Assembly (NCBI GenBank): GCA_900617105.1
Contig: UYFQ01000507.1
Location: 1 to 43,162 of the forward strand
Source: Hydrurus foetidus
Taxonomy: Eukaryota
Reading direction: 5' to 3'
DNA length: 43,162 bases
Part shown: piece after piece, positions 1 to 43,162 of the stretch
Layout of the letters: each line of letters begins with the position of its first letter
How positions within the stretch are numbered: position 1 is the first letter of the stretch
Notes under the pieces: generated by a model
What the model saw: only the letters and a program-made list of their open reading frames with translations
Told to the model about the DNA's origin: nothing
Databases searched by the model: none
Position numbers and translations under genes: made by a program

Positions 1-559
1 TATAGTAAGCGTTGAATTTATTCATTTTGATAATCTTAAAAAGAATATTGTTCTAACGGTGTTATTAACGGATAAGAATCTCACAGGAATTGATACTATA
101 GATGCGAATATTGTGAAGTACAACCCATCGGTGTGATTTGGTTTAAGTTATACCGCTTTGCCGTTGATTTGGTGAGATACAAAAGCATACATCAACACTA
201 AAAAAACGCCGATAAGAGAGAGCAATTCTTACTCTCGTACACTAACCGCGGCATTTTTCGAAATCAGAGATTTATTGTTTGTATGATAACGAATAATGAT
301 CGAGCGAACGTGAAATCCCAACACGACCGTACCGAATCTCAACGAAGATTTCCGGAATAATTGGCCGTGAATTTCATCGACCCGTTGAATATCCCATCAT
401 CCCATCCACATCCTTCGTCCCCCTACAGTACACCTACAGCCTACAGTATTACGACCGCAGAATAAAATATCCTCTCCAAGGGAAGTTTTGTGAACTTAAG
501 CAAGGGGGGGAAACCCATTTGAGCTCGAAAGGGAAGCTTTTAATTCCGGAGGAGTTTCG

Positions 560-704
560 GAAACGACAGGAAACCGTCAAATGGAGCCTGGGATTTGCCA
601 CCTTCCGTGTGGGAAAAAAATAAGAAGAAAAATGAGGAATGTTCCCCGCCGCTCACACAGACGATTTCAAATCCCATCTCCATTTGGCGGTTTCCTGTCG
701 TTTC
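560..704. repeat. ~37-bp imperfect inverted repeat pair, MITE-like
   Basis: GAAACGACAGGAAACCGTCAAATGGAGCCTGGGATTTG (560-597) vs CAAATCCCATCTCCATTTGGCGGTTTCCTGTCGTTTC (668-704); no clear TSD. Confidence 0.6.
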
Positions 705-906
705 AAAATATTTAAGTACCCCCCTTTGATTTCACTTTGGGCGTCGGACCGGACATTTTATTCTGCGGTCGTAATGCAGTAATTCGTAAATTGGAGACTT
801 GGTTCTACGAGCCCGCTAGTGGTGGATGTGCTCCGTATGTTGTGTGGGAAATGAAAATTAGTGTGTTTTTAATGCTTTTTATTTTTGTGTTGTTATTTAC
901 AGACAA

Positions 907-1410
907 TTATGTGCTTGGATGTGATTCTCTCAATCTTTTATATTCCTGTCTTATGATGTGTCTTTCCTGAGGGAAAGCACTAAATTGGTTGACTGTTAGT
1001 GGAGCAAGCAGAGTTAGTTTTGCTAATTCTGTTGGTCGCGAAGTGGCGACATAGTCAAGACCTCTTGCGAATGGTTTTTTGCTGACGGTTCGATTACAGC
1101 TCCAAACTTTGCTGTTGCACCTTGCATGTTGTGTGTTGTTGATGCGAATGCTGGTTCTAGTGGTATTTGCCATCTGTGACAATTTTTACTTTTTTGTCGT
1201 CAACTGTTGTGATTGCAACAAATGGTATTATATTGGGAATTGTCCGTGATATGGAATATCCAATCGGTAGGTCCATTTTTACAAATATAGTTGGTATTTC
1301 TCTGTCGATGACCTCATGGAACTCTGAGGGTTTAGGCATTAAACATGTTGGTATTTGTCCGATAAATGCGAAACCAACTCGATTTGATTTGGATGATGCG
1401 ATTCGATTTC
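907..1410 (-). pseudogene. C-terminal fragment of a PIF1-family helicase (Helitron-like), frameshifted
   Basis: Across frames reads PLEPAFASTTHNMQGAT...KPFARGLDYVATSRPTELAKLTLL, matching PIF1 motifs V (T.HK.QG) and VI (YVA.SR); the 5' limit is approximate. Confidence 0.7.
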
Positions 1411-1414
1411 AATA

Positions 1415-1551
1415 GAGTGTTTTTGCAAACCCGATTTCGCACTTTTCGCACCACGCCTAGATTGAGGAGCGTGCAGTAACGGTGAATTTGAGTGCGTTTA
1501 CGACAAGCAGTGCTGCGAAAAGTGGTCAAAATCGGGTTTGCAAAAACACTC
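1415..1551. mobile_element. 137-bp MITE with TA flanks
   Basis: TIRs GAGTGTTTTTGCAAACCCGATTT / AAATCGGGTTTGCAAAAACACTC, TA at 1413-1414 and 1552-1553. Confidence 0.75.
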
Positions 1552-2058
1552 TATACAAGGGGGTCTTTGTATACCCCCTTATTTCAATGATTCGAAAGAC
1601 TCGAGACCAACACGTGCGTGTGATTCCACGTGCAAAAAACTTGCCAAGGAATAAACGAGCCCCTGCAAAATCCTACCTTTTTCTAAAGTAAGGTGGAAGA
1701 TCCACCAATTCAGATCGATCCCAGTGATATACGAAACATGCACCGGAAAAATCCTCGAATCCTCAAATCCTCAAACGTCGACGTTACGTCGCTGTACCCA
1801 AGATCCTCGAAGTGAAGGGTGCGTTCGGTAAACGAAAATTACCCAAAAAAAGTGTTGTTTTCAAGAAAATCTGTAGTTTCTCGAGCCTTCAGTTTTTTTA
1901 CTGAAAAAGCTGTTCGGTAAAAAAGTTGAGGCGCGAGAAATCACACAAAGTTGTGGTGGAAACGATTCACCTGATTCATGAAGCGCGATAACTGAAGGTT
2001 TCTGTGATGCAACTTTTTTGCCGGCAGTTACAATCGTCACCTCAGCATATTTCTTGAG

Positions 2059-3083
2059 ATGTCGTCCAGCGTACAGATTAAAGCTGAGGGCTCAGTGAAG
2101 TGGATCGATGTGAACCGCAAGGTGCTCATCGATTGCCTTCTTGAGAACTCTGACGGTAGGTATTCAAATATCAAAATAAAAAATCTGCGTGGAAGTTAGT
2201 CGTAGCAGATTTTGCGACCAAAACAGGGCTGTCGTACGACAAGAAAATTCTTGCATCCCAGGTTCAATCGCTAAAAAGAAACTGGTCGACATTTGACCAG
2301 TTTGCAAATAACAGCGGCTTTGGGATGGATGAAAAAGGCATGGTGACAGCCGCGCCAGAATCGCTTAACACCTACTTTGCAACCCATCCCAAGGCGTCGC
2401 AATTTTCAAGGACTCCTCTCCCCTTTTATAAGTGAATCCTTTTCTCCAGTAAGTGAAGCTTTGATATTATGAAGGGGGAAACATAATTTAATTATCAAAA
2501 GTAACCAAAAAACAATTAATTTCAAATTTCAGTCGATACGGCCACAGGAAATTATGCTAAAGCTTCCGTAGGTCCGATTGGAAAAGCTCCTATCGCAGCA
2601 GCCTTGGATTCTTGGGAGGATCACAGCGTAGATTCCTCTACGGAGGAATCTGGAGAGGCGATTCTCGCTTCGCCGGAGACCAGCTGCAGCGACGTCGTGG
2701 TTGTCGACTGCGCCGAAATCGAGGTCTTGTCCAAACCAAAGATTAAAGATAATTTTAAGACGCCGGTGGTCAAGAGTCAGAGTGCTGGACGAATTGTCAG
2801 ACCTTATGTGAGGACTCCGAAGACGCCGAAGGAGAAGCCCGTGGATGTCTTCGCCTCCCTTCTGCAGGAAGTGATCTCCCAACAGAAAAAGTCTTCTGAA
2901 AGGACGACGCCTTTCGCGTCAGCCGTCGCCCTCTTCAAGACGGAGCACGCCTCTACTTTGAGATCTGCTCAAGTCATGAGCTTCATTTGTCTGCTTAGTG
3001 AACAGGACTCTTTAGTCAACCAATTCAATTCCTTCGATGCTGAGCAGAGAGCTGCCTTCATTCTTGCGAAGCTCGAGTTGTAA
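2059..3083 (+). pseudogene. Harbinger ORF1, Myb/SANT-like DNA-binding protein; intron 2449-2532, frameshifted
   Basis: MSSSVQ...KWIDVNRKVLIDCLLE...KSAWKLVVADF...NNSGFGMDEKGMVTA...HPKASQF...PLPFY, then exon 2 DTATGNYA; C-terminus in ORF 2604-3083. Confidence 0.75.
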
Positions 3084-3322
3084 TTGCCATCTTGTGCTTT
3101 GAATCTTCGCGACACGACCCCCCTTGTATTTTTTCAAATAACTGATCGAATCTTCTCCGAAATTTTCAAATTTTTGTTTTTCGTACGGTACGGTACCGTA
3201 CGAGTACGTTCAGCCGTTTCACCATCTAATATAGTTCTTTGTCAGTATTTACTGTATGACATTCGATACACTTAAGCAGCACTATAACGAAAGAGGTTAT
3301 CGATATAAATTGATTATTCTAA

Positions 3323-3703
3323 TTACAGAATATTCTGCTGAGCCATGACAATCAAATAATTTGCCCAAAGGGCATCAGCAATTCCATTGCGCCACAGCTT
3401 TAAAGCATTGTAATTTTCATTGTTCTCGTCGTCTGCCTGATCATCAGGTTGAATATTATTCTCTACCACTCCTTCGAGGTAGAAGTCGTCCTCATACAGT
3501 TGATTTAGACGAATAAAATTATGCAATAGAAATGTACAATGCACGATATCACTTTGAAATTCAAAAGGGTATGGACTCATTTTGACCAGTATAGGGAGTC
3601 TTCTCTTCAAAACACCATACATTCTTTCAATAACATTTCTAAGTGATGAATGCCTAAGATTAAATAATTCTTTAGCATTTTGAGGACCGTTAACATCGTA
3701 CTC
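3323..3703 (-). pseudogene. Harbinger transposase, C-terminal part
   Basis: EYDVNGPQNAKELFNLRHSSLRNVIERMYGVLKRR...LLHNFI; joins in frame to YHLKE at 18480 when Gypsy A is removed. Confidence 0.9.
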
Positions 3704-3918
3704 TGTGGCCTTGCCAGGATCTGGGCACTGGGAGCGGGACGGCTGGGAGCGGGAGCAAGGGAAAGGAAGCTGGGAGCTATTGCTATGGAAACAATGTGGT
3801 TAGCTTACAGATAAACACAGCAGGTATCATGGCAATGAATCGGATGGATCGGATCGTCCTCGATCCGGTCCGAACGTACGCCTGTACCCGTACAGCCCGT
3901 ACGGGTGTGCGGGTCACA
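3704..3918 (-). repeat. 3' LTR of Gypsy A (215 bp)
   Basis: Near-identical to 18260-18476 (two substitutions and a 2-bp indel seen); short purine tract AGAGAGGG precedes it on the minus strand. Confidence 0.95.
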
Positions 3919-4087
3919 GTGCCCTCTCTAAAGGGGTGTACTAAATGACAAAATTCATCATCAAAATACTAACTATGAGTAAGTAACTAACTTATTGAAT
4001 AACTATTTCAGACTAAGAACTGAAAGTTCCACTGAATAAACTTTAAAACTGAGGAATTTGGAGGTCCTTTGGAGTCTTTATTTTTGT

Positions 4088-7000
4088 TTACCGTTCGGTA
4101 CGGAACGGATGGTAACTTGAGTATTGATCATGGTTCCCGTAATGTGTGATTTCCTTGTGATTGTGGTTGAGCCATTTCACATGAAATGTGAGTGATTTGT
4201 ATTTTATGTTTCCTTTCATTTCTAGGATTTCCTCTATGAAGAATTCTAGATAATCTCTACGAGCAATGTCAGTTGGATCGACATGCGTAGGATCAAAGTG
4301 AAACGGTTTTAGTTGGGTCATGTGGTACAACTTTTCTTTGTGTGTTACCAGATCGAGTAATGTATACTCTGCGAAGTTATGGCTGACAACTCGCATTGGG
4401 CCGCGCCACAGTGTGTGCATGCGCGTTTCTGGTGATGTTCTTTGTTGGACAAGTACAAATGTGTCGACCCCGAACTGTGTGACGTTGGGAAGTTGTTGTG
4501 CATTGTGCAAGTCGTCGGATTCTTTGAGTAGACGTGCGGTGATTTCGATGAGTTCATCTTGCAACGTTAACATTTTATCAGTTGACCGTGTGAGTGAGTC
4601 GAAATCTAAATCAATTTCATCTCTCGGAAGGAGGATGTTTGCGTCGAGGTCGATCGCGTTGCCATAGATGAGTTGTGCTGGAGACACTTTCATCCGGTCA
4701 TTTACGGTTGAATTTAGTATTCTTTTGTACGCATTCCCAGCCATATGTTATTTGTTTTTTTTAAATTACGCAGTGTGCGTTGTACACCACCATATCCGAC
4801 TATCGTGTTGTGGCACGTTGCAATTAGGTTATATTGCTCTGTCGTTATTGGTTTGTGTGTCAGAATTGCTGCTATTATCCCTGTTTTAGGTAGCATTCTG
4901 TTTAAACATAGGCGAGACATTGCGTCAGCAATTTCATTTTGTTTTCCCGGGATGTACTCTATCGTATATTCTAGTTCCTGCAGGGCCATACGCCATCTGC
5001 CGACCATCTCATATTTATCCTTTTCTAGGAACGTAAGATTTTTGTGGTCTGTTAGGATTGTGAATTTACGGTCTCGCAGCAGTGCGTCGAGATAAGTACA
5101 GCAATAATATAGCGCGAAGGCTTCTTTTTGTATTACTGACCATTTCAGTTGAGTCTTGGTAAGAGACTTGCTTACGAGAGCGACGAGTTGTTTTTCTCCG
5201 TCGACTTCTTGATACAAATAGCCGCCGATCCGTAATCTGACGCATCGGTCATGAGGGTAATGGGCGCTATCGTGTATGAAATATAATAAAGGACTCTTTG
5301 CAATTAGATCTTTTATCTTTTGAAAAGAATTTGCGGCGTCATCTGTCCAGATTAGCATTGATTGCTTTTTCGCGGCGTGATCTATAATTTTGTGCAGTGG
5401 TGCTACCACGTTGGAGTGATTTGGTACATGATCCCGAAAATAATTGGTGAGTCCGAGGAACGATCTAAGTTCAGTCGTCTTTCTTGGCATAGGAAAGTCG
5501 GTCACACCTCTTATTTTTTTGGAACTCATAGTTATACCTTCTTTAGATATTTGTCTACCGACATATTCAACTATTCGCACATTTAGCTTTAGCTTTGCGG
5601 CTTTTAGTGAAATGTTTTTGTTTTCTAGGCGTTGAAAAAGGATTTCTAATCGCTCGCAGAATTGATCAAATCCATTACCATAAACGATGATGTCGTCGAG
5701 GTATACTTCACAGATTTGGTATATTAGTCCTAAAAGGACTATTGAGGCCATCATTTCTTGGAAATATGAGGGGGCTCTTTTGGGTCCGAAAGGTAGTCGG
5801 GTAAAGTGGTAGATGCCCATAAATGTTATGAAAGCTGTATACACACGTGTACTTAGTGTTAACGGTGCTTGGTGATATCCTGCTGTGAGGTCTATTACAC
5901 CGAATGTGTCTGCTTTTTGTGAACCTAATCTTGCTAACATTTGTTTAATATTAGGGATTGGCCAGCTTGCTGATTCCGTTGCGTCGTTGAGGTGACGATA
6001 GTCGATACAGAATCGGTATGAACCGTCTGGCTTTGCCGCGAGTGTTACTTGCGAATAGTATGATGCCTCTGATTTGACTATTATACCCTGTTCAAGCATA
6101 GTTTCAACTTGTTTTCGGATTTCGACTTGTTTTCGTGTAGACGTTGGTCGTGGTGCTACGCGGTTTTTGAAAACTTTCCACTCTGGATCCCGTACGGGTA
6201 GTCCAAAGGGGGGAATTCGCGCGGGCTCTGGTCCGAGTTTGTTGTTAAATAGCTTTATGTGTTTGACACAAATTGCTTTAATTTTTGCTTGTTGTTCAGG
6301 GGTACCATCGATTTGTATTAGATCGATGAGGTACATTTTGTCCTCTGTTGGATTGTCTTGGAAAGGAGCGAAGGTATCCTTCGACTTGTAGTCAATCTCT
6401 TCGGGTCCGAAGGGTTGAACCTCTGGGAGTTCTTCACGCTCCCGGAGTAGAGCAGCAACTAAACCACGTGTTTGGGCTGGTGCCTTGGATGAGGGAGTAG
6501 GAGTAGCTAATTCCGGACTCCTGTCGGTTGTTACACCTAAATCATTTTGTCGGGGAGGTGACAACAAAACTGCTGCCTCGACCGTAGAGTGCAAAATGAA
6601 CTCATCAGAATCTAGCCTAGCCGCTGCCGCAGCTAAGCTAGTGGGACACCCACATGAAGGAGTGCATGTCTTGCTTGTACAAGCACCTCGAGCCACCAGG
6701 TCGTCTTGCCATCGACTGTCTGTGTCTGAGGGTTTTATCCCCTCTCGGCTAGTTATAACCGGAGGTATGGTTGGATCTGTAATGCTCGTAACTGTGTCCG
6801 ACTCTGCTTCTAGCATGAGTGGAACGTCCACGTGGTTTAATACCATGTTTGTGGATTGATTCAGTTTTTGTAATGAGTGAATTTTTTCATTTTCGATATT
6901 TTCCGGAGATTGGAAAAATTCCGGAATAATTTAACAAATTTAATTTTCTTATTGTCTCCAATCCTAAGATTAAGTCGACTTTGGAATCTTCTGCAATTCG

Positions 7001-7471
7001 CACCGGAAGAGAAAAAGTGTATTTTAAACCGTTTTTGTTAAATGATACAACAATATCAAGCACAGCAGTGGATTCAATACATTGATTGTTTAGACCCAAA
7101 CACATCCATATGGGAGAGTCGGTGGTGCGAAGTTGGGGTTCACCACGTAGGCCCCGAAGGACTCTACGATTGATTACGTCCCCAACTTGACATCCGGTGT
7201 CGATTTGGGCTGGGGCGGCCATGCCGTTATTTTGGTCCATAGCTGGAGGAAGATTTGGGTGGGGACCGGTCTCGATCGCGGCGATCTTTGTCTTTGTCCT
7301 TTTCCGCTTGGCGCGAGTCGTCTTTGCGGTTGGAGTCGCGGTCGCGGCTGTCAACTCGGTCGCCAAAGCGGTAGCCGGGGATTGGGTCTGAGGAAGATAT
7401 ATTGTTACTTGTAAGTAATCATCAATCTCGTTAGGTATGATTGTTGATAAAAGCATTTGCATGTTTGGCAA
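4088..7471 (-). pseudogene. Gypsy A pol: protease, RT, RNase H, integrase lacking its core, chromodomain
   Basis: AQIDTG (PR); FCIDYR, DLTAGYHQ, PFG, VYLDD (RT); TDH/ADAMSR (RH); LWRGPMRV; EFFIEEIL...FHVKW (chromodomain). Split over ORFs 6887-7471, 4714-6846 and 4088-4744. Confidence 0.9.
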
Positions 7472-7658
7472 AATACGATTTTCTGAGATATTTTCCGCAT
7501 ACGGAATTTTGGACTCACGTTTTCCTTTGTACCCGCGGTCTTTGATGTCGCGAGTATCGCGATTTTCGTTGCGATCGGTGTCGCGATTGTCTTTGCGGTC
7601 GTTGTCGCGGTTGGACCGGTCGTTGTTGCGATTGTTGTTGTTGTTGTTGGCTTTGGCC

Positions 7659-7987
7659 TATGCTGTGTCACGGTTTCAGCAACTGGCTGAAGACGAAGCT
7701 TTGAGTTTCAAGTTGGGCAAATGGGCGCAACAGGTTGGCTTGTCAGTCAAATGGGACTGATCAAGGAGATTGGCTGACTCAATTGAGTCAAAGTTGGTTT
7801 GGGTGGTTTAATAACGGTAGTTAATTAAGGTGTGAAAGGAGTGCGAGATTAGAGCTATACGAGCACACTGCAACTTGAAGTTTCCGAACAATCAGAAATT
7901 GAAAACTGATTCGAAAACTAGTGGTTACAAGCAAAGTTCAATGTGACTGTACGTACGTGTGAGTAATATATAGTGGAGACTATAACA
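7659..7987 (-). repeat. 3' LTR of Gypsy B
   Basis: Direct repeat of 15286-15614; minus-strand ends TGTTA...CATA. Confidence 0.95.
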
Positions 7988-7999
7988 CCACCCCATTCC
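7988..7999 (-). promoter_or_regulatory. Polypurine tract of Gypsy B
   Basis: GGAATGGGGTGG immediately upstream of the 3' LTR on the minus strand. Confidence 0.7.
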
Positions 8000-8358
8000 G
8001 GATGAAAAGTGTGATTAGGGTTGGAAATGAATAAATACAAAGTCATTACTACATCTCTGTGAGTTCGTTTATGAAATTGTATCGCTATAATAGCTTAATT
8101 AAAAATAAGTGGTTGGGTGGAAGTTGACGGGTTCGAACCCCTGCAAAATGCAGCTGAAGTGAAAATTAGACCAACAGGTGTGGCGTAAAAATTTTTCATG
8201 GCACTTTTCAGGGCACGCCAGGAAATGTGACGTGGCTGCAAAATGGAAATTCCAAGAAACGAAAAATTTCGCGACGCGAAATACTCTACTACTCAGCACT
8301 CAGCACATATTGAAGTTACAACTTCACCAATACACTAGGAGGGTTACAATATAGCAAA

Positions 8359-8997
8359 ATGTCAGGTGAATTTCTTCCATCGAAGAATTTATGCATGGCG
8401 GCGGCAATGGTTCTACCGCTGTCAGCGGAGCAACAGCAGTGGATGAGGTTGGGCGATGACGCAGGCAACACATTCAAAAAATCATTGGGATTGAATATAG
8501 ACGACAAGCTTCATTACGGAGCATCTGTCGAAGACGCATCGACGTATCTGAAGTATGTGTGTGCTAGGAACAAAGAGCTTGGGATTAAGTTAAAGTACGA
8601 GTTTCGGAGAGTCACAGGAAGGCATGGAAAGAGCCGTCGGTGGAATGCACATTCGATAGAGAAGACAGTTGTAAACAAGAAGGGAATTTATGTGGTATAT
8701 GGCAAAGCAAAATGGTTGAACAAGTTGCACACGGCACTGTTGAAGAGGATTAAAAAAGCAAATTGCGTGGGTGAAGAATTGGAGATTTACAGCATGGTGG
8801 CCAAGGGATTAAGCAGGATGGATCACGCCATTAGCATTCGTAGTGATGAAAACGGCGTCAGAATTTTTGATAATGCATGCACTAATGGTAGCATTAAATA
8901 TAATGTTCTGAATTTGGCAAGCAAAATGATTGATTTGACGAATTGTTATTATTTCGATTTGTATGAGAAGGGTAACAAGTCAAAGATAATTAAGTAG
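8359..8997 (+). CDS. Antisense accessory ORF in Gypsy B, 212 aa, putative papain-fold cysteine peptidase
   Basis: Uninterrupted ATG-TAG ORF between pol and the 3' LTR; motifs KNLCMAAAM, DHAISIR and VRIFDN in papain-like Cys-His-Asp order; the product is inferred. Confidence 0.6.
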   Translation: MSGEFLPSKNLCMAAAMVLPLSAEQQQWMRLGDDAGNTFKKSLGLNIDDKLHYGASVEDASTYLKYVCARNKELGIKLKYEFRRVTGRHGKSRRWNAHSIEKTVVNKKGIYVVYGKAKWLNKLHTALLKRIKKANCVGEELEIYSMVAKGLSRMDHAISIRSDENGVRIFDNACTNGSIKYNVLNLASKMIDLTNCYYFDLYEKGNKSKIIK

Positions 8998-9609
8998 AGT
9001 TTATTTTAGGGGGCAAGCCCACATTTTGAATGCCGTCCTCACATTATAGCTTCGGCTATGCTTCAATGAGTTGGAAAAAAAATGTGGTCAAGCCTCAGAC
9101 GCTTGGTATTAGCTTATGGATGTCATCGGCGGATTACTTTAAGGTAAGAATTTGATAGATTGTTGTAAAATAAATTTAATTATTTATTTCACGTATGTAA
9201 CATATTTAAATTTGTTATTTTTAATTTTTAAAATGACTCATATAATTATTTTAAATTTGTCAAATGACCTATTTAATTGTTATAAATGTGCAGAATAAAT
9301 TATTTAATCATTTATAATGCGTATTTATGTCGTGTATAACTATCGTACAGTATGGAATTATTATTTCATGTGTGTAAATATATTTTGACATGCGTTATTA
9401 ATAACTTACACATAGAATACATGAAGTAAAATTGTTGTTTGACATGTTATGTGAATTGTATGATGTGTGTAGTTGTCAATTTATTAGTGTGATTGTGGAT
9501 AATTGAATTTCGATGTGTATGAATATTTATCAAATGGAAAACATGCAGAATAGTAATTTATTTATGTGTCATATGCATATTGAATACATATGAGTGTTGT
9601 CGTGTAGGA

Positions 9610-12600
9610 CTATTGTGTAGAATTAACATTGTTTGACATGTCATTTGCATGTAGATGTTTATTTGTATTGTCGTGGGACAAGATTAGACATATTGTTTGC
9701 ATATAAATAGTCATGTACAACTGACACTTTTTAACTTCTGCCCATGGCTCCCATGTGTCATGTTCTGATGAGTAGTTGTGCCACCTGATTAGGAATTCTA
9801 GACTTGTGACTCGTTTGGAATCTCCTCTGTGACTTATGACTGAATCAATAATGTACTCATCTCGATCGAGCAGTGCTGCTGAAGTCGCAGCATCGGAGGA
9901 ACCTACGAATGGGGTGACGCGGCTGGAGTGAAGCTTCGAGACAATATTCGTGATGACGTGTCTGCAGGTGATATCATTCTTAGTTTGCTTTATTACTTCG
10001 TAGGGCCCAAGAAGTTTCGGAGAAAGTTTAGTGGATCGAAACGATTGTGGGGTCTCAAGTGGATTCCACAGAAGGTAGTCTCCGGGTTGATATTTGTTGT
10101 GTGTCGGTGTTTTAGCTAGCCGTTGAAGGCGGAGAGTTTGTTGGTACGATGATGTTATGGATCGAACAACAGAGAGATTGCGGTCAAGAGCAATCACTAG
10201 ATCACCGTAGGAGTGACCTGGTGATAGAGGAGGAGGTAAGTGAAAGCGAGCGTAGTCACGAGTTCCGTATTTTAGTTCAGCTGGTGTTACACCGCCTATC
10301 TCTGCGTTAGGCATCGTCATCATTGCGTGATTGATGAGAGGGAGCACGGTATCTGAGGCCCATTTGTTGGTGAATCGCTCGTCATGGACGAGCCTGCGCA
10401 GATGCCCCAGAAAGAGGGCATTAACGTGCTCAGTGCCGTTAGACTCATGGCGTCCAACAAGAGATATGCGGTGAGGTATTCCAAGCCATCGATTAAGATG
10501 ATCGAGGATGTCGGCAGTGAAAGCACTACCGGGGTCGGAGTAAATGGAGTCGTATGTGCCAAAGGTACAGTAGTGCTTAAACAAGACAGTAGCGGCTGTG
10601 TAGGCACTGTAGTCTTTGACAGGATACGCTTGTGGGAATTTGGTATCAAGTTCAACAACGAGAAGTAGACCAATGTAGCCGTCTTCGTCAGCTGGAGTAA
10701 CAGAGACGTGATCGAACCCAATTGAACGAGGATGGTGGAATAATGTTTCCCGAATTTCGTTGTACGGGATGGTCTTCAAAGGAAGACGGTCCTTCTGACA
10801 GATGGGGCACTCATTCACAAGATCCTCGACGACACGTACAGAGATGCCGTGACCAGGGAATCGTCGACAGAGGGCGAGATAGGTACGTTTAGCACCGTGA
10901 TGTAGAGATCGGCCACCGTGTACCGCGTCGAACATGTCTTTAGTCGTAAGGGATTGTAACATGGGTGATAGAGTGGATGGTGGTTGAGTGAGAGGGTGCA
11001 TACGCGACAGCCAGTCTGCCACAGTGTTGTCCTTTCCAGGAATATGCTTAACAGTGAAGACATAACTTTGTAGGAGAACACGCCAGCGGACTACTATGGG
11101 AACTTGACTGGTCTCAATCCAGACTAAGTTTCTATGGTCAGTCTCCAGTAGGAATGACTTACCACGGAGGTAGTATCCAAACTGAGTTACAGCGTAGTAT
11201 AAGGCATACGCTTCTTTCTTGAATGTGTCCCAATTGACAGCGGCACCAGAGTACTTATGCGAGGCGAAGGCGATTGGCTGATGGATGATGGTGTCTTGGG
11301 AATCGGTGAACTCTTGAAACAGGACGGCTCCTACAGCATGGTCGGAGGAGTCGGATCGTATGATCCAAGGTAGTGTATAATCAGGGAAGTGCAATGTGAC
11401 TGAGTCAGTTATAGCGACCTTAAAGAGTTCGAAGAGATGTTCGTAGTCTTTAATCCATGTTGACTGATCCCAGTTAAAACCAGTGGCTGTGCACTCGTAC
11501 AAGGCAGACGCCCATGAGGCGAAGTTGGGAATATGTGTATGGAAGAAGTTGGCTGCCCCTAAGAAGCTTTGCATTTGCTTCTGTGATGTAGGGAAGATCA
11601 TTGATGAGATAGCGCTTTTCCTAGCATCAGAGAGTTGCCAAGATCCTGGATGCACTTCATAACCGAAGAATGTAACAATGTCGGTGCCTATCCAAGACTT
11701 TTTAATCTTTAAAACAAGTCCATTGCTTTGACAGCGAAGTAGTACTTTCCTCAGTTTGTTAAGAGCATCTTGATAGCCTGAGGCCAGTACTAAGAAGTTG
11801 TCGAAGATAACAATGATCCAGTCGTCAAAATCAGCAAAGATTCTACGAACTATAGACTGAAGTATACCAGATGCAGGTCCGACACCCTCAGGCAGAAACT
11901 TCGGTCGAAAGAGTCCCCAGGGTGTGGACACTGAGAGTAGGTTAGAACTGAAATCATCGATAGGTATTTGGTGGAAAGAGTTTGTCATATCAAGATCGAC
12001 AAACACTTTCCAGCCAGCAGCTTTCGCAAGAGATTGTTGGACATGGGGTATGGGCTCTTGCGGGATACTGATGTATGGATTGATGGGGCGATAGTCACCA
12101 CAGAGCCGAATGAATGGAGAGGTTGCTTTCGGTGCAATGACAAGTGGACAGGCTATTGGAGATGTCGATACTTCGTAGAAGTATGTGCGCATTCTATCAA
12201 ACTCTGCTTTGGCGTCTTGATACAAAGCTTGCCGGACAGGGCGGGCTCGAGCTCTTAGAACGTCAGGTATGCCAGGCTTTATGTCGAGATGACATGGAGC
12301 CATGTTTATTCCCTTCCATGTGCTCGGGACAAATACGTCGTGTGCAAGTTCAGATTGGAGTAGTTCCATAATGGCTGGACATGCAGCTCGTATTTGAGGA
12401 GTGACGTGGGTGGCAAGATCGGAAGTGTAGATTGCTCGAGCTTCCTTCAGTGTAGTGGAAAGGTAGGCGAGGATATCATCAGGAAAGCTGGTTGGGTCAG
12501 GAGTGTTTAGCTCTTCAGGTGCGAGGGAATCAATTGGCTTAGACCAGGGTTGCATCATATCACCAGGATCCGGACTACATAGGAGAGCGCTTAAGGCATC

Positions 12601-13389
12601 ATATCGAGTCTCTACACGATTGTCGGCGAAGACATGGCCAAGATGAGGATGTGTCAGTATATCTGTAGTTGTACCATCCTGAAGAGCAAGTAGCCCTATT
12701 CGGGTGCTGGCACTGTCGCATATCTTGTTTTTACGTTGATGGTAGGCGGCATTGTGGTGTTGGAGAGAACGAGTTGCTCGTTCAATATCCTTAAGATTGC
12801 ACTGACTGTGAAGTACTTGAATTTCGACTGTAAGATCTCTCAAATGTGTTTCAAGATCATTTGTGATCGAGAGTTCGCGAGATTGAGTCACGGAGTCTGC
12901 AAACAGATCATAGAAGGGGCCGATAAGGTCAACTAAGCCGATGATAATGTCATGACTAAGAACGTCGAGAACGCTATACCATAGACAGTGTTGGTGGTTG
13001 TTACTTGCGGAGTCAAGTATACCGACAGTAAGAGGAACCTCGAGCTCAATCGATAGGGAGCGTGCATCACCTAGGCGGACGATGCGATCAATGGAGCGAC
13101 TGAGGTCAGTGATAGTTGAAGGTAGGCGGTTATAAACGTCACGGGAGATAAAGTTACTTCCTTGAGCTCCTGTATCAAGTAGACCGCGATCGAATAGGAT
13201 TGGATCGGTATCAGTTATGATGATACCAGAGCGAATAAATGGTTGGCAAAGTGTCTGCGAGGGTGTTGAAGTAGCAGATGCTAGTTGGTTGAGTAAAGCT
13301 TCTGTAATAACGTTGTCGGGGTCAAAGACATTTGCGTGTTGGAGATCTGGGGGAGAGGCGAGGTGATCTTCCGTGTGCATTTCAGCCAT
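9610..13389 (-). CDS. Gypsy B Pol (PR-RT-RH-IN-chromodomain), 1259 aa
   Basis: LLDTGA; LCGDYR, DLDMTNSFHQ, VIFDN; SDSS/EAYA/TDH/ADWLSR; HGGRSLHHG..CPIC, FDH/SDPG; LLGPY; EYIIDSV..FLIRW..DTWEP. Confidence 0.95.
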   Translation of the reverse strand: MAEMHTEDHLASPPDLQHANVFDPDNVITEALLNQLASATSTPSQTLCQPFIRSGIIITDTDPILFDRGLLDTGAQGSNFISRDVYNRLPSTITDLSRSIDRIVRLGDARSLSIELEVPLTVGILDSASNNHQHCLWYSVLDVLSHDIIIGLVDLIGPFYDLFADSVTQSRELSITNDLETHLRDLTVEIQVLHSQCNLKDIERATRSLQHHNAAYHQRKNKICDSASTRIGLLALQDGTTTDILTHPHLGHVFADNRVETRYDALSALLCSPDPGDMMQPWSKPIDSLAPEELNTPDPTSFPDDILAYLSTTLKEARAIYTSDLATHVTPQIRAACPAIMELLQSELAHDVFVPSTWKGINMAPCHLDIKPGIPDVLRARARPVRQALYQDAKAEFDRMRTYFYEVSTSPIACPLVIAPKATSPFIRLCGDYRPINPYISIPQEPIPHVQQSLAKAAGWKVFVDLDMTNSFHQIPIDDFSSNLLSVSTPWGLFRPKFLPEGVGPASGILQSIVRRIFADFDDWIIVIFDNFLVLASGYQDALNKLRKVLLRCQSNGLVLKIKKSWIGTDIVTFFGYEVHPGSWQLSDARKSAISSMIFPTSQKQMQSFLGAANFFHTHIPNFASWASALYECTATGFNWDQSTWIKDYEHLFELFKVAITDSVTLHFPDYTLPWIIRSDSSDHAVGAVLFQEFTDSQDTIIHQPIAFASHKYSGAAVNWDTFKKEAYALYYAVTQFGYYLRGKSFLLETDHRNLVWIETSQVPIVVRWRVLLQSYVFTVKHIPGKDNTVADWLSRMHPLTQPPSTLSPMLQSLTTKDMFDAVHGGRSLHHGAKRTYLALCRRFPGHGISVRVVEDLVNECPICQKDRLPLKTIPYNEIRETLFHHPRSIGFDHVSVTPADEDGYIGLLLVVELDTKFPQAYPVKDYSAYTAATVLFKHYCTFGTYDSIYSDPGSAFTADILDHLNRWLGIPHRISLVGRHESNGTEHVNALFLGHLRRLVHDERFTNKWASDTVLPLINHAMMTMPNAEIGGVTPAELKYGTRDYARFHLPPPLSPGHSYGDLVIALDRNLSVVRSITSSYQQTLRLQRLAKTPTHNKYQPGDYLLWNPLETPQSFRSTKLSPKLLGPYEVIKQTKNDITCRHVITNIVSKLHSSRVTPFVGSSDAATSAALLDRDEYIIDSVISHRGDSKRVTSLEFLIRWHNYSSEHDTWEPWAEVKKCQLYMTIYMQTICLILSHDNTNKHLHANDMSNNVNSTQ

Positions 13390-13407
13390 GGAAGGCCTCG
13401 CGAACCC

Positions 13408-15132
13408 CTATTTCTGATATGGGCGCATCGGTGTTGACAATGGAGGAGGTCGTGCTGCTCCTGGCACTTGTGGGGGTCCATAGTGTTTGTATCCATGTGA
13501 GTTGCTCGTTTTAACTCCACTTATCGGTTCCTGTTTGGGTGGAGACCATGGTTCTAGCTGTCCGTGCAGTAGCAATTCACGCTTGGTGAGAAGCGAGAAA
13601 GACTGAATACAGCGTTCCTGGCCGGCGGTTGAGTGATCGAAGGTGCAGCCGGAATGTTGGCGAGCGCATTTGCCGTAGACGAATGCTTCACTGCAGTATC
13701 CACGGAAGGTTGCGGAAACAGCTGATCGGGACCGATGCTGATCGACATTGATCGCAAGAAGAGATTCATCCTCAGGGTCTAGTGTGTCGACACGATCCTG
13801 AGGTCTGTCTTCATGTACTTCATGAATCAGGTCATCTTCATCTTCGAGGTCTTCTTCGTTGCATGCATTCTCGGATGCATTGAACAGTGGGTTAGCAGAC
13901 GTTGCTAGCGACGAGAAGTTTGATTGTGGACGCTGATCGTATTTGCGAGGAGTGACAAATGGCTGACGACCTGTATTGGACACCTGATGTCGGGTATGAG
14001 ATTCGCCTTGAGTGTATCTCAGATCTTCGTAGCGAATAGGAGTGAGCCTGGCGTCCAAGTCCTGTCGTGCTTCGCTTTGAGCACGACCTTCCATTAGTCG
14101 AGCCCTAACAAACTTGACTGCTTGTTCTACAGACTTCTGCTTAATGAGCTCGTCCTTGCTGAGCCATTGTAAGATGGAGTCTTTCTGAGCACCAAGGGAG
14201 ATGAGCCACAAAGCGATTTGGCCAGGGCTGTCTCTTGTGCCGTAACCAGGTACTGGCATCTTGGATTTGTTGGCGCTGTGATTTGAGGTTTCTTCAGACA
14301 TCAGATCATGCAGATGGAGCAAGTCAGTGAGCGACTTCATTAGAGGGGCATAGAAGGTGCTAGAGAAGTTGTCGGTGCTGATTGATGGTGTCTGTGGTAT
14401 TCCTTTGCCAAGAAACAATATTAGTTCCTTGGAGTACAATTCTTTTGTTCGAGGTCGTGCAGCTTCCACGAGGATAGCTTGAACCTCGGAGTTGGTTAAA
14501 GATAACCAATCTTCTACCATGACCTCGTTTGGTTCGGCGCCAGTGATAACTGACTCTCGATACTGGTGTGAGTTCCATGATGCCAATACGTGAGGGCGCA
14601 GGTTGTATGAAACCATGTGGGCCATTTTGATTTCACGTCCTGGATATTTGGAGGAAAGCAATTGAAGTTGGCGAGAAAGGTACTGGAGGCCTTCTAGAGA
14701 ACTGATCTTGAGTTCCTTGTCGTAAACGATGTCAGCTTGGAGGACTTGGATGTTTGGTTTGGTCGGCATGTCTGGTCTATCAGTGTTGTCTGGAAGTGAT
14801 TCCAGATTGTTCGGTTGGTAGTGCGGCATGCCGAAGAACATCGATGATCTTCTCCCGCGATTGCGATCAGGAAGTGGAGTATCGATGAACTCATCACGTA
14901 GTGGAGATTTCAAGTTCGATTTCTTGATTTCCAGGATTGCGTCTTTGAGTTCGCGGATATCGGTGCGATGGCGAAATTGGATTTCGCTACTTGTAGCTAG
15001 GAACTGATGGAACATTTCCTTGAGCTCCAAGATAGGATCATCCGAAGGCTCATCCTCTGGATCTTTCTTTGGGATTCCTTGTCCTTCGGACATTGTTGAA
15101 GGATAGCAGCTGTAGATGTGGTCGATTTGCAA
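13408..15132 (-). CDS. Gypsy B Gag-like protein (probable start MSEGQG)
   Basis: 574-codon ORF between the 5' LTR and pol, in the same frame as pol; C-terminal C-x8-C-x6-C-x3-H. Confidence 0.85.
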   Translation of the reverse strand: MQIDHIYSCYPSTMSEGQGIPKKDPEDEPSDDPILELKEMFHQFLATSSEIQFRHRTDIRELKDAILEIKKSNLKSPLRDEFIDTPLPDRNRGRRSSMFFGMPHYQPNNLESLPDNTDRPDMPTKPNIQVLQADIVYDKELKISSLEGLQYLSRQLQLLSSKYPGREIKMAHMVSYNLRPHVLASWNSHQYRESVITGAEPNEVMVEDWLSLTNSEVQAILVEAARPRTKELYSKELILFLGKGIPQTPSISTDNFSSTFYAPLMKSLTDLLHLHDLMSEETSNHSANKSKMPVPGYGTRDSPGQIALWLISLGAQKDSILQWLSKDELIKQKSVEQAVKFVRARLMEGRAQSEARQDLDARLTPIRYEDLRYTQGESHTRHQVSNTGRQPFVTPRKYDQRPQSNFSSLATSANPLFNASENACNEEDLEDEDDLIHEVHEDRPQDRVDTLDPEDESLLAINVDQHRSRSAVSATFRGYCSEAFVYGKCARQHSGCTFDHSTAGQERCIQSFSLLTKRELLLHGQLEPWSPPKQEPISGVKTSNSHGYKHYGPPQVPGAARPPPLSTPMRPYQK

Positions 15133-15285
15133 AGACTTTTCAATTCAGCTCTCCTAGGGAATTCAATTTACCTCAGAGATTCTAAATCTCGCGGAGCCAG
15201 GGCGATCACTGCTTGCTGGCGGAAAGGAAAGAATCAACTGAGACTTAGACGTTGTCTCGTCTCGTGTAAACTAGAAATATATATT

Positions 15286-15614
15286 TATGCTGTGTCACGG
15301 TTTCAGCAACTGGCTGAAGACGAAGCTTTGAATTTCAAGTTGGGCAAATGGGCGCAACAGGTTGGCTTGTCAGTCAAATGGGACTGATCAAGGAGGTTGG
15401 CTGACTCAATTGAGTCAAAGTTGGTTTGGGTGGTTTAATAACGGTAGTTAATTAAGGTGTGAAAGGAGTGCGAGATTAGAGCTATACGAGCACACTGCAA
15501 CTTGAAGTTTCCGAACAATCAGAAATTGAAAACTGATTCGAAAACTAGTGGTTACAAGCAAAGTTCAATGTGACTGTACGTACGTGTGAGTAATATATAG
15601 TGGAGACTATAACA
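15286..15614 (-). repeat. 5' LTR of Gypsy B
   Basis: Direct repeat of 7659-7987. Confidence 0.95.
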
Positions 15615-15631
15615 GGCCTTGTTGTTCTTGC

Positions 15632-15727
<96 letters not shown>

Positions 15728-17706
15728 GGACTTGCGAGGGTCGTCTTTTGCAGCGGGACCCATGTCATTTTCGACGTCGTCGGTTGGGTAGACGTATGTT
15801 GCCGCGCCAGGATTGTTGGTTGTCCTGGTCATTTCGCCATTGAGTAGGACGTTTGGGACGAAATGGTCGTGGCCAATTCTCCTGAACTCTGTTGCCAACG
15901 TGGATTGACTCCACGTGGTATACGAGTTGTTGCAATGAGGATTCATGAAATTGCGACAATCGTAGCGATTGTGTCCTTGGCGACCGCAGGTGTGGCAATT
16001 ATCGATTGTTTTGCTCAGACCTGGGTAGGCGTCGGATTCGCGTTTGGGTATCGTGCGGTAGGAGGCGGAGAGCTGCGTTGTGTTGCTGGACGACAATGAG
16101 TCGGGGTGATTTTGGTCTCGAAGTCGTAAGCGAAGACCACCCATGTTGGACGCGTTGATAACTGTTTGCCGAGCTTCACTGAGGCAGAGATTCATTCGGC
16201 ACAACATGTTTGGGATGGAATCCTTTTGTTGTTTCTTGTTTTGTCCTTTGTAATGTTCATGAAGTTTTCAGTGAACTTATTATCAAGAGGGAGCTTTTTG
16301 TAGATGATCTTACAGATCTCATGTTGGCGGTCTGCAGGTATATTGTCGTAGCTGCCGTAGTATCCGAAGAGGATGTCTCGGAGTCGTGCAATTGCCGCCA
16401 ACTCTACGTTTGGGTTTTGCCATTTGATCTTCATTTGCCAGTTTTTCAGGGCAAGGTCCAAGTCATAGGTAGACTCTGTGGCGCGATCACTGAAGAATAG
16501 TTTCTTGAGATCGGTGGCCATGTCGCGAATGGACAGGAGTTTGTCGTCGATGATGGGCCAGGTTTGACACATTTTGATTGTGTATCCGAGAGTCTTTCGA
16601 TTTTGAAGGAGACTGTCTCGGATCACATGGACAGCTTCGTCTTCGATGAGATCCTTCCAAGGTGCATTAAACTGAGGGCGGTGCGCCTGTGTATAGAACT
16701 TTCGGGCTGTGCCGTCCATGTCCTTCAGTAATGTCTCACGTGTTACATAGAACACTTCCTTCATGTTGATGAGGGAGGTTGTGAGTGCTTGGGGTGTTCG
16801 TTGTTGTTCGAAGACTGTGTCAGCCTCTTCGGTTTTGCGCTTGCGGTTTGAAGTGGCAGCCGCTTTCGTGGAAGCTGTCGCTGACTTCTTTGCAGCTGCT
16901 ACCGTTGCTTTCGACGTTTTGGATCTGGTGGCACGCGTGGGTTTGTCTTCAGATTGGACGGCAGAGAGTTGTTTTGCCTCCCTTGTTTTGGCAAGGGGTT
17001 TGATTGGCATAGCCTTTTTCTTTTTCGGTTTTGGTGACGGTGGGGTTGACGCTTCCGACTCACTTTGATCTTCCTCGTCCGATTTGGACTTGGTATCGTC
17101 GGGGTTGTTGTCTTCCTCTTCGTCCTCGTCGTTGGTTTGTTCGTCTTCCGCCTCTTCCGAGGCGTTGTCAGACACCGAGACGTTATCATCGTCGGAGAGA
17201 ATTTCCTTCGGAGATATTTTGGTACCGATTTTGTCGTCGCCCTCTTCCGTTTGAGAAGGATTGATATCCTCTTCTTCTTCGGTTTGGGGTCGGATTGGAG
17301 AGCCATCCTCATCTGACTGAGGGTTTAGACTGTGTAAGTCATTTGTCTCTTGCATCCAGGCTGACAAGTCTTTCAGTTCTTGATCTTCGAGATCAGATCT
17401 GTTGTCAGCCTGTTCCTGCAGCACTTCAAGTCGCACGCGATTGCGTTCACGTTCTTGTTGTAGCTCCAGGAAGCGTGCTTCGTTTGCCGCCAATTCGTCG
17501 GATATGCGCGTATGGGTGCTCGAGGCTTTGATAGCCGATTTGCCCAGCGTCTTCATGGAGTTGGCTATATTGTCTTCTCGAGCGAGACGCTCGAGTTTAG
17601 CCTTCTCTTTATCCGATAGGAAGAGGATATTTTGGGGTTTGGAGCGTTTGGAAGACGAGCTAGCTTCGCTAGAGCTCTCTTTCTTGGTTTTTTGGGCCTT
17701 AACCAT
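15615..17706 (-). pseudogene. Gypsy A Gag (frameshift near 16200; continues below 7658)
   Basis: ORFs 16192-17706 and 15545-16207; CCHC knuckle CHTCGRQGHNRYDC; long charged low-complexity N-terminus. Confidence 0.8.
15619..15729. repeat. (TTG)n microsatellite in Gypsy A gag (poly-Asn/Thr)
   Basis: About 110 bp of TTG repeats; similar repeats continue at 7622-7649 on the other side of Gypsy B. Confidence 0.9.
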
Positions 17707-18259
17707 CTTGAAAACTTGGCGTGGGAATTCTCACTGGAACTCTGCGTCTTGGACAGCGACGGAACGCGGACGCGGTGATTCAGGGAAAAGAGGAGTAGGT
17801 TGTTCGAGGGTGAGGACTGGTAGGTAGGATGGGTAAGTGTGGTAGTAGGAGTCAGGGGATTGGAATGGTTTGGTGCGATTTCGGGAGGAAATCGCAACAA
17901 AATTTGGACGTGGGCGGCGGCTTCGTAAGGAACGAAGCTGGGCGTGGGCGCGTTGGATTTCGTTCGTGAACGAGTTTGGGAGGTGTTACTTGCTTGCAAG
18001 TTCCTTTCCTTCGTAAGCCTTCGCGTAGAAGAGCTGCATATTTTGGGAATAAATCGCCAATATTTGAGGTCGCGAACGACTACGATTCAGAGGCTGTCGC
18101 GTTGACGAGACCTTTGTAGTATCGTTTGGGGTGGTTTTCACTCTTGGAGAGTTACTCAACTTGTTCCTCAGACTGTTTTACGGTCGTTGCGGGATTTTTT
18201 GTTGGACGTTTGGTCAACTTGGATCTTAGAGATCGCTAGCTGGTTCCAAATACCGGTAT

Positions 18260-18476
18260 TGTGGCCTTGCCAGGATCTGGGCACTGGGAGCGGGTCAGCT
18301 GGGAGCGGGAGCAAGGGAAAGGAAGCTGGGAGAGCTATTGCTATGGAAACAATGTGGTTAGCTTACAGATAAACACAGCAGGTATCATGGCAATGAATCG
18401 GATGGATCGGATCGTCCTCGATCCGGTCCGAACGTACGCCTGTACCCGTACAGCCCGTACGGGTGTGCGGGTCACA
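18260..18476 (-). repeat. 5' LTR of Gypsy A (217 bp)
   Basis: Direct repeat of 3704-3918. Confidence 0.95.
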
Positions 18477-19255
18477 ACTCTTTTAGGTGGTATCTAACTC
18501 CTCTGTAAGGGGTCAAAACATGCTCACTTAAAGCGTAACATGCATCGCCCAAGTAGTACTTACTAGGCAGTAACGGTAATCCTCTGCCTTTAGAATCATC
18601 AAAAACACGACTGTGTGTGCTAACCCTCCCAACCGAATAGAACAAAGGCAAAAGTAAGGTCAAAATTAGATACTCCTAGCACATTCTGGGTGATAACTTT
18701 TTTCCTATTTCGGTAAGCCTCTTGATCTACGATAGGAATACAAGCAGGAATATGCGTACCATCCAGAGCTCCGATGCAATTATCGAAAAATGGTGAAAAC
18801 TTCGCGGAAGTAGCTATTTGAGACGGTGCTGGTGCACCAATAATTGAAGGCTGGAATACGATTCCGCTGCAACCGATGAGCGCATCGCTTGCCTCGTGAA
18901 TAATCTTCGAAATAGTAGAACCACTGTGTTGCCACCTTTCCTTTATTTGGCGATTGGTATAACCCCTCAGAACTTGCACTAAAACCATGATTTTTTGACC
19001 TGCACAAATATACAAAGAGTCCTCGAGACCATCAGCTTCCATCATCATAATTCTTAATTTAATAAATGTTGATCGATCCATTCTTGCAACCTCGTGAAAC
19101 CTGTGCACGTTGTACGTCTCCATGACTTCAGCAAAGTACAGCTGACCAGTCAAAACAGAGGTGTGTTGGAGTACAGGATTTCGCGCGACATTTTGCAGCG
19201 CACCGACTACGGCAGTGACAACAACTATTGCTTGAAGACCATCATCTTCTTCCAT
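18477..19255 (-). pseudogene. Harbinger transposase (DDE_Tnp_4/HARBI1-like), N-terminal part
   Basis: RMDRSTF, ERWQHSGSTIS, CIGALDGTHIP, QNVL, GWEG (frameshift), YYLGDACY, TPYRGVRYHLKE. Confidence 0.92.
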
Positions 19256-19840
19256 TGCGAAAATATGGATGATACAGTAACACGAGGTGTGCTATCGTGC
19301 TATCTAACGTGCAAGCTATACGTCTTCTAATCTGCGGTTCAACGGTAATTTGGTGGTGTGTCTGTTGTCTGACTCTTAGTCCCCCATTTTTTAAAATTTG
19401 TCCGTTGTCCGAATTCCGGACCCCCCAAAGTTTTTGAAACCGTTCGGTAAATCGAACCCCAAACTATTTTCGTGAAAAATTCAACTTTCCGAAAGTTGAA
19501 ACGGGGGGTCAGATTCAACTTTCGAAAAAACGAGGGTTTTTCCGTGAAATTTACCGAACGCACCTGAAACCTCAGAATCTGAGGTTTCGTTTTCAAGATT
19601 CCAGAATAGTAATTTCGACCCGAGGGGCGCAGCCCCGAGGGATGAAACAATGTAGCCGATTTTACAGTGTCGAGGGTCGAATATTACTTTTTGTTCCGAG
19701 AGATCCTTTAAGTCCCGTTACGGTCATCTTCTGCTGTTGTATTTCTTGCTTAGCTCTAATTTGCTTAGTCGATTTTTAAAGATTTTGAAAGAAATTTTGG
19801 TCTTTTTGGGGTGGATTTAATTATTTTCATATCATTAAAA

Positions 19841-21521
19841 TTAGTTAGCATTCGTGCAAGTGATATTGTTGCAACCAGTAAAAGTGACATTAACAACAAC
19901 ATTTTTCGAACTACTTGAACTTTGATTTGTTGTGTCTTCGGCTGTCAGTTCTGCCTCTTTTTCTTTTCCCGCTGGTAGTGCAACTCTCTTTCTGATGTCG
20001 ACCCCTCCTTCGTTGATTTGGCCTCCCCCAACTGATAGTACATCCGACGCTCTCCTCTTCATTGTCGTCGCTTGGTCGATGTACTGTTGTGCGACAGTGT
20101 CTGATTTGTGTCCTATATGGTATTGTGAAATCGATGTTATGCGGTTTTATTCAGGTGCTTTTTTACTGTTTTGTATTTTACTGTTTTTTTTCCCGCTGGT
20201 AGTGCAACTCTCTTTCTGATGTCGACCCCTTCTTCGTTGATTTGGCCTCCCCCAACTGATAGTATTTCCGACACTCTTCTCTTCATTGTCGTCGATTGGT
20301 CGATGTACTGTTGTGCGACAGTGTCTGATTTGTGTCCTATACGGTATTGTTAAATCGGTGTTATACGGTTTTGTTCAGGTGCTTTTTTACTGTTTTATAT
20401 TTTAATTTCCGTATATCGTTACCTGTCACTAGCTTGATCTCTGCTAATGATATCCCGCTTTCTGCGCACAGGGTCGCTGATGTTCTTCTAAAAGCATGTC
20501 CAGTGTAGAGCTGTTGGTGCTTTAATGTTAAGGCGATGACAATTCTCTTCGCTGCAGCTGCCGTTGTATTCTTTTCTAGAACCTCGTTCGTGAACCGCCA
20601 GGTGACTTCATCTGTATTGTACCCCAAAACACGGAAATATTGACCATTTCTCGTACTTTGTGTAAAGCATTTTTCGTATGCCTCCATTATACCAACTTCA
20701 TGCAAGCCACTTATGTAGGAAGTAACTTTAGTCGGTATATGTTTTAGCGCGTGTATGAGATATTGTGTACAGGATCTCACCGGTATTTTTGTCTTCGGTC
20801 CTTTTTACGTCCTCGCACTGCAGGAATGTTACTTCGCACCATTTAGCAGCGAACGATATCGCAATGACGGTGTAGGCCTTGTCCACCAAATTTTCCAACG
20901 TATGGCTGAGCCCATAGTATCTTATAAGGTCGTCTTTTTCGAACGTATAGGCTCTTTTTACCTCTTTTTCGCTGGTTTCCAACTTGCGGATCATGTTTTC
21001 TATCGCGGGGAGCGATTTTTTAGGTCGGGAGTGACTCTGCAGAACTGTCAAAATTTGGCAAACACCGATAACCATGAACGCAAGGAACTTCCGCAGTAGC
21101 AATGTACTCCATCCTCGTTCCTCTGGAGACCTTTACACTTGAAATGGGCGCACAGGCTATTTTCAAGTGTAAATGTCACGGGAGCTGTCGAGGCGTACGC
21201 CACGAAATCCATCAACCTTTCGTTGTACATCTTCGCCGAGACAACTTTGTTCATGGCTTCTTTCCAATCTTCGCTATTTTGGCCTATCTCCAAGAAACTG
21301 TTCGATTCGAGGTTTAATTCCCTCTCTACAGGGAACCCTGATCGTTGAATTCAGAGATACAGTTAAATTGCATGTTGGAATAGCCATCATTTTACCCGTA
21401 CCTTCTTCGTTCGCTATATAATCTGCATATAAATTGAATTTCACGTCGTCGACGTCTTCGCCGTTCTCATTCTCTCCAGCTGAGTCCTCGAAAGCATCTC
21501 CTGGCTGCTGAAATCATCCAT
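19841..21521 (-). pseudogene. Tyrosine recombinase, spliced and frameshifted
   Basis: SFAAKWCEV (catalytic R position is K), RAKT, YTGHAFRRTSAT; intron 20337-20422 joins VTG|HKSDTVAQQY. Confidence 0.85.
19964..20401. repeat. Tandem duplication, period about 224 bp, of the YR intron end and last exon start
   Basis: GCTGGTAGTGCAACTCTC at 19971 and 20195; both copies encode HKSDTVAQQYIDQ. Confidence 0.9.
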
Positions 21522-21776
21522 TTCTGTGTTATTACGCATTGACTCCAAGTTGCAGTTTAGTATGAGTGGTTGTGTATTGCGTAATTGTACCTTTCAGGAT
21601 GCTTCTTTTTCATGCCACCGAAGTGTTTTTGAGCCTGCTGTCGTTTTACGGTATTCAAAACGGTTTCTACGACGCGTAGCGTCGTTCTGGCGCGGATCCT
21701 TTTCGACCCGCGCGTGAAAACGGTGAAATCTGGCCGGAAGCTCATGACCGGAAAGGGCGCTGGGGCCTTGAGGATA

Positions 21777-22380
21777 AATAGTAATTTCGTACCGAGACCA
21801 CAAAACAGTGGCGTTTTTCGTACCGAGAGGCTCTTTTCGAACCTCGGACTGGGGCCGATACCCGTATAAGAGTCTTTATAGGGCTCCAGGTGGATAATAG
21901 TAATTTCGTACCGAGACATAAACAGAGGCGTTTTTCAGAGGTTCGAAAGAGCAGAGGTTTCATGGTCGAGCGTTTATCGTACCGATGCTCGCTTGTTGCA
22001 CGAGAAGAGCCGAGGTTTCATGGTCAAGCGACAACGTTACTTTATCCACGGTGAGACCGATGCTCACAGCGGTACTGACACTTGCAGGGTATCCGAAGGT
22101 CACAGTCGCTACCGAGGAGGCGTTTTTCGTAAAGGCTGAGTTCATGGTCGAGCGTACGAACGTTACTTTATCCACCGTGAGACCGATGCTCACAGCGTTA
22201 CGAAAAGGTAGACTGATACTCACAGCGGCCATCATTTTTTTTTCGACCGCTGTGACCTTCGGTCTACCTTCTCGTACCGCTGTGGTCGATCTACCTTTCA
22301 TACCAGCGGTTTGAAAAACTCAAAATTTAGGGGGAGCCGATACCCGTATAAGAGTCATTACAGGGCTTCAGGTGGATAAA
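21777..22380. repeat. Modular repeat mosaic related to 35790-37121
   Basis: Shared modules ATAGTAATTTCGTACCGAGAC, TTCATGGTCGAGCGTACGAACGTTACTTTATCCACCGTGAGACCGATGCTCACAGCG and GCCGATACCCGTATAAGAGTC. Confidence 0.85.
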
Positions 22381-22388
22381 TAATCTTA

Positions 22389-24036
22389 CCGTCGCCGACC
22401 TCTTTATTTTTACCGTTTGAGTGTAGACTCCCGACATAGCCGATTTATTCGCCGCTGGTGAGTACATACTCGTTTACAACCCAACATAATTCAAATTACA
22501 ACAAAAATATCATTTCTGCTTCGCTGCAAATTCTGAGTAGCAGAGATTTTGATATTTGCTCGTGACTACCATCTGCCGCCGTACTGTGGAAGAAATCGTC
22601 CGTTTAATCTTCAAATTGCTGCTGCAAAGAACGGCTTCAGTTGAGAGAGTGATAGGTGAGATTACCAATTTCATAACGTCCTCAACAGCGATGATCCTCA
22701 TCGATCTGTTTTCTTCGAGATATTTGGTGGAATTTTATGAATATGCCGAGAGCGACAGAAGTTCAGCAGTTGTCGAATTCAAATTAACTTTTTGCTGAAT
22801 CTCATCTACATCCAGGAATGATGCAGGTATACAGTTTCGGTTGCGAAGCTGCTGGGCTCTTTGTATTGGATTCAGGGATCAAAGTCAAGAGAGGATATCT
22901 CAGCATATAGAGGAGGAATCCTGATAACCCTAATGGTTGGGAACCCTTCGCCGTTTTTTAATACTGATGGTATTGACTTACTGCATTATTAATTTCAAAC
23001 CTGTTATGATATGCACCATTTTTCATTCCTGTTTGATTCCGAAGTAGATGATCCTCACCGGCATGAGGCGAAGCTCTTGCATTTTTTTTCTACTCATTTC
23101 TCGCAGGTGTTGATGAATGGAAGGCAGGAATCATGCCACCCATCTCATGCGGTGCTGGCGGTGAATTAAATGCGCACCATTCGATTTGATTGCTCTACAT
23201 TAATTAGCAATTTGATAAGCTGCTTGACTTCCTGATTTTCTGTCAATGTAAAGTGTAATTCAATTACCTATCACCCAATACGCTTTTTCCTTTTTTCTCT
23301 CGACCACTTCGGGGCAGAGTCAACATTTCTGGGTATTTCATGGTTGGCGCCACTTCAGCCGACTCCCCGCTTCAATCCTTGACTTGGAGGGGACTTCGAT
23401 AGTGTATCCCAAAATGAATAGCTCACGGATAGAGATGTTAGTTAAGAAATTACTAAAATAAGCATGCAGCGCACAATTACCGCGAAAATTTGCAAAGCTG
23501 GAATGGTTCACGCCCACATCATCTTTCGCTGGAGCAAACAAAAGCTGATTGGAGTAATTAAAGGTCAATAAGAATCATTGATCGTATCAAAAGCGCTAAA
23601 TTAGCTACGCGGAGGTGTCATTTGCAACTTCAATGTGCAGCAGTTTTGAGAAAACCTAAAAAAATGTCTTGGGTAGACCAAAATTGTCGCTCTAGCTGGA
23701 ATCTAATTCAAACAACATATAAAAACAAGTTGCGCTTGGTCTCCTGAAATCTGCAGAAGAATGATTAGTGGAATTCAGTCGCAGAACGCGATTTTGAGAG
23801 GCCGACGTTATGTCAGAGGATTATCATGAATTTTCGATAAATCAAAAAATTGTCACGCGTGCATGGAGAACACATCAACCTGCTTTGATTGAACCGTCAA
23901 CTTCCCACAGGTATGGTCAATTGAGAGATGTCTTGCTAGGAGAAGGCAAGATTGAGGTATCACTGATAGGTATAGAACCCTGGACCTGTTTGAGGCCAAT
24001 GTCGCCCATAAAAATAAGTAAAGAGGTCGGCGACGG
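22389..24036. mobile_element. Non-autonomous TIR element with TA TSD (Tc1/mariner/pogo-type ends)
   Basis: TA|CCGTCGCCGACCTCTTTA ... TAAAGAGGTCGGCGACGG|TA; interior has only broken, unrecognised ORFs. Confidence 0.75.
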
Positions 24037-24038
24037 TA

Positions 24039-24203
24039 TTGTGCCGGTCAAAACTAAACGGTGCTGCAAAAATTAATTTTGCAGCATATTAGTGTTTTAT
24101 TTCGTGCGGCAGAATCAAAGTAACAGTTATTTTGACCTCTGTCAAAAACACGAAAAAACTTCCCCGCAAAATAAATTCTCCCGTTTAGTTTTGACCGGCA
24201 CAA
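24039..24203. mobile_element. 165-bp MITE with TA TSD
   Basis: TA|TTGTGCCGGTCAAAACTAAACGG ... CCGTTTAGTTTTGACCGGCACAA|TA. Confidence 0.8.
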
Positions 24204-24210
24204 TAATTAG

Positions 24211-25137
24211 TAGAGCTCGGTGCCGGACCCCGAAATGGGGTTCGGTAAATTTGCCGAACCCTTTTGGTCTCATGCCGGCCATGCCGGCCGGCATTTCCTT
24301 TAAAACGTCAAATACATCAGTATTGACAGAACCAATCACTCACTGGTATAGTGGTCGACTGCCCGAATCTACCAGTCGCCACTTGCGGGTACGATCCTCT
24401 CATGTCCTAGTGCGTTATGAGTATTACAGTGGACTACACTAAAGTCAAAAAAAGTCCCGGGATCGAGTTAAGGAACAAGCGGAGAGGTCCGATAAAACGC
24501 GTGGTACGGAATCATACAGTGTGGTCTAGTGAGAAGGTGCTCTACAATTTCCCGTACCTCACGGCGCTTTTGCAGATATCGCACAAGGGATCTCCTAATG
24601 TTGCAGTGAGATATGTCCACACCCACGTTTTGTTCTGATTTTTTGCAAATCTACTGGTAAGAGCCACGCTGATAATATTCTTAGATTCCGGTTGCCCAGA
24701 CTGTGATACGGAAGGGCTTGGAGGATCTTCCGACGACGACGACGCTGTCAAGCTGTAAGATGCGGCTGAAGCAGAGGCACTGGACATGGTTCTGACGTTT
24801 TGATCCTTCTCAGCTATGATTTCAATGAGAACTTAAATTTCTCTGCTGACAATTTGAATTCGAAGCCTCACAGATTACAGCACTTGACAGGAGCACAGCT
24901 TACATTCTCGAATCTAGGCTCTAGATCTCAAGGCACCTACAGAATCATCCCCAAAGAGACGATTACGTCATTTACCGGACACCATGCCGGACCCCATGCC
25001 GGACCGGAATAGGTCCGGCATGGGGTCCGGCATAAGGTCCGGTAAATGCCGGTCACTGAAAAGGCGTTCGGCTTCAATGCCGGCAGGCAATGCCGACCGA
25101 AAATGCCGGCCGGTGTCGGGTCCGGCACCGAGCTCTA
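24211..25137. mobile_element. Internally deleted hAT element
   Basis: TIR TAGAGCTCGGTGCCGGACCC; 8-bp TSD ATAATTAG (24203-24210 / 25138-25145); TGCCGG subterminal repeats. Confidence 0.9.
24542..24787 (-). pseudogene. hAT transposase N-terminal remnant with half a BED zinc finger
   Basis: KTWVWTYL...PLCDICKSAV inside hAT TIRs. Confidence 0.65.
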
Positions 25138-25142
25138 ATAAT

Positions 25143-25407
25143 TAGAGCTTGTGGCCGACGACCAAATCAGGCGTCGGCCTGGCCGGCCTAAAATTTCTGC
25201 CATTGGCCGGTTGGCCGGCCGGCCAATGATTTAAACCGTGTGAGGGAGTCAAATACCCAAAACCGTGAAATAACCCCCCAAAAGTACGAAAATTTTGTGA
25301 GCTACCCCTAAAATTCTGGGAAATCACCCTATATTTCGGTAAATTTACCCCTAATATGGTAGGTGCAGATTGGCCCCGGCCGGCCAAGGCACCGGCCACA
25401 AGCTCTA
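25143..25407. mobile_element. hAT-type MITE
   Basis: TIR TAGAGCTTGTGGCCG / CGGCCACAAGCTCTA; 8-bp TSD ACAATAAT (24200-24207 / 25408-25415), left copy displaced by the later hAT insertion. Confidence 0.85.
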
Positions 25408-25615
25408 ACAATAATCCTCAAAAAATCCTCGGGGTAGAACTTGGGTGGAATTATTTTGAACGTCGACATTTTGAGGATTTTTCTCTGTATGTTTCGCATG
25501 TGATCTTGATCTGTTCTATACTTCCGTCTGAGAGAAATACCGTACAATCCCTCTTGTTGCACTGACTGGTCATAGACAGTGCCATATTGCTCAAAAGCAG
25601 GAGTCGTTAGGAAAG

Positions 25616-28018
25616 ATGAGTCCCTCTCTTATGCGAATTGTGGTTGGAGCAGTTTGCTGCAGTAAAGCGCTATCATTTTCATTCGGTCGATTATCTACTG
25701 GCAGAAGCAGAATTGTCATGCAAGCCGAAGCTGAAAAAGTCGTATTGAACAAATACTCCCGCATAATCACTGAGCCTCCAAGTCAAGGAGCATCTCAGGC
25801 AATGCTGTATGCTACGGGACTGACCCCAGAGACCATCGCTCTTCCACAGGTCGGAATTTGCTCAGTTTGGTTCGAGGGGAACCCTTGCAATATGCATCTA
25901 ATGGATCTCTCCGGCGACGTTAAACAAGGTATTTGTGAATACACAGCTAAATCAGACGTAGAGGTTATCTTTGCGTGATTTCCGAATTTGTTGCTGCAGG
26001 TGTGACAGAAGCTGGTCTCACTGGATTCAGATTCAATACTATTGGTGTTAGTGATGGAATTTCAATGGGCACAGATGGCATGAGTTATTCACTTCAATCA
26101 AGAGATGTGATCGCCGATAGTATCGAGACCATCATGGGTGGACAGGTGAGGCCTACACTGCTTCAACATCTCCTCTGACATGGGCTCACTCGAACACATC
26201 CTTGAATTCCTAGTGGTACGACGCACTAGTCGCCATTCCTGGCTGCGACAAAAATATGCCTGGCTGTCTCATCGCCATGGGCCGCCTTAACAGACCCGCC
26301 ATCATGGTTTACGGAGGAACGATCAGAGCTGGCTGCACAGAGAAATTCCCTCAGGTATGGAGGCCACTGCGAGACGAACTGCATGCAGCGTTTACTGACG
26401 ACATGATGCTACCCTCAGTACTTTTGTTTCCGCAACATCATCAGCGCAACTTCTCTGATCTGCTAAAATCTACTGAACTTAAATTTTTCTTCGATCTCGC
26501 CAACAATCTCACTTAATTGATCGCAGTTGGACATCGTATCAGCTTTCCAGTCATACGGCGAGAGCATGTATGAGAAGATCACTGAGGAGGAGAGAAAGGA
26601 AATTGTAGAGAACTCCTGCCCCGGCCCAGGAGCTTGTGGAGGCATGTACACTGCCAACACAATGGCCACTGCCATCGAAGCCATGGGCATGGCTCTGCCC
26701 TTCTCCTCCTCCACCCCTGCTGACGATCCACTGAAGACCGCTGAGTGCAAGCTAGCGGGTGAAGCTATTCTCACTCTCCTCAAGATGGACCTCAAGCCAA
26801 GAGACATTATGACCAAGAAGGCCTTCGAGAACGCCATTACGATCGTCATGGTGCTCGGAGGCAGCACCAACGCAGTGCTCCACCTCATCGCCATGGCGAG
26901 AGCCGTGGATGTCGACATCACACTGGACGATTTCCAAAGAATCTCGGACAAGACCCCTTTCTTGGCAGACTTGAAACCATCTGGCAAGTACGTCATGGAG
27001 GACCTGCAAAAGTACGGAGGCACGCCTGCTGTGATGCGCTACCTGCTCGACAACGGCATGATCCACGGAGACTGCCTCACCGTAACTGGCAAGACTGTCG
27101 CTCAGAACTTGGCCACCATCAAGCCAGTCCCAGAAGGAAACCCAATCATCATGCCACTAGAGAGCCCCATCAAGGAGACAGGACATCTACAGGTAACCTT
27201 GGGCAACTAATGTCAGGCCGTCTCTGCGCTAATACACTGCAATCTGTTGGTTCTCAGCTGAATGACTTCCATATATTCAGATATTGTACGGCAACTTGGC
27301 TCCTGAGGGCAGTGTAGCTAAGATCACCGGCAAGGAAGGACTCCGCTTCGAAGGCACCGCCAAGGTGTACGACTCCGAGGAGCTCATGATGGAGGGACTC
27401 AACAGAAAGGAAATCACAAAAGGTACAGTGTCGAGACGAATATCCATCTATTCCGCCCTTCAGTGACATTGTAAGATTTCGACTTACTTCATCGATTGCT
27501 CCGTTTACTCTGTATGGTAGGCATGGTTGTGGTGATTAGGTACGAGGGCCCCAAGGGCGGGCCCGGCATGCCCGAGATGCTCACCCCCACCAGCGCCATC
27601 ATGGGTGCCGGACTGGGCAATGACGTAGCGATGGTCACTGACGGTCGCTTCTCAGGGGGCAGTCACGGATTCATCATCGGACACGTCACTCCTGAGGCAC
27701 AGGTGTGTAAGGACAGGACTCGAAAATGCTCTCTGAGCGACATCAATTGACGAAATCCCTCTCTTATCTCACTATGTGAACTTGTGATGTCTGTATGAAC
27801 TGCATCAGGTCGGTGGAGCAATCGCATTGCTAGAAGACGGAGACAGAATAGTAATTGACGCGGACAAGAAGGTGATGACAGTGGACCTCACTGATGAGCA
27901 GTTAGCAGCGCGTAGGGCAGCATGGGTGCCACCCCCCCTCAAGGCCACTAGAGGCACTCTCTTCAAGTACATCAAAAACGTTTCCTCCGCCTCTCTAGGA
28001 TGTGTCACCGACGAGTAA
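25616..28018 (+). CDS. ilvD: Dihydroxy-acid dehydratase, probably plastid-targeted; exons 25616-25928, 26000-26145, 26214-26354, 26527-27192, 27281-27422, 27521-27702, 27809-28018
   Basis: [85 protein letters not shown]; six GT-AG introns that preserve frame. Confidence 0.97.
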
Positions 28019-28672
28019 AGCGGCACATACTGCCTTTCTTCTTAGCGCCCCCCTCCCTACCTTTTCCTACCATACCCCGTCCTATCCTGCTAGTTTATCT
28101 AAACATGCAGTACGTGGGTACCTTTTGCGGACATCGCGCCACAAAAGGAAGCCACGTGCTCGTCAAGATAATAAAATTTTATTAGTAACCCACTCCTCCT
28201 ACGTTATAGTCTGTTTTGCGTAAGCAAACAGTCCAATTCTCATAATGTCACTTTTTCCCAATTATTTCCGTCCGACTGGAGAAGACTTTCTGGAGGACTG
28301 TGCATGATATTTCTGAGCTTCTTCGAGCAGCCGCAAAATGCCGGTACAGAATATTCGCAGGAGCGCGTCCTCTCCAACTCTCATAACTGAGCCACTGGAC
28401 GCACAGTACTTTTCAATGCGATCAGCTCAATGCGTCTCACGGCTGGTTCCCACCACGCCATGTGTCTCTGCCGCCACTCCACTCTATTCCGCTGCGCTTC
28501 TAGCTGTCCTCGTCCTCGACAGCCTTGCGGTCCCTCCGATCCGATCCGACTAGATCCAAGCCGATCCTTCAGAGACATACAGTAACGCCTGCGTCGCATT
28601 GATGTCATGTCAGCTGCACTATATGGCCCCTCTCATAGATCAAGCGTGTTCAACACTACAGGCGCCAGGCGG

Positions 28673-29967
28673 TCAAGGCGACACAGCGTCATCAGCGGGG
28701 ACGGTCCATTCGATGGAAGCACCCCTTAGACCGTTCACGAAATCCCTCGTAGCCATCACTTTCTTCCCTGGAGGCTGAACTTCTGTGATGCCTAAAATAG
28801 ATCCATCCCCGCACACTACGCGTAGCACCTCTTTCTTCCCGATTTTGATGACTTGAACAGCTTGTGTGGGGGTGTCTGGAGTTGGTCCCATGAGGACGGT
28901 GGAGATAATCTTTATTCTTTGAGGCTCCGATTTCTCTCCCTCAGAATTGCACATAACGAAAGTTGACCAAATGCCTGGCCATCCAGCGAACCCTCTTGCT
29001 TTATTGTGCACTTGGAGAGCGTTGCAAGACTGGAAATCAGTTCTCGCCTCCTGCGGAGACAGCTTGTCTGCAGAACTTGCCTTCGTTTCGTCCTGCTCAA
29101 TCAATGTCGTGCTGACCGACCCATCAAGAATAGAAGGCAGAGAGTCCAGCAGCAATTTGACTCCGATTGAGAACATGTCCGTTAGAAAATCAGGAGCAGT
29201 CTCATCTCCACTTAGCCTTTGAATATGCTGCCTTATTATTGGCCCCGCATCCATCTTCTGCACAGTAAACAAAATACTGACGCCACTTTCACAATCTCCT
29301 GCCTCAAGGCATCTTTGAGCTGGTGCAGCTCCTCTGTACTTAGGGAGCAGAGATGGGTGTATATTTACCGTACCACATTTCGGGATGGAGAGAAATTTCT
29401 TCGGTAGGTAATTTCCGTACGCCGCAGTGATACATAGGTCCGGGGCCATCTCCGTCAACAACCTCAAAAACTCTTCATTATTCGCCTTCTCGGGATGATA
29501 CACTGTAATCGATAACTCGTCAGCTGTGATATGGACTGGGCTAGACGTAATTTTTTTATTACGGCCGGCTGGTGCTGGGGGTTGCGTTACAACAGCAACA
29601 ACCTCAAAAATGCTATCTGGCAGTGACGCTTTTGAATGAAGTTCTCGCAAGCAATTGGCAGCAACATCTGGCGTTCCTATGGAACGATGTCAAAAGATGG
29701 TAGGAGAGGATAATTCAGTGACGACTCATCCCTGGTTCATCCCCAACGGGGTTTAAAATCAGTTGTTGAAAGCTCACCCAAAAAGAGGATTTTCTTCTTC
29801 AGAATAGCAAACTCTGTTGTAGTACTGAGTGCCTCGGCGTAGAGCCTTGAGACATTCAAGATGCCTACCTTTCCATACCTACTGACACGGAGACTTACCC
29901 CTTTGCGTATGCCGCAAAATATAAACATTATTTTGATGATGGAGCACAGGTAGAAGCAGTATTTCAT
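28673..29967 (-). CDS. fmt: Organellar methionyl-tRNA formyltransferase; exons 29967-29778 and 29676-28673
   Basis: Spliced ILFLG|TPDVA, VVTQPP, AAYG, NIHPSLLPKYRGAAP, MDAGPI, WPG, VQPPGKKVM; N-terminal targeting-like extension. Confidence 0.95.
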
Positions 29968-30128
29968 GCTTTTTCAAATCGATGACGTTATCTTGCAAGG
30001 AGGTGCGGTAGATTTGGCAAGAATTGCTTGTGTTTCGCTCCAAGATAAAATGTTTGCCATAACAGCATGACGGCAAAGTTGAAAGTTGATGTTACACTTC
30101 CAGTTGTTTGTGAATAGGGTGTTTGCGC

Positions 30129-30469
30129 TGTTGGAGATATCGTAGTTTATGACACGGACACAATCAGTGTACTTATGCATTCGTACGGTCGTACGGATTA
30201 ATTTGTGTGTGTGTGTGTGTGTGTGTGTGCGTACATGCGTGACGACGATGAATGGACCCGTGCATCGTCTCTGTACTTCAAGCGTAGTGTAGAATGTCTT
30301 TTGTTGTTGCGTTGAAAGGGACTCGGGGACTTCAGCAGGGATGAAGCACAGTCAATTAACAAGTGTTTACTGCCATACAAGAGCTTATTTCACGAGTCCT
30401 GACCGAGTGACCTTCAACCACAGTACAGCGAGAGGCGTACGTGTGGGCCGAACCGAAGATCCGTCAACA
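30129..30469 (+). repeat. Copia 5' LTR (341 bp, contains (TG)n)
   Basis: Matches the 3' LTR except at the TG tract. Confidence 0.95.
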
Positions 30470-30472
30470 TAA

Positions 30473-33400
30473 TTGACTGCCACAGGCATTCCGATGCCTC
30501 CCAAACGCGCCGCAGAAGCTTTCAAAAGTACAGAGGAGTGTATGCTTCAATACGGCAAACACAACAACATTATCAAATGGAGAGAACACATGCAAACGGT
30601 TGTAACCGAACTATACGGGATAGTTGGCATGTTCTTCACAACAAATGTGAGATACGAGCTCCCGAGAGTTTCTTACAGGGATTACCCTGCAGATTCGTCA
30701 TCGGAAAGCTCCAGTTCCGAAGAAGACGACGAGATAGCCGAAGGTCAACAGGAACAACCGCCTGACCCAGAGACCGTGGCGTACGCCGCCGCGAGGCCTG
30801 CTCGCATCGCCGCCAGACAGGCGAGGAACGAGAGGAGGCGTAAAGCGTCAGAACGCTCTAGAGCAAAATTTAAAGAAGATGATTACATACAGAGAAAGAG
30901 GGACATCAAAACGCAGAAAGAGAACGAACGTACGATGTACCCGATGATGTGGAAGCGCATGTCGCTGCTATCACAAAGTAGGGTGAGGGAGGAGGAAGAT
31001 TTCAAGACAGCATATGACACCCTGGACTGTGTCATGTTGTGGACGCTCATAAGGAGGACTCACCTCACACACATGTACGGGGGCGATGAGACACTGCAGG
31101 AGTACAACCAACACGAACAGGAGAGTAAGTACGGCTCAATGAGGCAAGGTGAGAGAGAGCACATTGTCACCTTCAAGAACAGATTCGATGAACAGGTAAC
31201 CGCGAACGCTGCTGTCGGAATCGCTGCGGTGACAGAGTCGAAGCGAGCATTGGATTTCCTAGGGAAGCTCGACACTCGAAGGTACAAGATCATGCTAGAC
31301 GACATGAAGCATGACGCCTTACGACGCAAACCAGGGGCGTTCCCAACCACACTCGCCCTAGCTTTCCACATCGCCTCAGAGTGGAATGACCGAGTCCCTG
31401 CATCCACACCCACACCGACACCGGCGGGTGCGAACGCAGCGTACGTGACCGAGGGAGTCCACGTCACAGCGGCCAAGGACCCGGAAAAGAAAGCGGGGAA
31501 AGCCGGAGGTGGCAGCAAGAAATCCTTAGCAGACGTCGAGTGCTACAAATGCGAAACAATGGGACACTACGCGCGGAACTGCCCACAGAAGAAATCGTCG
31601 TCATCGGAAAAAGTCCACGTCACGGTGGAAGAGTCAGACGAAGAATACGAAGGAGAGTCGAGCGAGTGGGGTGTAGCTCTCGTCACTGGCGATGAAATAT
31701 GCTGCTTCTCCAGATTCGACGTGCTGTTAGACAACGAGGCCTCGCTGAACATATTCAATAACGCTGAACTACTTACTGACCTGAGGAAGTCGCAGTCGAC
31801 AATTCGAGTGAGCGGTATCCAGCAAGGAGGAGGAGTGAGCGTAGATCGGGAAGGGGAGTTCGGAGAGTTCGGCACAGTGTACTACAGTAGTTCGGCATCG
31901 GCAAACATCCTGTCATTCGCGTCGCAGGTCGACTCAGGTGCGTCGATCAGATATGACCACCTGAGCGACTGCTTCACTCTTAGTCCGAAGAGCAGCACGA
32001 GGATCTATCGGTTCGGGAGAAAGCGAGTCATAGGAAGCGAGGGGAGGTTCTACTCGTGCGACTGGAGGGATGTCGAGCACGACAAAGCGTTAGTAACTAC
32101 GGTGGTTGAGAATCTGAAAGCGTTTACGAAACGAGAGATCGAGCAGGCGAGACGAGCTCGTGAGCTGCTCGCTAGGATGGGCTTCCCGACGGTGGAACAG
32201 GCGATGTCGATCGTGAACAGCGGAAGCAACTTCGACATTACGGCGAGAGATTTCCAGATCGCTGATGCGATATGGGGCAAAGATATAGCCTCTATAAAAG
32301 GGAAAACAGTGAAGAGAGCTACTGCTATCGCTGATATTACAGTCAGCACGAAACTAATGCAAAGGGATCAGGTGCTGTCTATCGACATTATGTTCATAGA
32401 CAAACTAGCGATACTAGTTGGGGTATCTACACCACTGGGACTAACTATTGCATATAGCCTAAACACAGCAGATTTAACAAAGCCAGCAAGGACAGCAGCC
32501 CAAGTAAAGATCGGGATAAACCATTTTATCGCAGTCCTCGCTGCGCAAAACTTCAGGACCTCCATAATCATGAGCGACGGAGAGGGGGCTGTCAAGAGTC
32601 TCATTGACGAGCTGGGAAGGCTCGGTGTGGAGGTTGACGTCAGTGGAGCCGGCGGCCACGTCGCTAGGATTGAGAGAAAAATTCGCATTGTTAGAGAACG
32701 GGTACGATGTCACGTAGCGTACCACCTTCCGTTCACACTATCGACGGTGGGTATCGCCATGCTCGTACTGTACTGTATATCCAGGCTGAACTACGAACCG
32801 GCCGGATTACGGGAATGGGGCCCGAGTCCGCGTGAAGCATACATCGGTAGGAAGCCTGATGGTAAGAGAGACTTTAGATGCTCTTTCGGAGATTATGTGC
32901 AATGTACCGTTCCTAACACTGACTCAGGATTCAAGAGCCGAACCGAGGACTGTGTGGTTATGCTCCCCCTCGGAAATCGCACGGGCTCAGTGAGAATGCT
33001 TTCGCTCAGCACAGGAAGACTAGTGAACAGGGACCAATTCAGAGTGCTACCGATGCCCGAGTCCGTTATAAAGAGACTAAATGAACTCGCACATGCAGAT
33101 GGTAGAGTAAAAGGGAAGGGTGATCTGTACGCACGGCCCACGTCGTACGAGCAGTACGGGAACGCTGCCAAGGGACTGCCCGACACGATGGAACCCAACG
33201 TCAACAACGGTGTGGATCCATCGATAGAACCTCTAGATGACGACCGTGAGACTAGAAACGAAGAGGTAGACAACGGTGACCAGCATCAAGACAATGGAGG
33301 AGAATTGGGTGAACAACAGTACGACAACGGCGAAGCACCGAACGAGGTAGACCCGAGGGACGATAGTGAACCATACGAGGAAGCGGTACAGGCCGAACAA

Positions 33401-33556
33401 CCTGAAGAGCGCGACAATGATATAGATGATCTGATCGATAGTATGAACCGGATGCGAGCTGGGCCGAGGGACCAAGTTGAAGATCCCACGGGGGGACTAG
33501 ATGAGAGAGGAATACCGGAGGACTACATATCGACAGACGGGAGACCAGACGAGTAA
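30473..33556 (+). CDS. Copia Gag-protease-integrase (probable start ATG at 30494)
   Basis: CYKCETMGHYARNC; VLLDNEAS; SIDIMF, MSDGEG, HVARIERKIR. Confidence 0.9.
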   Translation: MTATGIPMPPKRAAEAFKSTEECMLQYGKHNNIIKWREHMQTVVTELYGIVGMFFTTNVRYELPRVSYRDYPADSSSESSSSEEDDEIAEGQQEQPPDPETVAYAAARPARIAARQARNERRRKASERSRAKFKEDDYIQRKRDIKTQKENERTMYPMMWKRMSLLSQSRVREEEDFKTAYDTLDCVMLWTLIRRTHLTHMYGGDETLQEYNQHEQESKYGSMRQGEREHIVTFKNRFDEQVTANAAVGIAAVTESKRALDFLGKLDTRRYKIMLDDMKHDALRRKPGAFPTTLALAFHIASEWNDRVPASTPTPTPAGANAAYVTEGVHVTAAKDPEKKAGKAGGGSKKSLADVECYKCETMGHYARNCPQKKSSSSEKVHVTVEESDEEYEGESSEWGVALVTGDEICCFSRFDVLLDNEASLNIFNNAELLTDLRKSQSTIRVSGIQQGGGVSVDREGEFGEFGTVYYSSSASANILSFASQVDSGASIRYDHLSDCFTLSPKSSTRIYRFGRKRVIGSEGRFYSCDWRDVEHDKALVTTVVENLKAFTKREIEQARRARELLARMGFPTVEQAMSIVNSGSNFDITARDFQIADAIWGKDIASIKGKTVKRATAIADITVSTKLMQRDQVLSIDIMFIDKLAILVGVSTPLGLTIAYSLNTADLTKPARTAAQVKIGINHFIAVLAAQNFRTSIIMSDGEGAVKSLIDELGRLGVEVDVSGAGGHVARIERKIRIVRERVRCHVAYHLPFTLSTVGIAMLVLYCISRLNYEPAGLREWGPSPREAYIGRKPDGKRDFRCSFGDYVQCTVPNTDSGFKSRTEDCVVMLPLGNRTGSVRMLSLSTGRLVNRDQFRVLPMPESVIKRLNELAHADGRVKGKGDLYARPTSYEQYGNAAKGLPDTMEPNVNNGVDPSIEPLDDDRETRNEEVDNGDQHQDNGGELGEQQYDNGEAPNEVDPRDDSEPYEEAVQAEQPEERDNDIDDLIDSMNRMRAGPRDQVEDPTGGLDERGIPEDYISTDGRPDE

Positions 33557-35344
33557 AGCGAAGCGAGAGGAGCAGTGAGCCGAGCAACGGAGCTGCTCGC
33601 TGCGCCTGCACCACGCTACGGGATAAGTAGACATGAGGTGATGGACTTTTTTAGGAACGGTGGTGGAACCGCACTTCTAACGCGCAACTACGACGGTGAC
33701 GGTGCAGACTGGGGAGACTATGTACTGAACATATCGGTTAACGAAGCGCTGAGGACCAGGGGTGATGCGGCGCTGAGTGTGATTGAAAAAGAGCTAAAGC
33801 AGATGATCGATAAGAAGGTGTGGGCACCTGTCTCTGTGAGCGACCTATCAACGGAGGAGAAGCACCGAATCATCAGGTCAAGCATGTTCCTGAAGGAGAA
33901 ATTCCTCGCGAGCGGGGAGTTCGAGAAGCTTAAGGCGAGGCTGGTCGCCGGAGGGAACCAGCAGGATCGAGATCTATACGATGATCTATCAGCACCGACA
34001 GTCGCGACGAGCTCAGTGTTCACACTGCTGAGCATAGCAGCGCACGAGAATAGGATGATCACAGTGATTGACATCAGCGGCGCATTCCTCAATGCGGACA
34101 TGGATACGGGACTAGCGGTGCACATGAGGTTAGATAGGAACATGTCGAACATTATGACTAAATTGGCTCCCCATTACTCGCGCTTCACAGATCATAAGGG
34201 GTGCATAGTGGTGAAGCTGGACAAGGCACTGTATGGGTGTGTGGAGTCGGCTGCACTATGGTACGAGAACCTGAGAGCGAGCCTGTCCGATTTGGGATAC
34301 TCACCTAATGCACACGACATGTGTGTCTTCAACAAACACGACGAGTACGGGGTGCAATGCACTATCGCGGTGCACGTAGATGATCTGATGATCACTAGCG
34401 CGAACGGTAAAATGATCGAGTCGGTGTCGGCCGGTCTGATTAAAAGGTATGGAGACATTACAAGGAAAAATGGACCTATTGTGAATTACCTAGGCATGGT
34501 GTTCGACCTTACCACTGCAGGCAGTGCGCGAGTGTCGATGACAGGATACGTGGAGGACATGCTGAGGGAAAGCGGCACAACAGGGGGTGCAAGGACCCCA
34601 GCAACGGAGGGGCTGTTCGATGTGAGAGACGACAGCGACATGGCGAGTGAGGAGCAGCGGATACGGTTCCACAGATTGGTGGCAAAAATGCTCTACCTGG
34701 CGAAGCGTGCGAGGCCAGACTGTCTGACGGCGGTGGCATATCTGGCAACACGGGTAACACGGTGCAGCGTGGACGACCTTGGGAAGCTTGAGCGTCTGTT
34801 GAAGTATGTGAACAACACGAAGGATAGAGGTATAGTGTTCGAGGCGGGTGCAAAGGGAATCGTCGTGAGTGTTCTCATCGATGCGGCATACGGAGTACAT
34901 CCGGACGGGAGGTCGCACACGGGGAGCTGTGTGGTGATCGGAACAAGGGGTGCGGTGCACAGCAAATCGGCAAAGCAACAGATCGTCACCAAGTCGAGTA
35001 CGGAGGCGGAGCTCGTTGCATTATCTGACTCAACTAACCAAGCGCTTCACATGAGACACTTCATTATAGGACAAGGACACACGTGCGGACCAGTGACAGT
35101 GTACCAAGACAACATGTCATGCATGTCACTGATCGAGAGAGGGCGGTCAGCGGCGGAGCGGACGCGCCATATCGCCATCAGATACTTTTGGCTGAAGGAA
35201 AGGGTGGATCAAGGAGAAGCGAGAGTGCGACACCTGGGGACCAAGGAGATGTACGCGAACCTTCTGACGAAGCCGCTACAAGGTGCACAGTTCAAGTGCG
35301 AGAGACAAGGGCTTACGGGATGGGACGCGAGCACAGTAGTTTAG
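33557..35344 (+). CDS. Copia reverse transcriptase-RNase H, in frame with the upstream ORF after one TAA
   Basis: KARLVAGG, DISGAFL, KALYG, HVDDL, YLGM, IDAAY, SSTEAE, QDN, RHIAIRY, LTKPL. Confidence 0.93.
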   Translation, partial: SEARGAVSRATELLAAPAPRYGISRHEVMDFFRNGGGTALLTRNYDGDGADWGDYVLNISVNEALRTRGDAALSVIEKELKQMIDKKVWAPVSVSDLSTEEKHRIIRSSMFLKEKFLASGEFEKLKARLVAGGNQQDRDLYDDLSAPTVATSSVFTLLSIAAHENRMITVIDISGAFLNADMDTGLAVHMRLDRNMSNIMTKLAPHYSRFTDHKGCIVVKLDKALYGCVESAALWYENLRASLSDLGYSPNAHDMCVFNKHDEYGVQCTIAVHVDDLMITSANGKMIESVSAGLIKRYGDITRKNGPIVNYLGMVFDLTTAGSARVSMTGYVEDMLRESGTTGGARTPATEGLFDVRDDSDMASEEQRIRFHRLVAKMLYLAKRARPDCLTAVAYLATRVTRCSVDDLGKLERLLKYVNNTKDRGIVFEAGAKGIVVSVLIDAAYGVHPDGRSHTGSCVVIGTRGAVHSKSAKQQIVTKSSTEAELVALSDSTNQALHMRHFIIGQGHTCGPVTVYQDNMSCMSLIERGRSAAERTRHIAIRYFWLKERVDQGEARVRHLGTKEMYANLLTKPLQGAQFKCERQGLTGWDASTVV

Positions 35345-35410
35345 TTAAATTATTAAGACAACATATGCGTGATGTGTGAATAGAAATGATTGTGATGTGG
35401 CATAGGGGTG

Positions 35411-35749
35411 TGTTGGAGATATCGTAGTTTATGACACGGACACAATCAGTGTACTTATGCATTCGTACGGTCGTACGGATTAATTTGTGTGTGTGTGTGT
35501 GTGTGTGTACGTACATGCGTGACGACGATGAATGGACCCGTGCATCGTCTCTGTACTTCAAGCGTAGTGTAGAATGTCTTTTGTTGTTGCGTTGAAAGGG
35601 ACTCGGGGACTTCAGCAGGGATGAAGCACAGTCAATTAACAAGTGTTTACTGCCATACAAGAGCTTATTTCACGAGTCCTGACCGAGTGACCTTCAACCA
35701 CAGTACAGCGAGAGGCGTACGTGTGGGCCGAACCGAAGATCCGTCAACA
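35411..35749 (+). repeat. Copia 3' LTR
   Basis: Direct repeat of 30129-30469. Confidence 0.95.
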
Positions 35750-35789
35750 TGCGCTTCCAAATTTCCACCGATTTAGGCCAGACGCACGC

Positions 35790-37121
35790 AATAGTAATTT
35801 CGTACCGAGACCATAAAACAGAGGCGTTTTTCGTACCGAGGGCGCAGCCCGAGGTTCGAAAAGAGCCGAGGTTTCATGGTCGAGCGTACGAACGTTACTT
35901 TATCCACCGTGAGACCGATGCTCACAGCGGTACCGAGGTTCGAAAAGAGCCGAGGTTTCATGGTCGAGCGTACGAACGTTACTTTATCCACCTGGAGCCC
36001 GATAAAGACTCTTATACGGGTATCGGCCCCCCTTCACATTTTGAGTTTTTCGTATCGCTGGTACGAAAAGGTAGACTGACACTCACAGCGGTAGGAAAAG
36101 GTTGACCGAAGATCACAGCGGTACGAAAAAAAAAATTATTGACCGCTGTGAGTGTCAGTCTACCTTTTCGTACCGCTGTGAGCATCGGTCTCACGGTGGA
36201 TAAAGTAACGTTCGTACGCTCGACCATGAAACCTCGCAGGGGTTGCACGATTGACAGACCACATTCCAGTCAACTCCGGCTTTTTTGATACAGTCACAAA
36301 CAGTAAGAAAATCACTTTTGAATGGGGTCTTTTCAGAGCAAACTTTCACACCAGAGATAGCTCGAGCTATGAAGAAAGTATCTCGACCTCAGTAATTCGA
36401 CCATGGTAAGTTTAGTGGCTGAGTTAGTTTTCAATGAAAATGCTTCAAAAAATTGCAAAGTGGGTCTCCGCACCGTGCATTCAAATTTTCATCATCATTT
36501 TCGGTCATAACTCAACAACCAGAGAAGTTGCGGGTGATTTTAAGATTGATTCTTCTCTAGTATAGTAGTAGAATTATTCTGTGATAGCTGGTGCAGTTTT
36601 AATGCTCGGGCTGCAAAGTTGATTTTTGACACTCCTGTACCACACTTTGGTGTCCAGAGAGCCCCTCCACCGAGTCAGCTTGATCGCCGGAGACTGTCGA
36701 AGACTTGATCTACTCTAGTCTACTCTCTTATAGGGGGATATCAAGTCTTCGACAGTCTCCGGCGATCAAGCTATCGGTAGTCTGAAAATGTGCCTCAACT
36801 TTGGCACGAGCTGCACCAGCTAACAGAATAATTACGAAGAATCAACTTGGTTTTGACCGAAATGATGATAATGCACAGCAATTTCTGACTATCGTCACCT
36901 GAGGTCGAATACTTTCTTCATAGCTCGAGCTATCTCTGGTGTGAAAGTTTGCTCTGAAAAGACCCCATTCAAAAGTGATTTTCTTACTGTTTGTGACTGT
37001 ATCAAAAAAGCCGGAATGTGGTCTGTCAATCGTGCAACCTCTCGGCTCTTTTCGAACCTCGGGCTGCGCCCTCGGTACGAAAAACGCCTCTATTTTATGG
37101 TCTCGGTACGAAATTTCTATT
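35790..37121. mobile_element. Foldback element with ~80-bp TIRs sharing Crypton-like terminal motifs
   Basis: AATAGTAATTTCGTACCGAGACC...GGGCGCAGCCCGAGGTTCGAAAAGAGCCGAG and its reverse complement at 37041-37121; no TSD seen. Confidence 0.75.
36237..37040. mobile_element. Nested MITE with ~150-bp TIRs and inner inverted repeats
   Basis: 36241-36391 is the inverse of 36900-37039; inner IR AGCTTGATCGCCGGAGACTGTCGAAGACTTGAT near 36677/36740; CTCG duplicated at the flanks. Confidence 0.75.
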
Positions 37122-37407
37122 TTCTTTTTCCTTTTTTGCGTCAAAACTTTTTTTTGTGGCGACAAATCGGTAGTGCCCTTATGACGCTTACGGTTTTTTA
37201 TTTTTTATTTTCTGTAGGCGACACCGGTGACATCCCCTTATGACGCTTACAGAAAATTTATTTCTCTAACATTAATTGTCATCGTTCAGTTTTAAACTTT
37301 ACCAGCGTTTCCCCTGTAAATATAACTTTTTTAAACATAATAAATACATCAACAGACTTTTGAAAAAGAATGATATGTCAAAATGAAAAGAATTTAAGAT
37401 ATAGTAA

Positions 37408-38240
37408 TTAGCGGGTGCGGGGGATCTTCTTTCTAGCATTGGCATCCCAGGAATATGCGTCCTCTCCTTCAGTTTTCTCCTCCATAACTCTCTTCGCAGC
37501 TGTCTCTTCGCAGCTGTCTCTTCGCAGCTGACTCTTCTTATCACGTTGGGCTCTACGCGCCTCAGTTTTGGTTGCAGGTCTCATTGTGGAAGATGATGTG
37601 ATATCTGATGGAATAGTTGATTTCCTACATAATATACAGATGATTCGTGTGATTAGCGAGGATCTACTTTTATGTAGTGTATCAAATCGACTTACTGAAT
37701 AAAGAATGCCGTCTCGGGATTATCAGATGCTCGCCCAAATGCAAAGAGGGTTTCCCATTCGCAGGGTTCATATGATGATTTAAATGGTTTTAACTTGTAG
37801 GATGGAGGATGTTTAGATCGAGCTTTGGCCGCCAGTTGTTCTTGCTTGTACAGAATTTTCTTGGTGTTGAAGAGCGTTGTTTTCTTTGTCTGACCCGATG
37901 GAGGTAAGCCATCTGGTCCTAATGACGACACGTAGACGGGGGTAATTTGGTTGTTGATATACTTCTTGATGGCGCAAAATTTCCTCCAAAGTGATGCCCC
38001 ATTGTGAATTTCCTTGTCGGTCACAGCTTCATCCAAATGTCTTGATGTTCGGAAGAAGGTGTTCTTCGCAAACCCTTGCAACAGCTTAATTCTCTCCACA
38101 TGATGTTTGAATTGGATGAACATTTTGGCATGGATAGATTTAGAGTCTATTTCATTGGACGGAAGTGACAAACCAGCCCGTGCGATGAGCACATACTGCT
38201 TGGATTTGATGCTGTAGAGTTCCTCGTTGCTTACTGGCAT
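37408..38240 (-). CDS. Hypothetical protein resembling transposon Myb/trihelix-like ORF1; intron 37625-37695
   Basis: Open spliced frame MPVSNEE...SLWRKFCAIKKYI...LPPSG...FFIQ|KST...RKKIPRTR*; GTAAGT donor and TAG acceptor. Confidence 0.55.
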
Positions 38241-38614
38241 GATTGAGGTGTCTTCAAAATTGTGTCTTGAGAGCGTCACTCGACAATTTTTGTAACAAAA
38301 AAAGGACCCTTTTTGTGCGGCGTTCGGAGGAATGTGTCGCTTACACTTTTTACTCCGACGGTTTTTGGCGTCATAAGGCCATGACGCCGGCGACATTTAC
38401 AAAAAAGGGATCCAGAAAATGTAAAATACGTGCGTCATAAGGTCTGGCCTTACCCCTACAATTTCCGGGGACTTCAGGGGTCCATTTGAAATCTCCGACG
38501 AGAAATACAAATCTCCGCCAACTTAGGGAAATTTGATCTCGGAAATTTCCTTGGCCTACCTGAGAGCATTTCCATACAGCAAGCAACATCAAAACTAGCT
38601 TAATCTGTTGCGGG

Positions 38615-39489
38615 ATGGCAGATAAAAGTGCCAAACACCTTATGGAGTAAAAGTGCGAACGAATTTCTCATCGCAGAAGTCGTCACAGGTGAACCAACAC
38701 GTTGCTGCAACTACTCCAAGATAGGTTACGGTACAAAGTCCATTTTTTGGGATAGTGTCGCGATAGCGATGAAAATAAGAACGGCTGAGTTTGCTGCACG
38801 TTCATTTCCTAGCGCTAAATCTTGCTGCGCTCAATTCGAAAAACTTTTGAAAGAGAGGCAAGATGCAAAGAAAAATCACAAGTTTCTCAGCGGTACAACA
38901 GAAGAGTTAGACGAAATAGCATGCGGACTTGAGGAGATCATGCGAGATGTAGAAGCTGTAGCTGATGAAGCTGCTGCAAGAGAGAAGACGGATGAGATCG
39001 CGGAGTCTGACTCAAAGATTCAGGAGAATCACTTGAAGACTGGTCGCTCGACCCCCAAATCGGTGAAGAAAGAAGTCCAGAGTTGTAGTAGCCACTCTGT
39101 AAGTAGCTTAATTTGCACATGATACAAGTCACTTTACTTCCATAACAATCTGCTGGATGTGTGATCTGCAGGGAACTCCTATACCGCAAAAATCGTCAGT
39201 TGAATCTCTGCTAGCAGACCTTCTCGGAAGAAGATCTGAAAGGGATGAAGAAAGGACGTTGATGAAGCGTAGGAAATTAGACTTGGAGGAAAGAAAGTTG
39301 CAGCTTGAAGAGAATCTTTTTGCTGCGAGAATGAAAAAGCTAGAAAGTGCGAGTACGACGATAAAAAGAGGCGTTTATAATGAGAGGCGAGTACGAGAGG
39401 CGTTTTATATTTTGCACCTACTTAAATCTATAAGAAGTATTTTAAACGAGATATTCTTCAATTTTTGGTGGCATGCATTCAAAGTATGA
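38615..39489 (+). CDS. Harbinger ORF1, Myb/SANT-like; intron 39098-39171; probable frameshift near the start, 3' end uncertain
   Basis: LWSKSANEFLIAEV...FWDSVA...AQFEKLL...SGTTEE, with a coiled-coil KRRKLDLEERKL tail. Confidence 0.65.
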
Positions 39490-39893
39490 AGAGGTTTGGC
39501 CACCATAGTAGCATGTGTGACAGTTAGTGAGGTTTGCCATAACAGTGTAGTAAGTCGCTACAGGCGAAGAATAAATTTGTAAGTTTTTCTTAAAATCTAA
39601 AAATGCCCACATGTTTACTATTTTACCGAAGCCCCATTCAACACATTCCCTAACTCTGGACATTTTTCTTGCATTTTGAGCATCGACTGGATTGGCTAGG
39701 CCAGGTATGCGGGCGCGTTTCACGCCCCGTTTGATGTATCTTTGAACAGGATATGCTGCATCACCATAACATAAATAGTCAATAGGAAATACATTCAGCA
39801 CCGCAGATAGTTTCTCATGCAGTTCACTACGTCGAAGGAAATATGCATCGTGGCGCCTGCAAGTAATAGGTCCAAAGAGGTGACCGATCATAC
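39442..39893 (-). CDS. Last exon of a Harbinger (HARBI1-like) transposase
   Basis: GMIGHLFGP..RRHD, YGDAAYP, MSRVRECVEWGFG, LTNCHTC; preceded by the acceptor TAACAG. Confidence 0.88.
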
Positions 39894-39900
39894 CTGTTAC

Positions 39901-42900
39901 AAAATCAAAATCAAAATCAAAATCAATTGAAAGTCAAAATCAAAATCAAAATCAAAATCAAAATCAAAATCAAAATCAAAATCAAAATCAAAATCAAAAT
40001 CAAAATCAAAATCAAAATCAAAATCAAAATCAAAATCAAAATCAAAATCAAAATCAAAATCAAAATCAAAATCAAAATCAAAATCAAAATCAAAATCAAA
40101 ATCACAAATGAAATTCAAAATCAAAATCAAAATCAAAATGAAATTCAAAACCAAAATCAAAATCAAAATCAAAATCAAAATCAAAATCAAAATCAAAATC
40201 AAAATCAAAATCAAAATCAAAATCAAAATCAAAATCAAAATCAAAATCAAAATCAAAATCAAAATCAAAATCAAAATCAAAATCAAAATCAAAATCAAAA
40301 TCAAGATCAAAATCAAAATCAAAATCAAAATCAAAATCAAATTCAAAATCAAAATCAAAATCAAAATCAAAATCAAAATCAAAATCAAAATCAAATCAAA
40401 ATGAAAGTCAAAATCAAAATCAAAATCAAAATCAAAATCAAAATCAAAATCAAAATCAAAATCAAAATCAAAATCAAAATCAAAATCAAAATCAAAATCA
40501 AAATCAAAATCAAAATCAAAATCAAAATCAAAATCAAAATCAAAATCAAAATCAAAATCAAAATCAAAATCAAAATCAAAATCAAAATCAAAATCAAAAT
40601 CAAAATCAAAATCAAAATCAAAATCAAAATCAAAATCAAAATCAAAATCAAAATCAAAATCAAAATCAAAATCAAAATCAAAATCAAAACCAAAATCAAA
40701 ATCAAAATCAAAATCAAAATCAAAATCAAAATCAAAATCAAAATCAAAATCAAAATCAAAATCAAAATCAAAATCAAAATCAAAATCAAAATCAAAATCA
40801 AAATCAAAATCAAAATCAAAATCAAAATCAAAATCAAAATCAAAATCAAAATCAAAATCAAAATCAAAATCAAAATCAAAATCAAAATCAAAATCAAAAT
40901 CAAAATCAAAAATCAAAATCAAAATCAAAATCAAAATCAAAATCAAAATCAAAATCAAAATCAAAATCAAAATCAAAATCAAAATCAAAATCAAAATCAA
41001 AATCAAAATCAAAATCAAAATCAAAATCAAAATCAAAATCAAAATCAAAATCAAAATCAAAATCAAAATCAAAATCAAAATCAAAATCAAAATCAAAATC
41101 AAAATCAAAATCAAAATCAAAATCAAAATCAAAATTGAAATCAAAATCAAAATCAAAATCAAAATCAAAATCAAAATCAAAATCAAAATCAAAATCAAAA
41201 TCAAAATCAAAATCAAAATCAAAATCAAAATCAAAATCAAAATCAAAATCAAAAATCAAAATCAAAATCAAAATCAAAATCAAAATCAAAATCAAAATCA
41301 AAATCAAAATCAAAATCAAAATCAAAATCAAAATCAAAATCAAAATCAAAATCAAAATCAAAATCAAAATCAAAATCAAAATCAAAATCAAAATCAAAAT
41401 CAAAATCAAAATCAAAATCAAAATCAAAATCAAAATCAAAATCAAAATCAAAATCAAATGAAAATCAAAATCAAAATCAAAATCAAAATCAAAATCAAAA
41501 TCAAAATCAAAATCAAAATCAAAATCAAAATCAAAATCAAAATCAAAATCAAATCAAAATCAAAATCAAAATCAAAATCAAAATCAAAATCAAAATCAAA
41601 ATCAAAATCAAAATCAAAATCAAAATCAAAATCAAAATCAAAATCAAAATCAAAATCAAAATCAAAATCAAAATCAAAATCAAAATCAAAATCAAAATCA
41701 AAATCAAAATCAAAATCAAAATCAAAATCAAAATCAAAATCAAAATCAAAATCAAAATCAAAATCAAATCAAAATCAAAATCAAAATCAAAATCAAAATC
41801 AAAATCAAAATCAAAATCAAAATCAAAATCAAAATCAAAAAATCAAAATCAAAATCAAAATCAAAATCAAAATCAAAATCAAAATCAAAATCAAAATCAA
41901 AATCAAAATCAAAATCAAAATCAAAATCAAAATCAAAATCAAAATCAAAATCAAAATCAAAATCAAAATCAAAATCAAAATGAAATTCAAAATCAAAATC
42001 AAAATCAAAATCAAAATCAAAATCAAAATCAAAATCAAAATCAAAATCAAAATCAAAATCAAAATCAAAATCAAAATCAAAATCAAAATCAAAATCAAAA
42101 TCAAAATCAAAATCAAAATCAAAATCAAAATCAAAATCAAAATCAAAATCAAAATCAAAATCAAAATCAAAATCAAAATCAAAATCAAAATCAAAATCAA
42201 ATTCAAAATCAAAATCAAAATCAAAATCAAAATCAAAATCAAAATCAAAATCGAAATCAAAATCAAAATCAAAATCAAAATCAAAATCAAAATCAAAATC
42301 AAAATCAAAATCAAAATCAAAATCAAAATCAAAATCAAAATCAAAATCAAAATCAAAATCAAAATCAAAATCAAAATCAAAATCAAAATCAAAATCAAAA
42401 TCAAAATTAAAATCAAATCAAAATCAAAATCAAAATCAAAATCAAAATCAAAATCAAAATCAAAATCAAAATCAAAATCAAAATCAAAATCAAAATCAAA
42501 ATCAAAATCAAAATCAAAATCAAAATCAAATTCAAAATCAAAATCAAAATCAAATCAAAATCAAAATCAAAATCAAAATCAAAATCAAAATCAAAATCAA
42601 AATCAAAATCAAAATCAAAATCAAAATCAAAATCAAAATCAAAATCAAAATCAAAATCAAAATCAAAATCAAAATCAAAATCAAAATCAAAATCAAAATC
42701 AAAATCAAAATCAAAATCAAAATCAAAATCAAAATCAAAATCAAAATCAAAATCAAAATCAAAATCAAAATCAAAATCAAAATCAAAATCAAAATCAAAA
42801 TCAAAATCAAAATCAAAATCAAAATCAAAATCAAAATCAAAATCAAATCAAAATCAAAATCAAAATCAAAATCAAATCAAAATCAAAATCAAAATCAAAA

Positions 42901-43162
42901 TCAAAATCAAAATCAAAATCAAAATCAAAATCAAAATCAAAATCAAAATCAAAATCAAAATCAAAATCAAAATCAAAATCAAAATCAAAATCAAAATCAA
43001 AATCAAAATCAAAATCAAAATCAAAATCAAAATCAGAATCAAAATCAAAATCAAAATCAAAATGAAATTCAAAATCAAAATCAAAATCAAAAGTAAAATC
43101 AAAATCAAAATCAAAATCAAAATCAAAATCAAAATCCAAAATCAAAATCAAAATCAAAATCA
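39901..43162. repeat. (AAAATC)n hexamer satellite, >3.2 kb, running off the window
   Basis: Near-perfect array with sporadic variants (ATGAAATTC, AAAGTC). Confidence 0.98.

Follow-up and report, generated by a model that had tools for sequence, protein, structure and literature searches.

Open reading frames (ORFs) lying antisense between pol and the 3′ LTR are known from retrotransposons of plants and of Botrytis, where published accounts describe them as widespread and functionally unexplained (PMC7264820; PMC11963269). Grande gene23, RIRE2, Retand TRP28, PvRetro13 and Boty share this slot, the orientation and presence across the family, their antisense ORFs probably have promoters of their own, and the gene23 product is nuclear. 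Accessory enzymes also occur in other mobile elements. Published work reports OTU and Ulp1 domains in the DNA transposons Ginger1, Mutator and Helitron (PMC2836005) and VTD deubiquitinases in Helitrons (PMC9741609); these thiol proteases are domains of the transposase or RepHel protein, belong to known deubiquitinase or SUMO-protease families and are proposed to aid transposition or to blunt host control. Among LTR elements, ORF3 of bdelloid rotifers encodes a GDSL esterase or a DEDDy exonuclease (PMC5408684), and DAM-LTR and EpiLTR elements carry methyltransferases (bioRxiv 10.64898/2026.05.21.726589), so that different enzymes have been taken up, some of them directed at host epigenetic marks. 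Neither "protease" nor "peptidase" is mentioned in the main text of the EpiLTR report, and searches of openly available articles and preprint main texts brought up no LTR retrotransposon with a papain-fold gene standing on its own.

Here we describe such a candidate in Hydrurus foetidus contig UYFQ01000507.1, within a window of 43,162 nt, the whole stretch of DNA analysed, which is eukaryotic and contains genes with introns. The carrier is a chromodomain-bearing Ty3/Gypsy LTR retrotransposon on the minus strand, with a 5′ LTR (15287-15614) and a 3′ LTR (7660-7987) of 328 nt each, a GGCCT target duplication on the left (7655-7659) and right (15615-15619), and a polypurine tract, GGAATGGGGTGG (7988-7999), preceding the 3′ LTR. 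gag (13408-15093, 561 aa) is followed by pol (9610-13389, 1259 aa), which encodes in the order typical of the class an aspartic protease motif read from the sequence (DTGA), reverse transcriptase, RNase H, integrase and, behind the integrase, a chromodomain (Chromo match, E 2.3e-10). The preliminary description had called the element young and chromovirus-like; the LTR copies differ at two positions over 328 nt, consistent with its youth, and by domain content it is a candidate chromovirus. The insertion is recent, and the host site is itself a Gypsy element of greater age, with LTR-like repeats at 3704-3918 and 18260-18476 that are 98.2% identical; the nesting site falls in the Asn-rich end of the older element's gag (window 3704-18476). 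The LTR termini are TG...AT rather than TG...CA. A palindromic AAATATATATTT (15275-15287) adjoins the 5′ LTR in place of a tRNA primer-binding site, and reverse transcription may be primed independently of tRNA.

gag and pol share one frame, interrupted by a single stop codon, TAG, which is followed by a predicted hairpin at the boundary (minus strand, 13353-13410); the block 13353-13401 is conserved in diverged sister contigs, and the loci L001 (998-1000), L002 (776-778) and L003 have TGA at the corresponding boundary. Expression of pol is likely to proceed by stop-codon readthrough. The element was present in 20 sequencing runs from 10 studies, mostly freshwater and sediment metagenomes; no RNA run was listed among the 20. 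Judging by the start of a dihydroxy-acid dehydratase gene (25616-28020), which presumably resembles a plastid-targeting leader, the host is probably a photosynthetic stramenopile. Elsewhere in the window lie a Copia element with 342-nt LTRs (30129-30470 and 35411-35750, 99.1% identical) and, at the contig end, an AAAATC-type microsatellite array of ~3.4 kb (39750-43162). Fragments near the element are, by their motifs, what we take to be Harbinger-like transposase remnants.

The accessory ORF (plus strand, 8359-8997) is intact, encodes 212 aa with a pI of 9.6 and, antisense to gag and pol, has the polypurine tract on one side and on the other an AT-rich spacer (8998-9609) that separates its end from the convergent end of pol. 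The spacer had been noted as very AT-rich, and the bin 9001-9500 has 27.6% GC against 38–40% in the adjacent bins. Env-like ORFs are in sense orientation and have transmembrane segments, whereas this ORF is antisense and its highest 19-residue Kyte–Doolittle mean is 1.24, in line with the earlier remark that no env-like segment is present. In orientation, in its position within the pol/3′ LTR interval and in being kept across family copies, it conforms to the antisense additional ORFs designated aORF-3R. Unlike the products of Grande, RIRE2, Retand, PvRetro13 and Boty, which have no assigned enzyme fold, its product is a predicted Cys-His-Asp protease, from an unrelated family and in a chromodomain element of what is probably an alga.

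Three outcomes had been named as refuting the proposal, namely a fold other than papain-like, Cys/His/Asp positions that vary among homologues, and disruption or loss of the ORF in sister copies. None of these was observed, and the sister contigs keep the ORF. One contig of 1652 nt (run X2, record 8) spans 8060-9712, from upstream of the ORF to the end of pol, with 27 differences. Of the 24 that are listed, two fall in the 639 nt of the ORF, both synonymous, and 22 in the flanks, which total 911 nt (Fisher p 0.0006; with all three unlisted differences assigned to the ORF, p 0.017); 15 of the 24 are in the spacer 8998-9609. In a diverged contig of 1964 nt (record 11 of the same run), the end of pol carries 69 differences in 486 nt and is linked to ORF position 8983 and to the block 8223-8246 upstream of the ORF. 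In runs X7 and X18, the ATG of diverged contigs coincides with that of the ORF (loose end at 8383). Sister families have therefore preserved the gene at this site and in this direction. Several such families, ~80–87% identical, are found in shared runs, each with the ORF (8359-10121); the host may hold several protease variants at once. Several close homologues also sit on contigs of 7285–7348 or 7628 nt, compared with 7299 nt for the internal region of the element and 7627 nt for that region plus one LTR, which is circumstantial evidence of linkage to such elements.

Retention of the gene together with gag-pol in close sister families would suit a particle maturation factor, or a further protease by which the element processes its own Gag or Pol. 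We consider this role highly improbable, because pol already has the DTGA aspartic-protease motif, the relatives L001 and L002 are without the gene in the DNA examined, and the gene would be transcribed apart from gag-pol, as an antisense unit. Also expected to travel with the element would be a selfish toxin or addiction factor, harmful to cells or gametes without a copy; this we regard as extremely unlikely for an element in which we found no antidote gene, signal peptide or transmembrane segment.

Word-based homologue searches returned 27 and 36 proteins, and a HMMER search over 1.84 billion representatives recovered 119 cluster representatives at E≤1e-3, down to ~27% identity; 26 homologues beyond the ORF's own cluster share 49–77% identity. 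With these homologues, and with the ATG kept in diverged sister contigs, the ORF is more than a chance open frame. Distant members, down to ~27% identity, are known as proteins, and the linkage to pol was seen in the sister contigs. No Pfam, NCBIfam or PHROG family matched the protein at a meaningful score, no sequence match was found in the PDB, and no relatives were found in viral contigs, a metagenome collection, prokaryote genome contigs or, in a search run without a positive control, 401 genomes of one bacterial phylum. Phages gave a match at E 0.8 only. No longer or fused form was found, a result of little weight. Seven listed members are annotated by JGI as ‘predicted RNA-binding protein YlxR’, a name that has no Pfam backing and was dropped. 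Together, the models and alignments indicate an unnamed family of more than 100 clusters with a predicted papain fold.

Within this family, the residues expected of a Cys-His-Asp enzyme are retained. The N-x-C motif that had been placed before an N-terminal helix is N10-L-C12 (8386-8394), in which the predicted nucleophile Cys12 opens a predicted helix (residues 13–18) and Asn10 is a candidate oxyanion-hole residue. Among representatives that reach these positions, N10 is present in 23/23 and C12 in 22/23; in the close homologue set N10 is substituted in 10 of 83 sequences and gapped in two. The two C-terminal motifs proposed at the outset, H-A-I-S-I and I-F-D-N, supply His156 (8824-8826), which stands in (D/N)-H-A, is conserved in 76/79 representatives and precedes the predicted strand 158–163, and Asp171-Asn172 (8869-8874), the predicted third triad residue, at the end of strand 166–171. 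Position 171 is Asp in 59 and Asn in nine of 73 sequences, and position 172 is Asn in 64 of 72. The remaining cysteines C68, C136 and C174 are not conserved; C196 is (56/64). We consider it almost certain that this is an intact gene, linked to pol and under constraint, whose three residues are retained throughout a wide family.

A basic helical insertion (8704-8820, residues ~116–154) separates the first core strand from the His strand and is a candidate substrate- or chromatin-binding arm; its helix 122–132 is modelled at pLDDT <50, K116, K118, K129, A148 and G150 are partly conserved, and residue 154, directly before (D/N)-H-A, varies across the family. The pI exceeds 9 in 30 of 33 aligned members. 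This basic character would also fit a catalytically dead or non-enzymatic DNA-, RNA- or chromatin-binder like the Retand TRP28 antisense proteins, as would the nuclear or predicted DNA-binding nature of known antisense ORF products (PMC7264820; PMC11963269) and the many representatives that start after Cys12 (40 of the 68 aligned in the N-terminal part, with a different N-terminus in five more). The short representatives are likely to be truncated gene calls, judging from P0243, which has the Cys motif and belongs to the same group as the truncated P0219. A binder without catalysis is highly unlikely in our assessment, as His156 is the best-conserved column and position 171 alternates between Asp and Asn in 68/73 sequences, which is the pattern of a working triad.

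Structural prediction points to the same type of enzyme. In both predicted models the Cys opens a helix and the His and Asp/Asn occupy adjacent strands; the fold searches used one model, and the second (pLDDT 47) was used for secondary structure alone. The papain-like fold and the likeness to C58/YopT and C39 peptidases, both put forward in the preliminary description, are supported by these searches. The top Foldseek match was AvrPphB (E 4.8e-3, probability 0.87), 45 of the best 50 VIA matches were papain-fold proteases, judged by their titles, with C39 among the top ones, and Atlas returned C39 (0.92–0.94, with 128–144 shared features against 170 typical of same-family matches), C58 (0.91), IpaJ and ACTMAP. 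With YopT/AvrPphB (C58) and C39 the protein shares the predicted fold, the Cys-His-Asp order, a small residue after His and a catalytic unit of ~200 aa, but differs in the absence of a sequence-level match and in the 40-residue basic insertion before His. HH-align against C39 was not significant, scoring 12–14 where shuffled controls reached 14–15; three of the 20 extracted domains were in the wrong frame, and two of the three target alignments still contained them. The C39 profile PF03412 gave no Pfam match, and among the C58 profiles (PF03543, TIGR01586) TIGR01586 reached E 0.095 in one of 33 members, among noise. On the strength of the models and conserved columns, a papain fold with an active Cys12-His156-Asp171 triad is very probable.

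Which reaction this triad would catalyse is less firmly indicated. Josephin structures are close: the His–Asp spacing of 15 equals that of Josephin-2 (C24, H125, D140), the VIA range 9..203 against 21..177 fits C12 on C24, and the C39 matches tie with Josephin (Z within 1). A search of 401 bacterial genomes returned no bacterial Josephin. Proteases of the Ulp1/SENP type (clan CE) have the order His-Asp-Gln-Cys, with the Cys opening a helix. In this family the sole conserved Cys after the His, C196, opens a predicted strand (195–203) in low-confidence models, no conserved Gln precedes it in the alignment, and no Ulp1/SENP protein was listed among the best 50 VIA matches. In ordinary deubiquitinases the catalytic His is followed by an aromatic gatekeeper, VTD and ZUFSP being named as exceptions, and the active site of VTD, UfSP2 and Atg4 has a D-x-H motif (PMC9741609; bioRxiv 10.1101/2024.07.24.604956). 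Here the residue after His156 is small and non-aromatic (A 67, G 5, T 3, V 2 and C 1 of 79), unlike the gatekeeper of USP, UCH, OTU and Josephin enzymes, and the family has (D/N)-H-A with a later conserved Asp/Asn in place of D-x-H. The protein thus differs from Josephin deubiquitinases (PMC7337049; bioRxiv 10.1101/2024.07.24.604956), in lacking the gatekeeper and any Pfam Josephin match, and from the DNA-transposon proteases, including the D-x-H-bearing VTD (PMC2836005, PMC9741609), in being a stand-alone antisense LTR-retrotransposon gene with canonical Cys-His-Asp order and no Pfam match.

The original proposal of an accessory enzyme such as a deubiquitinase or deSUMOylase stands as regards an accessory gene and is weakened as regards a conventional enzyme of either kind, given the Ala/Gly-type residue after His156 and the missing Ulp1 arrangement. 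A non-canonical deubiquitinase or ubiquitin-like isopeptidase, ZUFSP-like in combining a canonical triad with no gatekeeper, could protect Gag/Pol from degradation or strip ubiquitin or SUMO from chromatin. We judge it unlikely: at least 78 of 79 representatives have a non-aromatic residue next to His156, a D-x-H motif is absent, and Josephin does no better in the fold scores than tie with C39. Another chemistry on the same fold, with a host protein as target (Gln/Asn deamidation, acyl transfer or a lyase reaction), is decidedly unlikely, as its scores are weak and tie with those of proteases and no feature of the family indicates one such reaction. The small residue after His, the lack of D-x-H and the lack of a Ulp1 arrangement favour, at the sequence level, a non-deubiquitinase enzyme of the YopT/C39 kind.

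For such an enzyme the context points to chromatin, given the basic protein, the chromodomain behind the integrase and the SET-like domains of L001 and L002. The region upstream of the ORF (plus strand, 8060-8358) is a candidate promoter of the antisense gene itself. It holds the palindromic GGGTTCGAACCC (8129-8140), kept in diverged sister contigs, which we take to resemble the B box of Pol III genes; neither a tRNA nor an Rfam match accounts for it, and it could be a TFIIIC site or a chromatin barrier. GTGACGTGGC (8227-8236) lies within the block 8223-8246, conserved in a diverged sister family, and TTTCGCGACGCGAAA (8267-8281) is a perfect palindrome 78 nt before the ATG, presumably resembling paired E2F-type sites, although a chance test for this type with two mismatches allowed was not significant (21/100 shuffles). 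By analogy, the gene would be transcribed from this promoter near the 3′ LTR, the Lys/Arg-rich product would enter the nucleus and, as a sequence-specific endopeptidase like YopT/AvrPphB-type and C39-type enzymes, would cut a host factor for silencing through chromatin or small RNAs; copies that the chromodomain directs into chromatin would thereby remain expressed. This sequence of steps is tentative, somewhat short of even odds. Our main reading, a conserved antisense accessory gene for a predicted papain-fold Cys12-His156-Asp171 protease that would cut a specific host nuclear protein involved in silencing, has in our estimate a probability of roughly 0.4.

A scan with pol identified 16 loci, none with the protease gene and two with SET-like domains. 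In L002 (minus strand, 5001-6299), an antisense open frame of 433 codons has a SET-like match (E 2.7e-4, 21.8 bits, just under the cut-off of 22.4); it is flanked by pol and by a polypurine tract, ATGGGGTGG, that the element studied here has in identical form. In L001 (plus strand, 1001-1600), the pol frame opens with a SET domain (E 4.8e-5), ahead of the protease. We found no literature report of SET domains in such Ty3/Gypsy elements. It is conceivable, albeit doubtful, that the antisense slot behind pol is an exchangeable counter-defence cassette of an algal/protist Ty3/Gypsy lineage, occupied in relatives by a SET methyltransferase and here by a protease in the style of effectors, from a new family, with a host silencing protein as its substrate.

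The predicted triad makes the role of this protein directly testable with one point mutant and standard probes. If a silencing factor is cut, the gene would represent a retrotransposon protease directed against host defence and would offer a clue to how algae silence such elements; the cassette, if true, would be the counterpart in retrotransposons of the anti-immunity proteases of viruses and bacteria.

What the first reader, a model, noticed from the sequence alone, without database searches (positions are those of the whole stretch)
11797..11808. RT active site reads IFDN instead of YxDD in an otherwise intact, recently inserted element
Seen: WIIVIFDNFLVL at the motif C position, with motif A Asp, RNase H and integrase residues intact and only two LTR mismatches. 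Changes at both Y and the second D suggest a lineage trait rather than one decay mutation. Known: the second-Asp-to-Asn mutant of Ty1 RT still polymerises but fails to transpose. Inference: a natural variant RT chemistry, possibly linked to the unusual priming site.
Basis: partly seen in the sequence, partly recalled or inferred. Interest (0 to 1): 0.7.

Follow-up and report, generated by a model that had tools for sequence, protein, structure and literature searches.

The report
Asparagine-site reverse transcriptase retrotransposon clade
A recently inserted jumping gene, likely from an alga, belongs to a large old family whose copying enzyme always has asparagine in place of one of its three classic catalytic aspartates, a swap that stops lab yeast elements from jumping, and it likely still works because neighbouring active-site residues changed with it.

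Summary
Confirmed and not private. IFDN at 11797-11808 is motif C of the RT of a young Ty3/Gypsy-type LTR element (LTRs 2/329 mismatches, target-site duplication), likely from an alga. All 120 listed close homologues carry xxDN, as do 147 of 149 representatives of 50%-identity clusters; the two others are ordinary YIDD elements. The DN elements are one side of a long branch (100/100) under purifying selection. Fixed with the Asn: Glu in motif B (xPEG, 149/149), Phe in the primer grip (149/149) and D/E/N two residues before the motif A Asp (147/147); no D/E there in 114, and no Glu in 117, canonical controls. Best reading: a working RT with a co-adapted, rewired active site; activity and geometry are inferred, not measured. 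The family also has a CCCH-finger Gag and, often, one in-frame stop plus hairpin between gag and pol. A link to priming was not supported. DD-to-DN is published for G2L5 RTs and RNA-virus polymerases, and this scan noted it in other RT groups on other DNA; I found no paper on this clade.

The parts
15286..15614 (-). 5' LTR (329 bp shared; starts TGTTAT, ends CAGCAT/A)
15094..15285 (-). leader; AT-rich sequence after the LTR (AATATATATTTCTAG), no TGG-type tRNA primer site
   Evidence: no tRNA gene in window
13411..15093 (-). gag ORF, 561 aa; weak capsid-like fold; CCCH finger at 13633-13695 instead of a CCHC knuckle
13350..13410 (-). in-frame TAG (13408-13410) followed by a hairpin; predicted read-through signal
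   Evidence: z -2.98; 1 of 200 shuffles as stable
9610..13407 (-). pol: protease (D at 13174) - RT - RNase H - integrase - chromodomain
11989..11997 (-). RT motif A 'DLD': catalytic Asp (11989-11991) plus an extra Asp two residues before it (11995-11997)
11887..11889 (-). motif B Glu (LPEG; F in Ty3 MPFG, Q in MLV LPQG)
11797..11808 (-). RT motif C IFDN (the finding)
11665..11667 (-). primer-grip Phe (FFGY; L in Ty3 FLGY), invariant in the clade
11014..11352 (-). RNase H with D-E-D-D
10429..10713 (-). integrase core D-D-35-E
9721..9855 (-). chromodomain; this copy is frameshifted near 9727 relative to sisters
7988..7999 (-). purine-rich tract before the 3' LTR
7659..7987 (-). 3' LTR
7655..7659 (+). 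target-site duplication GGCC(T), partner at 15615-15619 (4 or 5 bp; the T at 7659 fits both LTR and TSD)

Best explanation
This is a young copy of a large, old Ty3/Gypsy-type retrotransposon clade whose reverse transcriptase has Asn fixed in place of the second motif C aspartate and likely still copies the element, because the active site around it has likely co-adapted. Shown: the Asn is invariant, encoded by both AAC and AAT, and fixed together with Glu in motif B, Phe in the primer grip and D/E/N two residues before the motif A Asp; the two essential aspartates, the fingers Lys/Arg, an aromatic steric-gate residue, RNase H and integrase are kept. Inferred: the two remaining aspartates bind the two metals; the new D/E/N on the motif A strand, which would face the same side of the sheet as the Asn, supplies the oxygen or hydrogen bond that the lost aspartate gave to the primer-side metal, while the motif B Glu would retune the fingers Arg and pyrophosphate release - the steps that fail in Ty1 D211N. 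Pol would be made by read-through of the gag stop.
For: 120/120 listed homologues at 61-95% identity have DN; 147/149 cluster representatives down to 37% identity. In the DN set (the two YIDD rows moved to the controls, two rows added): N 149/149, motif B E 149/149, primer-grip F 149/149, A-2 D132/N8/E7 of 147; controls: D 122/125, no E in 122, no D/E at A-2 in 114. Asn codons AAC 42, AAT 30 over 72 matches, one locus counted twice. pN/pS against four relatives 0.13/0.75, 0.14/0.85, 0.28/0.87, 0.28/0.83. DN rows form one side of a branch with trait columns removed: SH-aLRT 97 (57+25 rows), 100/100 (21+12 rows). Model pLDDT 93, TM 0.89 to CaMV RT and 0.79 to Ty3 RT. LTRs 2/329 apart with TSD. 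Ty1 D211N and Ty3 D214N keep polymerase activity in vitro but do not transpose, so this is the one aspartate that can be traded (PMC2148107; PMC5371799 section 3.1).
Against: No activity was measured and no RNA holder could be tested. A-2 is Asn, not an acid, in 8 of 147, so a simple 'moved carboxylate' is not required in all members. No intermediate forms were found, so the order and causal link of the changes are unknown; many other columns also differ along the long stem (28 columns), and one origin gives one independent observation. Controls are mostly one neighbouring family plus five other rows.
Confidence: 0.72

Rival explanations
1. The RT works with two aspartates and Asn is simply tolerated; the co-fixed residues are lineage history, not compensation.
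For: Ty3 D214N and Ty1 D211N polymerise in vitro; GDN and ADN polymerases exist in RNA viruses; Asn occurs at A-2 in 8 of 147; the long stem carries many unrelated changes.
Against: Mere tolerance predicts reversions by one transition; none in 149 DN-clade representatives although the codon's third base turns over. The same swap blocks transposition in both yeast elements.
Confidence: 0.17
2. The polymerase site is dead; the RT domain is kept as a scaffold for RNase H and the elements are copied in trans by an RT with DD.
For: G2L5 DD-to-DN was read as loss of polymerase activity (PMC2602772 passages); a canonical YLDD gypsy is in the same window.
Against: The polymerase-specific residues K58, R65, D104 and D167 are as invariant as in canonical elements; pN far below pS; the clade is deep and widespread with whole gag-pol.
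Confidence: 0.06
3. The Asn is an adaptation to a special priming mode (self-, fragment- or de novo priming).
For: No TGG-type primer site after the LTR in the window or at the likely LTR end of L039; changed primer-grip residue; Ty3 RT can prime de novo in Mn2+ (PMC10415136 passages).
Against: Self-complement only 8 nt, reached by 25 of 500 random pieces, and it lies in the TATA-like start of the LTR; LTR ends could not be fixed in most relatives; the short post-LTR motif is at a comparable place in few of 27 leaders.
Confidence: 0.04
4. Private mutation or sequencing error.
For: This copy has one other private defect near 9727.
Against: 120/120, 147/149, 42/42 and 72/75 counts; listed variants of sister contigs around the motif are synonymous (40 of 203 rows shown).
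Confidence: 0.01

Closest known systems
Saccharomyces Ty3 (PDB 4ol8, 7q5b) and Ty3/Gypsy elements with chromodomain
   Same: LTRs, PR-RT-RH-IN order, best sequence match among solved structures (E 1e-79 for the RT profile), same fold, chromodomain after integrase
   Different: xFDN for YLDD, D/E/N for T at A-2, PEG for PFG, FFG for FLG; CCCH finger; stop codon between gag and pol; no tRNA-type primer site seen
Laboratory mutants Ty1 D211N and Ty3 D214N
   Same: Same Asp-to-Asn swap (PMC2148107, PMC5371799)
   Different: Those do not transpose; here the Asn is the fixed wild-type state of a clade with a recent insertion
G2L5 group II-like bacterial RTs (Simon and Zimmerly 2008, PMC2602772)
   Same: Conserved natural DD-to-DN change
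   Different: Unrelated RT class, read there as loss of activity; no mobility evidence like LTR age and TSD
Mononegavirales GDN and birnavirus ADN RNA polymerases
   Same: Working right-hand polymerases with Asn at the last motif C position
   Different: RNA polymerases; no equivalent of the A-2 acid or motif B Glu was tested

Membership tests
Ty3/Gypsy LTR retrotransposons | Two LTRs flanked by a short target-site duplication | tested here: met
   329-bp repeats, 2 mismatches, GGCC(T) duplication
Ty3/Gypsy LTR retrotransposons | pol order PR-RT-RNase H-integrase | tested here: met
Ty3/Gypsy LTR retrotransposons | RT-RNase H closest to Ty3/caulimovirus type | tested here: met
   Ty3 best by sequence; CaMV, MLV, Ty3 by fold
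Ty3/Gypsy LTR retrotransposons | Gag with retroviral-type capsid fold | tested here: inconclusive
   Best row dArc2 C-lobe Z 6.0, rmsd 3.0, 84 aligned; dArc1, MOAP1, PEG10, Copia capsid Z 5.1-5.5 mixed with unrelated helical rows; Foldseek none; atlas leads under 0.9
Canonical three-aspartate RT active site | YxDD in motif C | tested here: not met
   IFDN
Canonical three-aspartate RT active site | Motif A Asp and first motif C Asp | tested here: met
   113/113 each in alignment A1
Chromoviruses | Chromodomain after integrase | tested here: met
   PF00385 E 2.4e-10; absent from the precomputed domain lists of most ~63% relatives
Chromoviruses | RT falls inside the named chromovirus clades | not testable with these tools
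   No named reference set (GyDB, Repbase) was available; trees used unnamed controls
tRNA-primed LTR elements | Primer site complementary to a tRNA 3' end (TGG...) next to the 5' LTR | tested here: not met
   Sequence after the LTR is AATATATATTTCTAG
Tf1-type self-priming elements | Primer site complementary to the 5' end of the transcript | tested here: inconclusive
   8-nt match at LTR 16-23, 25 of 500 by chance; transcript start unknown

The most novel reading that the evidence does not exclude
An unnamed, deep clade of protist LTR retrotransposons (over 140 clusters at 50% identity) has rebuilt the RT active site once and kept it: the third catalytic carboxylate has moved from motif C to a DxD on the motif A strand, with a Glu in the nucleotide pocket, giving a natural intragenic suppressor of the lethal Ty1 D211N/Ty3 D214N change, in elements that also use a CCCH-finger Gag and stop-codon read-through.
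Probability: 0.4. Interest if true: 0.8.

Novelty: new variant of a known kind. Interest (0 to 1): 0.63.

Why it matters
What the third RT aspartate does, and why its loss spares polymerisation but kills transposition in Ty1 and Ty3, has been open since those mutants were made. Here is a large natural family that appears to transpose without it and points to three specific co-fixed residues, so the question becomes a small set of point-mutant assays. It also warns that YxDD filters will miscall a whole abundant family as dead, and offers many natural RTs that may differ in metal use, processivity or fidelity.

Tried and rejected
No genome was held for the window, so genomic copies were checked only through contigs of public runs. 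No RNA holder listed. Search from the most divergent member P0353 found 7 proteins: four DN, three distant canonical, no intermediate. Self-priming not convincing; LTR ends of relatives mostly unresolved because contigs are circular or cut; the TTCTAGTTT motif is not general. Foldseek gave no Gag match. Atlas search of the RT gave only generic RT clusters. Paper searches without a description of this clade or motif: (0-15 papers listed, none on it); one search read passages of PMC6875170 without relevance. Uzun and Gabriel 2001 and Bibillo 2005 were not held and are cited through PMC2148107 and PMC5371799. Repbase, GyDB and subscription journals were not searchable, so prior description there is not excluded. 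No complex prediction was run: no binding claim is made. Six hits in bacterial MAGs are short contigs, likely binning contamination.

Full report
The observation. The minus strand at 11808-11797 reads ATC TTC GAC AAC, IFDN, inside a 1265-codon pol frame. It aligns with Ty3 YLDD and CaMV YVDD. The element spans 7659-15614: LTRs differing at 2 of 329 positions, a GGCC(T) duplication, gag (561 aa), an in-frame TAG, then protease, RT, RNase H, integrase and chromodomain. It is inserted in an older, frameshifted YLDD gypsy element. One blemish: near 9727 this copy has one base fewer than sister contigs of four runs, shifting the chromodomain's last ~21 residues. The host is a eukaryote: the window's dihydroxy-acid dehydratase gene has introns and a leader that looks like a signal plus plastid transit peptide (the reading of such leaders is recalled), so an alga with a secondary plastid is likely. 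Nineteen listed runs from 9 studies, mostly freshwater and sediment metagenomes, hold half or more of the element's words; one may be its source.

Lineage trait. Of 778 proteins found, the 120 listed (61-95% identity) all have DN: 119 IFDN, 1 IYDN. Of the 150 best representatives of 50%-identity clusters, 149 cover motif C; 147 have DN and 2 are ordinary YIDD elements with K-L-D and MPFG. Of 88 cluster members, the 42 that cover the motif read IFDN. Of 80 metagenome loci, 75 cover it: 72 DN, 2 IFKI, 1 IFDH, none DD. The Asn codon is AAC in 42 and AAT in 30 of 72 matches (window included, one locus counted twice). pN is far below pS against the four relatives compared. Listed differences in sister contigs next to the motif are synonymous, with 40 of 203 rows shown. 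With the trait columns removed, DN rows form one side of a branch: SH-aLRT 97 on 82 rows (two controls dropped as too short) and 100/100 under a mixture model on 33 rows. The controls are unnamed and mostly one family, and the root is not inferred.

What changed with the Asn. In the DN set (148 representatives after moving the two YIDD rows to the controls, plus two rows) against 125 controls: N168 149/149; motif B E138 149/149 against F101, M20, Q1; primer-grip F212 149/149 against V, C, L; position 102, two before the catalytic Asp, D132, N8, E7 of 147, against no D or E in 114. E138 aligns with F of Ty3 MPFG and Q of MLV LPQG, D102 with T or V. K58, R65, D104, D167 and the RNase H acids are as conserved as in controls; the steric-gate position stays aromatic (F136, Y12). 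One control cluster, P0472, has an isolated YIDN without these changes. In all, 28 columns separate the two sets, so co-fixation alone does not prove compensation.

Structure and mechanism. The predicted RT-RNase H (pLDDT 93) matches CaMV RT (TM 0.89), MLV and Ty3 RT. D102 and D104 are alternate residues of strand 99-105 and N168 opens strand 168-173, so they likely face the same side; that these strands pair and that the equivalents are HIV-1 V108, D110, Q151, D186 and M230 is recalled, not measured. In Ty1, D211N keeps polymerisation but lowers kpol 223-fold, prefers Mn2+, disturbs pyrophosphate handling and blocks transposition, and the residue is assigned to the primer-side metal (PMC2148107, passages). 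Ty3 D214N keeps activity with low processivity and is lethal for transposition (PMC5371799, section 3.1 read). The likeliest mechanism is therefore a two-aspartate core in which D/E/N102 would replace the lost oxygen near the primer-side metal, E138 would retune R65 and pyrophosphate release, and F212 would fill the space of the lost Tyr. Asn at 102 in 8 of 147 shows that a negative charge there is not always needed; E138 is the stricter partner. That the enzyme works is inferred from the young insertion, whole gag-pol, purifying selection and depth of the clade.

Other family traits. Gag carries a CCCH finger (C467 and H487 invariant in 31 aligned rows). Of 69 motif matches with an upstream stop, 34 show a finger-bearing gag, one TGA (29) or TAG (5) and pol in the same frame, 4 are fused and 31 could not be classed; many have a hairpin just after the stop (window z -2.98), though several do not. 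Three close relatives are fused across the same junction. Read-through is predicted, not shown. The priming site is not tRNA-3'-end-like and self-priming is not convincing.

Comparison and novelty. It is a Ty3/Gypsy-type element by LTRs, domain order and RT; capsid fold inconclusive. DD-to-DN is published for G2L5 bacterial RTs, read as loss of activity (PMC2602772, passages), and GDN/ADN occur in RNA-virus polymerases (PMC3121795 and bioRxiv 10.1101/2022.10.18.512700, passages). Earlier notes of this scan report DN in Cigr-1 gypsy, LINE, Penelope-like, DGR and retron-like RTs on other DNA (unchecked here); no look-alike of this sequence was on file. My paper searches found no account of this clade, but Repbase, GyDB and subscription journals were out of reach, and no supplements were read. 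The swap itself is thus a recurring theme; what is distinctive is its complete fixation in a deep mobile clade together with named candidate suppressors. Verdict: real, new variant of a known kind, interest 0.63.

Noticed in passing
window 13350-13410 (-) and loci L001-L087: Single in-frame TGA/TAG between gag and pol, often followed about 6 nt later by a G-rich hairpin; fused gag-pol in some relatives. Predicted programmed read-through.
   Followed up: partly
window 13633-13695 (-): CCCH zinc finger in Gag in place of the CCHC knuckle, conserved across the clade.
   Followed up: partly
proteins P0071, P0093, P0099, P0103, P0109: DN-clade pol proteins with an EEP/exonuclease III-like domain (PF03372) fused in front of the protease.
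   Followed up: no
window 7655-7662 and 15283-15290: LTR end is non-standard: TG...CAT with a 5-bp duplication or TG...CATA with 4 bp; may reflect an unprocessed cDNA end.
   Followed up: partly
window 15262-15285 (-); L039 near 690: Shared short motif AAATAT...TTCTAGTTT right after the LTR end in the window and the 45%-identical L039; primer site or splice acceptor unknown.
   Followed up: partly
window 8314-8997 (+): 227-codon open frame antisense in the element's 1.6-kb 3' non-coding part; no Pfam match.
   Followed up: no
window 4088-7657 and 15615-18086 (-): Older frameshifted YLDD gypsy element with chromodomain-like end, split by this insertion inside an AAC-rich repeat.
   Followed up: partly
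window 30206-35750 (+): Copia element with 265-bp LTRs (one mismatch) and one TGA at 33554-33556 between integrase and RT regions.
   Followed up: no
window 39905-43162: About 3.2 kb of (AAAATC)n running to the window end; satellite or unusual terminal repeat.
   Followed up: no
window 21776-22380 and 35790-37122: Clusters of related inverted repeats, probably non-autonomous DNA transposons; Harbinger-like transposase fragments at 3323-3799, 18620-19291 and 39442-39933.
   Followed up: no
L081, L082: DN elements in the viral contig collection, one in a record labelled as a giant-virus MAG; insertion into a virus or binning contamination.
   Followed up: no
P0472: Isolated YIDN in the otherwise canonical neighbouring family, without the motif A or B changes.
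   Followed up: partly

Follow-up and report, generated by a model that had tools for sequence, protein, structure and literature searches.

A 12-bp perfect palindrome occupies the position of a PBS at the 5' LTR's end in two Ty3/Gypsy retrotransposons of Hydrurus foetidus, Gypsy A and Gypsy B. We find the feature to be real; in Gypsy families it is conserved and covaries, and an analogue has been published. From its position, its perfect symmetry, changes at mirror positions and the pairing of its flanks, all read in the sequence, we favour, at somewhat better than even chances, the interpretation that the palindrome is a primer site that would work by self-priming in trans between two packaged RNAs.

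Both elements lie in the 43,162-nucleotide stretch analysed here (the window), together with a Copia element, Copia C. The assignment of Gypsy A and Gypsy B to Ty3/Gypsy follows from LTRs with TSDs and from the pol order protease-RT-RNase H-integrase; the closest solved relative of their RTs is that of Ty3. A chromodomain (PF00385) is present in Gypsy B and in most homologues of Gypsy A. The features are as follows.

3704-18476, minus strand: Gypsy A, whole element.
18260-18476, minus strand: 5' LTR of Gypsy A (TG..CA), with TSD ACTC at 18477-18480.
18249-18260, minus strand: perfect 12-bp palindrome AATACCGGTATT of Gypsy A, in the place of a PBS; its base at 18260 is shared with the 5' LTR as the LTR's terminal A.
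15545-17730, minus strand: 5' part of Gypsy A gag, first ATG at 17706, frameshifted and split by Gypsy B.
4088-7657, minus strand: end of Gypsy A gag and remnants of protease, RT (YLDD), RNase H and integrase, frameshifted.
3704-3918, minus strand: 3' LTR of Gypsy A, with TSD ACTC at 3700-3703 and a purine tract just upstream, at about 3919-3930.
7659-15614, minus strand: Gypsy B, whole element, inserted in an asparagine-coding repeat of Gypsy A gag.
15286-15614, minus strand: 5' LTR of Gypsy B (TG..TA), with TSD GGCC at 15615-15618.
15275-15286, minus strand: perfect 12-bp palindrome AAATATATATTT of Gypsy B, in the place of a PBS; its base at 15286 is shared with the 5' LTR as the LTR's terminal A.
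13408-15144, minus strand: Gypsy B gag, first ATG at 15093; its terminal TAG is in frame with pol.
9610-13407, minus strand: Gypsy B pol, open over 1265 aa, with protease, RT (IFDN at 11797-11808), RNase H, integrase and chromodomain.
7659-7987, minus strand: 3' LTR of Gypsy B, with TSD GGCC at 7655-7658 and a purine tract just upstream, at about 7988-7999.
30129-35749, plus strand: Copia C, a young element with a 5-bp TSD (TGCGC) and without a TGG site.

Both insertions are young, as the few differences between the LTRs indicate: Gypsy A has 2 mismatches and 2 gap columns in its pair, Gypsy B 2 mismatches in 329 bp. Gypsy A is defective, because its pol is frameshifted and its integrase core mostly absent; its damage comprises the frameshifts, the insertion of Gypsy B and the loss of most of the integrase core. 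The gag and pol frames of Gypsy B are both open, with one in-frame TAG between them.

The initial annotation had described the two palindromes, their one-base overlap with the LTR end and the absence of a TGG adjoining the LTR, and we confirmed all of this for both elements, the overlap with 4-bp TSDs (ACTC and GGCC). Judged by the window alone, both Gypsy A and Gypsy B could equally well have a 5-bp TSD and an LTR shortened by one base. The LTR end of Gypsy A is fixed at 18260 by contigs that leave the element there into mixed flanks (8 in run X1 and 5 in run X3); direct support for the end of Gypsy B at 15286 comes from one contig starting exactly there, and its relatives share the register. 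From base composition, the chance of such a palindrome is about 2.5×10−4 per element and 5×10−7 for both, with 3 registers allowed in each. The two elements are only 27% identical over RT-RNase H. Within the Gypsy A family, variants listed at 1% or more affect 0 sites in the palindrome and 7 sites elsewhere in 131 bases, which is too few to serve as evidence. A TGG lies directly behind the palindrome of Gypsy A; we rejected it as a displaced PBS, because of its distance of 11 nt to the LTR end, its lack of conservation and its pairing with a CCA in U5.

No TGG-led PBS was found near the 5' LTR of Gypsy A or Gypsy B or at any of the 40 sites listed among the relatives described below, and the window contains no tRNA gene. 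In 38 elements, the 400 nt upstream of the site were searched for a Tf1-type complement and compared with shuffles. Complements of 8-10 nt reached p≤0.05 in 4 of the 38, a single one attaining 10 nt, so that a Tf1-type complement in the LTR, which bears on the transcript 5'-end match that the initial annotation had set against its own proposal, was looked for and not found in this set. Among these four, the match is TATA-like in Gypsy B and L020, the other two being L025 and L138; that of Gypsy B (8 nt) was rejected as a Tf1-type complement, being a TATATA segment near the LTR start that likely lies upstream of the transcript start. When the same test was applied to Copia C as a control, a 10-nt complement was recovered that occurred in 0 of 100 shuffles: the 10 bases after its 5' LTR (30470-30479) are perfectly complementary to 30349-30358 within the LTR, a Tf1-type self-priming signature. 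A downstream inverse copy of the type called CHSeq2 in fungal GalEa elements was also sought, 8-70 bases downstream, and was rejected as an explanation, appearing in 1 of 38 elements at p≤0.05. As far as the sequences go, neither tRNA 3'-end priming nor Tf1-type priming explains the feature.

To assess conservation, four scans for relatives were combined, yielding 120 loci; 71 without the upstream region and 2 with fewer than 120 bases of it were left out, and the 47 kept by hand, in which a gag-like ORF is preceded by at least about 145 bases, collapse to 42 families. In 33 of the 42 families, the 250 bases preceding the gag ATG contain a perfect palindrome of at least 12 bp, compared to 4.31 expected from dinucleotide shuffles; the gag ATG of one family (L019) was picked after the palindromes had been viewed, and the count without it is 32. 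Gypsy A and Gypsy B fall in two separately supported clades (SH-aLRT 99 and 100), here clades A and B, which in both quick trees form an open fork with L115 and five unnamed outgroups. Three families (L109, L116 and L115) stand outside both clades, and inside them the palindrome is present in 32 of 39. The outgroup Gypsy elements L109 and L116 have ordinary TGG-type sites and L115 has neither type; the palindrome match of L109 sits in its LTR. As for the families counted as misses inside the clades, L001 and L113 (the latter placed by tblastn only) carry a 12-mer further upstream, directly behind an ACA end, L048 and L050 have 10-bp cores that are unlike each other at the central pair, and L042, L044 and L049, on short contigs that reach just 206-256 bases upstream, show no palindrome. 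The matches of L037 and L047 are atypical. The register is shifted by one base in L059 and possibly in L054 and L062, and one subgroup extends the palindrome to 14 bp. Long perfect palindromes also occur upstream of the 12-mer in L029 (32 bp and 18 bp, in 1-1031) and in L003 (24 bp, upstream of gag).

A neighbouring host gene in the window has its named relatives mostly in ochrophyte algae (47-52% identity), one relative of Gypsy A clusters with sequences of Chlorochromonas danica, and samples carrying this DNA include freshwater biofilm, sediment and glacier; these relationships point to an ochrophyte host, probably a chrysophyte. Gypsy pol is encoded on 54 contigs in prokaryote genome bins (L067-L120), with 10-22 matches in each of several glacier-stream bins; these contigs are probably eukaryotic contamination. 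One B-clade element from the viral contigs, L002, comes from a contig assigned by its label to a giant-virus bin, possibly as contamination from the host or as a passenger. A scan of viral contigs with a single protein gave no match.

The palindromes keep their symmetry while their letters change. In a set of 40 elements, chosen for having a palindrome and therefore giving descriptive counts and no test, the palindromes amount to 17 distinct 12-mers, with 2-4 pair types at each of the 6 pairs. The first base of the palindrome completes CA or TA in 36 of the 40 elements, and ATA directly follows the LTR at 31 of the 40 sites. Wherever a purine tract is in view (L001, L003, L006, L012, L112, L132, L134, L137 and L138), this first base closes an LTR starting with TGT; LTR starts of the relatives were taken by direct reading, the automatic purine-tract anchor having placed them crudely. 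Pairs of close relatives differ at mirror positions: 2 and 11 in L025/L028 (90% RT identity), 5 and 8 in L006/L008 (85%), 6 and 7 in L020/L021 (85%), and again 5 and 8 in L017/L052 (75%). Together with the 33 of 42 families, these changes provide the conservation with compensatory substitutions that the initial annotation had suggested looking for. Many members have LTRs ending in TA, not CA (15286-15614 of Gypsy B; L006, L077, L132, L137, L020 and L038), and in one subgroup the LTRs apparently read TAAT..ATTA and accompany a 14-bp palindrome.

We then left the four central bases open in a search pattern run over five bins carrying such contigs. Of 20 matches, 8 were palindromic, compared to about 1 in 16 by chance; all 6 matches with Gypsy homology were palindromic (one being the known L077 and another closely resembling L083), and 0 of the 12 non-palindromic matches had homology to the retroelement set used. 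This result bears on the idea that the palindrome is an AT-rich chance feature or a DNA-level site, for the integrase or for a dimeric transcription factor. The outer AATA..TATT is indeed fairly conserved and AT-rich. However, chance is excluded by the enrichment among families and by the free-centre test, and a protein site would keep its sequence, whereas here the centre varies freely yet stays symmetric; we give this explanation hardly any weight. Pairing of the site with a fragment of a host tRNA or with another small RNA is just as improbable, since 17 perfectly symmetric 12-mers would require as many palindromic primers, and anticodon arms have a non-pairing loop. Half-tRNA primers without TGG do occur in Copia lineages, according to the accessible parts of two papers (PMC6317226, PMC10886601).

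The palindrome of Gypsy A is embedded in a predicted longer structure.

18234-18275, minus strand: predicted U5-leader stem around the palindrome of Gypsy A, with the U5 arm at about 18261-18273 and the leader arm at about 18236-18248; the arms pair with −8.8 kcal/mol.

Across the elements, 15-base flanks pair more strongly with their own partner than with the flanks of other elements (−6.69 vs −4.35±0.34 kcal/mol, n = 39 with L032 dropped, uncorrected for relatedness). The difference appears in clade A (−8.56 vs −5.14 kcal/mol) and in clade B (−5.86 vs −4.28 kcal/mol), and the identical geometry placed at 16 upstream offsets gives a mean of −3.16 kcal/mol. By these folding energies, the flanks form a covarying U5-leader stem in both clades. 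On its own, the 12-mer forms no stable hairpin (mean 0.0 kcal/mol), and its homodimer has a mean of −10.05 kcal/mol. In most examples shown, the monomer is predicted to fold into a U5-leader hairpin whose loop contains the palindrome centre. For the 42-mer, the dimer is favoured over two monomers by 13.2 kcal/mol, a value that leaves out concentration and proteins and is based on means including the incomplete row L032.

Self-priming in trans would use this structure as follows. Each RNA would first fold into the U5-leader hairpin, presenting the self-complementary centre in the loop. In two co-packaged genomic RNAs the hairpins would open into a 12-bp duplex through the palindrome, the RNase H of the element would cut one RNA at the 3' end of the palindrome, making it the primer for the other, and the new 3' end would be extended into the U5 and R of the partner in minus-strand synthesis. 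Bases 1-11 of the palindrome are the exact complement of bases 2-12, so cutting behind base 11 would leave 11 nt paired right up to the LTR end. In Tf1, an 11-nt pairing abuts the LTR end. To our knowledge, cutting of an RNA-RNA duplex by RNase H is known for Tf1 only, which counts against the scheme, as does a register that is not the same in every family. The R-U5 of the primer itself would be complementary to the DNA that it primes and could thus be shortened by RNase H down to the palindrome. The site would be copied by the plus strand from the primer and by the minus strand from the template; a one-sided mutation would then produce a heteroduplex, whose repair would yield either the original or a new perfect palindrome, and mirror-paired changes could arise in one step.

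The same hairpin could also act within a single RNA, which would be cut 3' of the palindrome and extended on its own U5, the centre being kept by plus-strand transfer and repair. The flanking stem covaries and the monomer hairpin is predicted in most examples shown, as this route would have it; a perfect centre is expected as well, since plus-strand transfer would need it, and symmetry repair fits folding back too, so the perfect centre alone is no proof of a dimer. After the cut, however, the primer end would be held only by a 4-bp AU-rich stem, for which reason we rank this route below priming in the dimer and judge it unlikely; the lack of a stable fold in the 12-mer alone also argues against it. 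What stands of the proposal in the initial annotation is a tRNA-independent priming by the palindrome, which is conserved, covaries, has no LTR complement and is best read in this way; between its two versions, pairing with a second RNA and folding back, the sequence does not decide.

Pairing of two RNAs could instead serve dimerisation or packaging, like the dimer initiation site of retroviruses, while a protein, an unrecognised RNA or nicked DNA would do the priming. Such signals are known to be built as hairpins with a self-complementary loop, and the comparison has been raised for GalEa in the accessible text of PMC5445492. According to the same text, however, known signals come on top of a PBS, and here the register of the PBS, at the LTR end, is taken by the palindrome itself and the search found no other primer site; a role in dimerisation without priming is accordingly rather improbable. 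We consider it slightly less probable still that the primer is donated by a second, shorter transcript starting at the last base of the LTR, the first 11 bases of which would pair with the full-length RNA in the exact geometry of Tf1, as a separate RNA. The complementarity of bases 1-11 to bases 2-12 agrees with it, as does the ATA with which most sites begin, like the PBS of Tf1 (ATAAC in the part of PMC11042837 available); the covarying U5-leader stem is less well explained by such a transcript than by self-priming between two genomic RNAs.

The initial annotation knew of no description of such a site, which is too strong a statement. In the fungal (Pezizomycotina) Ty1/Copia elements GalEa, Donnart et al. 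(2017) reported that a 9-bp sequence, palindromic with the final A of the 5' LTR, replaces the PBS (PMC5445492). The palindrome geometry is already in print for Copia. In the accessible parts of that paper, a priming role as PBS is proposed for this Conserved Hairpin Site (CHSeq1/CHSeq2), dimer initiation sites are mentioned, no described model is said to fit and no mechanism is given. The GalEa palindrome has 10 bp and two sequences account for 85% of the families, whereas the Gypsy palindrome has 12 bp and at least 17 sequences with mirror changes; and where GalEa has a second, 9-bp inverse copy 12-41 bp downstream, the Gypsy elements (1 of 38 with such a copy) have a shorter stem directly flanking the palindrome instead (PMC5445492). 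We see an even chance that, beside tRNA priming and Tf1 fold-back, cross-priming in the dimer is a third and general mode of initiating reverse transcription in LTR elements, with the dimer as primer-template and a self-correcting symmetry, used in two deep Gypsy clades and, with a shorter palindrome, in GalEa.

Other known systems share parts of this anatomy, as described in the available portions of the cited papers. Tf1, Tj1 and the Tf1/sushi group are tRNA-free chromodomain Gypsy elements with a short AT-rich ATA site abutting the LTR and a primer presumably cut from the element RNA (PMC4600332, PMC6317226, PMC11042837), and Tj1 and the plant elements Tcn1/TAR use LTR complements (PMC4600332, PMC6317226). 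The partner of the Tf1 site, however, is the 5' end of the Tf1 mRNA, within the LTR, whereas the site described here is its own complement and has no such LTR segment. Retroviral dimer initiation sites and the palindromes of Ty1 and Ty3 likewise are 5'-leader palindromes in hairpins, able to join two RNAs (PMC5445492, PMC6844567, PMC11381356), but they act beside a tRNA PBS, which is here replaced. Skipper of dictyostelids is a chromodomain Gypsy element with no TGG site and no LTR complement for which novel priming is suspected; it has a polypyrimidine stretch where the palindrome lies here (PMC5006619). The biv-TRIM elements of bivalves have no canonical PBS, and their inner domain contains palindromic segments as well as inverted repeats, but they are non-autonomous, are likened by their authors to the GalEa hairpin, and have no fixed 12-bp register reported in the accessible text (PMC6934838). 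Brown-algal chromodomain Gypsy lineages are reported to be unrelated to chromoviruses (PMC12477816). Term searches in the available text of the paper on Helenus (PMC10886601), an Anopheles survey and papers on choanoflagellates, oomycetes and Ectocarpus found no palindromic PBS, and neither a palindromic site for Gypsy nor a dimer-priming model was found in the open-access literature, a search covering few subscription papers and not Repbase.

If self-priming in trans is correct, RNA dimerisation and priming would be one event, so that packaging two genomes would be coupled directly to the onset of DNA synthesis, and the element would be freed from host tRNAs. It would also offer a testable mechanism for the GalEa site, open since 2017. 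Variable centres could stop co-resident families from mixing; the RNAs of Gypsy A and Gypsy B cannot fully pair. Annotation tools based on the PBS would miss or misclassify these abundant elements. With its open gag and pol and its near-identical LTRs, Gypsy B is a ready substrate for a complementation test.

The pol of Gypsy B has a further peculiarity. Its RT catalytic motif is IFDN (11797-11808, minus strand), not YxDD, and 118 of 119 homologues share it, the remaining one having IYDN. The Gypsy A clade keeps YxDD, and because Gypsy A has YLDD, the IFDN motif is independent of the palindrome. In Ty1, the matching change, D211N, was reported in the accessible part of PMC2148107 to keep polymerase activity in vitro and to lose transposition; the IFDN-bearing clade B is nevertheless young and widespread. 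A whole-word search of the open-access literature did not find the motif.

At the gag/pol junction, the B clade has a single in-frame stop, TAG in Gypsy B (13408-13410, minus strand) and 36 in relatives (26 TGA and 10 TAG), which suggests stop-codon readthrough. Between pol and the 3' LTR of Gypsy B lies a 1.6-kb region (7988-9609) with an antisense frame of 227 codons (8314-8997) that has no Pfam match, and some relatives (L006, L009 and L019) have large extra ORFs in the corresponding place. Elsewhere in the window, related nested inverted repeats at 21776-22380 and 35790-37122 are possibly two copies of a MITE- or foldback-type element, and a 3.2-kb AAAATC array, satellite or telomere-like, runs from about 39900 to the window end at 43162.

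Follow-up and report, generated by a model that had tools for sequence, protein, structure and literature searches.

Priming by a tRNA is treated as the rule among LTR elements, and self-priming is proven for Tf1 and predicted for the plant Copia lineage TAR. The available part of the Tf1 literature describes an 11-nt primer and an RNase H cut (PMC7175516). For plants, the accessible sections of Neumann et al. 2019 predict self-priming for 12% of elements, including the whole Copia TAR lineage, with Houba and Osr-1 cited (PMC6317226); self-priming in Copia is therefore not new as such, and the premise of the initial annotation that Copia elements are described as tRNA-primed was wrong. A different arrangement is given in the available text of Donnart et al. 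2017 for the fungal GalEa elements, in which a Conserved Hairpin Site pairs with a partner 12-41 nt downstream and there is no LTR complement (PMC5445492). For the CoDi elements of diatoms, the text of Maumus et al. 2009 as available does not treat priming: the word "tRNA" does not occur in it and "PBS" appears only as a buffer (PMC2806351). Two further papers, also available in part, provided background only (PMC5029228, PMC3599244). In the literature searched, which covered few subscription papers, no description of self-priming turned up for Copia of diatoms or other protists; it may be noted in GyDB, in Repbase or in the supplements of PMC6317226 and PMC2806351.

The window analysed here is a stretch of 43,162 nt from Hydrurus foetidus, and the element under study (the focal Copia, 30129-35749) carries the TG...CA LTR pair, target-site duplication and purine tract of a Ty1/copia element. 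Its features are as follows.

30124..30128, no strand: 5' target-site duplication TGCGC, identical to the five bases at 35750-35754
30129..30469, + strand: 5' LTR, 341 nt, TGTTG...CAACA, from alignment to the 3' LTR
30300..30373, + strand: conserved core of the LTR (likely containing promoter, start site and primer), with a depth peak and no substitution among the 40 of 42 rows listed
30347..30350, + strand: initiator-like CACA, predicted +1 at 30349 (alternative 30348), fitting CAY(+1)A; relatives have TCAHW here
30349..30358, + strand: predicted self-primer CAGTCAATTA, perfect complement of the primer-binding site; 3' LTR copy at 35629-35638
30470..30479, + strand: putative primer-binding site TAATTGACTG, offset 0 after the LTR, complement of 30349-30358
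30494..33556, + strand: gag (zinc knuckle)-protease-integrase frame, from a zf-CCHC match and motifs in the translation
33557..35344, + strand: reverse transcriptase-RNase H frame, in frame behind the TAA; Pfam RVT_2, E 3e-28
35400..35410, + strand: polypurine-tract position, ending GGGGTG and directly adjoining the 3' LTR
35411..35749, + strand: 3' LTR, 339 nt, from alignment to the 5' LTR
35750..35754, no strand: 3' target-site duplication TGCGC, identical to 30124-30128

The two LTRs differ by one substitution and a 2-nt indel that lies within a TG run. Their alignment, together with TGCGC on either flank, fixes 30470 as the first base after the 5' LTR, and the near-identity of the LTRs and the duplication indicate that the insertion is young. 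The gag frame starts 24 nt past the 5' LTR. RVT_2 is matched with a weak score of 99 bits, and the Pfam search of the element returned no match to gag, rve, SH3 or pre-integrase, a profile that differs from that of plant Copia, in which matches to these four are strong. Pfam and PDB searches likewise returned no integrase (rve) match. In the translation, read by eye against known motifs, we take LDNEAS to be the protease and a D..D..E pattern to be the integrase; nothing integrase-like was seen downstream of RNase H. One cluster of look-alikes of the integrase region has gag_pre-integrs in 21% of its members, and the look-alike clusters with a recorded phylum are diatom, with one member each. 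In relatives, GGGGTG or GGAGTG precedes TGTTG at the 3' LTR boundary. The focal Copia is present in sequencing runs from metagenomes of freshwater, sediment and air, and in a run from one coded organism.

The gag-protease-integrase frame is closed by an in-frame TAA (33554-33556). Because this stop lies between integrase and reverse transcriptase, the focal copy would need read-through or reverse transcriptase supplied by another copy. Close relatives (65-79% identity) have one frame of about 1,600 aa spanning the position and, being uninterrupted, indicate that the TAA is not a fixed feature. Among the 85 N-terminally complete relatives in the set P0001-P0120, full-length frames number 43; of the others, 18 break off in the integrase-RT linker (aa 870-1075), 10 in a twice-longer stretch past the linker and 14 before it. 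With 43 of 85 full-length, we rejected the idea that the TAA is programmed throughout the clade. Stops may be more frequent in the linker, where that of the focal Copia lies, in counts that pool contig ends with stops.

The rest of the window holds other repeats. An older Gypsy element (3704-18480, - strand) with a TGG-type site after its LTR carries, nested in its CAA repeat, a chromodomain Gypsy (7659-15614, - strand) whose LTRs are about 99% alike, whose LTR end is CA or CAT with no TGG site, and which has an in-frame stop between gag and pol (13408-13410). Self-priming of these two Gypsy elements was considered and rejected, the best match being a run of 8 nt, all A/T, near the LTR start. 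Immediately to the right of the Copia lies a nested inverted-repeat (foldback/MITE-like) element (35790-37121) with related copies 14 kb away (21776-22380), and a long AAAATC hexamer array, satellite or telomere-like, runs from 39900 to the window end at 43162. A frame at 18620-19291 (- strand) contains GALDGTHIP, which we take to be a PIF/Harbinger transposase motif; it has no Pfam match at E 0.001.

At the junction of the focal Copia, the initial annotation had described a 10-nt exact reverse complement and the absence of a TGG primer-binding site, and both descriptions are borne out: CAGTCAATTA (30349-30358) and TAATTGACTG (30470-30479) are complementary over all 10 nt, and no TGG occurs at or near the LTR junction. 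The duplex is bounded by mismatches, A30348/C30480 outward and A30359/A30469 inward. When the LTR was dinucleotide-shuffled 20,000 times, 5 shuffles gave a complement of at least 10 nt at offset 0 and 52 did so at offsets 0-5; across the element, a 10-nt complement in the LTR exists for 4 of 4,911 internal positions, the primer-binding site among them. The focal match is real and is unlikely for one element; alone it is not decisive in a genome-wide scan.

Relatives for comparison came from a scan of prokaryote genome bins, which gave 26 loci representing eukaryote LTR contigs mis-binned in MAGs, and further bin searches added more. Many eukaryotic LTR-element contigs were seen in the prokaryote bins G001, G002, G003 and G013 (43 matches in G001 and 52 in G013), and these are contamination of species-representative MAGs. 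A metagenome scan gave 4 loci, all of one family with a Gag identity of 23%; a search across 401 genomes around G002 recovered, besides the locus already known, two weak matches only, and no relative was found in the viral contigs scanned. Every clade locus holding an LTR-gag junction was scored, the first matches having been noticed by eye. Left out were the family duplicates L002, L012 and L042 (of which L002 and L042 were scanned and agree), the decayed L003/L004, L037 and L007, whose LTR is cut by a contig end and for which their bins offer no copy of greater length, and loci without a junction. L102, which resembles another element type, was set aside.

Blind scans, in which any position in the 150 nt before gag was compared with the upstream sequence and the LTR end was not supplied, placed the start of the best complement at the LTR end or one base before it in 14 of the 14 intact sequences of the clade that have sufficient LTR. 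Nine sequences (L001, L002, L011, L018, L023, L029, L061, L092 and L094) gave 15-17 nt, reached in 0 of 300-400 shuffles, and five (the focal Copia, L042, L013, L015 and L016) gave 9-10 nt, reached in 9-69 of 400; these short matches are weak singly (12 of 400 shuffles for the focal Copia, 19 for L016 and 69 each for L013 and L015). When the search was anchored at the junction, 13 of 13 families had 9-16 nt, with 0-13 of 3,000 shuffles doing as well, and the anchored match of L027, tested against its 3' LTR, was equalled in 8 of 2,000. The LTR end is fixed independently in 8 of the 13 families (by a terminal repeat, a second LTR or a target duplication); in L011, L029, L061, L092 and L094 the terminal repeat is imperfect and the LTR end was accepted partly because it adjoins the match.

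The letters of the match differ from family to family. Each of the 12 further families has its own distinct primer site of 9-16 nt, complementary to its own LTR from the LTR end, and the sites of the 13 families vary in all of the first 9 columns. Matches to the own LTR of 9-16 nt compare with a mean of 4.1 nt over 156 non-cognate pairs, 2 of which reach 9-10 nt, one being the focal site paired with the LTR of L015. Between junction and initiator, the runs of the 8 long families consist of Watson-Crick pairs alone. Among controls, 8 other Copia elements with a readable LTR end had 4-7 nt at offsets 0-5, and in blind scans 13 other Copia and 5 other LTR elements had 6-10 nt, matched by 16-295 of 300 shuffles, with LTR ends established for not all of these and two best matches following a CA. 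In the decayed L003, which has stops in gag, the match is lost and the best run is 8 nt elsewhere (233 of 400 shuffles). The covariation of primer-binding site and LTR site proposed in the initial annotation as a check was thus found in 13 of 13 testable families and, at the level of sequence, supports the self-priming signature claimed there. Because distant relatives match themselves in different letters, the group likely starts copying from the predicted first bases of its own RNA. The focal primer 10-mer also occurs in the L015 LTR, apart from L015's own site, and in L013 the complement of the L015 site is found a few bases downstream of that family's own site; these stray matches are chance, or relics of older primers.

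Among close relatives the picture is one of conservation. Contigs of 7 runs were aligned to the focal Copia at 80% likeness, and summed contig depth peaks over 30311-30362. Substitutions among the 40 of 42 rows listed fall at 30374-30449 and at 30480, 30482 and 30483, with no substitution in either duplex arm among the rows listed. The arms of close relatives are mostly invariant, which is conservation and not covariation, with only a hint of compensation: loose contig ends suggest a sister family with one extra A in the primer and one extra T in the site, on separate contigs, and a G inserted after 30353 has no partner among the rows listed.

In most families the upstream limit of the pairing coincides with a candidate start site. 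Nine of the 13 have a TCA at a distance of 15-16 nt from the paired 3' end, and all nine fit TCAHW, with pairing beginning at H or the preceding A. According to the available part of one paper, TCAHW is an initiator-like consensus proposed for diatoms with +1 at H, and CAY(+1)A is an older form quoted for diatom genes (PMC4686930). TCA is missing at this spacing in the focal Copia, L013, L015 and L027, and the last three have no initiator-like motif there at all. In the focal element the predicted +1, 30349, is the first paired base of the duplex, and the start near 30349 proposed in the initial annotation agrees with the initiator-like CACA there.

Folding from the predicted start formed the duplex in 12 of 12 families folded, with a predicted mean pair probability of 0.83-0.99; the focal duplex is 10 bp at about -11.6 kcal/mol. 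It is lost from the predicted fold when the RNA starts at or before 30310 and would need a start at about 30330 or later. When the RNA is extended to 30600, the predicted probability of the focal duplex is 0.15-0.35 for starts at 30347-30349, and for a start at 30349 it falls from 0.97 to 0.15 as coding RNA is added. A three-duplex "pretzel" like that of Tf1 was not apparent, single-sequence folds giving varied multi-branched loops in which no common pattern was visible by eye. In three families, inspection by eye showed a hairpin immediately upstream of the primer.

Taken together, we assign a probability of roughly 85% to the reading that the focal Copia, a recent insertion with a putative primer-binding site exactly complementary to part of its own LTR, starts reverse transcription independently of tRNA, the predicted first ~10 bases of its RNA folding back and serving as primer after a predicted cut. 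Transcription would begin at 30349 (or 30348), and the 5' end of the RNA would pair with 30470-30479 over a 111-nt loop. By analogy with Tf1 only, the element's RNase H would cut behind A30358, freeing a primer 3' end that reverse transcriptase would extend across U5 and R; the R copy of the 3' LTR would serve for strand transfer. Runs that are purely Watson-Crick as far as the initiator suggest that the primer site is re-copied from the primer; re-templating in every cycle would produce gap-free Watson-Crick covariation.

The same complementarity might be used by a primer from elsewhere in the element's RNA. An LTR copy at the RNA 3' end, or one on another RNA, whose end falls at the site or is produced there by a cut, could take the place of the 5' end, and the primer sequence is indeed also present in the 3' LTR, with an AATTAA hexamer at 30354 overlapping the primer in the 5' copy. 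However, neither AATAAA nor ATTAAA occurs in the focal LTR, and in 9 of 13 families the initiator-like TCA marks the limit of the pairing, a point at which a 3'-end primer would have no reason to stop; we consider this reading improbable. About as improbable is a role of the pairing in the 5' leader (packaging, dimerisation or translation control), with priming by another route, as is left open for the fungal GalEa. The data are structural alone, the gag ATG follows 14 nt after the end of the duplex, and the folds have no Tf1-like three-duplex pattern in common by eye, all of which would suit a leader function, but the pairing begins precisely at the edge of the LTR, the required position of a primer 3' end, no second primer site is visible, and the 8 long families are purely Watson-Crick all the way from junction to initiator.

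A host tRNA half (a fragment ending CAGUCAAUUA) or another small RNA might instead prime, as in copia, Osser and Bianca, the LTR match then being incidental. A missing TGG is compatible with half-tRNA priming, which the accessible sections of Neumann et al. report for Copia lineages (PMC6317226), and three other internal positions of the focal element also have 10-nt LTR complements. Yet tRNA-type sites are conserved within lineages, while the 13 families here all differ and each matches its own LTR; with no TGG and a site that is not conserved across the clade, the element lacks the marks of a tRNA-primed Copia, and we regard this as the least probable of the three alternatives, at about half the weight of either of the others. 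A hairpin of the fungal type downstream of the junction was also sought in the focal Copia and rejected, there being no pairing partner downstream.

RT-RNase H trees were built (FastTree, 67 rows; IQ-TREE LG+G4, 31 rows; both unrooted). A branch with support of 100/98 separates the 11 self-matching rows that include RT from 8-11 non-matching rows, with RT identities of 28-57% among the self-matching rows; L092 and L094, which have too little RT, were placed by Gag or RNase H similarity. The focal Copia, L013, L015 and L016 form one sub-branch (98/98), all with 9-10-nt matches, and most other self-matching rows have 14-16 nt, with 9 nt in the long-branched L027. The self-priming trait likely belongs to the whole of this deep protist Copia lineage, and the duplex is likely 14-16 nt in most of its branches and 9-10 nt in the focal sub-branch. 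We also lean, with distinctly less assurance than for the focal element, towards the fuller reading of a deep protist Copia lineage that is widespread, entirely tRNA-independent and separate from both plant TAR and Tf1/sushi, in which the primer would be cut from the first bases after the initiator, the site re-templated in each cycle, and the primer of the focal sub-branch shortened to 9-10 nt.

An origin independent of Tf1 is plausible; the trees, unrooted and without named TAR, CoDi or Tf1 sequences, do not count origins. An ancestral self-primed precursor has been suggested, in the available part of Benachenhou et al. 2013 (PMC3601003). If self-primed, the present lineage would either bring the separate occurrences of the mechanism in LTR elements to three or be a relic of that ancestral state, and a third diverse lineage would make the origin of priming testable, as repeated invention by Copia-type RNase H against an ancestral self-primed state. 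The focal RT is matched by 52,370 library proteins, 4,325 of them at E<=1e-30, not all of which belong to the clade. The sequence rule predicts the start site of each family, tRNA-based finders would miss such elements in algae, and an escape from tRNA-fragment control would be implied.

Among described Copia elements, the focal Copia resembles the TAR members Houba, Osr-1 and Fourf in having a complement of at least 10 bp that starts 0-5 bp after the LTR, as set out in the available sections of PMC6317226, where TAR is a plant lineage inside the GyDB Tork clade. The focal lineage is probably separate from plant TAR and protist/diatom-related, in trees with no TAR or named CoDi sequence. What is new is the shorter duplex of 9-10 nt in the focal sub-branch. 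Like the focal element, CoDi of diatoms is a protist Copia, and the tree joins the focal Copia with L018 and L023, whose RT-RNase H motifs we take to be CoDi-like; RT identity to these two is only 37-41%. With GalEa the focal element shares the lack of a tRNA site and a self-pairing sequence at the LTR junction (PMC5445492, available text), but its partner is located within the LTR, 111 nt upstream, with none downstream. L088 and L089, Copia elements outside the clade, have a hairpin right after the LTR, placed like the GalEa Conserved Hairpin Site and with a compensatory change between them by eye.

Comparison with Tf1/Tf2 of Schizosaccharomyces pombe and the Tf1/sushi group reveals the same layout in a different type of element. 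In both, the primer-binding site directly follows the 5' LTR and is complementary to the predicted first bases of the RNA, yet Tf1/sushi elements are Ty3/gypsy chromoviruses, whereas the focal Copia has RVT_2, a putative integrase placed before RT by its motifs, and no chromodomain match. Primer cleavage is proven for Tf1 only and is predicted in the focal Copia. The pairing, 10-11 nt in the focal Copia and 14-16 nt in its relatives, compares with 11 nt in Tf1 as given in the available parts of the sources (PMC7175516, bioRxiv 10.1101/2022.12.06.519325).
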